NCBI GenBank assembly: GCA_008080745.1 | Contig: SHMX01000004.1 | Coordinates: 180,001-212,000 of the forward strand | DNA: 32,000 nt | Direction of reading: 5' to 3' | Source of the DNA: Candidatus Thorarchaeota archaeon | GTDB lineage: Archaea > Asgardarchaeota > Thorarchaeia > Thorarchaeales > Thorarchaeaceae | Part shown: positions 1 through 32,000 of the stretch, piece after piece | Position numbering within the stretch: position 1 is the stretch's first letter | Layout: each line of letters opens with the position of its first letter | Notes under the pieces: generated by a model | Databases searched by the model: none | Seen by the model: only the letters and a program-made list of their open reading frames with translations | What the model was told of the DNA's origin: nothing | Made by a program: the position numbers and the translations under genes

Positions 1-634
1 CCATTGCTGAACATTCTGCGTGCCAACCAGGTCTTCCCTTACCCCAAGGACTCTCCCATGATGGTTCTCCAGGTTTTTCAGCTTTCCAAAGAACAAAATC
101 TCTTGGATCCTGTTTCTTTGAGTCTACTTCAACTCGTGCACCTGATGAAAGTTCATCAGGAGATATCTTCGATAATATCCCATAATCTTCGTACTCGCTG
201 ACATCAAAGTACACATCTCCCCCTACTTCATAACCGAGACCATTTTTGATTATCAGCTCGGTCATCTCAATCATGTCATCAATATGCTCAGTTGCTCGTG
301 GATTAATCGTTGCAGGTTTGAGATTGAGTTCATTTGCTATCGTTCGGTATTCAGATATGAACTTGGCAGCAAGCTCGGGAACTGAGATTCCCTCACGATT
401 GGCTCTATCAATCATCTTATCATCAACATCAGTGAAATTCGTGATGTAAGTAACGCGATAGCCTGAGTACTCCAAATAACGTCGTATCGTATCAAATACT
501 GCAAACGACCTTGCATTTCCAATATGAGGGTAATCGTACACTGTTGGACCACACACGTACATTCTTACATGATTTCCTTCCAGTGGCTCGAATTTCTCTT
601 TCGATCTCGACAGTGTGTTGTATACTTTGAGCAT
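1..634 (-). CDS. cysS: Cysteinyl-tRNA synthetase, N-terminal part (runs off the window start; missing from the ORF track)
   Basis: Manual translation from ATG at 634: [48 protein letters not shown]...NFTDVDDK...DFVLWK...[17 protein letters not shown]. It shows the class I HIGH-like motif (HIGN) and the CysRS CGPTVY, DVDDK and GRPGWH-ECSAM motifs. Confidence 0.96.
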
Positions 635-864
635 ATCATCTACCTAAGTCGCTAAAGTATCTTATACATAAAAAGGACTCTGCAAATATTGCCCTGATTC
701 TCATGGGGTTTTGGGAATGTGAATTTTCTGCAGAGATAATGAAGATGCTCAGAAAGCAAATATTGATTACAAATAACTAATTGATAGAGAAGTAATCCAA
801 AAGATGGCTGAATCAAGGATTCTAGATAGATGGTGTTGATCTCATAAAAAATGCAATTGAGGTT

Positions 865-1830
865 GTGCTATCTCGTTCCTTTAACGAGTTTGGAAGAATA
901 TGGCATAAGTCAATGCAGCATCTATCTTGGTATGAAAATCCAAATCCAATTGACTACGATACGAATGAAGAACTAGAAGAATTAGCAGAGAGTTTCTCAC
1001 TTCCACATCACGTATTTCTAATTGCTAAATCCAACGGAGAAACAGTTGGATGTATCACTTTTGAAATACGTGAGAAATCGGCACGATTAGGAGTTACCAT
1101 GCCCGGCGTACCACCAAACGAGAATGCTTTCATGATTGGGAATAGGTTACTCAAAGAAAGCATTTCCATTCTAAAATCAAAATCTATTCCGGTTCTCCAT
1201 TGTACATTCAAATATAGAACTAAGGAGGAAATTCAGTGGCATCTCGATTTAGTTAAATCTCTGGGATTCGTACCTCAACCTGAGGGGACTCAGTTAATAC
1301 GACCTATTGATGAAAGCACAACTATAACTAATGATTCAATTGCTCAGTTTGAGATTCTTCATCGTGAAGACGTATCTCCTCAATCACTTGCTGAATTAAC
1401 CTATCATTCTTTTTTGGGAACTCCCGAAGATAGATCCATCCACAAAGACACCGTGCCCATGACTTTAGATGGCACTTTGGAATTACATAAGAGGATTGCA
1501 TCAAATTCGATGTTCTTTTCTCCTGCAAATTATTGGTACATTGCTAAAATAGGTGATGAGTTGGTAGGAGTGTTGATTGGTGGTGACTTGGGGAAAAGAA
1601 ATGGTTATCGAATCGGAATAATTGGTGAGCTTTGTGTTAGTCCATCTTTTCGTAGGTGTGGAATTGCCAGTAAATTAATTTCCAAGTTTATTTTGGATTT
1701 GAAAAAAGCGAATTTTGATTTTATCTTTGTTGGAACCCCCAGTAGAAACATTCATGCACTCAGACTATATGAGAAACATGGTTTTACTCCAACTAACTAT
1801 GTAACTCATTTCTCATTATCTCTGGAGTGA
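865..1830 (+). CDS. GNAT-family N-acetyltransferase, probably two GNAT domains
   Basis: 321 aa ORF. The C-terminal acetyl-CoA motif A reads LCVSPSFRRCGIASKL, followed by N..ALRLYEKHGF. The N-terminal half has a degenerate GNAT pattern (LIAKSNGETVGCI...LVKSLGF). Confidence 0.8.
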   Translation: MLSRSFNEFGRIWHKSMQHLSWYENPNPIDYDTNEELEELAESFSLPHHVFLIAKSNGETVGCITFEIREKSARLGVTMPGVPPNENAFMIGNRLLKESISILKSKSIPVLHCTFKYRTKEEIQWHLDLVKSLGFVPQPEGTQLIRPIDESTTITNDSIAQFEILHREDVSPQSLAELTYHSFLGTPEDRSIHKDTVPMTLDGTLELHKRIASNSMFFSPANYWYIAKIGDELVGVLIGGDLGKRNGYRIGIIGELCVSPSFRRCGIASKLISKFILDLKKANFDFIFVGTPSRNIHALRLYEKHGFTPTNYVTHFSLSLE

Positions 1831-1861
1831 TTCTTTCCTCTCAAATCGATTTACTCGGTGA

Positions 1862-2941
1862 TTACAGGAGTGAATCTGACTTTTCAATTCGAGGCCCTTC
1901 TACAATATCATCAATTCTTGGATGTATGATTCTTTTCCAAAGTGGCGGAATTAATGCTAACCATATCATTCCAGCATATCCGGTTGGTAGTTGAGGACTT
2001 TTTTCATAATGACGTAGAATTTGATATCTTCGTCCTGGTTTGTAGTGATGGTCTGCATGTCTTTGAAGGTTGAATAGGAACCAATTTGTAAAACGATGGC
2101 TTGAATTCCATGAGTGAGTGATTTTTACACGTTCGTATCCATTATCTGTTTCTTTCCTCTCAAGACCATAATGTTCAATGTAGTTAATCACTTCAAGTAA
2201 AGTGATTGCGACGAATGCTTGTAAAAGAAATAGTAATAACGAACTCAATCCAAGAATGAAAAAGACACCTATTATTAACGCGATTGTATAGAGAAGATGT
2301 CTAAGAGTTCTATTATGAGGGCTGTATGCTGATTTTTCTTGTCTGCTCAATCTATCTGCTTCAAACCGAAATACAGATCTTATAGCTCCAAATACGGTTT
2401 GAGGCCAGAATCTATAAAATGATTGGTTTCTTTTTGCTGTTGCAGGATCCTCTGGTGTTGCAACATGTCTGTGATGACCAACCACATGTTCGAGACCCCA
2501 ATGAAGATATCCCGTTGGCCAGAGAATTATTCGTGACATTGCCATCTCATATTTGCTTTTCACTCGATGCCCTAGCTCATGCCCCACATTTATTCCCATG
2601 ACCCCGCTATTGATTCCTATAGAAATTCCAAGACCAACAAAAGCGTGTGGAGGGAGGTTAACCACGGATACGATATACAATCCCCAGAAGACTAGTCCTA
2701 ATACAATTGGTACACACAGCCAAGTGATAATCCTATATGATTTGCTATTCTCCAATTCATCTTCTTCATTATCTGGAGGATTAGTTGTATCTTCACCTAT
2801 AGCAATATCCAAAATGGGTACAATTACAAAAACGAAAAACGGAGTAAGATAGTTCCACCAACCGCCCAGAAGATAGCCTGTGATAACCAGTACAGGTAAT
2901 GTAAATATGAGAGTATAAGGGAGAGCCCGCATAGATACCAT
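1862..2941 (-). CDS. alkB: Alkane 1-monooxygenase (AlkB/XylM-family membrane non-heme diiron hydroxylase)
   Basis: All histidine boxes are present in order: HELGH, EHVVGHH, NYIEHYG (the AlkB-diagnostic HYG motif) and LQRHADHH. It also has a PQLPTGYAGMIWLALIPPLW C-terminus and several hydrophobic segments. Confidence 0.93.
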   Translation of the reverse strand: MVSMRALPYTLIFTLPVLVITGYLLGGWWNYLTPFFVFVIVPILDIAIGEDTTNPPDNEEDELENSKSYRIITWLCVPIVLGLVFWGLYIVSVVNLPPHAFVGLGISIGINSGVMGINVGHELGHRVKSKYEMAMSRIILWPTGYLHWGLEHVVGHHRHVATPEDPATAKRNQSFYRFWPQTVFGAIRSVFRFEADRLSRQEKSAYSPHNRTLRHLLYTIALIIGVFFILGLSSLLLFLLQAFVAITLLEVINYIEHYGLERKETDNGYERVKITHSWNSSHRFTNWFLFNLQRHADHHYKPGRRYQILRHYEKSPQLPTGYAGMIWLALIPPLWKRIIHPRIDDIVEGPRIEKSDSLL

Positions 2942-2977
2942 TTTACATCGGGACAGTATAAGTTTGTCTTTTGGAAC

Positions 2978-3787
2978 GTGAAACCGATATCTGTAAATCC
3001 TCTAATGCATAAAGTACAGCTAATGAAATCCAGCATTGACGATATTCAAGAAAGAGTTCTTTCACTTCTAGCTATCGATGAGGATGAAGAGGCTGAGGGA
3101 ATACTTGATCCTGCTCTATCTAGTAATCCACAGAATCCACAATTACTCACTCTTGATGCAATTCTCATATTAAGAAGAGGGAGAGAAAAGGCAGCCGAGT
3201 CCAGACTTTGGAAGATAGTGGAAATGGATCCATCCAACGAGTTGGCAGTCTACACGCTTGGCAGTATTCTCAATAGTCAACTTAGAGTTGAAGCTGTGGA
3301 ACAGCTTTACAAAAACACATTGGAGAAACATCCTGACTCACATCAGGTTATGGACGACCTCTGTCGATTTCTCTACGAAGAGGATAGAGCTGAAGAAGCG
3401 TTCAAATTGGCTGGTGCACATAGAAAGAGATTTCCAAAAGTCTACGAGGCTTACGATGCAATTCGTTTTCTTCTTCACAGCGTCGAAGATTCACTAATGG
3501 GTGATGTTGAGGATACTGATGGAGATACTGGTTACCTGAACATGCTGCTCTCAAATCTTGTAGAACAGGCGGATCTGATATTAGAAATGGAAAAACAGGT
3601 TGGTCGTGAGAAGCTTGAGTCCTTGAATGTTGCTTGGGAAATTGATGAGGAACTTCTCAGAATAGCTGGTGAGCTTGAACATTATAAACAGGTAGCAAAA
3701 GTTGTGGGTCTCAATCTACCAACTTCCCTTGATTCTCATATTGATGAAATTATAAAGATAGGACGTTCACGAAGCAACCTTGATTGA
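2978..3787 (+). CDS. TPR-repeat protein (true start may be ATG 3005 or 3023)
   Basis: Helical repeats of TPR spacing (AESRLWKIVEMDPSNELAVYTLGSIL; VEQLYKNTLEKHPDSHQVMDDLCRFL; AFKLAGAHRKRFPKVYEAY). Confidence 0.65.
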   Translation: MKPISVNPLMHKVQLMKSSIDDIQERVLSLLAIDEDEEAEGILDPALSSNPQNPQLLTLDAILILRRGREKAAESRLWKIVEMDPSNELAVYTLGSILNSQLRVEAVEQLYKNTLEKHPDSHQVMDDLCRFLYEEDRAEEAFKLAGAHRKRFPKVYEAYDAIRFLLHSVEDSLMGDVEDTDGDTGYLNMLLSNLVEQADLILEMEKQVGREKLESLNVAWEIDEELLRIAGELEHYKQVAKVVGLNLPTSLDSHIDEIIKIGRSRSNLD

Positions 3788-3789
3788 AT

Positions 3790-4074
3790 CTATTGCCATT
3801 GGTATCCTTTATCCTCTTCCGGAGGTTGGTCAGATTTAGTGGTATATATGACGTGTTGTTCTCCTTCCTTCCAAAGCCAGATATGATAATCAGTACCTTC
3901 AAGGATTTCTAGCATTTTAGCTCGATCGGAATCCTGGAGACCCATTACTTTCAATAGGCTAAATGTATTCACTAGTCTATCAATGTTTTTTTCAATTGCA
4001 GCAGCAATTCTCTCCTTTGAGCCTTCCTCCATCTGTAGAATTTCCGAATCTCGAAGAACAGCCTTAATTCTCAT
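3790..4074 (-). CDS. Hypothetical protein, 94 aa
   Basis: ATG-started ORF that fills the gap between the TPR gene and the kinase and has a protein-like composition. No family recognised. Confidence 0.65.
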   Translation of the reverse strand: MRIKAVLRDSEILQMEEGSKERIAAAIEKNIDRLVNTFSLLKVMGLQDSDRAKMLEILEGTDYHIWLWKEGEQHVIYTTKSDQPPEEDKGYQWQ

Positions 4075-4128
4075 TTCTTATCAATAACAATCTGCTTTGA
4101 CTGATTCATAAGCATATTGCTCCATCAC

Positions 4129-4983
4129 TCACGAAAGTGAGATAACAAACGTGGTTGGATTTGTCACTCTAAGTGATAATAGCCATCCGTGAGCCTGGAT
4201 AATTTTTGCAGCTATTGAAAGTCCTAACCCAGTGTGTTTCTTGTCAGTTGTAAAACCTCTCTCAAATATCCTTTCTTGGATAGATTTGTCTATTGGCACT
4301 CCATTGTTGGAAATTACTATGGCATCGCCTTTCTCTAGACATGATTCTCCCCTAATGGTTATCATTGTAGCCTTTCCATGCAAAATAGCATTCAAGACAA
4401 TATTCTGTAATGCCTGGGTCAGTTTTGTTACATCACAGTTTACAGTTGGAAGATTTTCTGTAGTGACGGTAATACTCTCTGGAACGATACTAGTAGCTTC
4501 CTCCACTATTTCTTCAAAATTGACTTGGTGAGTTATCTCAACTATCTTTCCAGCATCAGCAAGAGTAATAGAACGGGATAATAGATTCTCAATGCTACGA
4601 ATGTGTTCGACGATATCGTCTAGCACTACCTCCTGATAATTCATCCTTAACACATCACAACATGTTAGAATTACATGAAGATGCCCTCGGACATCATGAG
4701 AAAGAGTATGAGCTAATGTACTCAGCTCGTCAGTTCTTCTTTGTATCATCTCTTGCATTTCTTTTTCTCTAAGGAAAACGCCCCTTATTGAGAATGCAAG
4801 AATTGTTAGGACCACTACCGCAACAATCCGAATCAAGTTTGACTCTATATTGTTTCCAAATAATGCTATGAAAAGGTCCGTTTCTTTATGAAATACAACT
4901 AGTTCCAATATTGTGTCGGTTATCCAGACAGAAAATCCAAATAGCATGATTATGAAAAATACTACATTAGGTGAGACCTTCAT
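4129..4983 (-). CDS. Membrane sensor histidine kinase (2 TM + HisKA + HATPase_c)
   Basis: Two N-terminal hydrophobic helices, H-box TLSHDVRGHL, N-box QNIVLNAILHG, G1 SNNG, F-box IFERGFTT, G2 GLGLSI. Confidence 0.9.
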   Translation of the reverse strand: MKVSPNVVFFIIMLFGFSVWITDTILELVVFHKETDLFIALFGNNIESNLIRIVAVVVLTILAFSIRGVFLREKEMQEMIQRRTDELSTLAHTLSHDVRGHLHVILTCCDVLRMNYQEVVLDDIVEHIRSIENLLSRSITLADAGKIVEITHQVNFEEIVEEATSIVPESITVTTENLPTVNCDVTKLTQALQNIVLNAILHGKATMITIRGESCLEKGDAIVISNNGVPIDKSIQERIFERGFTTDKKHTGLGLSIAAKIIQAHGWLLSLRVTNPTTFVISLS

Positions 4984-5221
4984 GCTCTTTAGTCGATGTA
5001 TGACTGGCAGTGTGCTTCTCTCCTCCCAGAACAGGCGCTAAACTTTGGCGAAGTTTACTATCTTTAATATATTTCCATTATAGTATATAAGCTGCAAATA
5101 TTTGATTTACAACCTTTAGTCATATAGTTGACCACCCGCAACCGCACGCAACCCATTTTATGCAAAATCCAAATCGCCGACATCAAAAAATTAAATATAG
5201 TTAATATTAATTATCAGAGAG

Positions 5222-5869
5222 GTGTTTGTAATGACTATCGAAGATATTCCTTCTAGTGGAAAAACCAAAGACGATCAAATATTCAAAATGGTTGAACATA
5301 GCTATGACAGAATGGGCGAAAGGTATCACAAATCTAGAAATAATGACAAGTTTATGAGGCAATTGAAACAATTTGTAGAGTTACTCCCTCTTGCTGCCAA
5401 TGTACTTGATGCTGGATGTGGAGTGGGAAAACCCACCTCTGAGTATCTTTCTAATGAAGGTCTCAAAGTAATAGGCATAGATCTTTCTAGAAAAATGGTT
5501 GATTTGGCGAAACAGAATGTGCCAGATGCTGAATTCCATCAGATGAACATTCTTGAACTGGACTTTCCTGATGAATCCTTTGATGGAATCATCTGTGTAT
5601 ATACTCTTTGGCACATTCCAAGAGAATACCATGAAAAAATCATAGAGAATTTCCATCGAATGTTGAATAATGATGGAATTTTAGTGCTAAATACTGGTGT
5701 CTACGAGTCAGATGGAATGAGTAAGTTCTTTGGCGAACCAATGCTTTGGAGCACTAACAATCCACAGAAAACACTAAGAGTGGTCAAGAATTTGGGATTT
5801 GAAATACTTCAGGAAGGCATTCTAAATCTTGGTGGAGAACGGCAATACTGGATATTTGCCAAGAAATGA
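5222..5869 (+). CDS. Class I SAM-dependent methyltransferase
   Basis: Motif I VLDAGCGVG, then IGIDLSRKMVDLAK, FPDESFDGIIC and HRMLNNDGILV. Confidence 0.88.
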   Translation: MFVMTIEDIPSSGKTKDDQIFKMVEHSYDRMGERYHKSRNNDKFMRQLKQFVELLPLAANVLDAGCGVGKPTSEYLSNEGLKVIGIDLSRKMVDLAKQNVPDAEFHQMNILELDFPDESFDGIICVYTLWHIPREYHEKIIENFHRMLNNDGILVLNTGVYESDGMSKFFGEPMLWSTNNPQKTLRVVKNLGFEILQEGILNLGGERQYWIFAKK

Positions 5870-5887
5870 ACTACAAACACACTTGAA

Positions 5888-5913
5888 AATCTTGAGAGTG
5901 ATATTTCAAGATT
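5888..5913 (+). terminator. Inverted repeat downstream of the methyltransferase, possible terminator
   Basis: AATCTTGA-N10-TCAAGATT is a perfect 8 bp inverted repeat 18 nt after the stop, followed by a pyrimidine-rich stretch. Confidence 0.35.
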
Positions 5914-5938
5914 CTTCTTTATCGTTCATATATTGTGG

Positions 5939-5973
5939 ATAAAAATAGAAAAGAGCAATCAAGATGATTGCTC
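5939..5973 (-). terminator. Hairpin plus U-tract terminator on the minus strand
   Basis: Minus strand reads GAGCAATC-atctt-GATTGCTC then TTTTCTATTTTT, 9 nt after the stop at 5983. Confidence 0.55.
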
Positions 5974-5982
5974 GCATTAAAT

Positions 5983-6114
5983 TCATTTGAAAGGCTCTCT
6001 AATTGGAGGTATCAGCATTATGAAAATAATCAGTATTGCAAACGTAAGTGGGAATGCCATTAATACGGGTGTTGGAATAATGAATATCGCCATGGGAATT
6101 GTGAGTATGTTCAC
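5983..6114 (-). CDS. Putative small hydrophobic membrane protein (43 aa from GTG 6114)
   Basis: Translates as MNILTIPMAIFIIPTPVLMAFPLTFAILIIFIMLIPPIREPFK. It starts 2 nt after the stop of the reconstructed upstream gene and is followed directly by a terminator-like hairpin. Confidence 0.4.
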   Translation of the reverse strand: MNILTIPMAIFIIPTPVLMAFPLTFAILIIFIMLIPPIREPFK

Positions 6115-6171
6115 AATTAATGCGTAGAGCCATCCCTCTTCTTTACGGGTTTGATGTACAACCAGGCTATC

Positions 6172-6179
6172 AGAATTAG
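6172..6179. repeat. Target-site duplication AGAATTAG, left copy (right copy 6377-6384)
   Basis: The same 8-mer flanks both sides of the insertion. The left copy abuts the first base of homology with the second element copy. Confidence 0.7.
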
Positions 6180-6376
6180 GGTATGCAACAGCTGGTGAGA
6201 TCTTGGACAAAGTTGGACAAGATCCGATAGGGGTTTATATAGGGTGATACCAAATGAAGTACTGGTTGAAAGACATAGCATCCCTGACCAGGACAGAGTC
6301 TCACCCAGTGCCGTTACCTGGGAGGCCAACGCTCTGATGTCCAAGATTGTCCAATAAACAATGAACGGTTATTCCA
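6180..6376. mobile_element. MITE-like non-autonomous element, copy 1
   Basis: 6180-6369 aligns without gaps to 20861-21050 with 22 mismatches in 190. It is bounded by an 8 bp direct repeat and has inverted subterminal TGGACA-N4-TGGACA / TGTCCA-N4-TGTCCA motifs. No transposase is present. Confidence 0.72.
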
Positions 6377-6678
6377 AGAATTAGTCCGACTCCTGCTTCA
6401 GGCATCACCAACAAAAATCCATACAACGAGAAAAGAGTTAGAAAAGCTCCATATCCAATGTTCAGAGAGAATACGATTTTATCTGCCACGTGAGAAAAAT
6501 CCATTTCAGAAAATTTGTATATCTCCTGTTATGAAAACACCTTACACCATATCTAGTATGTTGGTTCTCGTGATTATCTTTACAAACCAACAGTTAGAGA
6601 TGCCGAATTTGTGTTTATGCAATAAATTCTGAATCAAAACATATATCCAATTGAATTTAAAATATCTTGAAGAGCACA

Positions 6679-7131
6679 ATGGCACAAATTTGCAATACCT
6701 GTGAGGGAAAATACTCTTCTCTTTGGAAACGTGGCACAAAAAATGTTTGTTCTCGATGTATCCAAATCCATCTCCTTGAAAATTCATACTCTATCTTCTC
6801 ATCAGAGGCCAGAGATGCACTACGCTTAATCACGAAAGAAATCGAGCGTTTACTTGATAAACAGCAAGAACAGGAGACTTTTCATCTGCTAAAAAAGGGA
6901 TTGTCGTACATAAATGGCTATTTGATTCATGAAGCAGATTTTCGCCTTCTTGAGAGTGGAATCTACTGGTACAACGAAGCTATGAAGAAGGAGGACCGCC
7001 TTGATTCCTCTCAATTTATTGTAGATCGTACTCTTCTAGTTGGTAATACTAGATTCATCATTGTAATCTATCTCAAGAAAGGCATGAAAGACGAGGTCTG
7101 GAAGTTCTTCACAGGAATACGGAATACGTGA
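6679..7131 (+). CDS. Hypothetical protein with N-terminal zinc-ribbon-like CxxC...CxxC
   Basis: MAQICNTCEGKYSSLWKRGTKNVCSRC. ATG 6679 is preferred over TTG 6667. Confidence 0.7.
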   Translation: MAQICNTCEGKYSSLWKRGTKNVCSRCIQIHLLENSYSIFSSEARDALRLITKEIERLLDKQQEQETFHLLKKGLSYINGYLIHEADFRLLESGIYWYNEAMKKEDRLDSSQFIVDRTLLVGNTRFIIVIYLKKGMKDEVWKFFTGIRNT

Positions 7132-7294
7132 TATTGTCTGATACTGGATAGATGTGGGAAGTTTCATCTATGCTAAGTTGGAATTTTATTGAACAAAATG
7201 TCTCTCTGCTACAATTGTGTGTAGGATTGATGAAGGTCTTAAATACACCTCCATCCTGCGAAAGGATATAATCCTCGTGAACCGTCCTATCGCT

Positions 7295-7831
7295 CTAGAT
7301 TGTTGTAAGCTCAATTATCCATTCTCGAATCTGGTCCCAATCACGAAAGTCCATCACATCAGGAACCTCTTCTCCTTCATTCATAGATTTCTTTACAATA
7401 CTCTTAACCATACGTCTTACAACAAAGTTGTATTTCTTAAAATCGAACATACCACCGAATAGACCTGTAGATACAGGTTTAATCTCAGGATATTGAGCTG
7501 CGATATTATCGAGGTACATAGTCTGTGCTTCATCACATTTTGCAGGATCACCTGCATCTCCACAGACTACAAATATTGCTACTTTCTTTGTTGCTAGCAA
7601 TGATGTATTCTCTTCAATAAACTTCAAGGGCTCCTTTGCCCATCGTCCCGCCTGAATTCCACTTCCAATCGCAATCAAGTCATAGTCTTCAATGGGATCT
7701 GGTAGGCTTCCTTCCTTTAGATCCACTGCATCAATGGAAACTCCTGCTTCCCGTGCAGTTTTTACCATCTCTTGTACAACTTCAGTAGTTGTTCCATACC
7801 GTGAACGATAACATATTCCGATTCGGTTCAT
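7295..7831 (-). CDS. Flavodoxin-domain protein (Flavodoxin_5 / HemG-like)
   Basis: FMN-binding loop YRSRYGTTTEV, then YDLIAIGSGIQAG, VAIFVVC, FGG and DFRDWDQIREW. The start is placed at the ATG of MNRIGICY, and the track start at 7885 is probably too long. Confidence 0.85.
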   Translation of the reverse strand: MNRIGICYRSRYGTTTEVVQEMVKTAREAGVSIDAVDLKEGSLPDPIEDYDLIAIGSGIQAGRWAKEPLKFIEENTSLLATKKVAIFVVCGDAGDPAKCDEAQTMYLDNIAAQYPEIKPVSTGLFGGMFDFKKYNFVVRRMVKSIVKKSMNEGEEVPDVMDFRDWDQIREWIIELTTI

Positions 7832-8344
7832 ATCTATCAACATGGATGTATATTCTTCCTCACAAAATGATTTCGGCATGTGCACAAGACTTCAATCAGA
7901 AATCTCAGATTGTTGAATTTATGATGCTCGAGCCGCTTTTCAGGTAAGATAATGAGTTGTCTTTGAAACAGCGTAGTCCTCTGGAATCGGGAATGTGTAC
8001 ACTTGCACTCTCATAGAATGCCCCCGCAATTATAGTGATGAGCGATTGTGTTGAATGATATCTTCGTGAGCTAACGTCATGCACCTTAGATTTGAATAGC
8101 GTTTCGGTTTTGAAAGCATATCAGTAGAGTTGACGAACTGATCTATGCTGCCTTGGTTTTCGAGACCTATCTGGAAGAACTCTAGGCAAATTTTGCAGAT
8201 TTCTTTATTACGATTTATCTCTCTCTCGGACTTGGTTATGAGTTAGGTTTCGATGGTCTTATAGAATTCTTCAGATACATGCAGAAACCGTTAAAAGTCA
8301 TCAGAAGAAGACTCTCTTGTTCACATCTTTGATGTGGAAATTCA

Positions 8345-8420
8345 GCCGGTCTGGCGGAGAAGCTGACGCAACAGACTGCAAATCTGTATCACTTGGGTGC
8401 AAATCCCAAGGCCGGCTCCA
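8345..8420 (+). tRNA. tRNA-Cys(GCA) with encoded CCA
   Basis: Acceptor GCCGGTC/GGCCGGC, D-stem GCG/CGC, anticodon arm ACAGA-CTGCAAA-TCTGT, T-arm TTGGG-TGCAAAT-CCCAA, discriminator U73 (the Cys identity element), then CCA. Length 76 nt, followed by a T-rich tract. Confidence 0.92.
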
Positions 8421-8501
8421 TTTCTATTTCATCTTCATTTTTGGTATATACTTTCGAAGTCTTATCATAACATTTAACGCGAACAAATAAACCATAGTAT
8501 A

Positions 8502-8540
8502 TTTATATATATTATATCATAATATATGATAAGATGAGGT
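8502..8540 (+). promoter_or_regulatory. Probable TATA box and SD-like site for the Rab-like GTPase gene
   Basis: TTTATATA at 8502-8509 lies in a very AT-rich stretch. GAGGT at 8536-8540 sits 8 nt before TTG 8549. Confidence 0.45.
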
Positions 8541-8548
8541 TGTGTTAG

Positions 8549-9142
8549 TTGAAAGAAGCGGCGTATATCTACAAGATATGTGTTATTGGAAATGGGGGTG
8601 TAGGTAAAACAAGTGCTGTAAAACGTTACTCTAAGGACGTATTCAGTGAAGACTATCAAGTCACAGTAGGTGTACAGCATTCTTCACAAACCATTAAGAT
8701 TGAGGGTGATGAGGGACCAACATTGGTAAAGACAATAGTGTGGGACCTGGGCGGGCAAGACAAATTCAAGTTCGTACGTCCAATGTTTTATCGTGCAGCT
8801 CGTGGGTTAGTCCTAATGTTCGATATTACCGATAAAAAGTCATTCGAAGATTTACCAAAATGGATTCAAGAAGCAGAGTCCAATATAGGACACTCTGTAC
8901 CAATCATATTAGTGGCGAATAAGGTTGACCTAGATAATCATGCCATTGAAATCCACGAAATCGAGCGTTATGCTGAATTTATTGGTGCAGAATACATTCT
9001 TGCATCAGTAAAGACTGGAGAGAATATCGATAACGTCTTTGTTAAGATCGGTGAAGCTCTTTATAATAATCGGGAACCAAGTACTAGAACTGGTTCCGAG
9101 AATGTTTCTTGTATTTCAACAGTGGGACGCGCTTCTATTTAG
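8549..9142 (+). CDS. Rab-like small GTPase (Ras superfamily)
   Basis: G1 GNGGVGKT, G2 TVGV, G3 WDLGGQDKF, RabF-like FYRAARG, G4 NKVD, G5 SVK. Confidence 0.92.
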   Translation: MKEAAYIYKICVIGNGGVGKTSAVKRYSKDVFSEDYQVTVGVQHSSQTIKIEGDEGPTLVKTIVWDLGGQDKFKFVRPMFYRAARGLVLMFDITDKKSFEDLPKWIQEAESNIGHSVPIILVANKVDLDNHAIEIHEIERYAEFIGAEYILASVKTGENIDNVFVKIGEALYNNREPSTRTGSENVSCISTVGRASI

Positions 9143-9170
9143 TTAATACACACAGTAGATTTTTAGTTGG

Positions 9171-11405
9171 TTGTTTCTGAGATTCAGATGTATTCCATTG
9201 AGTAATGAAATTGAGGACCTTGCGAAATCTGTTTTGCTTGATATAGGACATTCCATTCAAGATACTTTAGTAGAAAATAGACGTGTGAATAGAACTGTAT
9301 CTGAAGCGGTACGAATTGCCTCTTTGATTTACTCTCTTAGTATGTTTCAAAATAGAGACGCATTAGAGTTAGTGAAATCGAAAAGAATGCCGTTTTTATC
9401 CCTGTCATATCCTGCACAACAAAATGGCATATCTATTGACCAAGTGGTTTCGTTGGTTAGAGATCTATTAGACCAAGATATTAGAGTTTACAATACTATC
9501 TCGGAACTCACAACTCTTCAATATATTGAGCTTCTCCATCGGATTCATTCCTTAGGAGTATTCAATCCTATCATGCTTCGTAAGACAAAAACTCAACGAA
9601 AAACTGGGTCTGTCTATACTCCTTATTCCTTAGCAAAACACATTGTGAAATTAACAATCAATCCTCTTGTTAAAAAGTATTCCTCACCAAGTTCTATACC
9701 TGATTTTCTCTCAATTCGAATACTAGATCCTGCTTGTGGGCCTGGTATGTTCCTCGTTGCCTTGTACTTAGAATTCTGCACTCATATTAAGCATGTATTA
9801 TCGGAATCCCTTGCCACTCATGAAAAACTGGATTCTTCTCAATTAGTTGAGATTAAAGGAGGAATTGCAAGAAATCTATTTGGAGTTGATTTAGACAAGG
9901 CATCTTTGGAAATTGCAGATGTCGCTCTTAGTTTATTATCTGATGTAGATTTGATGGAAGAATCAGCATTTCTTGATAAGACTTTGAAACAGGGTAATTC
10001 TCTTATATCTATCAGTGGACTTGATGGCGGCCAGGATTACAGCAGTTTCTTTTCTGACCCATTAGCTCGATTACCTTTTGAATGGAGATCAGAATATACA
10101 ACCTGTTTTCAAAGAGGAGATTTCGGATTTGATTGTATTGTGATGAATCCCCCTTACAATAGACTAAAACCAAACCTCGCTGAATTTCTACGAGAAAAAT
10201 TGGTAATAGGTGAACGCGAGATACAGATGAGCTCTTTTGATGCATTCAAATCACAGCTTGCTGAGGATGTTGGTTACTTTCGAAATTCTGGAGAGTATCA
10301 ACTTGCTAACAAATACACTCTCGATACTTATCGTTTGTTCGTTGAGCGGGCTATTCAACTCTTAAGACCCTCAGGATATATGGGCTTCATAGTTCCATCA
10401 ACCCTTCTAGGAGATCTTTCTGCTAAGATGCTTCGAAAATACATCTTCTCTCATACCGATGTTGATACAATTGAGATATACGTAGAACAAGCTGGATTAT
10501 TCGAGCAAGTTACTCAATCCGTTTGTATTCTCACCACTCAACTTGGTAGTCCAAGTCAGAATATTACTCTAAAATTTGATGGAACTGAACTGGGTAAATT
10601 TTCTTCTCAAAAATTCATAAAACTATCCACAGAAGAGATTCGACAGGTTTCAGGCTCTTCAATGGTCGTTCCTCAGGTTACGCGGGATGGTTTAGGAATC
10701 CTAAAAAAGATACATAGACATCCCTCCTTGGGTCAACTTAGATGGGTGGAAATTTTTAGAGGTGAACTCGATCTTACAAATAATTCTTCATTCATTCAAG
10801 ATCATCAAAATGATACTCCTCTCATTCGTGGAGCTAACATCGATCGTTTTAGAATCGATTTAGATTCTATTGAACACTCAGTTAATTTCGAATTTTTTTC
10901 CGAATGGTTGAAGGGTTCTCGTAGACATCCCCATCTTCAACAACAAAGGATAGCCTGTCAACAAATATCAAATAGGGCTCAGAGATGGAGATTAAAATTT
11001 GCGAAGATTTCACCCAATTCCATCTTAGCTAATTCATGCAATTATATTGCAGTATCAAATTATAATCCGTCTGACTATCTTGATTACTTGCTAGGGTTAC
11101 TCAACTCCAGTCTTCTAAACTGGAGATTCGCCTTATCAAATACCAATAATCATGTGTCAAATAGAGAATTGGCTGCTCTTCCTGTTGTAAATCCCGTTAC
11201 TGCTACTGCAAATGGAACAAAGCTAATTCAACAAATAATTGACTGGGTACGAGAGCATACCTCAAATAGAATCGATACAGTTCCTCTTGATATCTTAGTA
11301 TTCCGTTTGTTCGGACTTGATCCAAATGAAGCCAAAGTAATATTGACTCGACAAAATGCAGGAAAGAGTGAGATGTCTGAGATTATTAGTAGCTTAATTT
11401 TGTAG
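9171..11405 (+). CDS. N6-adenine DNA methyltransferase, gamma class, resembling the Alw26I/Eco31I/Esp3I (M1.BsaI-like) family
   Basis: GSVYTP, ILDPACGPGMFL and IVMNPPY in gamma order, plus a TaqI-like C-terminal region (PLIRGANIDRF). The segment FIVPSTLLGD...LRKYIF...AGLFEQVTQ resembles this family as I recall it. Confidence 0.85.
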   Translation: MFLRFRCIPLSNEIEDLAKSVLLDIGHSIQDTLVENRRVNRTVSEAVRIASLIYSLSMFQNRDALELVKSKRMPFLSLSYPAQQNGISIDQVVSLVRDLLDQDIRVYNTISELTTLQYIELLHRIHSLGVFNPIMLRKTKTQRKTGSVYTPYSLAKHIVKLTINPLVKKYSSPSSIPDFLSIRILDPACGPGMFLVALYLEFCTHIKHVLSESLATHEKLDSSQLVEIKGGIARNLFGVDLDKASLEIADVALSLLSDVDLMEESAFLDKTLKQGNSLISISGLDGGQDYSSFFSDPLARLPFEWRSEYTTCFQRGDFGFDCIVMNPPYNRLKPNLAEFLREKLVIGEREIQMSSFDAFKSQLAEDVGYFRNSGEYQLANKYTLDTYRLFVERAIQLLRPSGYMGFIVPSTLLGDLSAKMLRKYIFSHTDVDTIEIYVEQAGLFEQVTQSVCILTTQLGSPSQNITLKFDGTELGKFSSQKFIKLSTEEIRQVSGSSMVVPQVTRDGLGILKKIHRHPSLGQLRWVEIFRGELDLTNNSSFIQDHQNDTPLIRGANIDRFRIDLDSIEHSVNFEFFSEWLKGSRRHPHLQQQRIACQQISNRAQRWRLKFAKISPNSILANSCNYIAVSNYNPSDYLDYLLGLLNSSLLNWRFALSNTNNHVSNRELAALPVVNPVTATANGTKLIQQIIDWVREHTSNRIDTVPLDILVFRLFGLDPNEAKVILTRQNAGKSEMSEIISSLIL

Positions 11406-11450
11406 TTTATTTCTTGTACATTAGAGTAATCTTTTCATAGTCTAAATCAG

Positions 11451-12692
11451 ATGTGTTTTCTGAATGGTATGGTCCTTGTTCAAGCAGAGATGGTGAGTTC
11501 ACAGAAGGAGAAGAATTCACTATTTAATCATGTGAGTGCAACACTCAGTCAGTTAGATATGGAGATGATACAATCTGTTCCACAGGGGGGAAACTGGCAA
11601 GATATACCCTCTCACATAGTGGAAAAATCCGCCCGATTGATGCAAATTCGAGAATCTGGTGGAAGAACCACATACTACGGCCGTTTGCATCCTGATTACC
11701 CGAGTTATACAATTAGTACCTACTTCAATAGACCAGGGAATGGTACCTTTATTCATCCCGATCAAGATCGACTCATATCTTTACGCGAAGGAGCGAGACT
11801 ACAATCCTTCCCTGATGATTATCGCTTTTTAGGAAGCCAAACTTCGATGTACAAACAGATCGGGAACGCAGTACCTCCACTATTAGCAAGGTCTATTGCT
11901 GAGAGTATACCTGTTGGTCTTGCCGTAGACCTTTTTGCTGGTGCGGGTGGTCTCTCTCTTGGTTTGGTCCAATCAGGACATAGACCTATTGTTGCTGCAG
12001 ATAATAATCGTAACATGTGCCTTACTTATTCATATAATCACCCTGATACAATGACATCTCTCTCTAATCTCCAAAATACAGAAGATTTTGAAAATTTATG
12101 CAACTTGATTGATAATACCCTTCATGGAAGAACATTACAGCTAGTTGCAGGAGGTCCACCTTGTCAGGGTTTCTCTACCGCTGGAAAATGGGATAGCAGA
12201 GACTCAAGAAATTCACTAGTGGTACCAATGCTGAAGGTGATTCAAAGATTCCAACCAGAATTTGTTTTGATTGAAAATGTTCTTGGACTCAAGTGGATGG
12301 AAAAGGGAGCAATCCTTCAGAGAATAATCTCTATCCTTGATTCAATGGAATATTCTACTCAATGGTACACATTCAAGGCAGAAGCATATGGTGTACCACA
12401 GAGACGAAGAAGAATTTTCATCATAGGGTCCCGATCTGGTGACTACGACGCGCCCACTCCTTTTTTTGCTTCGGTAAAACGAACCAGAAATCGTGACATC
12501 ATCCAATATTCATCGAATCAACTTCCATTACCAATCTCTGTTCGAGAAGCGATATTCGACCTGCCTGAGATAGAATCAGGGAATATCTCACATATACAAT
12601 CATATAATGGTGAAAGCGTTTTATCAAATTACCAGAAATACATGCGTGATGAGATATCTTACGAAGAATTTCTCAAATCAGTACAATCCTGA
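11451..12692 (+). CDS. Circularly permuted C5-cytosine DNA methyltransferase (M2.BsaI/M2.Eco31I-like)
   Basis: Motifs IX (LREGARLQSFPDDY) and X (YKQIGNAVPP) come before motif I (DLFAGAGG), IV (GGPPCQGFS), VI (ENV) and VIII (GVPQRRRRIF). Confidence 0.93.
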   Translation: MCFLNGMVLVQAEMVSSQKEKNSLFNHVSATLSQLDMEMIQSVPQGGNWQDIPSHIVEKSARLMQIRESGGRTTYYGRLHPDYPSYTISTYFNRPGNGTFIHPDQDRLISLREGARLQSFPDDYRFLGSQTSMYKQIGNAVPPLLARSIAESIPVGLAVDLFAGAGGLSLGLVQSGHRPIVAADNNRNMCLTYSYNHPDTMTSLSNLQNTEDFENLCNLIDNTLHGRTLQLVAGGPPCQGFSTAGKWDSRDSRNSLVVPMLKVIQRFQPEFVLIENVLGLKWMEKGAILQRIISILDSMEYSTQWYTFKAEAYGVPQRRRRIFIIGSRSGDYDAPTPFFASVKRTRNRDIIQYSSNQLPLPISVREAIFDLPEIESGNISHIQSYNGESVLSNYQKYMRDEISYEEFLKSVQS

Positions 12693-12763
12693 TTTGCGGA
12701 GGATTTTTCCATAGAAGTATTTTATAGTTTCATTCCCTTTATCTATCAGATGGAGTAATTGCA

Positions 12764-14449
12764 TTGATAGTTCATGCGGCTTTAATCGACCTACTAAGTG
12801 GCAAAGTAATGTCACAGTTGGATTTCACAAAGGGAAACCTAAGATCGGCACAGGTTGATATGGCTGTAGATAGTTATTTTGCATTCTTACAGGCAGGACT
12901 TGAAGATACATGTAGTACAGCTGAAATTGGGAGCAATGCTGTTTTACTCTGCAAAGTGAATGATATCACTCTCTTGGCTTGTTTTAGTGATGATAAAAAA
13001 ATAGATGACGACCAACTAGAATCTGCGAAAATACTCAGTTCTCAAGTCAAAGAACGAATTGGTGAAAAATCTGCAAGAAAGGTTAGAGGTATATTTCCTT
13101 CTTTAGCACGTGAGCAGTTTCAGAAAGCGGTATCAATTTTCTTCGTATCACACCATTATCCTGAGATTGATAATAAATCTGGACAAGCGGTACAGAAACT
13201 ACTGAATAGCAAACACTCATCCAATGAATCCTATTCTGTAAATGTGGGTCCATTTTCAATTTCATACAAACACGGTATTCCATCGGAGATTACGGGGTAT
13301 GATTCTAAATCACTGGAAGATATCGATGTTCTTGTATTTATTATATCTAATCCAATTTGGCCTGAATCAATATTTGACAGCGTTATCAGGAGATTTCGTG
13401 AGCATCCTGATATTCCGATACTTGTGGTTCCGGGATCTGATGATTATCTAGAAATTACCCGAAAATATGAAGAAAAATACGAAGTCATATTGTGCGATTC
13501 TGTTTCAGATGACCCGCATCGACTACTTGTATCGGTATTAGCATACAGTGGACTATCATTTGAACAACCAGAAATAGCAATGCAGAAATGGAGAATGGAC
13601 TCTATCGAAGCTTCTTCTGATGAACATTTACGGGAGAAAGAGGAGTTACTAGGACATCAAGCATTTTTTGTAATCGACAAACAAACAGGAAGACCAGTTT
13701 ACACTTATTTTTATGACCAACAATCTGTACTGCTTGATAGAATTCCCAATGTTGTGGCAGCTATTTCAGCTTTATCAATGGATCCTGATAGTAGCACGAA
13801 AACATCCGTTGTGCGAACTGGAAACTTGAATTATGCAATTATTGAGCGGAATGATTTGATATTTACATTGATTACTGGTCTAAAAGAAGATGCAGATGCT
13901 ATACGTTCTCAGTTCGCATTCCTACCTGATCTCTATTTTGACGAAGCACCTGATGATGTTATCAAACATGAGAATCCATATTCTGCTCCTCCCTTCACCT
14001 TGAAACTTCTAGCTACACTGCCTCCTGAACCCTTACCTGGGCGACTTATTCCGCAGCATAAGAATGAACCAGAATGGGAGAAATTCAAAGAGGAATCAGT
14101 CAGAGACTTCATTCAAGCCATTTGGCATACAATTGATGGAGATCGACCTATTTCCAGAATGGCTGTGGGTGATGGACCTCTCTTAGTGATAGGTGCTCTT
14201 CATCTCCTTAAATCACTAGGTGCTATAAACATGAAAATTGACGTGAGGTTGGAAGACATACCTGTATTGCAGACTACAGATCCTTCACATGTCAAATTAC
14301 CTTACACTGGGATCGAGTCGGTTCTGGATTATGTCAATGGAGATAATACATTGGGTGATATTTGCAATCACACGAATATAGAAATAGAGGTACTGAGAAC
14401 AGTCTTTGGGATGCTCTATAATCGTGGAGTTATTGATTTTCTGGAGTAG
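12764..14449 (+). CDS. Longin-like / degenerate GTPase-fold / longin-like / tandem winged-helix protein
   Basis: Segment-by-segment similarity to the next gene. Second longin-like region FFVIDKQTGRPVYTYFY...NVVAAISAL...IIERNDLIFTLIT. Two C-terminal repeats IDGDRPI and VNGDNTL...LYNRGVIDF. Confidence 0.75.
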   Translation: MIVHAALIDLLSGKVMSQLDFTKGNLRSAQVDMAVDSYFAFLQAGLEDTCSTAEIGSNAVLLCKVNDITLLACFSDDKKIDDDQLESAKILSSQVKERIGEKSARKVRGIFPSLAREQFQKAVSIFFVSHHYPEIDNKSGQAVQKLLNSKHSSNESYSVNVGPFSISYKHGIPSEITGYDSKSLEDIDVLVFIISNPIWPESIFDSVIRRFREHPDIPILVVPGSDDYLEITRKYEEKYEVILCDSVSDDPHRLLVSVLAYSGLSFEQPEIAMQKWRMDSIEASSDEHLREKEELLGHQAFFVIDKQTGRPVYTYFYDQQSVLLDRIPNVVAAISALSMDPDSSTKTSVVRTGNLNYAIIERNDLIFTLITGLKEDADAIRSQFAFLPDLYFDEAPDDVIKHENPYSAPPFTLKLLATLPPEPLPGRLIPQHKNEPEWEKFKEESVRDFIQAIWHTIDGDRPISRMAVGDGPLLVIGALHLLKSLGAINMKIDVRLEDIPVLQTTDPSHVKLPYTGIESVLDYVNGDNTLGDICNHTNIEIEVLRTVFGMLYNRGVIDFLE

Positions 14450-14627
14450 GGATTCATCATATGTATTACTGTTCTTCAGCTGACGATACGACACGTTGTA
14501 TCTATGAATCTCCTTTAGTCCAAGTACATGATAGATACCTTATTCTATTGTTATTACCAGATGAACACATCCAAAATGCAATAAGTATTAGCCAGAATCT
14601 TAAACTGTTACAGGAGTTCGTATTTGT

Positions 14628-16505
14628 TTGATTCATAATGTTCTACTGGTCAATAAAGTCGATGGTGAAGTAGTCACTAAAACAAGATTTTGGCGTATAG
14701 ATTTCACTGAATCTGATATTCAAGACTTTATTGTAGGCTATCGTGATGTGCGTAATACCCAAGGACTAGCAGAAGATACTCCTGTTTTTGTGGGCCCCCA
14801 CAAGATCTTTCATGGTGACGTAGACGATGATATGATTCTGATGTTTGTTACTGATGGTCGTGATGAGGATCGTACTATCAAGTCCAAAGTTCGTGAAGGG
14901 GCGGCAAAGATATCTACATCTCTTCGAGGAAACTCAATCGGTTATATTCGGGACAATCTCGAAGATATCCTTGGAGACCTAATCTTTACTCGATTCAAGG
15001 TTTCCTTCGTAGGCAGTGGTGGTGTGGGAAAGAGTACGTTACTTCGCCTTCTCTTCGGCAAAGAACCAGCTCCTGGTGGTTACACTCCTACTATCAATGT
15101 TGCTGTAGATAGCAGCGAAACAGTGCAATTTGGCACATTTCTAATTACGATCTGGGACTTCGCAGGGCAGGCTGTTTTCCAAGATCTTTGGGAGTTTTAC
15201 TTTTCAGGAACAGATGTCATCTTCCTCATCTGTGATAGCAGTTTTAGGAATGTCATGCAGACAAAGACACTCTTGAGAAATATTAGAAAAGAGGCTCCAG
15301 GCGTACCATTGTATATCATTGCAAACAAACAGGACCTTCCCGAGTCAATGAAAGCAGACAAAATTCAAAGATTGCTTGGCGCTTCAACTTTTCCAATGAT
15401 TGCAGTAAATAAAGAACGTAGAAATGAATTCATTCGTTTCATGCTAGAGGTTGCTGCAAACACCATTGGTGTTGAGCTTCCAGACCGTCCCATATCTGAG
15501 ATGATTACTGTTAGAAGAGAAACCGAACCTGAACAGGCCGCTCCAGGGACCGATGCTGCAGAATCTGTCGATTCTTCTGAAACAGGAGATATAGAAGAAA
15601 CTCATGCAGTTGAGAGTGATACTGAGGTAGTATCTGGCCCCCCAACAAAAATCCTGCAGTTATTGTTCATAGTTCAGAATCAAAACATGTATGAGATTTC
15701 GCTTCATCTGAACTACACACAAGAAGATGTAGATCCAAGTTCAATAACTTCGCTCATCAATGCCCTTGATATGTTCAAGGGGATGGGTGATGAGGGGGCA
15801 GATCCATCGAAACAGACTGATTCTCTAAAGACTATTGAACATGACGGAAAGGTTGGCAATCATACATGGGTTGAGAAGACCGACCATTTCATTCTCGCAG
15901 CAATTGTTAACAATACACGTGATGAAGATCAAATCCGGGTCATCATGAAGTCGATTCTAGATGAGGCTGAGGACAGATACAAAACAGAATTACGTGGTTT
16001 GAATCCCTCAGAACCCATCGATATCTCCATGTTCGAACCCTTGATTTTTGACATTCTTGATTTGTATCCCCTGCGCAAACTGGGACTTAATTACCTTGTC
16101 AGAGCTAGAGAGGCTGGTAGACCTCTTCCATTTGATAATAGAACGGTGGGTCACGCAGTTGTCACAGTTAAAGCTGCAATCGATGGTACATCCACGGTCG
16201 GAAGTCTTGTCAGGGCTTTAGACTTGACGCGTGACAAAGTCTTCGGAGCTTTGCAGATTATGGAAAAGTATGGTTGGGTCGACTTCAAGGTCGATATCGG
16301 ACCTGATACTGTTCTTCTTAAAGTTCGAGAACCTGATCCTGAGATTGGAAAGATATACGGTGAAGTTATGCTTAATCTCATTGACCGGTGTGATGGAAAG
16401 ACACCTCTCAAGGATATTGTAAAAGCATTGAAGATCTCGTTACCACCAGTTATCTTTGTTGTGACTAAACTGGTGCTAGATAGTGTGCTTGAAGTAGTTG
16501 CATGA
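14628..16505 (+). CDS. Longin-like / small GTPase (Arf/Rag-like) / acidic linker / longin-like / tandem winged-helix protein
   Basis: G1 GSGGVGKST, G2 YTPT, G3 WDFAGQ, G4 NKQD. The N-terminal (VLLVNKVDG...ILMFVTD) and internal (ITSLINAL...ILAAIVN) segments are longin-like. Two C-terminal repeats IDGTSTV...MEKYGWVDF and CDGKTPL...LVLDSVLEV. Confidence 0.85.
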   Translation: MIHNVLLVNKVDGEVVTKTRFWRIDFTESDIQDFIVGYRDVRNTQGLAEDTPVFVGPHKIFHGDVDDDMILMFVTDGRDEDRTIKSKVREGAAKISTSLRGNSIGYIRDNLEDILGDLIFTRFKVSFVGSGGVGKSTLLRLLFGKEPAPGGYTPTINVAVDSSETVQFGTFLITIWDFAGQAVFQDLWEFYFSGTDVIFLICDSSFRNVMQTKTLLRNIRKEAPGVPLYIIANKQDLPESMKADKIQRLLGASTFPMIAVNKERRNEFIRFMLEVAANTIGVELPDRPISEMITVRRETEPEQAAPGTDAAESVDSSETGDIEETHAVESDTEVVSGPPTKILQLLFIVQNQNMYEISLHLNYTQEDVDPSSITSLINALDMFKGMGDEGADPSKQTDSLKTIEHDGKVGNHTWVEKTDHFILAAIVNNTRDEDQIRVIMKSILDEAEDRYKTELRGLNPSEPIDISMFEPLIFDILDLYPLRKLGLNYLVRAREAGRPLPFDNRTVGHAVVTVKAAIDGTSTVGSLVRALDLTRDKVFGALQIMEKYGWVDFKVDIGPDTVLLKVREPDPEIGKIYGEVMLNLIDRCDGKTPLKDIVKALKISLPPVIFVVTKLVLDSVLEVVA

Positions 16506-18644
16506 TTACTTAACAGGAATTACTATTCTTTCTCGGTAATCTGGGATCTTGATTCCTTTAGGTGTATCTTCATATGGCGTGTGTACCATGATTCTTTTTC
16601 CGGAACAAGATTGAATGTATTCTTCCAAATTTGATGCAGATGTATGAGCGCTCAATCGTGCATATTCAACTCTGCACTCATGTGGTTCATGGCCATTTAT
16701 GAGATTCCAACCTGGAGTTCTTGGAGCTAAATATCCGCACATAATTATTGCAGCATTTGGATTATCACGGTGTTCATTGAAATGGTGCCTAGCTAGACCA
16801 CCAGACATCATTCCACCCCCAGCGACAAGAATATCGTCTTTTTCAAGGTAGACCTTGTTCTTTTTCATACTCTGCCACTTACCATGATACCCTGTAAGCT
16901 TGGTAATCTTCTCAGCTAATCCTGCAACCATTACATTCCTAGTTTCTGTGATTCCTGTATTATCCAACAGCATCAACATCTCTTGTGTTCTTCCAACAGC
17001 AAAACTTGGGATAACTACTGGTCCATGTTCATCAACTATATCTGTTACTTGACGAGCGACAGCATCTCTACTAAAATCTTCTCTGCCCCAATACGTTCCA
17101 TCAAAAATCACAGCATCACAATCTGTAGGAAGGTTTGCTCCTTCAAATAAAACTGATTTATCCAGGTTGAAATCCCCCGTATATAGTATCTTTACTCCTT
17201 CTATATCTAGAAGGTAAGCAGCGCTCCCTGGAATATGGCATGCATCAATTGGTGTTGCCAAAATCCCTGGACCTACCTCCTGGGTCTTTCCATATTCTAG
17301 GATAATGTGATTATTAAATACTCTATCAATATTCTTCTGAGTAAAGCGTGAAACTAAATCATATTTGTCATATTTTCTTGGAGGGAGCGGAGTTCCGATG
17401 TGCATAGCATCTTCTAGTAGAGCTTTTCCAATTCCTCCAGTTATTCCTACAGAACACCATTTTCCTGAAAAGCTATCGTAGAGGATAGGTAGACCGCCAA
17501 GATGATCGAGATGTGAATGGCTGATGAGCACTGTATCAATCATCTCTAACTCTGGAGTCCATTCTGGAATTCTTTGATTTGCCACGGAAAGACCATAATC
17601 CAGAAGGATTCCCCCTGTATCAGTCTTAATTAGAATTCCACTTCTTCCAATATGTGGACCACCCAAAAAGATGATTTCTATGGTTTTTGTAGTAGTTGAA
17701 TACGCCACAGCGGGAAGTAAATCCTTCCTCATTTTTTCAGGTATCAACTCAAAAATAACAGGATCAATAGCTTCTGGAGCGGGTGGTGAAGGTAGTTCTT
17801 GTAATCTAATTGGCAGGTCAAATTCACCATTAGTAAAGCCCTCCTCTCTGAAACAATTTTGAACGCTGGTATAAGCTGAATCTACAGACATCTCAGAATT
17901 GATATTTTTCTGTCCTTTATGATATGCTGTTTTCCTAATTGATCTGAATGATTTAGCCATCATTCCATCCGGAAGCCAATCATTCGATTCCTCAATGATT
18001 TCTCTTAGGGATTTGTCTTGTATTGCCTCTTCGAGATACTGAGGATGTCTCACTACAGAATCAACAAATCGCATACCATCTGTATTGACACTCTCGTCAA
18101 TGCTTTCTCCAAATTCCTCAATAATTTCTGCAAATTCTCTATGATTCCAAAGAGGGCATCCAAGAAATCTGATCCATTCTCTAACAGTCTGAAGAAAATC
18201 TCTTCCGTGAGCATCCTTGGTTAATGCTATGACGACAAGGGCCCTCTTCAACCACTCTTCTATCTTTTTTGAATCACGGATATTGTACAATGAGTATCTA
18301 TATGCATAACGAAATTCTTCATCTGAATAATTATCAAATAAGAAATTGTAAAGGAGCAGGGTCATAGCATCTATGTAATCTTCTGTATTGATTTTCAGTA
18401 ATGCATCTCTCAAAACACCATCCAATATTTTGTATACATTTTGAGCAGTTTCAAGCATCTCCAATTCAATATCTGAGTCTCTTAATACAGCCCAAACTAT
18501 CAATTCTGGACTTTCACCGAATAACCCCTTCTGGCCCGAAATTGGTGTTCCTTTAACAGCTTTCTTTGCATCTTCAAGTCCTTGTTTGAAAAACTCTAAA
18601 ACAATCTTGTTCTTTGTTTCAGGAACATCGGTATCGATTTTCAA
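16506..18644 (-). CDS. Metallo-beta-lactamase beta-CASP ribonuclease (CPSF73/aCPSF-like) with ~290 aa unrecognised N-terminal domain
   Basis: LLDYG, HSHLDH, CHIPGS, YTGD, DGTY, PSFAVGRTQE, SAHT and VHT motifs lie in the C-terminal ~420 aa. Confidence 0.88.
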   Translation of the reverse strand: MKIDTDVPETKNKIVLEFFKQGLEDAKKAVKGTPISGQKGLFGESPELIVWAVLRDSDIELEMLETAQNVYKILDGVLRDALLKINTEDYIDAMTLLLYNFLFDNYSDEEFRYAYRYSLYNIRDSKKIEEWLKRALVVIALTKDAHGRDFLQTVREWIRFLGCPLWNHREFAEIIEEFGESIDESVNTDGMRFVDSVVRHPQYLEEAIQDKSLREIIEESNDWLPDGMMAKSFRSIRKTAYHKGQKNINSEMSVDSAYTSVQNCFREEGFTNGEFDLPIRLQELPSPPAPEAIDPVIFELIPEKMRKDLLPAVAYSTTTKTIEIIFLGGPHIGRSGILIKTDTGGILLDYGLSVANQRIPEWTPELEMIDTVLISHSHLDHLGGLPILYDSFSGKWCSVGITGGIGKALLEDAMHIGTPLPPRKYDKYDLVSRFTQKNIDRVFNNHIILEYGKTQEVGPGILATPIDACHIPGSAAYLLDIEGVKILYTGDFNLDKSVLFEGANLPTDCDAVIFDGTYWGREDFSRDAVARQVTDIVDEHGPVVIPSFAVGRTQEMLMLLDNTGITETRNVMVAGLAEKITKLTGYHGKWQSMKKNKVYLEKDDILVAGGGMMSGGLARHHFNEHRDNPNAAIIMCGYLAPRTPGWNLINGHEPHECRVEYARLSAHTSASNLEEYIQSCSGKRIMVHTPYEDTPKGIKIPDYRERIVIPVK

Positions 18645-18654
18645 TTTGATAATT

Positions 18655-19713
18655 CTACTCCTTTGTTTTTCCTTCGTTCACTCGATAAATTCCCTGTCGA
18701 CTATCTCTTAGTGATATTTTCTTTGACACTAGGCCCTCCGATATAAGAATTGAGAGGGCATAGCGTACCGTCCTGGGAGGTAGAATAGATTCTGCAATTA
18801 TTTCCTTTTGGGTTAAGGGTCCTTCATATTCCAATACTTTCAACACCAACTTTGCACTTGGCGGAAGATCTTGTGCCAAGTCTTCAAATTCTTCCGTTTT
18901 TCTCAGCAATTTACCTCTGAGATTAGCTATTCTCTCTCTACTAAATTGTACGAAAACCGCATCAGTATCAGCCTTTCTAATAGATATTGGGCCTGAACTC
19001 ACCTTCTTTCTAAGTTGCCCATCAAATATTGCTTCCACCGATACGGAGCAGCTGATATCACGAATTTCAATCTCTGTGTCTTCTGATACAACCACTGCGC
19101 GTGTTGCAGGGTTTATGCTATTGACTGGGAGAATCGATACTACAGACGCGGGACTTAGGATTACCGGCCCTCCAACACTCATTGAATATGCTGTGCTTCC
19201 AGTAGGAGTTGCTACTAGTATTCCGTCACTCCCGTCTTTGAGGAATTGCTCCCCATCTAAATATAGAGAGTACCGCATCAAAGTTGCACTTTTTTTGGCA
19301 AAGATACCTATATCATTCAAAATAGGAGGTCCATTTTTTCCAGTAATATTTACCACAAGTCGGGATCTATGGTCTTCTTTCCATTTTCTTGAAAGAATAT
19401 CCTCCATTATCTGGTCAAAATCCGAAATAGTGATATCAAACAAAAAATCAGGTTGTCCTTTTGACGCAACGGGTAATATTGGAATCTCTTTGTCTCCAAG
19501 TTTCAATAGAGTATTTAGAAGTGTTTTATCGGACCCTATTACTATGAGTAAATTTGCTTTAACTTTCTTTAGAGGGGTTCCCTGTCTATCTAAGAATTGA
19601 GATATATCTTCGTCTATATTCACATCAGCACCTGAATCTTCCAAAATTTTTAGAATCTGTTTTGCATCATCTAATACTGATGATTCGGAATCTGACGTTA
19701 CAAAAATCTTCAT
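18655..19713 (-). CDS. nadK: NAD kinase fused to a C-terminal winged-helix DNA-binding domain
   Basis: LNDIG and DGILVATPTGSTAYSMSVGGP motifs are present, and the GGDG motif reads GSDK. The C-terminus LPPSAKLVLKVLEYEGPLTQKEIIAESILPPRTVRYALSILISEGLV is a wHTH. Confidence 0.85.
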   Translation of the reverse strand: MKIFVTSDSESSVLDDAKQILKILEDSGADVNIDEDISQFLDRQGTPLKKVKANLLIVIGSDKTLLNTLLKLGDKEIPILPVASKGQPDFLFDITISDFDQIMEDILSRKWKEDHRSRLVVNITGKNGPPILNDIGIFAKKSATLMRYSLYLDGEQFLKDGSDGILVATPTGSTAYSMSVGGPVILSPASVVSILPVNSINPATRAVVVSEDTEIEIRDISCSVSVEAIFDGQLRKKVSSGPISIRKADTDAVFVQFSRERIANLRGKLLRKTEEFEDLAQDLPPSAKLVLKVLEYEGPLTQKEIIAESILPPRTVRYALSILISEGLVSKKISLRDSRQGIYRVNEGKTKE

Positions 19714-19770
19714 TATATCCTCTCATTCTAAGATTTCTATATGTAGACTATTCTGTAACTCTTAAATGGA

Positions 19771-19818
19771 GCTGATATCGACTTAACTGTTGATTTCAGC
19801 ACAAGGGCAAAATTTGCC
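19771..19818. promoter_or_regulatory. Two palindromes in the nadK/nadA divergent intergenic region, candidate operators
   Basis: GCTGATATCGAC-N6-GTTGATTTCAGC (19771-19800, 10/12 inverted match) and GGCAAA-A-TTTGCC (19806-19818, perfect). Confidence 0.4.
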
Positions 19819-19890
19819 ACTCTACTAGAAACATGGAAAAGTTTGCCGATTGTGATTCTGTTAATAAGACTGTGACAAACTCATAAGCAG

Positions 19891-20856
19891 GTGAATGTAG
19901 TGGGAAATGAACTCACCAAACTTCAGAAAAAGATTCTCAAGTTGAAAAAAGAACGCAATGCGTTGATATTAGCGCATAATTATCAGACTATGGATATTCA
20001 AGAGATAGCTGATTTTGTAGGGGATTCCTTAGAACTAGCGAGAAAGTCTGCTGAAGTAGAAGGGTATGACCTTGTTATCTTTGCAGGTGTGAAATTTATG
20101 GCAGAGATGTCTGCTGTGCTAACTAAAGATGTTCCAGTCTACATTCCCGATACTCGATCAATCTGTCCCTTGGCGGCATTTGTAGATGGTAGTAAGCTTC
20201 GTGAGATTAAGAAGGAACACCCTGGTGCTCCTGTTGTGGTCTATGTGAATACTACTGCTGAAACCAAATCTGAGTCCGATATTATTTGCACCTCAGGAAA
20301 CGCTCCAGAGATTGTTGAAGCTTTAGGTGTTGAGAAGGTCCTCTTTGGTCCTGATAGCAATCTTGCAGAATATGTCAGGAGAAGAACTGATGTGGAAGTC
20401 ATTGACATTGAACCACGTGGTCATTGTTATGTTCACGATCAATTTGACATTGCACAAATCGAATTACTTCGTGAAGAAAATCCTGACGCTATTGTGATTG
20501 CTCATCCCGAATGTCCTCCTGAAGTTCAGGATGCTGCAGATATAGTAGGATCTACATCAATGATGGCAAGAACTGTAGCCAATTCTCCCGAGAAGAAATT
20601 CATCATCGCAACAGAGTTGGGTCTTGTTCACCAAATCCAGAAACATAATCCCGATAAGATTGTCCTTCCTGCCTATGAGGGAGCAATTTGCAGGCAAATG
20701 AAGAAGAATACCCTCGAGAAAATTCTCCATATTTTAGAAGACTTACCAGAAGAAAATCTGGTTTCTGTTCCTGAAGAGATGGTTGAACATGTTCGTACAA
20801 TTCTTGAACGGATGAATCGAGCACCATCAACATTGGAATCAATAGTTGCGAAATAA
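19891..20856 (+). CDS. nadA: Quinolinate synthase A
   Basis: ILAHNYQ, GVKFMAE, CPLA, YVNT, CTSGNA, GPDSNL, CYVH, AHPEC, TELGL and CRQMK motifs, including the three Fe-S cysteines. Confidence 0.96.
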   Translation: MNVVGNELTKLQKKILKLKKERNALILAHNYQTMDIQEIADFVGDSLELARKSAEVEGYDLVIFAGVKFMAEMSAVLTKDVPVYIPDTRSICPLAAFVDGSKLREIKKEHPGAPVVVYVNTTAETKSESDIICTSGNAPEIVEALGVEKVLFGPDSNLAEYVRRRTDVEVIDIEPRGHCYVHDQFDIAQIELLREENPDAIVIAHPECPPEVQDAADIVGSTSMMARTVANSPEKKFIIATELGLVHQIQKHNPDKIVLPAYEGAICRQMKKNTLEKILHILEDLPEENLVSVPEEMVEHVRTILERMNRAPSTLESIVAK

Positions 20857-20860
20857 CAAA

Positions 20861-21050
20861 GGTATGCAACAGCTGATCAAAACGTGGACATATCTGGACA
20901 AAAAACGATAGGAGCTTAGATAGGGTGATACAGAATGAAGTGCTGGTTGAAAGACATAGTATCCCTGACCAGGACAGAGTTTCACCCAGTGCCGTTACCC
21001 GGGAGGCCAACGCTCTGATGTCCAAGATTGTCCATAAAACAATGAACGGT
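20861..21050. mobile_element. MITE-like non-autonomous element, copy 2 (between convergent nadA and longin gene)
   Basis: 168/190 identical to 6180-6369, same orientation, no indels, with all four TGGACA/TGTCCA hexamers conserved. Confidence 0.72.
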
Positions 21051-21063
21051 GACAATATTGGAG

Positions 21064-21684
21064 TTAGACGAAATAAATTACATTCCGTCCCTCCAATTTT
21101 CTACCCGCTCTTCCTAAATTTACAAGTTTCTCTAGCAGTCGAGTCGACTTTTTCAGACTAATGCCGAGTTCCAACGCTGCTTTCTTTTCAGTAATAGATC
21201 GTTCTCTTACCAATAACATGGCGATGTCTTTCAATTCCTTTGGAAGTTCTACTATGGCCAAAGAATCGAGAGGTTCTCTGGGTTTTACACTGTCCGTGAA
21301 TTTCAAATGTTCTGGTATGAGTTTGTCAAGTACTTCCGTAAATTTATCAAATATGGGTAAGTTCTGTCTTCCTTGTTGGATATCCTTTCCAAATCTACTA
21401 ATGAAGTTAAGACCAATATAATCAATCAGTGTACTGGTAACTTCGTCGGGTCCGTCAGCTATCACCACTGTCGTAACCTGCTTGTGGTCTGCAATAAAGA
21501 TGAATTTGCCATCTGACTCAATACCCCTGAGATCATCGCCCATTGCCTCTTTGCTGAAACTTGCCATTGCTGATACAAAGCTGCTAAGAAGATAGGGATC
21601 AGCCAGTTCTGGGTCGTAGGACCTACTAAATACACAGACCCCTCCTGAAACGAGAATATATACAGCTCGGATCATTCTAGTCAC
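21064..21684 (-). CDS. Longin/roadblock-like domain plus C-terminal winged helix protein
   Basis: IRAVYILVSGGVCVFSRSY...LLSSFVSAMASFSKEAMG...IESDGKFIFI has the longin pattern. The C-terminus ITEKKAALELGISLKKSTRLLEKLVNLG is a wHTH. Confidence 0.75.
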   Translation of the reverse strand: MTRMIRAVYILVSGGVCVFSRSYDPELADPYLLSSFVSAMASFSKEAMGDDLRGIESDGKFIFIADHKQVTTVVIADGPDEVTSTLIDYIGLNFISRFGKDIQQGRQNLPIFDKFTEVLDKLIPEHLKFTDSVKPREPLDSLAIVELPKELKDIAMLLVRERSITEKKAALELGISLKKSTRLLEKLVNLGRAGRKLEGRNVIYFV

Positions 21685-22465
21685 CTGGGAATTCGGCAGC
21701 TTCTATTTTTTGTTCTATTTCTATTAGCTTTGCAATAAAAGGTAAATCTGGTTGAGTCAGTGCTAAAACCTCACTTCCCATCCCTAATGGCACATTGCAG
21801 TAACAAGGGAGGAATCCTAGCAGCTGAGTCTTTCCCTCAAACATCTCTTTTACCATCTCAATTAGACCTGCAGAGGATTTTCCCTCAAGGAGATTGGGTA
21901 CAACTTTATTAAAGAGAAGCATGGTATCTTTGTTCAATGGTCCGTAGAGCTCGTCAAGGAGATGTGCGGTTCCATCGAAATCAAAATTATCAATTTTAGC
22001 GACAATTATTGTAAAATCTGACACTACTATGGTATTGACGCTGCTATAGTGCACTCCTGGTGCAGAGTCGAGTATGAAGTAATCAAAACCCTCTTTTTCC
22101 AACTTCTGTTTTAACACAAGCAATTGTGAAATTGCTTGCATATGCCATTTTCTATCCTTTGCTAGTTGTTCTCTAATGGCTTCGACATTTGGGTCCGAGA
22201 AACCGACAAAGAGCTTCCCGCTCAAGTCAAATGTTGAACCAATATCAGTGAGGACTTCTGTATGTTTGACTTTTTCACTTAGAAAATCATTGACATAACA
22301 GGACCTAGTTGCTATACCAAATAGAGTATGGAGACTGGGTGCTTGAAAGTCGGTATCAAGTATTGCTACATCGTGCCCCTTTTTTGCCATTATTGCAGCC
22401 AAGTTTGCAGCAAGAGTTGTCTTCCCGGTTCCTCCTTTGTAGGAATGAATAGCAAAGGTCCTCAT
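21677..22465 (-). CDS. MinD/ParA-family ATPase
   Basis: Deviant Walker A KGGTGKTT, DTDFQAP and DSAPG. Its stop overlaps the start of the downstream longin gene by 8 bp. Confidence 0.9.
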   Translation of the reverse strand: MRTFAIHSYKGGTGKTTLAANLAAIMAKKGHDVAILDTDFQAPSLHTLFGIATRSCYVNDFLSEKVKHTEVLTDIGSTFDLSGKLFVGFSDPNVEAIREQLAKDRKWHMQAISQLLVLKQKLEKEGFDYFILDSAPGVHYSSVNTIVVSDFTIIVAKIDNFDFDGTAHLLDELYGPLNKDTMLLFNKVVPNLLEGKSSAGLIEMVKEMFEGKTQLLGFLPCYCNVPLGMGSEVLALTQPDLPFIAKLIEIEQKIEAAEFPGD

Positions 22466-22538
22466 TGATACATCCTCTCAGTTTCTCCGTTTTCTATGTA
22501 CTAAGTCTATAAATTATTCATACAATTATAGGTTGATA

Positions 22539-23198
22539 TTATGTATTCTTGGGTTGTAAAAGCGGAGGAATCTGTTTAAGACTATCTACTAGATACCCTT
22601 TGTGTCCTCTCTTTCTGAATTCATTTGCTGAAAACATTCCCACTATACCAATGAAATGACAGAAACCTTGCGACCTTTCATAATCCTTCAACGAATCTCC
22701 AACAAAAATTGTGTATTTCATTGGTTGATTATGTTTTGATGCTACATAGTTAAAGTGATCTGCTCCTTTCTCGAAACCTGGTCGGTATCCTAGAATCTCT
22801 TCAAAGTAGTGTGTAAGGTTTCTACGGTCAAAATATTCTTTGATTGTTGACTGAAAAGTTGATGAAGATACATAAATGTCAATACCCATTTCATCCAATT
22901 TCTTAAGAGTATCTACAGTATCGGGAAACAACTCTTGTTCGAAAATCCTATCAATTTTCAGAGATTCAAATTTATCAATCGCTTCTTCATTTCGAGGATT
23001 ATTAGGAAAATTCATCTTTATTTGCTGCTCATAGGGTAGGCCGGTCGTAGATTGATATCTCTGTCTAGCATCATCTTCAGAAACCCCAAAATACTTCATC
23101 ATAATATCTACGCCAATTCCCTCTAGGAATGGCATGCTATCTGCCAATGTGCCATCAAAATCAAAAATTACAGCACTACATTCTATTCTGTCTGTCAT
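22539..23198 (-). CDS. HAD-superfamily hydrolase
   Basis: Motif I FDFDGTLADS, motif II SSST, motif III K (EKG), motif IV VGDSLKD. Confidence 0.9.
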   Translation of the reverse strand: MTDRIECSAVIFDFDGTLADSMPFLEGIGVDIMMKYFGVSEDDARQRYQSTTGLPYEQQIKMNFPNNPRNEEAIDKFESLKIDRIFEQELFPDTVDTLKKLDEMGIDIYVSSSTFQSTIKEYFDRRNLTHYFEEILGYRPGFEKGADHFNYVASKHNQPMKYTIFVGDSLKDYERSQGFCHFIGIVGMFSANEFRKRGHKGYLVDSLKQIPPLLQPKNT

Positions 23199-23363
23199 GG
23201 AGCATCGCTCACTATTGGTTATTCAGTTCGAAATGTTGTACCTTTAGACCGTTTTGGTTCTCAAATTGAAATTCTATTGCAGTTTTCTTGTTATCCATCA
23301 ATTTCAATGAGTGTTGTGCTTTTGTATTTTACAGTTTTCAGATTCTTGAAAATAAAAAGGCTT

Positions 23364-26300
23364 CTAGTTAATAGAGTGTATCTTTATGAGTTCACCAATA
23401 CGTGCCATTCTTACAGGTTTCTGGACCCAAGTTACCAGTCCGATAGCTTGTAACTCATCTTTCTTCGAACCTAGAGGATATCCTGTCATCAATATCATTC
23501 TAACCGATGGATTGATTGATGCCATCTTCTTTGCTAGCTCAATACCATCCATGTCTGGCATCATCATATCAGTCATTATGATATCGATGTTGTCTTTTTC
23601 CTTGTGGTATATTTCCAGTGCCATGATTCCGTTGGAAGCTGTATAGATTTGACAACCTAGACGCTCTAACATTCTTGATATTGCTTCAAGGACGATCTCA
23701 TCATCATCGACAAGAAGCACTGATATACCTGAACAGTCAGTATCAGGTTTGGTTTCTTTTTCCTGTTCAACAGGCACCTCATGATGCATTGGAAGGTGAA
23801 TTACAAAAGTAGTACCACTATCCAACTCAGTCTCTACAGATATGGTACCATTATGAATATCGATAATACCATATACCTGGGCAAGTCCTAGTCCTGAACC
23901 TTGAGCTCTATCTTTAGTCGTGAAAAATGGTTCAAAGATATGTGGTACTATTGAATCTTCAATTCCGGGCCCGTTGTCTATCACCTCCAATCGTATCCAC
24001 TCTTCAGAAGATGATTCTGTATCATCAGGATTATTTCGACTTGTGCTCAATTTGATTTTTATAATACCCCCATCGGGCATAACATCTCTCGAATTGATTG
24101 CTAAATTCATTAGAACTTGGTGCAGTTGTGTTGGGTCGGCCATGACTGTATAATTACCAACTTCGTATTCTGTAAGCAATCGGATATTACTTGGAATAGT
24201 TGTTTTTAACAAACTGAGTATCTCATCGATTACTTTGCGTAGATCAACAATCTTCTTTTCTGATATTGACTGTTTACTGAAATCAAGAATCTGATGAGTT
24301 AATTCTGCTCCCTTGTTAGCAAGTGATTGTATCGATTTGAGATCTTTCATAACATCGTCAGGTATTATTTTTTTCAATTGAAGCAATTCTGTAAATCCAA
24401 TGATGCCCTGAAGAATATTGGAAAAATCATGTGCCATTCCAGCTGCCAATTGACCTACTGAAGCAAGACGTTCTTGTGTGCTGACTCGTTCTTGAATCTC
24501 TCGCATTATAGTGACATCTTCAATAACAAGTACCCATCCTCCTTTTTGGGGTCCGGTTTGGATTGGTATTGTCATTACTTCAAAAATCCTAGGTGGATCT
24601 TGAATTTGTATCTCTACAGCACGATTTTCTTGATAATTGTTTAGAATATCATCCAGTGCTTTGTTTCCAATACCCAATAACGAATTATCCGAATCAATTA
24701 TTCCTACCATATCCAAATACGTCTCGGCTATTTTATTTTGAAATAATATTCTTTCATCGGGATTTATTAGTAAAACTCCTTCTGGTAAATGTTCTATTAG
24801 ACTGGCAAGCCTTTCTTTTTCAGCTGATCTCAAGACAGATATTTTTTGTAACACTAAGGATACTTGGTTCATACTTGTAAATAGGAGTCGAATGTCATCT
24901 TCAGTAAACTGATTATCTTTTTCAGAACCTAGGAGAACTAGTCCAATTACTTCTCTGGTATCGGGAAATACTATCGGGTTTTTTATCGTAGATTGTATTT
25001 CTACTAATTGATGTCCCTTTTCCTCAATTGGCGATTCGGTTCTAACATGAACTATGGGATCTTCAGGAAGTTCCGAGGTACTTTCAGCTCGAAGTTTTAG
25101 ATATCCTTCCCTAAGCATCTGTTTGATTTGTAACTCGGTTTTTGATGATATTGGTCTTATAGGATTAATCATGAAATACTGCTGCTCTTCAATAATGAAA
25201 AGGGATGCAGAAACATCGTGATTGAATGAACGATTCAAATGTCTATGTAAGATGGGCATAACCTCTTCATAGCTTACAGTTTGTCCAACTTCTTGTGATA
25301 GACTGTATAGCATTTGCATTTCAGATGATTTTCGTTCCAAACTCCTGTTAGTTTCCTCCAGAGTTTCCAGTGTTCTTATTCTTTGCAGAGCTATTGCAGC
25401 TAGGTTGGCAAAAGCTGATACATATTCCAAATCATCATTGGAAAAACCCTCTGATTTGTTTGATAGAGCAATCAATCCTTGAGTTCTTTCCTCCAATACA
25501 ATGGGGACGCAGAGAATGTTTTCCAATTCAACAAGGTGTTCCGGTAGAGTCTGATAGAATTCTGGATGAGTCAAATCATTTTCATACAGTGGTTCTCTGC
25601 TTCTATACACTTTTTCACTCAAGCCCTTTATTGATAGGTAAGTATCGATATTTCGGATGAAAATTGAATCTTCAGAAGACATTAGATCTATTTCGTGTTG
25701 TTTTTCCTCATCAGTTATTATCATGATGTTGCCAGTGGTTGCTCCTGTAATGGATTTGCAAGCTTCGATTATGACCGTTGTAATGTCAGCAAAATCAGAA
25801 TACTCTAGTATACTATTGGCGGTGTCGTATAATTTATCGGACAACAATTTCTTCTGGATTATTTCATCTTCTGCTGCTTTACGTTTGGTGATGTCTCTGG
25901 CTATTCCTTCTAGGGCAATCAAATTTCCGTCATTATCATATATCGGTGTATTATTCTGCTCTATCCAGATAATTTCTCCATTTTTATGAACCCATCTCAT
26001 AATTATTGGTTCGGATGAAACCTCATGCATCATTTCTTGGAGCTTATCTTTGTCCTCTGGGTGTATAATTTGAGAGCCCAATGATGGATTGTCATAGTGA
26101 TCCTGTGGACTATAACCAATCATTTCAGTTGCTGAAGGGCTAATATATTCAAATTTTAATTCTGGAATCATGCGAATTCGATAAATAAGATCCTGTGCAT
26201 TCTCTGCAATTAGCTTCAAATGACTCTCTGAAGTTTCTAGAGCATCTCTTCCTCGTTCGATTTCTAGTCTTGCATGTAAGATTGGTGCTATCATATCAGC

Positions 26301-27122
26301 AAATTTCTTCATAAGATGAACATCATATTCCGAATAGTTACTTGGCTTATTTGCTACCGTAATTTGCCCAATCACTTTCTTATGAAATATTATAGGTACC
26401 GCAACTGATCTTGTGATATGGATGTGTCCTTCCGGCACTGTGTTCTCTACATTCTTTACAACTACTCTCTTCTCAACTAGGGATTCTTTCCAGATTCCAC
26501 CCCAACTTTCAGGTTGAAAAATAATATCTTTGTCGGGAACCTGACACTTATCCCATATATCCCGAGTCATAGACGGACACACTAGCGCTCCATTCTCATC
26601 TATATATCCAAAATAGCCAAATTTACTTCTTGTTGACTTAAGAACGATATCCAATACCTCTGCAAAAACCTCATCGTCTTTTTCGGATAGAAATACCTCA
26701 AGAATCTCATTTCTCATCTTTATCTCAAAGAAGGACCTCTCAGGTTCAGTCACATCTGTTTCTCTATCTAATTCAGGAATACAAACAAGTCTGAACATTT
26801 CCGGGTTTTCTTTCAATTTCAGTCCAATTATCAGATAGGATTTTGATCTTCCATTTGCATGTAATATTGATGCAGATACGCCGATTGCTTCCTCATCGAT
26901 TCTCTCCAAAAAATCTTCTATTTGATCTTTCTCTGAGAGAGGAAGCATCCTTTCAGAGAACTTCTCACCTAGTACATCCCGAAGTTCATATCCTAATTTA
27001 GAGATACCACTTTCATTGATATTAATGATTGAACCATTTCTATCTAGAACTAACTCAATATCTTCATACCTCTTTTCGGTACTCTCTCTCAAAATTTTCA
27101 CCCTTGGAGATTCCTCTGACAT
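23364..27122 (-). CDS. Cytoplasmic hybrid sensor histidine kinase (PAS-GAF-PAS-GAF-GAF-PAS-HisKA-HATPase-REC)
   Basis: H-box AAGMAHDFSNIL, NLAINSRD, DNGPGI, FEPFFTTK, GSGLGL, and receiver LLVDDD...TDMMMPDMDG...MTG...KP. PAS/PAC (YDNDGNLIALEGIARDIT) and GAF (VPII...VIGQITVANK) repeats lie upstream. No TM segment seen. Confidence 0.93.
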   Translation of the reverse strand: MSEESPRVKILRESTEKRYEDIELVLDRNGSIININESGISKLGYELRDVLGEKFSERMLPLSEKDQIEDFLERIDEEAIGVSASILHANGRSKSYLIIGLKLKENPEMFRLVCIPELDRETDVTEPERSFFEIKMRNEILEVFLSEKDDEVFAEVLDIVLKSTRSKFGYFGYIDENGALVCPSMTRDIWDKCQVPDKDIIFQPESWGGIWKESLVEKRVVVKNVENTVPEGHIHITRSVAVPIIFHKKVIGQITVANKPSNYSEYDVHLMKKFADMIAPILHARLEIERGRDALETSESHLKLIAENAQDLIYRIRMIPELKFEYISPSATEMIGYSPQDHYDNPSLGSQIIHPEDKDKLQEMMHEVSSEPIIMRWVHKNGEIIWIEQNNTPIYDNDGNLIALEGIARDITKRKAAEDEIIQKKLLSDKLYDTANSILEYSDFADITTVIIEACKSITGATTGNIMIITDEEKQHEIDLMSSEDSIFIRNIDTYLSIKGLSEKVYRSREPLYENDLTHPEFYQTLPEHLVELENILCVPIVLEERTQGLIALSNKSEGFSNDDLEYVSAFANLAAIALQRIRTLETLEETNRSLERKSSEMQMLYSLSQEVGQTVSYEEVMPILHRHLNRSFNHDVSASLFIIEEQQYFMINPIRPISSKTELQIKQMLREGYLKLRAESTSELPEDPIVHVRTESPIEEKGHQLVEIQSTIKNPIVFPDTREVIGLVLLGSEKDNQFTEDDIRLLFTSMNQVSLVLQKISVLRSAEKERLASLIEHLPEGVLLINPDERILFQNKIAETYLDMVGIIDSDNSLLGIGNKALDDILNNYQENRAVEIQIQDPPRIFEVMTIPIQTGPQKGGWVLVIEDVTIMREIQERVSTQERLASVGQLAAGMAHDFSNILQGIIGFTELLQLKKIIPDDVMKDLKSIQSLANKGAELTHQILDFSKQSISEKKIVDLRKVIDEILSLLKTTIPSNIRLLTEYEVGNYTVMADPTQLHQVLMNLAINSRDVMPDGGIIKIKLSTSRNNPDDTESSSEEWIRLEVIDNGPGIEDSIVPHIFEPFFTTKDRAQGSGLGLAQVYGIIDIHNGTISVETELDSGTTFVIHLPMHHEVPVEQEKETKPDTDCSGISVLLVDDDEIVLEAISRMLERLGCQIYTASNGIMALEIYHKEKDNIDIIMTDMMMPDMDGIELAKKMASINPSVRMILMTGYPLGSKKDELQAIGLVTWVQKPVRMARIGELIKIHSIN

Positions 27123-27205
27123 GTAACATTACTAACTGTAATAGTGCGTTGTAAAATATCAATTTCGTGTGTACTACAATATTCAGAGATAATCAGTGGC
27201 TCAGA

Positions 27206-27727
27206 TTACAATTCTTCTTGGTAATCTTCCATGCACCTTTTGATTGTGTCATAAGCATCGGCTAACTCTCTAAAACGTTTAATTTCGGTATGCCCTCCCT
27301 CTTGAATTTTGTAAGTATCGTAGAAATGCTTGAGTTCTTCGATTTGACTTCTTGGAATGTCAACTATACTCTTGACATCTCGGTAATATGGTTCGTTTCT
27401 GGGGACAGCTATAATTTTGTCATCAATATGACCCATATCATACATTTCCATAATGCCAATTGGTCTGGCATGAACTAGACAAGAGGTGAAAGTAGGTTGA
27501 TTGATTAATAGGACAACATCCAGAGGATCTCCATCTGCATCAAGTGTTTGGGGGATAAAACCATAATCAAAGGGAGCAAATGTGTAAAGAACCCTGTCTA
27601 GTCTGAACACATTGAATTGGGTGTCATATTCATACTTGTTTTTACTTGCCCTAGTTAATTCTACTACCACATAAATTTCACTCGGTGGATCTGGACCCGC
27701 AGGTATGTCATGGAGGTAATTCGTCAA
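27206..27727 (-). CDS. ppa: Family I inorganic pyrophosphatase
   Basis: KNKYEY, FRLDRVL, YGFIPQT, the DGDPLD signature and DDKIIAV. Confidence 0.96.
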   Translation of the reverse strand: MTNYLHDIPAGPDPPSEIYVVVELTRASKNKYEYDTQFNVFRLDRVLYTFAPFDYGFIPQTLDADGDPLDVVLLINQPTFTSCLVHARPIGIMEMYDMGHIDDKIIAVPRNEPYYRDVKSIVDIPRSQIEELKHFYDTYKIQEGGHTEIKRFRELADAYDTIKRCMEDYQEEL

Positions 27728-27868
27728 GGGTTCGTAATCTCCATCCTATTTTGCTTTGATTATTCCTATAGGTGTTTCTGAACGAGTATTTCCAACAACC
27801 GACAAGCATTTCTTTATGAGTTTGTACACTAGTAATACTGCTGAGGAAAAAAAGAGGAAGATAATGGA

Positions 27869-28447
27869 ATGAGTTCGGAAAGTCATGATTCAGTACCAGA
27901 TTCTAGCGATGAAGAAAAATTTGATGTGGGTTCACTCTTCCGAGGCACTGCCACATTCACTTTTGTGATCGAGATTGTAAGCCTTATTATGTTACTAGGT
28001 TCTGGAGTAGCATATATTCTAAGCCGATCTGGACTTATCGAAACCCTGAATCCTGATGTGGCGATATTACTTCTCTTAGCAGGAGCTATGATCACCTTGT
28101 TCTTTTTCATGGGGACAATTGGATTCTTTATCCGATTCAATCGAAAAATATCGAAAATGGTAATCGGTGTTGGAATCGGAGAAGTAGATTTGAATCGTGG
28201 GCGTGTGAAGTCTGTTATCGTCCTATATGTACTGGCAATTGGACTTATTTTGATAATGGGAATGTATAGCTATTGGCTTGTCTACATATACTACTTGGTT
28301 GATTTTGTTGCCAACTCTTTGAGTGCTTTCGGATTGGTTCTATCATTTGGAATCTTTCTAATGGCATTTCTTTTGCAGATCGTGATTATCGCCTTAGGAA
28401 GAACCGCAACAAGGGTTGTAAGAGCTGTGCTTGCTGAGGATGTATGA
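27869..28447 (+). CDS. Hypothetical membrane protein (about 4 TM)
   Basis: 192 aa ORF with four long hydrophobic segments. No family recognised. Confidence 0.75.
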   Translation: MSSESHDSVPDSSDEEKFDVGSLFRGTATFTFVIEIVSLIMLLGSGVAYILSRSGLIETLNPDVAILLLLAGAMITLFFFMGTIGFFIRFNRKISKMVIGVGIGEVDLNRGRVKSVIVLYVLAIGLILIMGMYSYWLVYIYYLVDFVANSLSAFGLVLSFGIFLMAFLLQIVIIALGRTATRVVRAVLAEDV

Positions 28448-28504
28448 TAGCATACTATCTATTTCCCCATCTGCATACATCGTGGTATCTTCAAGTTGAT
28501 GATG

Positions 28505-28723
28505 CTAGATGATTTCGATTTTCATGATGCATTGTAGAGAAAAGTATGTATCTGGTTCTGCGTCTTCGTCTGTGGATACGGCAACAATGTCATTACCCAC
28601 AAAGACTACCTTGCCTTCAATGGGCGGCGCACCATAAATACCAGTTATTCGTATTTTTTCTCCCTTCTCTGCTATCTTATGCAAGATTGTTCGGATGGTG
28701 TCATGCTTCTCAAAATCAGTCAT
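28505..28723 (-). CDS. Small hypothetical protein, possibly Sm/SH3-like beta-barrel (start placed at ATG 28723)
   Basis: MTDFEKHDTIRTILHKIAEKGEKIRIT...IEGKVVFVGNDIVAV...YFSLQCIMKIEII shows a helix-then-beta-strands pattern. The fold is an inference. Confidence 0.55.
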   Translation of the reverse strand: MTDFEKHDTIRTILHKIAEKGEKIRITGIYGAPPIEGKVVFVGNDIVAVSTDEDAEPDTYFSLQCIMKIEII

Positions 28724-28855
28724 ATCTATACTAACGTTTCCCCAAAAATAAGCTTTGGCAAACATGAAACAGGGATATATTATATAGATTCCCTCATCTT
28801 CCATCGCCAGCAGATTTAATTATCTTGATACCCAGCGACTGCGAGAGGTAGTGTC

Positions 28856-30025
28856 ATGAAACCTAAACTCTGGCAGATTTCATATATTGTTGGAATCAGT
28901 ATTGTTTTGAGTCTATTTGGACTTAAGGCTATAGGTCTCCATTTTGCAGAGGACGTAGTTGCTTGGATTGAGTTAGCAGGCGGTGTCCTACTAATTGCCG
29001 GTTCTTGTGAGGCTTTTGTTCTTTCAGTTGAAGGTATCTCTCACAACATGAATATGACCGATTACGTTTCTGGAATCTATGCTAGTCTTGCTAGTCTCAT
29101 TCCTGAATTATGTGTTATCATCTTTCTTCTACTAGATGGGGATTTTGAGATGGCATGGGTATTAGCCCTAGCTACAATCTTCATGAACTCGTTGGTCTTT
29201 GCAATTTACACACTTGTATTACCAAAAGACAAAGATGGCAACTTCAAATTACCAGATGCTATCATGTGGGTTGGTTCGGACTTGTTGAGTATGGGTGCTA
29301 TGATTAGCATCTCAGTTGGTCTGTCAATGTTCATGGTCTTTGTGTTCTCTTTGGAGAATCCGTTTTTACCTAGATACCTTGATGCAAGGGAGCTCTTTGT
29401 CTTTGGAGGTGCACTTCTAGGAGTATTCGTTGCATACCTATATTGGATTACGAAATATTACGGCAAATGTGATCCTGAGGCTGAAGATCCTCATATGTCC
29501 TGTGAGATTCGACATGAAACTCTTTCAATGCAGAAATTAGGAATCTATCTCTTCTTTGCATCTCTTGGTGCTCTTCTTGGTGGGGAGGCGCTTTCAGGTT
29601 TTGCTAATTTTGCTACTGAAACACTGCATCTGAGCTTCATCCATGCTGCTTTATTGCTGGTGATATTTGGTGGTACGCCAGAATACATCATTGTTGCCAG
29701 CAGTCATAGAAAGCAAGAACTTGAGATTGCACTATCAAACGCTTTTGGTGGAATTGTTCAGGTGTTCTTTGTTATATTCGGCTTCACCTTGATCTTTGCA
29801 GGAATAATTTCAACGAATCTCGGTATTATGGATGTTATACCCATCGATCTCTTCTCAGTATTATTGGTATTCTTCGCATTCCCCTCAATGTTCATCCTGC
29901 GAATAATGATTGCAGATGATCAGAAAGTCAATGCATTAGAGAGTGTGGCGATGATCGCAGTATTCATCATGATGCTGTACATTCTTCTCGCCTATGGAGT
30001 ATATCCATTAGTTCCCCCATCATAA
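28856..30025 (+). CDS. Ca2+/cation antiporter (CaCA superfamily)
   Basis: About 11 TM segments with two alpha-repeat motifs, ASLASLIPEL and GGTPEY...ALSNAFGG. Confidence 0.85.
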   Translation: MKPKLWQISYIVGISIVLSLFGLKAIGLHFAEDVVAWIELAGGVLLIAGSCEAFVLSVEGISHNMNMTDYVSGIYASLASLIPELCVIIFLLLDGDFEMAWVLALATIFMNSLVFAIYTLVLPKDKDGNFKLPDAIMWVGSDLLSMGAMISISVGLSMFMVFVFSLENPFLPRYLDARELFVFGGALLGVFVAYLYWITKYYGKCDPEAEDPHMSCEIRHETLSMQKLGIYLFFASLGALLGGEALSGFANFATETLHLSFIHAALLLVIFGGTPEYIIVASSHRKQELEIALSNAFGGIVQVFFVIFGFTLIFAGIISTNLGIMDVIPIDLFSVLLVFFAFPSMFILRIMIADDQKVNALESVAMIAVFIMMLYILLAYGVYPLVPPS

Positions 30026-30030
30026 AAGAC

Positions 30031-30067
30031 AGGGGGTTCTTAACCCCCTCTTCTCTTTTCTACTTTT
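30031..30067 (+). terminator. Hairpin plus pyrimidine/U-tract terminator
   Basis: AGGGGGTT-CTT-AACCCCCT is a perfect 8 bp stem 5 nt after the stop, followed by CTTCTCTTTTCTACTTTT. Confidence 0.6.
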
Positions 30068-30138
30068 GATTGATGGAATGGTGAAAAACAGAGATGCCTC
30101 CAGAGCTATGAAAGCTCTAGAGGACTATAATTTGATTT

Positions 30139-31329
30139 TTAGATAATATCGAGTTTCTTACCAACTTTCTCATAAGCACTGAGAGATATATCGAGTTGTT
30201 CCTTGGTAAGACCCGAATTCATCATATTCCTGATACGGGCCTTATCTCGAGCAACCATTGGGAATACAATTGGGAGTGCAAGAATACCCTCTTCGTAGAG
30301 ACCCTCGCTCAAAGCAACTGCCTTTGAACTCTCTCCACACATTGCAGGAATAATGGGGGTTTGACTGTCGCCTGTGTCGAAACCCATATCTTCTAGACCC
30401 TTGATGAAGTACTCTCGGTTATCCCAGAGAGTCTTTACATGCTCTTCTTCAGTTTCTAGAACGTCTATAGCTGCAATACAAGCCGCTGCAGTTGCAGGTG
30501 GATGGGATGCACTAAGAAGCCAAGAACGGCTCTTATTATAGGCATAGTTGACCATATCTTGTGAACCTGAAACATGACCACCCATAACACCGAAAGCTTT
30601 GCTGAATGTACCCATTTCAAAGTGAACGTCGTGGTGACTCAAACCAAAGTGTGATACGATACCTCGTCCACCCTCTCCAAGAACAGCTTCACCATGAGCA
30701 TCATCCACATAGATCATCGCACCATGCTCTTTACCAAGTTTGACAATTTCATCTAGTGGCGCAATATCTCCATCCATGCTAAAGACACCATCTGTGATAA
30801 TGAGTATCTTCTCTGGATTTTCTTTCTCGGCTTCTTGTAAGACACGTTCAAGGTGTGCTGTATCACTGTGATTGTAAACATAACGCGTTGCTTTTGTTAG
30901 CCTAACACCATCAATGATACTTCCGTGGTTAAGTTCATCCGAAATAATTGCATCGCCTCTACCTACAAGTTGAGGTATCAATCCCTCATTTGTGGTGAAG
31001 CCTGCACTGTAAGTCAGGGATGCTTCTGCACCCTTAAATTTAGCAAGTCTTCGTTCAAGCTCAAGATGTACATCCATTGTTCCTGCTATCGCACGAACAG
31101 AACCAGAACCAGCACCATGACTCTTTATAGCTTCAATAGCAGCTTCTTTGAGCTTTGGATGATTGCTCAAATTCAGATAATTATTGCTACAGAGCATAAT
31201 GACCTCGTCACCATCAACAGTAGCTTTTGGTGTGCTTGGTCCTTGTAATTCTCGTATCTTCCAATCCAGATTCTGTGCCACAAGGTTCTGGTATTCTTCC
31301 TTCATCCATCCAATCGGGTTTCGTTTCAT
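30139..31329 (-). CDS. kbl: Glycine C-acetyltransferase / 8-amino-7-oxononanoate synthase family PLP enzyme (Kbl more likely, not separable from BioF by eye)
   Basis: SNNYLNL, GSGSVRAIAGT, SDELNHGSIIDG, TDGVFSMDGD, VDDAHG and the PLP lysine in GTFSKAFG. Confidence 0.88.
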   Translation of the reverse strand: MKRNPIGWMKEEYQNLVAQNLDWKIRELQGPSTPKATVDGDEVIMLCSNNYLNLSNHPKLKEAAIEAIKSHGAGSGSVRAIAGTMDVHLELERRLAKFKGAEASLTYSAGFTTNEGLIPQLVGRGDAIISDELNHGSIIDGVRLTKATRYVYNHSDTAHLERVLQEAEKENPEKILIITDGVFSMDGDIAPLDEIVKLGKEHGAMIYVDDAHGEAVLGEGGRGIVSHFGLSHHDVHFEMGTFSKAFGVMGGHVSGSQDMVNYAYNKSRSWLLSASHPPATAAACIAAIDVLETEEEHVKTLWDNREYFIKGLEDMGFDTGDSQTPIIPAMCGESSKAVALSEGLYEEGILALPIVFPMVARDKARIRNMMNSGLTKEQLDISLSAYEKVGKKLDII

Positions 31330-31432
31330 ATCTTTTCACCGAATTGTCGTACGTTCCAACACTAAGACTATCGTACGGGCTGGCCTGAAAAATTGAACTA
31401 TATATGGGCTTCGCTCACGGAGAAAATTTCAA

Positions 31433-31473
31433 TTTGTAAAAAATAAAAAGTGAGGCTCTCAGAAGAGAACCTC
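31433..31473 (-). terminator. Hairpin plus U-tract terminator on the minus strand
   Basis: Minus strand reads GAGGTTCTC-TTCT-GAGAGCCTC (9 bp with one U-G pair) then ACTTTTTATTTTTT, 10 nt after the stop at 31484. Confidence 0.6.
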
Positions 31474-31483
31474 TTAGTGTTCA

Positions 31484-32000
31484 TTACTTGGCATGTTTCT
31501 TAGCTTCATCAATCCATTTCTCGACCATATCAAGAGTGAATGTGTATCCCTCGGGGACTTTAACATGACCCAGCTCAACAGCTCTCTGAATATCCTCAAG
31601 GAGTTCTTGTGCATTAGCTATTGCAAGTTCTCCGAGTCCAAGAATACCGCCTCCATAGACGATTGCTTCTGCATCCTCTTCTGAAACTGATTTCAACCAC
31701 GCAAATCTACTCATGGCAATCCATCGGGATGCTATATCCTCGCCTACACCACAAATCTTCGCAACTTTTTCTGCATCCGCTTTCAGAAGGTCGTGAACTG
31801 TTTTGATTCCAGCATTTCTGAGATCTTCACCATAAGCTTTTCCAATACCTTCAATGGTTTCAATCGGTAGTGTTTCTAATACTGCATCCGGTATCTCTAC
31901 CTCTGGAACATATTCCTCAACAGGTGTTACCTTCTTCTTTGCTACTGCACGTGATTCAACAACCTCTCCAGCAGTTGAATCTTTACTGCAGACAACTCCA
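31484..32000 (-). CDS. DUF4332-like helix-hairpin-helix protein, C-terminal part (runs off the window end)
   Basis: The frame of the 76 aa track ORF stays open to the window edge: GVVCSKD...LPIETIEGIGKAYGEDLRNAGIKTVHDLL...ICGVGEDIASRWIAMSRFAWLKSV...VEKWIDEAK, with two HhH motifs. Confidence 0.75.
   Translation of the reverse strand, partial: GVVCSKDSTAGEVVESRAVAKKKVTPVEEYVPEVEIPDAVLETLPIETIEGIGKAYGEDLRNAGIKTVHDLLKADAEKVAKICGVGEDIASRWIAMSRFAWLKSVSEEDAEAIVYGGGILGLGELAIANAQELLEDIQRAVELGHVKVPEGYTFTLDMVEKWIDEAKKHAK

Follow-up and report, generated by a model that had tools for sequence, protein, structure and literature searches.

An intact AlkB-family hydroxylase gene inserted in the genome of a Thorarchaeota-type Asgard archaeon with no detected terminal oxidase

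The alkB locus and its neighbours

The window, that is, the whole stretch of 32,000 nucleotides analysed here (C4:180001-212000), carries near its left end an uninterrupted reading frame of 359 codons, which fills its interval exactly and encodes a membrane diiron hydroxylase of the AlkB family (Table 1). On the left, alkB converges with a gene for a GNAT acetyltransferase, beyond which lies the 5' part of the gene for cysteinyl-tRNA synthetase, CysRS. On the right, a short divergent spacer separates it from the gene of a TPR protein, which is paired with a conserved gene of 94 codons; a histidine kinase gene comes next. The single TATA-like element that can be read in the spacer is a putative promoter. 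These neighbours (GNAT, TPR, the 94-codon gene and the histidine kinase) do not form a gene cluster of the alk type. Further along the window, a flavodoxin-like gene (7295-7885) resembles HemG-type proteins.

Table 1. Features of the alkB region, in window coordinates
Feature	Position	Strand	Evidence or remark
CysRS gene, 5' part; left anchor of the insertion	2..634	-	Pfam tRNA-synt_1e, 6.6e-82
GNAT acetyltransferase gene, convergent with alkB	865..1830	+	Pfam Acetyltransf_1, 1e-19
alkB, 359-aa AlkB-family membrane diiron hydroxylase	1862..2941	-	ORF, Pfam, phmmer, AF2 model
LQRHADHH (residues 292-299), His box 3 (H295, H298, H299) and channel residue L292	2045..2068	-	His invariant
NYIEHYG (residues 253-259), ninth His ligand H257 and active-site Glu E256	2165..2185	-	alignment
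His box 2, EHVVGHH (residues 151-157; H152, H156, H157)	2471..2491	-	His invariant, 147/147
His box 1, HELGH (residues 121-125; H121, H125)	2567..2581	-	invariant, 147/147
V37, chain-length-gating position	2831..2833	-	hand-mapped from HMMER alignments
Divergent spacer alkB/TPR, 36 bp	2942..2977		one TATA-like element at ~2955-2962, read from the sequence
TPR protein gene; right anchor	2978-3787	+	synteny
Conserved 94-codon gene; right anchor, paired with the TPR gene	3790-4074	-	synteny

Identity, fold and active site of the protein

Sequence and fold place the product in the AlkB family as firmly as such evidence can. Its only Pfam match is PF00487 (FA_desaturase, 1.8e-34), a superfamily-level model of which it is the only member in the genome, and none of the NCBIfam models matches it. 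When compared with solved structures by phmmer, it matched two entries only, 8f6t_A (6e-82) and 8sbb_A (2e-72), in alignments spanning residues 23-347. Both are AlkB of Fontimonas thermophila, that is, the characterised alkane 1-monooxygenases FtAlkB and FtAlkBG (8SBB, 8F6T), and the identity to them is 40-41% across the core, with 41% to 8F6T. The AlphaFold2 model, built with 55 homologues as input, has a mean pLDDT of 94.6 and superposes on 8F6T with a TM-score of 0.90 and an rmsd of 1.8 Å, and on 8SBB with a TM-score of 0.88 (rmsd 1.8-2.2 Å over the pair). The AlkB fold, with its six transmembrane helices and its cytosolic cap, is distinct from that of SCD1-type desaturases. Against stearoyl-CoA desaturase SCD1 itself (4ZYO, 6WF2), the TM-score is just 0.32. 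With this value and the presence of NYIEHYG, a membrane fatty-acid desaturase proper (SCD/FADS) is ruled out, and the protein sides with AlkB. The preliminary description, which had recognised an intact AlkB from its histidine boxes and an NYxEHYG motif, is thus borne out.

The nine iron-ligand histidines (H121, H125, H152, H156, H157, H257, H295, H298 and H299) are invariant in an alignment of 147 sequences, comprising 24 from the Asgard clade described below and 123 other relatives. The active-site glutamate, E256, is found in all 24 of the former and in 120 of the latter, and the leucines of the alkyl-terminus channel, L249, L289 and L292, are conserved throughout the Asgard clade (24/24). 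Residue equivalences were derived from HMMER alignments and the numbering of the structure papers (PMC10110569, PMC10113152). H121 and H125 correspond to His137 and His141 of FtAlkBG (PMC10113152), and E256 and H257 to E281 and H282 of FtAlkB (PMC10110569), the glutamate being E271 in FtAlkBG. The three leucines match L274, L315 and L318 of FtAlkB, which position the alkyl terminus there (PMC10110569). The iron-ligand histidines, the glutamate, the channel leucines and the fold are all shared with the two Fontimonas enzymes.

The position that gates chain length is held by V37 here, as against W55 in AlkB of Pseudomonas putida GPo1, whose range is C5-C12, W62 in FtAlkB and I54 in FtAlkBG (PMC10110569, PMC10113152). 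Within the Asgard clade, it is V in 20 sequences, I in three and G in one. A small residue at the gate goes with substrates of C12 or longer in characterised AlkBs (PMC10110569, PMC10113152). As for the docking of rubredoxin, two of the six arginines of FtAlkBG are positionally conserved by hand mapping (R200 and R271), with other basic residues nearby; the interface in FtAlkBG is one of non-specific electrostatics (PMC10113152).

Only five signature positions set the Asgard clade apart from its bacterial neighbours, and none of them is catalytic, so there is no sign of altered chemistry. Judged by its sequence, the enzyme is wholly orthodox for a family that is already known. A neofunctionalisation of the Asgard clade was also considered and is unsupported, all five positions lying outside the active site.

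The host and the authenticity of the gene

The window belongs to a contig of 416 kb in a bin of 3.16 Mb (19 contigs, 98% complete, 4.8% contamination). It encodes Ras/Arf-type small GTPases, and its NadA is nearest to the one of a congener (83% identity), ahead of dozens of proteins that bear the name Candidatus Thorarchaeota (64-73%). The host is a Thorarchaeota-type Asgard archaeon, with its family-level name resting on the source labels of these NadA relatives; the Asgard host that had been thought probable is confirmed. The congener (G001, WJMJ01000079.1) was labelled Promethearchaeota/Lokiarchaeota by its submitter.

This congener comes from an independent assembly, and it carries alkB in the same place at 86% protein identity. 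The GC and GC3 of alkB resemble those of the neighbouring genes, and the GC of the contig (0.40) is close to that of the genome (0.41). The flanks are conserved across the family and archaeal, as described in the following section. Within the reach of sequence comparison, this excludes mis-binning and chimerism, either of which would have undone the initial account. With a GC of 0.62-0.65, five other contigs (C14, C15, C17-C19), all small, are evidently foreign to the bin. Comparison of the two alkB genes of the genus gives a dN/dS of 0.03-0.05 over a saturated dS, which shows that purifying selection has maintained the gene since the two species split.

Insertion of alkB in the ancestor of the genus

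CysRS shows 70-83% identity to its counterparts in 38 further genomes of the family, and 96% to that of the congener. In seven other genera (g2, g3, g6, g7, g8, g9 and g12), its gene directly adjoins those of the TPR protein and the 94-codon product. The GNAT gene and alkB fill a gap between CysRS and TPR that is specific to this genus, and it follows that alkB was inserted in the ancestor of the genus. The order GNAT, alkB, TPR, 94-codon gene and histidine kinase is common to both species; in the congener, the gap between CysRS and TPR holds a further 3 kb, including a gene for an ABC-2 permease. Both species of the genus have alkB, but the remaining 84 genomes of this GTDB family all lack it.

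The absence of mobile-element signs around the gene, reported in the preliminary description, stands insofar as the marks of insertion are concerned. Neither an integrase nor an adjacent tRNA was seen, direct and inverted repeats around alkB are at chance level, and the sole tRNA of the window, a tRNA-Cys (8345-8420), lies 5.4 kb from alkB. The comparison of synteny nevertheless reveals an insertion.

GNAT-like genes of other genera are only 25-34% identical to the one here and are located elsewhere, the copy of genus g6 lying beyond the 94-codon gene. The GNAT gene accompanies alkB in this genus only, and a transfer of both from one donor is, therefore, unsupported.

Distribution and phylogeny

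Matches to alkB were found in 11 of 400 genomes of the phylum. Apart from the two of this genus (family f1), they are distributed over a Loki-type family (f9, 5/135) and families f29 (2/14), f30 (1/4) and f14 (1/12), the last copy being divergent at 36-40% identity. The gene is present in one of the 16 genera of the host family and in about 2.5% of the Asgard genomes searched. A protein collection yielded thousands of relatives, and the AlkB family is overwhelmingly bacterial. The nearest ones share 50-58% identity with the present protein, are about 345-365 aa long and belong to Asgard MAGs, to Desulfobacterota and SAR324, and to unclassified 'Proteobacteria' MAGs.

Trees were inferred with FastTree (147 sequences) and with IQ-TREE (65 sequences, LG+C20 PMSF). 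In both, a single clade holds all the Asgard copies except the divergent one, with support of 95 and of 99/98, respectively. This clade has 22 rows in the IQ-TREE set and 24 in the larger one, in which two near-identical extras are included and on which the residue counts above are based. Thirteen of the 22 rows are known to be Asgard, none is labelled bacterial, and nine are metagenome proteins without a label, for which an archaeal origin is deduced solely from their sisterhood to labelled sequences. Asgard-clade AlkB spans four GTDB families. The Loki-type members, from another host class, are 55-59% identical to the copy described here.

When rooted on more distant AlkBs, the Asgard clade is nested among the AlkBs of about 350 aa from Desulfobacterota and SAR324, and the original direction of transfer was, thus, from bacteria to Asgard archaea. 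These proteins of sediment and deep-sea bacteria are 50-56% identical to the present one and share its length and motifs; they are annotated in databases as alkane 1-monooxygenase and are uncharacterised. Two sequences of family f29 form the sister group of the copy in the window (97/80). Together with the insertion at genus level, this points to a transfer from one Asgard archaeon to another, and the source of the gene was most probably another Asgard archaeon. A recent bacterial transfer is not what the phylogeny indicates.

The surroundings of alkB were compared at 13 Asgard loci. No neighbour is conserved across families, nor is any conserved beyond one Loki genus, in which alkB follows two genes for 2-hydroxyacyl-CoA dehydratase. 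The alkB of another Loki genome is flanked by the genes for RNA polymerase A'' and L30e/L7Ae, which is further proof of archaeal residence and indicates that alkB travels as a single gene. The Pfam assignments of the neighbours are of unrelated functions (2-hydroxyacyl-CoA dehydratase, PHP, RNA polymerase A'', L30e, photolyase and acetoacetate decarboxylase). The insertion site between CysRS and TPR is independent of the Loki sites. At none of these loci is alkB linked to genes for rubredoxin, its reductase, or alcohol or aldehyde dehydrogenases, and no Asgard genome that was checked has rubredoxin on the contig of alkB.

Oxygen, candidate electron partners and downstream enzymes

Asgard archaea of the Thor and Loki types are regarded as strictly anaerobic. 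No haem-copper oxidase (COX1) and no cytochrome bd were detected in the 98%-complete host genome, and the host is not a known aerobe. The other nine genomes with an Asgard-clade alkB likewise lack both types of oxidase, making it 10 of 10. COX1 was seen in one alkB-bearing Asgard genome only, namely, the one with the divergent copy.

As had been noted at the outset, neither rubredoxin nor a reductase gene for it lies in the window. The single rubredoxin of the genome is a stand-alone protein encoded on another contig of host-like GC (C8:32291-32431; GC 0.40), scoring 97 bits against the cut-off of 90 of the NCBIfam model RubredRD. A rubredoxin-reductase-type flavoprotein of 395 aa, with Pyr_redox_2 and Rubredoxin_C domains, is encoded 49.5 kb from alkB on the same contig (C4:132312-133496), all of whose Pyr_redox_2 matches fall outside the window. 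Since both proteins are encoded, no unusual donor is needed, and the non-standard electron donor that had been entertained can be set aside.

Both genes are residents of the family, with rubredoxin in 23 of 23 good genomes and the reductase in 31 of 40. Their co-acquisition with alkB is, therefore, rejected; most simply, a newly arrived alkB could have been connected to a rubredoxin chain that was already there. Among the genomes with an Asgard-clade alkB, rubredoxin is present in nine of ten, as is the reductase domain. As the chain also occurs in family members devoid of alkB, its presence is no specific argument for a partnership.

The same genome encodes rubrerythrin and superoxide reductase, along with five acyl-CoA dehydrogenases and two aldehyde dehydrogenases.

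Comparison with known systems

The alk system of P. putida GPo1, made up of AlkB, AlkG and AlkT, belongs to the same family and follows the same predicted three-component scheme, in which a reductase and a rubredoxin serve the membrane hydroxylase; a gene of each kind is present in the genome studied here. However, the GPo1 genes form an operon, which is not the case here: the reductase gene is distant, the rubredoxin gene is on another contig, and no neighbours of the alkH, alkJ, alkK or alkS type are present. The two Fontimonas enzymes also differ, in that the archaeal AlkB has neither a fused nor an adjacent rubredoxin and its host has no O2 respiration.

In anaerobes, the chain of reductase and rubredoxin normally supplies superoxide reductase and rubrerythrin. 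In Pyrococcus furiosus and Clostridium acetobutylicum, NADH:rubredoxin oxidoreductase and rubredoxin feed the detoxification of O2 and ROS. The host possesses a comparable set in its Pyr_redox_2 and Rubredoxin_C flavoprotein, rubredoxin, superoxide reductase and rubrerythrin; what would be different is that the chain feeds AlkB as well.

Proposed role and its alternatives

The reading favoured here, with somewhat better than even confidence, is an opportunistic, O2-dependent activation of long alkyl chains by AlkB, fed by the resident chain of reductase and rubredoxin. The Asgard AlkB clade descends from the AlkBs of about 350 aa of sediment bacteria (Desulfobacterota, SAR324), and the ancestor of the genus gained the gene by its insertion between CysRS and TPR. 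Like the characterised enzymes, the protein would take O2 and two electrons, delivered singly by rubredoxin. The electrons would pass from NAD(P)H to the flavoprotein, from there to the rubredoxin and finally to AlkB. The alkyl chain is expected to enter sideways from the membrane and to be hydroxylated at its end. In this manner, traces of O2 reaching the cell could be used to activate long-chain alkanes or similar hydrophobic chains, and the products may feed the aldehyde dehydrogenases and the beta-oxidation enzymes of the genome. Four elements of this proposal are inferred: that O2 is used in vivo, that rubredoxin acts as donor, what the substrate is, and that the purpose is catabolic. As the host has no terminal oxidase, an opportunistic use appears most likely.

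Several observations count against this reading. In a host without O2 respiration, a gain of energy from the complete oxidation of alkanes is uncertain. The genes of the presumed partners are unlinked to alkB, only two of the six docking arginines are kept, and nine of the 22 rows of the clade are unlabelled.

It is also possible, though unlikely, that the enzyme serves chiefly as an oxygen defence. AlkB would then form the end of the chain from NAD(P)H through reductase and rubredoxin, and would mainly consume O2 in the membrane, thereby protecting O2-labile enzymes, either with a membrane hydrocarbon as a sacrificial co-substrate or by uncoupled turnover. The lack of terminal oxidases in all ten genomes of the clade is in line with this, as are the presence of rubrerythrin and superoxide reductase, the classic rubredoxin-fed defences, in the same genome, and the want of catabolic neighbours around alkB. 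The gene of one Loki genus even lies beside those of the 2-hydroxyacyl-CoA dehydratase, which is O2-labile; nevertheless, this adjacency is confined to that single genus. Moreover, alkB is rare, being found in one genus of 16 and in some 2.5% of the Asgard genomes searched, whereas dedicated defences are near-universal. The strict conservation of the channel leucines also speaks against oxygen defence, as it argues that the hydroxylation of a substrate is itself under selection.

Less probable again is a modification of endogenous lipids or other hydrophobes, such as isoprenoid chains, fatty-acyl chains or a quinone tail, whose terminal hydroxylation would tune the membrane rather than initiate the degradation of alkanes. 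We know of no hydroxylated lipid from Thorarchaeota, and the patchy distribution of alkB is unlike that of a core lipid trait. In favour of such a role, AlkB falls within a superfamily of lipid-modifying, FADS-like enzymes (PMC10110569; Pfam PF00487), the gene stands alone without those of an alk pathway, and the small gating residue admits long chains. Its active site and channel are, however, indistinguishable from those of the alkane-oxidising AlkBs. The gene inserted along with it is of the acyl-transferase type (GNAT), but this companion joins alkB in this genus alone.

It is very improbable that alkB is a bacterial contaminant of the bin or a recent, functionless passenger: although the family is overwhelmingly bacterial and the bin has foreign contigs and 4.8% contamination, the gene sits on a 416-kb contig of host-like GC with family-conserved archaeal flanks, is syntenic in the congener from another assembly, has a counterpart embedded between the RNA polymerase A'' and L30e/L7Ae genes of another Asgard genome, and has a dN/dS that rules out neutral decay.

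A wider proposal, which is at present doubtful, is put forward tentatively. The Asgard AlkB clade could mark a use of O2 outside respiration, as a co-substrate, in Asgard archaea devoid of oxidases, with the anaerobe-type stress chain of reductase and rubredoxin wired to a membrane hydroxylase, such that a single reaction would both activate hydrocarbons or lipids and remove O2. If true, this would be an undescribed physiological coupling, and also a sign that Loki- and Thor-type lineages routinely live at oxic-anoxic interfaces.

Relation to earlier knowledge and significance

Databases already give the name alkane 1-monooxygenase to such proteins in MAGs labelled Loki (Lokiarchaeota/Promethearchaeota). 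A full-text literature search found no paper on alkane-type AlkB in Asgard archaea; one mention of 'alkB' referred to the DNA-repair dioxygenase, and a preprint on the oxygen metabolism of Asgards mentions no monooxygenase. What is added here is the case of a Thor-type host, a mapped site of insertion, good support for an Asgard clade, a lack of oxidases that is consistent across its genomes, and an electron chain resident in the host family. As the enzyme is orthodox and the database names exist, the advance is incremental.

The way in which Asgard archaea handle oxygen bears on scenarios for the origin of eukaryotes. An O2-dependent hydroxylase that is under strong selection and forms its own Asgard clade, in hosts without O2 respiration, suggests that these hosts meet and exploit traces of oxygen. 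The protein described here is a concrete, expressible enzyme with which the use of oxygen by Asgards can be tested. Caution is also advised where sediment metagenomes are searched for aerobic alkane degraders by means of alkB.

AlkB loci and apparent reductase-rubredoxin fusions in other Asgard genomes

In one Loki-type genome (G200, locus L065:7228-10513), alkB is inserted between the gene for RNA polymerase A'' (Rpb1 domain 5) and that for an L7Ae/L30e-family ribosomal protein, and it therefore lies within a conserved transcription/translation gene cluster. Another locus, L013 (G103:C418:1338-2342), encodes a divergent AlkB with 36-40% identity, which falls outside the well-supported Asgard clade. 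Haem-copper oxidase genes are present in only one of the 11 AlkB-bearing Asgard bins, namely that of L013; given the shortness of the contig carrying this locus (2.6 kb), its membership in the G103 bin is uncertain.

In Loki-type genomes, a Rubredoxin_C reductase domain is also found together with one or two rubredoxin domains in a single reading frame of about 450 aa. The three such frames in the table look like natural reductase-rubredoxin fusions.

Labels and bin purity

The congener record WJMJ01000079.1 (locus L014, genome G001) is labelled as Promethearchaeota/Lokiarchaeota. Its CysRS is 96% identical to that of the window genome, and the two also have synteny in common. The closest relatives of NadA from the window genome are proteins named Thorarchaeota. 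The label given by the submitter is thus probably wrong. As for the bin itself, five small contigs outside the window (C14, C15, C17, C18 and C19; 2.4-14.6 kb) have a GC content of 0.62-0.65 versus 0.41 for the genome and are almost certainly contaminants.

Gene starts and other genes of the window

The short alkB-TPR spacer with its one TATA-like element suggests either a putative shared bidirectional promoter giving leaderless transcripts, or true starts located further in, for which M4 of alkB and the TPR ATG at 3006 or 3023 are candidates.

In the restriction-modification region, a 561-aa ORF follows the C5 cytosine methylase and had no match in a Pfam search. Three other genera have Eco57I-like homologues (35-39% identity) in the vicinity of CysRS and the 94-codon gene. 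The Flavodoxin_5 protein bears a weak likeness to HemG, the menaquinone-dependent protoporphyrinogen dehydrogenase, scoring 64.8 bits where the cut-off is 142.

Features of the window and apparently fused reading frames of Loki-type genomes
Feature	Location	Strand	Remarks
alkB-TPR spacer	window 2942-2977		divergent starts 36 bp apart; single TATA-like element at about 2955-2962
Flavodoxin_5 protein	window 7295-7885	-	
tRNA-Cys	window 8345-8420		first element of stretch 8345-14449
Ras-family GTPase gene			next after tRNA-Cys, before 9171-11405
Eco57I/MmeI-like restriction-modification fusion	window 9171-11405		
C5 cytosine methylase	window 11451-12692		
Hybrid sensor kinase	window 23364-27122	-	1252 aa; PAS, two GAF, HisKA, HATPase, receiver domains
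Rubredoxin_C + rubredoxin frame	G325:C65:3878-4406		
Rubredoxin_C + rubredoxin frame	G322:C77:10955-11482		
Rubredoxin_C + rubredoxin frame	G200:C22:15563-16115

What the first reader, a model, noticed from the sequence alone, without database searches (positions are those of the whole stretch)
6180..21050. Unannotated ~200 bp mobile element in two copies with inverted TGGACA-N4-TGGACA motifs
6180-6369 and 20861-21050 are a gap-free direct repeat 14.7 kb apart with 22 mismatches in 190 bp. Fourteen mismatches fall in 6190-6239, yet the two TGGACA hexamers there (6204-6209, 6214-6219) are untouched while the 4 bp spacer changes (AAGT vs TATC). The inverse pair TGTCCA-AGAT-TGTCCA sits near the other end (6338-6353). 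Hexamers spaced one helical turn apart and in inverted orientation are what repeated transposase or recombinase binding sites look like (inference). The extreme ends are not a clear terminal inverted repeat and no transposase is in the window, so I cannot assign an IS family.
Basis: partly seen in the sequence, partly recalled or inferred. Interest (0 to 1): 0.72.

Follow-up and report, generated by a model that had tools for sequence, protein, structure and literature searches.

The report
Miniature IS607-family transposon, two copies
The two 190-bp repeats are gene-less miniature copies of an IS607-type transposon of an Asgard (Thorarchaeota-type) archaeon, a known kind of mobile element; the TGGACA pairs are most likely the docking sites of its serine-recombinase transposase, so the finding is real but ordinary.

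Summary
The element has about 16 copies in this genome (window = G000:C4:180001-212000), each with unrelated flanks. Both window copies are missing from the orthologous sites of a same-genus genome.

Copy 1 is a net 187-bp insertion at a GG inside a small membrane-protein gene, with no target duplication. The AGAATTAG "8-bp duplication" is host coding sequence.

Longer elements with the same ends carry a MerR-HTH serine recombinase (TnpA; closest homologues named "IS607 family transposase", Thorarchaeota) plus a TnpB nuclease. No Y1 transposase was found in the genome. The ends have the IS607 hallmarks:
- GG at both termini
- an nGGG target
- no terminal inverted repeat
- inward-facing 10-bp-spaced repeats at unequal distances from the ends

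TGGACA-N4-TGGACA occurs 50 times against 0.46 expected, and 49 of these sit at element ends.

The conserved 3' half keeps the right end of the parent IS. It folds into three helices with some compensatory changes, preceded by a conserved TATA-like box. It is probably a TnpB guide-RNA (omega RNA) scaffold; that part is inferred.

The mismatch cluster arises because both copies carry left-end tips from a sister subfamily.

The scan had already reached the same family assignment on other copies in this genome. Low novelty.

The parts
6180..6368 (+). Copy 1 of the miniature IS607-family element, from left core GG to right core GG. The net insertion is 187 bp, inside a small membrane-protein gene on the minus strand.
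   Evidence: Multiple alignment of 16 genomic copies fixes the ends. The empty orthologous site in same-genus genome G001 shows the interval is 27 nt in both genomes once 187 bp are removed.
20861..21049 (+). Copy 2 of the same element, in the short spacer between the convergent nadA (19891-20856, +) and a longin-domain gene (21064-21684, -).
   Evidence: 88% identical to copy 1. Absent from the orthologous intergenic spacer of G001: a 47-bp gap there against 229 bp here. NadA and longin Pfam hits.
6180..6181 (+). Left core dinucleotide GG, preceded by G6179. The left junction reads nGGG in 20 of 21 left ends.
6367..6368 (+). Right core dinucleotide GG. The right end reads ...GAACGG.
6204..6219 (+). 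Left-end pair TGGACA-AAGT-TGGACA with a 10-bp period, 22 nt inside the left GG. Presumed site for one TnpA dimer.
   Evidence: Interpreted by analogy with IS1535 (PMC6188088).
6338..6353 (+). Right-end pair TGTCCA-AGAT-TGTCCA, inverted relative to the left pair and 13 nt inside the right GG.
6234..6241 (+). TTTATATA, an archaeal TATA-box-like motif at least 90% conserved in 30 copies from three genomes. It lies about 25 nt upstream of the first helix of the 3' half. Copy 2 has TTAGATA at 20916.
   Evidence: Alignment A1, nearly invariant columns. Promoter function is inferred.
6263..6368 (+). Candidate TnpB guide-RNA (omega RNA) scaffold of about 105 nt. Helices are 6263-6267/6286-6290, 6294-6298/6332-6336 and 6304-6308/6318-6322. 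The guide would be read from the flank starting at 6369.
   Evidence: Consensus fold. 96.7% of cells paired against 27-51% when partners are slid; 18 double-change cells against 5.0 +/- 1.8 in shuffles. The last 65 nt are homologous to the right end of the IS that encodes the 712-aa TnpB.
6369..6504 (-). N-terminal part of the interrupted small membrane-protein gene (MDFSHVADKIVF...GLILGIT).
   Evidence: The G001 orthologue is an intact 118-aa ORF.
5983..6181 (-). C-terminal part of the same gene. It is colinear with G001 after removal of the element but carries an extra -1 frameshift near 6138.

Best explanation
Each repeat is a non-autonomous, gene-less (MITE-like) derivative of an IS607-family insertion sequence resident in this Asgard (Thorarchaeota-type) archaeal genome. 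The full-length relatives carry tnpA (a serine recombinase with an N-terminal MerR-type HTH) and tnpB (an RNA-guided nuclease). The miniature keeps only the two ends. TnpA supplied in trans would bind the 10-bp-spaced TGGACA pairs near both ends, synapse them, exchange strands at the terminal GG dinucleotides to release a circle, and integrate the circle at another GG (preferred nGGG) without duplicating the target. The 3' half retains the right end of the parent, which in TnpB systems is the 3' part of the guide-RNA scaffold, behind a TATA-like box. Each copy therefore probably also specifies a guide RNA whose guide is the adjacent host DNA, usable in trans by TnpB to cut the emptied site. 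Shown: repeat family, exact ends, empty sites, absence of target duplication, GG ends, linkage of the same ends to TnpA(serine)/TnpB genes. Inferred: TnpA binding to the hexamers, transcription, and guide-RNA function.
For: Copy number and mobility:
- About 16 copies of roughly 190 bp with unrelated flanks in the own genome, plus a sister 317-bp family of at least 11 copies that shares the left end.
- Both window copies are absent from the orthologous loci of same-genus genome G001.
- Removing 187 bp makes the small membrane gene colinear with its intact 118-aa G001 orthologue (GLILGITLILIAWLYIKPVKK vs GLALGLALMLISWFYLKPVKK). So copy 1 is a clean insertion at GG without duplication.

Linkage to IS607 genes:
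- The same ends flank an element of about 2.6 kb on C1 with a MerR-HTH/Resolvase TnpA and a 712-aa TnpB.
- They also occur on a contig-end pair (C16 end: left end plus TnpA; C5 start: TnpB C-terminus plus right end) and on a 1.4-kb tnpB-only element on C2.
- TnpA homologues are named IS607 family transposase [Candidatus Thorarchaeota archaeon].
- No Y1 transposase (PF01797) was found in the genome.

End anatomy matches published IS607 features:
- No terminal inverted repeat and no duplication, GG termini, a (G)GG target, and short repeated subterminal motifs with an inverted repeat at unequal distances from the ends (PMC6188088).
- Here the distances are 22 and 13 nt, and the left junction is nGGG in 20 of 21 left ends.
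- The target nGGG against right end ACGG mirrors the CboIStron pair TAM TGGG / right end TCGG (bioRxiv 10.1101/2023.11.20.567912).

RNA part:
- Three helices with compensatory changes.
- The terminal 65 nt are homologous to the IS right end.
- A conserved TATA-like box lies upstream.
Against: All three tnpA genes in the assembly are truncated or decayed: 121 aa, 150 aa with a degenerate tail, and one fragment, against about 200 aa in homologues. No intact mobilising enzyme is therefore visible. The genome is 98% complete by markers, but copies of the IS sit at contig ends, so intact copies may be unassembled.

Only the last 65 nt of the miniature are recognisably homologous to the assembled IS copies. 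The origin of the middle 60-80 nt is unknown.

The support for helices is moderate. The number of pairs with a double change (3) is no higher than in shuffles (269/500), and the copies are related by descent.
Confidence: 0.9

Rival explanations
1. A miniature element of a DDE-transposase family that makes 8-bp target duplications (IS1, IS6, IS256, IS1595, ISL3 or IS66), as the first reader suggested checking.
For: AGAATTAG occurs at 6172-6179 and again at 6377-6384, on both sides of copy 1.
Against: The second AGAATTAG lies 8 nt beyond the conserved right end. Both copies of the octamer have counterparts in the uninterrupted G001 gene, and the interval length matches only if 187 bp are removed, not 205. 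No other copy has a flanking direct repeat. All longer elements with these ends carry a serine recombinase and/or TnpB, none a DDE enzyme.
Confidence: 0.02
2. A palindrome-associated element (PATE) of the IS200/IS605 family, moved as single-stranded DNA by a Y1 HUH transposase.
For: TnpB genes are associated with these ends, and gene-less IS605-type elements that keep guide RNAs are known (PMC10055086).
Against: No Y1_Tnp (PF01797) match in the 98%-complete genome. The tnpB-bearing elements with these ends have a MerR-HTH serine recombinase upstream. The ends are GG with an nGGG target rather than a hairpin with a tetra- or pentanucleotide target.
Confidence: 0.02
3. A family of structured non-coding RNA genes, or an old segmental duplication, conserved in place rather than mobile.
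For: The 3' half has conserved helices with some compensatory changes.
Against: There are sixteen copies with unrelated flanks, one of them inside a gene with a stop codon in frame. Both window loci are empty in the same-genus genome. No Rfam family matches at E <= 1. An RNA function is compatible with, not an alternative to, the mobile element.
Confidence: 0.02
4. A self-splicing or enzyme-spliced intron (IStron-like group I intron or archaeal bulge-helix-bulge intron) that leaves the interrupted gene functional.
For: Copy 1 sits inside a coding sequence. IS607-family IStrons that carry group I introns exist (bioRxiv 10.1101/2023.11.20.567912).
Against: No group I or other intron model matches at gathering threshold or at E <= 1. 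At 187 nt it is short for a group I intron. The whole-element fold is no more stable than shuffles (z -0.21 on the + strand, -0.57 on the - strand). The element lies antisense to the interrupted gene. The host gene also carries a -1 frameshift, as expected for a dead gene. Most copies are intergenic.
Confidence: 0.02

Closest known systems
IS607-family insertion sequences (IS607 of Helicobacter pylori, IS1535 of Mycobacterium tuberculosis, ISC1926 of Sulfolobus; Chen et al. 2018, PMC6188088)
   Same: Full-length relatives carry a MerR-HTH serine-recombinase TnpA plus TnpB. Termini are GG, insertion is at GG (preferred GGG), and there is no target duplication and no true terminal inverted repeat. 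Short subterminal repeats about 10 bp apart form an inverted pair at unequal distances from the two ends.
   Different: The window copies carry no gene at all (187 bp). The host is an Asgard archaeon. The associated TnpB is unusually large (712 aa) in one subfamily. Each end has only two clear motif copies, as in the IS1535 right end.
CboIStron mini-IS and its TnpB guide RNA (Zedaveinyte et al., bioRxiv 10.1101/2023.11.20.567912)
   Same: A minimal element lacking tnpA and tnpB is excised by TnpA(serine) in trans. The target/TAM TGGG against a right end of TCGG parallels nGGG against ACGG here, so the -3 position would distinguish the empty site from the element's own end.
   Different: No group I intron is detectable here. 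The Cbo mini-element is a laboratory construct, whereas these are natural multicopy derivatives. TAM and guide use are untested here.
PATEs / gene-less IS200-IS605 derivatives that keep omega RNAs (Meers et al., PMC10055086)
   Same: Protein-less derivatives that keep both ends and a guide-RNA scaffold and depend on transposase and nuclease made elsewhere.
   Different: Those move as single-stranded DNA through a Y1 transposase and have hairpin ends. This element belongs to the serine-recombinase family and has GG ends.
Classical MITEs of DDE transposons
   Same: Small, non-coding, multicopy, and dispersed in intergenic DNA and genes.
   Different: No terminal inverted repeats at the very tips and no target-site duplication.

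Membership tests
IS607 family (as a non-autonomous derivative) | Full-length elements with the same ends encode a serine recombinase with an N-terminal MerR-type HTH (TnpA) | tested here: met
   C1 element and C16 contig end: MerR/HTH_17 plus Resolvase Pfam hits. Homologues are named IS607 family transposase. The left ends of these elements share GGGT...AAAC-TTGGACA-N4-TGGACA with the miniature.
IS607 family (as a non-autonomous derivative) | Accompanying tnpB (OrfB) gene downstream of tnpA | tested here: met
   PF07282/PF01385 hits on C1 (712 aa), C5 start and C2 (412 aa) elements that carry the same right-end motifs.
IS607 family (as a non-autonomous derivative) | No target-site duplication | tested here: met
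   Empty site in G001: removing 187 bp restores colinearity and an equal 27-nt interval. No direct repeat abuts the ends in 15 copies.
IS607 family (as a non-autonomous derivative) | GG at both termini and insertion at a GG target (preferred GGG) | tested here: met
   The left junction is nGGG in 20 of 21 left ends. All right ends finish in CGG (one copy carries TGG). The inferred pre-insertion site of copy 1 is TTAGGGTTA.
IS607 family (as a non-autonomous derivative) | No terminal inverted repeat; short repeated subterminal motifs and an inverted repeat at different distances from the two ends | tested here: met
   TGGACA pairs lie 22 nt from the left GG and 13 nt from the right GG, with a 10-bp period.
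IS607 family (as a non-autonomous derivative) | Mobilisation by TnpA through a circular double-stranded intermediate | not testable with these tools
   Needs an excision or transposition assay. All tnpA copies in the assembly are truncated.
TnpB guide RNA (omega RNA / reRNA) | Lies at the right end on the tnpB strand and is homologous to the 3' end of a tnpB-bearing element | tested here: met
   The last 65 nt are 76-83% identical to the right end on C5 and 68-74% to that on C1, immediately after the TnpB stop codon.
TnpB guide RNA (omega RNA / reRNA) | Conserved secondary structure supported by covariation | tested here: inconclusive
   96.7% of cells are paired. 18 double-change cells against 5.0 in shuffles (0/500), but only 3 pairs show a double change (269/500), and the sequences are related by descent.
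TnpB guide RNA (omega RNA / reRNA) | Match to a curated RNA family | tested here: not met
   No Rfam 15 match at gathering score (window) or at E <= 1 on the two copies and three full-length elements.
TnpB guide RNA (omega RNA / reRNA) | Transcribed and bound by TnpB | not testable with these tools
   No RNA run is listed for this organism.
IS200/IS605 family (PATE) | Y1 HUH transposase in the genome and hairpin ends | tested here: not met
   No PF01797 match in the own genome. The ends are GG with direct hexamer repeats.

The most novel reading that the evidence does not exclude
The miniature is not just a dead shell but a mobile, promoter-bearing guide-RNA gene. Each copy transcribes, from its own TATA box, an RNA of about 105 nt plus a guide copied from the host DNA beyond the right end. 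The 712-aa TnpB made elsewhere uses these RNAs in trans to cut emptied sites, so that repair restores the copy. The left-end mosaics of both window copies would then be scars of such repair templated by non-allelic elements.
Probability: 0.3. Interest if true: 0.5.

Novelty: new member of a known kind. Interest (0 to 1): 0.25.

Why it matters
The result identifies an unannotated repeat family, explains a disrupted gene, and gives exact ends, target preference and presumed transposase sites for an IS607 lineage in Asgard archaea. Mobile elements in that group are little described, and IS607-type TnpB is of interest as the prokaryotic relative of eukaryotic Fanzor nucleases. Natural gene-less IS607 derivatives that keep a promoter and a guide-RNA scaffold would extend to serine-recombinase transposons the idea, proposed for IS605 PATEs, that guide RNAs and nucleases are modular and act in trans. 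This is an increment, not a new principle, and the scan had already reached the same assignment on other copies in this genome.

Tried and rejected
- Rfam scans found only tRNA-Cys in the window at gathering score and nothing at E <= 1 on both copies and three full-length elements.
- Single-sequence folding of the whole element on either strand is no better than shuffles (z -0.21 and -0.57). Only the comparative analysis of the 3' half gave a signal.
- The 8-bp AGAATTAG target duplication is rejected by the G001 empty site.
- A search for RNA data listed no RNA holder.
- Logan contigs laid on copy 1 break inside the repeat, and no contig joins across an empty site. Nothing can be said on population polymorphism.
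- I looked for the origin of the middle 60-80 nt of the element in the assembled IS copies and found none.
- I looked for an intact tnpA in the assembly by tblastn with own and foreign TnpA and found only three decayed copies.
- One Pfam call failed on a too-short second query and was repeated.
- Contig C19 (2.4 kb, very GC-rich) was inspected as a possible collapsed IS. It is unrelated, with long open frames in several overlapping frames on both strands.
Full report
**Observation**

The repeat is exactly as described. The repeat finder reports 6180-6369 and 20861-21050 as a gap-free 190-nt direct repeat at 88% identity. A script counts 22 mismatches, 14 of them in 6190-6239. It places TGGACA at 6204 and 6214 and TGTCCA at 6338 and 6348, with the same layout in copy 2.

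The motif is not chance. The 3.16-Mb genome holds 50 exact TGGACA-N4-TGGACA sites against 0.46 expected, and 49 of them lie at the ends of one element family.

**Copy number and ends**

The window is G000:C4:180001-212000. A search of the whole genome finds about 16 copies of the roughly 190-bp element (79-89% identical to copy 1) with unrelated flanks. It also finds a dozen matches to only the first 40 nt and a few to only the last 35 nt.

Aligning the copies with their flanks fixes the ends. Every copy begins (G)GGT[TA][TG]CAAACAG... and ends ...AACAATGAACGG(T), and nothing is conserved outside.

The left-end-only matches belong to a second gene-less family of about 317 bp (at least 11 copies) and to a 1.4-kb element on contig C2.

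**What the longer elements encode**

- The 1.4-kb element on C2 holds a 412-aa TnpB with HTH_OrfB_IS605, OrfB_IS605 and Cas12f1-like_TNB domains.
- An element of about 2.6 kb on C1, which splits another open reading frame, has the same kind of left end (GGGTAGGAAACAG...AAACTTGGACAAAGGTGGACA). It carries a MerR-HTH/Resolvase TnpA, a 712-aa TnpB, and a right end ...TGTCTAAGTTTGTCCAACTTTCAATCAACGG.
- Contig ends hold further pieces of a multicopy IS of the same kind. The C16 end has a left end, TnpA and the start of TnpB. The C5 start has the TnpB C-terminus and a right end 76-83% identical to the last 65 nt of the miniature. The C1 and C11 ends hold right ends.
- No Y1 transposase (PF01797) is found in the genome.
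- The closest TnpA homologues in public data are about 200 aa and are named IS607 family transposase [Candidatus Thorarchaeota archaeon].
- Arf/Roc-type GTPase and longin-domain genes in the window fit an Asgard host, as earlier notes of this scan also say.

**Proof of insertion**

A same-genus genome (G001) has both window loci without the element.

At copy 1, G001 aligns up to window 6164 and resumes at 6370, with 18 bp in between. In the detailed alignment the interval between conserved anchors is 27 nt in G001. It is also 27 nt in the window if the interior plus one GG (187 bp) is removed.

After that removal the minus-strand reading frame reads ...AGVGLILGITLILIAWLYIKPVKK..., colinear with G001's ...AAIGLALGLALMLISWFYLKPVKK.... 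The G001 gene is an intact 118-aa four-helix membrane protein.

The octamer AGAATTAG on both sides of copy 1 is therefore part of the host gene and not a target duplication. Removing 205 bp, as another first-stage note on this window proposed, would delete six codons that G001 has. The window gene also carries a -1 frameshift near 6138 relative to G001, as expected for a gene already dead.

At copy 2, the G001 spacer between nadA and the longin-domain gene is 47 bp against 229 bp here.

G001 has more than 40 matches of its own, many at contig ends. A genome of another genus (G007) has at least 17. In further genera of the family only the last 65 nt or so recur, in ten or more places each.

**Comparison with what is known of IS607**

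Chen et al. 2018 (PMC6188088) describe IS607-family ends as follows:
- They lack terminal inverted repeats and target duplications.
- They terminate in GG and insert at GG, with (G)GG preferred.
- They carry short repeated motifs plus an imperfect inverted repeat at different distances from the two ends.
- For IS1535, a TnpA dimer occupies two adjacent motifs about 10 bp apart, its two DNA-binding domains fitting successive major grooves on one face. The right end has only two motifs.

The element here meets each point:
- GG at both ends.
- Left junction nGGG in 20 of 21 left ends.
- Inward-facing TGGACA pairs at a 10-bp period, 22 nt from the left GG and 13 nt from the right GG.

Across 24 left ends the hexamers persist while the spacer varies through seven different tetranucleotides. 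This is the comparative signature of two separate recognition units. That TnpA binds them is inferred by analogy, not shown.

For the IS607-family CboIStron, TnpA selects TGGG, TnpB uses TGGG as its adjacent motif, and the guide-RNA scaffold ends UCGG. The -3 position thus separates the empty site from the element's own end (bioRxiv 10.1101/2023.11.20.567912). Here the same contrast holds: nGGG on the left against ACGG at the right end.

**The 3' half**

In an alignment of 30 copies from three genomes, the 3' 105 nt are much better conserved than the left third. RNAalifold proposes three local helices.

Counting pairs on these helices gives:
- 96.7% of cells paired, against 27-51% when partners are slid.
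- 18 cells with changes on both sides against 5.0 +/- 1.8 in shuffles (0 of 500 reach it).
- Pair 6295/6335 occurs as AU, CG, GU, GC and UA.

However, only three pairs show double changes, which shuffles match in 269 of 500 trials, and the copies share descent. I rate this moderate support.

A TTTATATA box (6234-6241) is at least 90% conserved and sits about 25 nt upstream of the first helix. That is the usual archaeal TATA-to-start distance by general knowledge.

The last 65 nt are homologous to the right end that follows the stop codon of the 712-aa TnpB gene. In TnpB systems that is the 3' end of the guide-RNA scaffold. PATE-like gene-less IS605 derivatives that keep guide RNAs and need TnpB in trans are already described (PMC10055086).

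I therefore think it likely, but unproven, that each copy specifies a guide RNA reading into its right flank. No Rfam model matches and no RNA data are listed.

**The mismatch cluster**

Both window copies are left-end mosaics.
- The first 42 nt of copy 1 are 41/42 identical to the left end of the 1.4-kb tnpB element on C2. After that the sequence follows the 190-bp family.
- The first 31 nt of copy 2 are 30/31 identical to the left end of the 317-bp family. The rest equals the 190-bp copy at C3:404265.
- The switch points lie at the second and first TGGACA respectively.

This explains why 14 of 22 differences fall in 6190-6239. How the mosaics arose is open. Options are recombination between elements, or repair templated by a non-allelic copy.

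**Activity now**

All three tnpA genes in the assembly are truncated or decayed relative to homologues of about 200 aa. No intact mobilising enzyme is visible. However, the IS copies are broken at contig ends, so one may be unassembled.

Logan contigs from two runs of one marine-sediment study (possibly the window's own source sample) confirm both junctions of copy 1.

**Verdict**

It belongs to a known family: it is a miniature IS607 derivative, probably carrying a TnpB guide RNA. Earlier follow-ups of this scan reached the same assignment on other copies in this genome. I reached it independently before reading them and tested the points listed above myself. Novelty is that of a new member of a known kind.

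Noticed in passing
window 6180-6225 and 20861-20891: Both window copies are left-end mosaics. Copy 1 carries the first 42 nt of the 1.4-kb tnpB element's left end. Copy 2 carries the first 31 nt of the 317-bp family's left end. The switch points lie at the TGGACA repeats, and the mechanism is unknown.
   Followed up: partly
window about 6138 (minus-strand gene 5983-6504): Besides the insertion, the small membrane-protein gene has a -1 frameshift relative to its intact 118-aa orthologue in G001 (AAGAAGAGG here against AAGAAAGAAGG there). It is either a pseudogene or a homopolymer assembly error.
   Followed up: partly
window 14628-16505 (+) and 21064-21684 (-): A 625-aa protein with an Arf/Roc/Ras-type small GTPase domain and a 206-aa protein with a weak longin-domain hit. 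Both are eukaryote-like signature proteins typical of Asgard archaea.
   Followed up: no
window 9171-12692 (+): Adjacent Eco57I/MmeI-like N6-methylase-type protein (744 aa) and a C-5 cytosine DNA methylase (413 aa), a likely restriction-modification island next to tRNA-Cys (8345-8420).
   Followed up: no
L038 (G000:C1:299800-303700): An IS607-type element of about 2.6 kb with a 712-aa TnpB and a truncated 121-aa TnpA is inserted inside, and splits, another open reading frame. The scan has already reported this.
   Followed up: partly
L041 459-2285 (G000:C2:478458-480284): A 608-aa protein with a TnpB-type zinc-ribbon (PF07282) hit and a long low-complexity tail. No element ends of the TGGACA type were noticed next to it.
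   Followed up: no
G000 contig C19 (2,448 bp): A very GC-rich short contig, with long open frames in several overlapping frames on both strands, unlike the roughly 40% GC genome. It is probably a binning contaminant.
   Followed up: no
G001 (same genus), many contig ends such as C20:1-143 and C41:20-149: The same miniature family is much more abundant in G001 (more than 40 matches) and sits at many contig ends, so it is a main cause of that assembly's fragmentation.
   Followed up: no
L037 1105-2291 (G001:C45): G001 has two extra genes (194 aa and 165 aa, the latter with a signal-peptide-like start) between the methyltransferase and the small membrane gene. They are absent from the window locus.
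   Followed up: no

Follow-up and report, generated by a model that had tools for sequence, protein, structure and literature searches.

Why would an archaeon keep, side by side, a GTPase and what looks like its inactive copy, and do the two proteins act together? The question is raised by two adjacent genes of a Thorarchaeota contig, analysed here within a stretch of 32,000 nucleotides (the window). The original prediction held that each gene encodes a G domain sandwiched between longin domains, that one of them has lost its nucleotide motifs, and that the products form an active/inactive heterodimer. Both open reading frames are as it described them: two adjacent genes on the forward strand, coding for 561 (A) and 625 (B) residues and lying 178 nt apart. 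Both start with TTG, a choice supported by homologues that begin at the same residue (MIxxA.. and MIHNV..) and by a GGAG 8-11 nt upstream. The locus comprises the following features.

12764-14449, + strand: gene A, a 561-residue predicted pseudoGTPase paralogue (longin, dead G fold, longin, two winged helices)
12764-13123, + strand: N-terminal longin of A (residues 1-120), aligned by VIA-align to the delta-COP and VAMP7 longins
13124-13603, + strand: predicted pseudoG domain of A (residues 121-280), whose strands, beta2-beta3 hairpin included, follow the order of small GTPases
13148-13186, + strand: loop at the G1 position of A (residues 129-141), 5 residues longer and with no GxxxxGK[ST]
13271-13285, + strand: HGIPS of A (residues 170-174), opposite DFAGQ (G3) of B in the hhalign register
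13433-13444, + strand: GSDD of A (residues 224-227), opposite NKQD (G4) of B in the hhalign register
13646-14023, + strand: second longin of A and the highly conserved linker motif PPFTLKLLATLPPE (residues 295-420), assigned by strand-helix order
14045-14446, + strand: two winged-helix domains of A (residues 428-561), from the AF2 model and from hhalign to those of B (E 1.3e-12)
14450-14627, + strand: A-B spacer of 178 nt, with GGAG before the TTG start of B and GGATTCATCATATG at 14453-14466
14628-16505, + strand: gene B, 625 residues (longin, Arf/Rag-like GTPase, acidic linker, longin, two winged helices)
14628-14987, + strand: N-terminal longin of B (residues 1-120), matching 5mu7_B (Z 13.9, rmsd 2.3, 113 aa)
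14988-15482, + strand: small GTPase domain of B (residues 121-285), from Pfam, TIGR00231, PDB profile and fold
15012-15038, + strand: G1 P-loop of B, GSGGVGKST (residues 129-137), invariant in 37 aligned orthologues
15156-15170, + strand: G3/switch II of B, DFAGQ (residues 177-181), invariant in the 37 orthologues, with the catalytic Gln position retained
15324-15335, + strand: G4 of B, NKQD (residues 233-236), invariant in the 37 orthologues
15504-15638, + strand: acidic disordered linker of B (residues 293-337), pLDDT 24-43, 32% identity, variable in length
15639-16073, + strand: second longin of B (residues 338-482), AF2 pLDDT 80-90 except in one loop
16095-16502, + strand: two winged-helix domains of B (residues 490-625), AF2 pLDDT 85-92, aligned to those of A by hhalign (E 1.3e-12)

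Architecture and paralogy of the two genes

The profiles of A and B align collinearly from end to end (hhalign, Prob 97.9, E 3.9e-13, 547 columns). The four motif pairs quoted in the original prediction are all present in the translations, and the alignment puts them opposite each other as claimed. The common architecture is borne out and extended, as the first reading had missed the two C-terminal winged helices. Domain by domain, the cognate pairs match for the N-terminal longins (E 2e-5), the G and pseudoG domains (E 2.1e-4, Prob 46%, 84 columns) and the winged helices (E 1.3e-12), and every non-cognate pair gives an E-value of at least 0.019. The second longins lie in register, with a similarity that is not significant (E 0.11). 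BLASTP matches the C-terminal halves of the two proteins (E 0.002), and the winged helices are the best-conserved part that they have in common. A HMMER search of 1.84 billion proteins with the family-A profile aligned its positions 13-230 with residues 4-226, i.e., the longin and G domains, of a B-type GTPase (E 4.1e-7). The order of secondary structure elements is identical in the AF2 models of A (mean pLDDT 81) and B. Genes A and B are ancient full-length paralogues that share the same four-part layout.

The flanking longins are confirmed. The N-terminal domain of A superposes on the delta-COP longin 5mu7_B (VIA-align Z 12.7, rmsd 2.5, 112 aa) and on that of VAMP7 (Z 12.5), and that of B does so on the former with the values listed above. 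The second domains of A and B both have the strand-helix order of longins in their AF2 models; on that of A, the Pfam family Fuz_longin_1 stays below threshold (9 of 45 members, best E 2.8e-4). The winged helices of A have weak Pfam matches to HTH_47 (10 of 45 members) and DUF742 (6 of 45).

Nucleotide motifs of the middle domains

The second gene had been described as an intact GTPase, and its G domain scores well above the curated cut-offs of Arf (67.1 bits, cut-off 22.3, E 1.8e-18) and TIGR00231 (64.6 bits, cut-off 42.5), with Roc and Ras also matching in Pfam. A profile search of the PDB gives Arf1 (E 1.6e-14) and Arf6 as its best relatives. The fold, modelled by AF2 with low confidence in this domain, matches DiRas1 (Z 11.7 over 156 aa) and LokiRagO (8yl2_A, Z 11.5). 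The domain has 92% mean identity across the genera of the family, and the G1, G3 and G4 motifs are found in 119, 120 and 120 of 120 relatives. From these invariant motifs and the glutamine of switch II, B is predicted to be a working Arf/Rag-like molecular switch.

The middle domain of A had been said to keep the strand order of a G domain without G1, G3 and G4, and this holds in both respects. Its secondary structure is collinear with the G domain of B in the AF2 models, and residues 118-283 superpose on nucleotide-free Ran (2n1b_A, Z 10.2, 150 aa), Rab28 (Z 10.1) and DiRas1 (Z 9.9). CheY-like receivers tie with the GTPases at Z 9.9 but span only 120-121 aa, against 142-150 aa for the GTPases. 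The ESM Atlas places the domain in a Rab-like cluster (TM 0.67). The P-loop GTPase fold, which the original prediction had offered as a test, is thereby recovered, with the receivers tied in Z. The three motifs occur in 0, 9 and 1 of 120 relatives of A ([NT]KxD for G4). There is no Walker A motif in any of the 120, and the nine matches to G3 look like chance, given the loose pattern (D..G[QHE]). The HGIPS site has no conservation inside the family. Since the 120 relatives lack a P-loop and the fold is that of a small GTPase, A is classed, on sequence and model, as a predicted pseudoGTPase, in which the G fold is kept and nucleotide binding would have been lost.

Gene order and the case for cooperation

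The relatives of A (n = 189, 35-61% identity) are all annotated as hypothetical. The gene is single-copy in 67 of the 76 genomes of its GTDB family, with intact frames in these 67 genomes and 52 invariant columns, and a scan of 224 genomes from families beyond its order found it in none. In the sister family, the single genome scanned gave only a partial match, to a stand-alone longin/winged-helix protein. Orthologues of B were found in 69 of the 76 genomes, in the single sister-family genome (1/1) and in none of 224 from the rest of the phylum; B is confined to one order. It is also found without A, next to contiguous upstream sequence, in the 96% complete genome G112, in two other assemblies and in two Logan contigs. 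Both genes are missing from six genomes, which is not independent evidence because a single assembly gap removes both. As the sister family has B without A, B is the older gene and can in principle exist alone. Gene A is an addition, at the level of one Thorarchaeota GTDB family, to this older GTPase. A further longin-GTPase paralogue, B2, is found in every genome, and the genome has many small GTPases. Two stand-alone longin and winged-helix paralogues, relatives of the C-terminal halves of A and B, are likewise tandem genes in the same genome; one of them weakly matches HTH_NPRL3 (E 0.003, 17.9 bits, cut-off 27.2).

In about 58 genomes from 16 genera of the family, B follows A immediately on the same strand, at a distance of 95-180 nt, and the motif AAAG[GC]TTCATAGA, related to GGATTCATCATATG, recurs in the spacers of most relatives. 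The whole block is collinear in those genomes (two methyltransferases upstream, A, B, then beta-CASP, NAD kinase and nadA). In one genus (g12), an opposite-strand gene of 526 aa stands between A and B, accompanied in one genome by an acyltransferase; the two genes thus need not be co-transcribed. In the sister family, the genes downstream of B are the same, but a CUB/PPC/caspase gene occupies the place of A. With collinearity extending over the whole block, and with tandem duplicates starting out as neighbours, synteny gives little support to coupling. Linkage in relatives, proposed as a check, holds within one family and breaks down in the sister family, which lacks A, and in the genus with the split pair. 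The idea of a self-contained unit keeps its adjacent active/dead paralogues and is weakened by the collinear block, the intervening gene and the occurrence of B without A.

The rate of evolution of A is two to three times that of B. Purifying selection on A persists, strongest in the second longin and the linker after it. Conservation within A is lowest in the N-terminal longin (33% mean pairwise identity), also low in the pseudoG domain (41%), and highest in the second longin (63%, the same as the second longin of B). The N-terminal longin of B has 74% mean identity and many invariant charged residues. Between the A-bearing family and the sister family without A, the second longin of B is 18-20% identical and the G domain 80%, which is compatible with a possible reshaping of that longin when A was gained or lost.

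On balance, we lean towards the reading that these ancient paralogues, B as active switch and A as pseudoGTPase twin, form a putative pseudo-symmetric A-B heterodimer. Contacts between matching longins and between matching winged helices would hold the two proteins together, as in Rag/Gtr and NPRL2-NPRL3; only B would cycle between GTP and GDP, and A would be a non-catalytic scaffold or regulatory half. Since B is older and A specific to the family, the likely history would be that of a self-pairing ancestor turned, by duplication, into an active/dead heterodimer. Precedents for such pairing are the two stand-alone longin and winged-helix genes in tandem and the MK-D1 operon pair described below. 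We infer A-B binding, the contacting domains, any effect of A on the GTPase cycle of B and the cellular role. The second longins are the presumed interface, yet theirs is the profile similarity that falls short of significance.

It is possible, if rather doubtful, that the paralogues no longer cooperate and that each binds to itself or to partners of its own (A could be a platform for another small GTPase of the genome, such as B2), their adjacency reflecting tandem origin in collinear genomes. The collinear block of at least five flanking genes would then need no functional coupling, and the split pair of g12, the sister family with B alone and the presence of B2 in every genome point the same way, as does the solved Asgard Rag-like GTPase, a homotetramer (PDB 8yl2 title). 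Such independence sits badly with an A that has stayed intact, single-copy and beside B over 16 genera despite divergence down to about 37% identity, and whose best-conserved parts are those in common with B (second longin, linker and winged helices). Known paralogous longin/Rag-type pairs are also heterodimeric: Gtr1-Gtr2, NPRL2-NPRL3 and Mon1-Ccz1 are all heterodimers of paralogues.

Less probable still is a new function for the middle domain of A, with a pocket rebuilt around the family-invariant motifs PGSD..LE..R and CDSVS that would bind another ligand or partner and make A a sensor subunit, acting together with B or alone. Invariant or near-invariant residues do cluster exactly where B has G4 and G5 (P223, S225, D226, L229, E230, R233, D245, S248 and P251). 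GSDD itself falls within the family-conserved motif VVPGSDxxLExAR, of which P223, L229, E230 and R233 are invariant and S225 and D226 at least 90% conserved. The structural neighbours include the receivers and other Rossmann-like ligand binders (Z 9.3-9.9 for both). Against this, the domain is among the least conserved of A, Pfam and NCBIfam recognise no known ligand motif in A, and the conserved patch could equally well be a protein interface. A convergent or chance resemblance, in which a generic three-layer alpha/beta insert separates the longins, could draw on the modest G/pseudoG profile score and the Z tie with flavodoxin-like folds, but is very improbable given that the match is found for the cognate domain alone and is embedded in an alignment collinear over the full length, that HMMER aligns longin and G as one stretch, that A has the beta2-beta3 hairpin characteristic of Ras-like folds, and that the GTPase matches span more residues.

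Comparison with known systems

The systems known beforehand that come closest are the Rag/Gtr heterodimers, the Asgard longin-GTPase-roadblock proteins and NPRL2/NPRL3. RagA, Gtr1 and Gtr2 are the top Foldseek matches of A and B (about 300-330 columns), with RagA 6ces_A first in the PDB for both models (321 and 332 columns), spanning the G domain and the next domain. Rag GTPases pair through their C-terminal domain, and both subunits bind GTP. The likeness lies in the succession of a Ras-like G domain and a roadblock/longin-type domain, and in the two paralogous chains. Here, however, the domain after G has longin rather than roadblock topology, both proteins have in addition a longin at the N-terminus and two winged helices at the C-terminus, and the G domain of B is nearer to Arf than to Rag by sequence: Gtr1_RagA scores 24.8 bits on B (cut-off 22), far below Arf, and does not match A, and is not the best family for B. 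Because A lacks all nucleotide motifs, the pair is also no obligate heterodimer of two nucleotide-binding subunits, as Rag/Gtr is.

Asgard longin-GTPase fusions superpose on residues 1-377 and 16-443 of A. For MK-D1, Tran et al. (2024, PMC10933270) describe a GTPase with a longin on one side and a roadblock domain on the other, and predict that a Rag-like operon pair heterodimerises via its roadblock domains. Longin-Rag fusions are listed among Asgard signature proteins in the preprint of Liu et al. (2020, 10.1101/2020.10.19.343400), which also names an 'NPRL2-like' Thorarchaeota family. As far as the parts of these two sources consulted go, such longin/roadblock GTPases are active, with no mention of a dead twin or an NPRL2-like winged-helix tail. 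The A/B pair, unlike these fusions, is confined to one Thorarchaeota family.

Among the Foldseek matches of A are GATOR1 and SEA-complex structures, identified at the level of the PDB entry (E 3.5e-6 to 1e-4). NPRL2 and NPRL3 (Npr2-Npr3, in GATOR1/SEACIT) are paralogues that form a heterodimer acting on a Rag GTPase, and they have a longin followed by winged helices, as do A and B. They differ in that here the module and a GTPase or pseudoGTPase form a single chain, and sequence matches stay below threshold (winged helices of A against NPRL2, E 0.32). The GATOR1 longin carries a catalytic arginine finger/GP motif (PMC12290439). No GP motif was seen by eye in the beta1-beta2 loops of the four A/B longins, and no arginine finger was identified.

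Other resemblances are looser. The GTPase partners of the SRP receptor, MglA-MglB and CvnB-CvnC-CvnD systems likewise work with longin or roadblock domains. SR alpha (SRX longin and GTPase, 6frk_y) is among the structural matches to residues 2-257 of A (Z 10.1), and DUF742, weakly matched by the winged helices, is the CvnC family of the conservon. No member of these families was recovered at curated threshold, and the matches are leads only. The tri-longin RabGEF subunits (Mon1, Ccz1, Fuzzy, HPS1) have three consecutive longins, against two split by a G fold here; Fuz_longin_1 reaches 14.4 bits (cut-off 26.1), and Fuzzy matches structurally with an rmsd of about 25 A. Mon1-Ccz1 or FLCN-FNIP would fit less well as analogues. 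Eukaryotic pseudoGTPases, such as CENP-M, AAGAB and the pseudoG domains of p190RhoGAP, are motif-less G folds kept as scaffold or interaction module; they are like A in this respect, without homology beyond the fold. The literature searched yielded no paper on an archaeal pseudoGTPase and, as the original prediction had supposed, no published description of this pairing.

The closest analogy would be a Rag G domain with its C-terminal dimerisation domain, joined to an NPRL2/3-like longin/winged-helix tail. Taken further, the pair might be a compact archaeal counterpart of Rag-GATOR1, with a Rag-type switch and an NPRL2/3-type regulator fused in each chain, a homodimer turned active/dead heterodimer, and a PGSD/CDSVS pocket that senses a metabolite or partner and gates B. 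We regard this as a long shot; if true, it would provide a prokaryotic regulatory pseudoGTPase and a living model for the origin of asymmetric Rag-like dimers. What sets the locus apart from these systems is a conserved pair of twin genes, for a predicted active GTPase and its dead counterpart, in one family of Thorarchaeota (Asgard).

Domain order and paralogy of the two genes

The window's genome (98% complete, 3.16 Mb) carries two ORFs exactly where the original prediction had placed them, which we call A and B:

12764-14449, + strand: A, ORF of 561 aa with a TTG start
14628-16505, + strand: B, ORF of 625 aa with a TTG start

These TTG starts are right because orthologous proteins begin at the identical residue and both genes have a GGAG placed 8-11 nt ahead of the start. 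Both proteins have many relatives, nearly all labelled Thorarchaeota, and by these labels the genome belongs to this Asgard lineage; those of A (around 36-40% identity) are every one "hypothetical," and those of B (around 58-62% identity) are annotated as Arf-like GTP-binding proteins.

The secondary-structure elements follow an identical order in the AF2 models of A (mean pLDDT 81) and B (mean pLDDT 70, with a low-confidence G domain). Each protein has an N-terminal longin (Z of 12.7 for A and 13.9 for B against delta-COP, 5mu7_B, with further matches to VAMP7 and the adaptin sigma/mu longins), a Ras-like-order alpha/beta domain that includes the beta2-beta3 hairpin, a longin-type third domain (strand, strand, helix, three strands, helix), and two winged helices at the C-terminal end. 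B alone has an acidic disordered linker (residues 293-337), and A has the linker motif PPFTLKLLATLPPE after its second longin. The G domain had been described as sandwiched between longins; this order is correct, but the winged-helix tail, the best-shared part of A and B, had been overlooked. RagA (6ces_A) leads the PDB matches found by Foldseek for each complete model, over 321 and 332 columns, respectively, covering the G domain and the next domain.

Independent tests concur that A and B are paralogues. Aligned profile to profile, the two families remain collinear across 547 columns (Prob 97.9, E 3.9e-13), and the four motif pairings first read from the sequences are reproduced. Each family alignment was also divided into its domains, and the 16 possible pairings were compared. 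The cognate pairs were matched for the N-terminal longins (E 2e-5), the G/pseudoG domains (E 2.1e-4), and the winged helices (E 1.3e-12), and all non-cognate pairs had an E of at least 0.019; the second longins are in register, with a profile comparison that is not significant (E 0.11). A HMMER profile of the A family matched 48 of 1.84 billion representative proteins, including around 25 full-length A clusters, and the list drops directly from full-length members (E < 1e-135) to stand-alone tails and B-type GTPases. Among these GTPases is one whose longin and G domain align to positions 13-230 of the A profile (E 4.1e-7).

An intact GTPase and its degenerate paralogue

B scores above the Pfam/profile cut-offs for Arf, Roc, Ras and, weakly, Gtr1_RagA, and among solved structures Arf1 and Arf6 are nearest to it in sequence. 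Its motifs are invariant: G1 GSGGVGKST, G3 DFAGQ, and G4 NKQD. The proposed loss of G1, G3, and G4 in the first gene is borne out by motif counts among 120 relatives of each protein, which are 119/120/120 for B and 0/9/1 for A. In A, an extended loop that lacks the Lys occupies the G1 position, G3 has no conserved residues, and G4 and G5 are replaced by nearly invariant motifs peculiar to A, VVPGSDxxLExAR and LCDSVSxxP.

The middle domain of A (118-283), expected to be a P-loop GTPase fold, does best match small GTPases: nucleotide-free Ran (Z 10.2, 150 aa), Rab28 (10.1), and DiRas1 (9.9). CheY-like receivers reach an equal Z (9.9), yet span only around 120 residues. Among named neighbours in the ESM Atlas, a Rab-like cluster (TM 0.67) comes closest to this domain, with response regulators (0.57) behind it; a feature search there with A 119-285 gave no usable match. 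No A-like protein with live G motifs was found among the 1.84 billion representatives by the A-family profile. Against PDB sequences this profile found nothing significant, the best being a designed Rossmann protein (E 0.09) and NPRL2 (E 0.32). Taken together, the alignments, motif counts, and fold matches give good support to A being a pseudoGTPase paralogue of B.

Distribution and gene order

We scanned 301 genomes of the phylum, of which 76 are from the window's GTDB family, 1 from a sister family, and 224 from families outside its order. A is present in 67 of the 76 and in none of the 224. B orthologues occur in 69 of the 76, in the sister-family genome, and in none of the 224 others. By coordinate comparison, A immediately precedes B, with both genes on one strand and 95-180 nt apart, in around 58 genomes of 16 genera, and the remaining genomes of the family are broken by contig ends, except in genus g12 (A/B status is ambiguous for this reason in two, G290 and G296). 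The anticipated synteny is thus found, with three qualifications, of which the third, B without A in the sister family, is set out below. When all window proteins were searched by tblastn against 13 loci of many genera, the entire block proved collinear: two methyltransferase genes come first, followed by A and B and then, in convergent orientation, by beta-CASP, NAD kinase, and nadA. The adjacency is therefore shared by the whole block and not peculiar to A and B. Between the two genes, four genomes of g12 have a 526-aa ORF on the opposite strand, joined in one of them by an Acyl_transf_3 (acyltransferase) gene, and co-transcription of A and B is therefore not required. Two of these ORFs are:

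L008 2732-4312, - strand: g12 526-aa ORF between A and B, no Pfam match
L009 5053-6633, + strand: g12 526-aa ORF between A and B, no Pfam match

Two apparent patterns were set aside. Joint absence of A and B (G116, G124, G173, G218, G230, G263) is uninformative on coupling because a single gap or deletion takes both adjacent genes. The one case of B without A inside the family, G242, was rejected because a 100-N scaffold gap abuts the N-terminus of B and hides the upstream sequence. This sequence (G242:C1, L007 5003-5102) is listed as a single contig, and one contig is not necessarily gap-free.

In the A-B spacers of most relatives (L010-L022) we observed the motif AAAG[GC]TTCATAGA, 10-40 nt past the A stop and around 80-110 nt ahead of B, with the variant GGATTCATCATATG at 14453-14466 of the window; it may act as a promoter or regulatory element of B. 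A search of sequencing runs returned just two, both of DNA from marine sediment and probably of the source sample, and none of RNA. The methyltransferase genes upstream of A (9171-12692, + strand) are of m6A type and C5-cytosine type (Pfam DNA_methylase in a relative). Their order and strand are kept in 10 of 13 loci of many genera (L011-L020) at 32-56% identity. Such retention is uncommon in a restriction-modification remnant; it suggests vertical inheritance, perhaps as housekeeping genes. The convergent downstream gene (16506-18644, - strand), a conserved neighbour of B in both families, encodes a 712-aa metallo-beta-lactamase/beta-CASP protein whose N-terminal extension of around 330 residues has no assigned domain.

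In the sister family, B precedes the same beta-CASP, NAD kinase, and nadA genes and follows a CUB/PPC/caspase gene. A is nowhere in the genome of this family (G112, 96% complete), where the search gave only a partial match to a stand-alone tail protein. The same arrangement occurs in two other assemblies and two Logan contigs, located via P0281, and these loci have no N runs. A small ORF after B (178-184 aa) was considered and bears no relation to A. The upstream gene combines CUB, PPC, and caspase (Peptidase_C14) domains (L023 2838-4340, L024 3741-5570), a mix unusual for an archaeon. We built a maximum likelihood tree of the longin and winged-helix halves from every third sequence of A1 and A2, the G112 B, and two stand-alone paralogues as outgroup. 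It does not resolve A, B of the family, and B of the sister family; with an A stem of 6.4 substitutions per site, it is silent on whether A was gained after the family split or lost in the sister family.

A possible Rag-like pair and its known relatives

Conservation differs by domain.

Mean pairwise identity within the A and B families
N-terminal longin: A 33%, B 74%
PseudoG (A) or G (B): A 41%, B 92%
Second longin: A 63%, B 63%
Linker motif after second longin: A 62% (A only)
Winged helix 1: A 55%, B 71%
Winged helix 2: A 46%, B 74%

The 92% identity of the B G domain across genera points to an important cellular role of B in Thorarchaeota. Between the family with A and the sister family without it, B retains 80% identity in the G domain, 18-20% in the second longin, and around 30% in the first winged helix. 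The best-kept domain of A is thus the most divergent domain of B between lineages with and without A, a pattern that fits, without proving, pairing of A and B through these domains.

With moderate confidence we favour a heterodimer of A and B, as originally proposed, of a Rag-like and pseudo-symmetric kind in which the two chains would contact each other through longin and winged-helix domains. Only B would cycle nucleotide; A would serve as scaffold or regulatory partner and may affect the GTPase cycle, and the pair would derive from a self-pairing ancestor. The analysis establishes the genes themselves, their paralogy, folds, motif status, and distribution; binding, interface, and any effect on the GTPase cycle are inferred. 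A complex prediction for A 295-561 and B 338-625, with their own alignments and no controls, gave an ipSAE of 0.00 and bears neither way on binding. That the two proteins now act independently and are neighbours by history is the main rival, a less probable reading: the collinearity of the whole block and the interrupted pairs of g12 agree with it, and the second-longin pattern fits the heterodimer. A variant compatible with the heterodimer, in which the rebuilt pocket of A binds a ligand, seems improbable.

In A, a prokaryote has retained under selection a G domain that is plainly dead. The lineage with B alone and the lineage with A and B form a natural contrast, and recombinant proteins from the two could put the transition from presumed homodimer to active/dead heterodimer to a direct test.

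The genome of the window encodes stand-alone paralogues of the C-terminal halves (second longin and two winged helices) and a paralogue of B, B2, which has only the longin and GTPase half in common with it:

G000:C3, L003 500-1339 and 1456-2319, - strand: tandem pair of stand-alone longin plus double winged-helix genes, 279 and 287 aa (third copy at G000:C7, L005)
G000:C1 343154-344743 (L006 3154-4743), - strand: B2, 529 aa

B2 is 38% identical to B over this half (hhalign E 5.7e-65), and its C-terminal 230 residues differ and have no assigned domain. Almost all genomes of the family have a copy, without an A-like gene beside it. For one stand-alone tail the HTH_47 and HTH_NPRL3 profiles give weak matches. 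A 291-aa Thorarchaeota cluster can be superposed on A 295-561 (TM 0.60), and the Foldseek matches of A include chains from GATOR1 and SEA-complex entries (E 3.5e-6 to 1e-4; the chain identity per entry is a candidate assignment). Sequence support for NPRL2/3 is below threshold, and we therefore liken the A/B tail to these proteins and do not assign it membership.

Eukaryotic membrane traffic and nutrient signalling depend centrally on small GTPases paired with regulators of the longin or roadblock type, and the two kinds of part first occur together in Asgard archaea. Tran et al. 2024 (PMC10933270) describes Rag-like GTPases of Asgard archaea that sit "between a longin and a roadblock domain" and predicts one operon pair of MK-D1 to be heterodimeric. 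Liu et al. (10.1101/2020.10.19.343400) describes longin-Rag fusions and NPRL2-like proteins, with an NPRL2-like family in most Thor genomes that is probably that of our stand-alone tail genes. A 2025 paper in Traffic ties Asgard longins to GAP longins via a GP motif. The literature searched yielded no paper on an archaeal pseudoGTPase. With Rag the A/B pair shares a unit of G domain and dimerisation domain, and the part that resembles the tail of NPRL2/3 is joined to this unit in the same chain.
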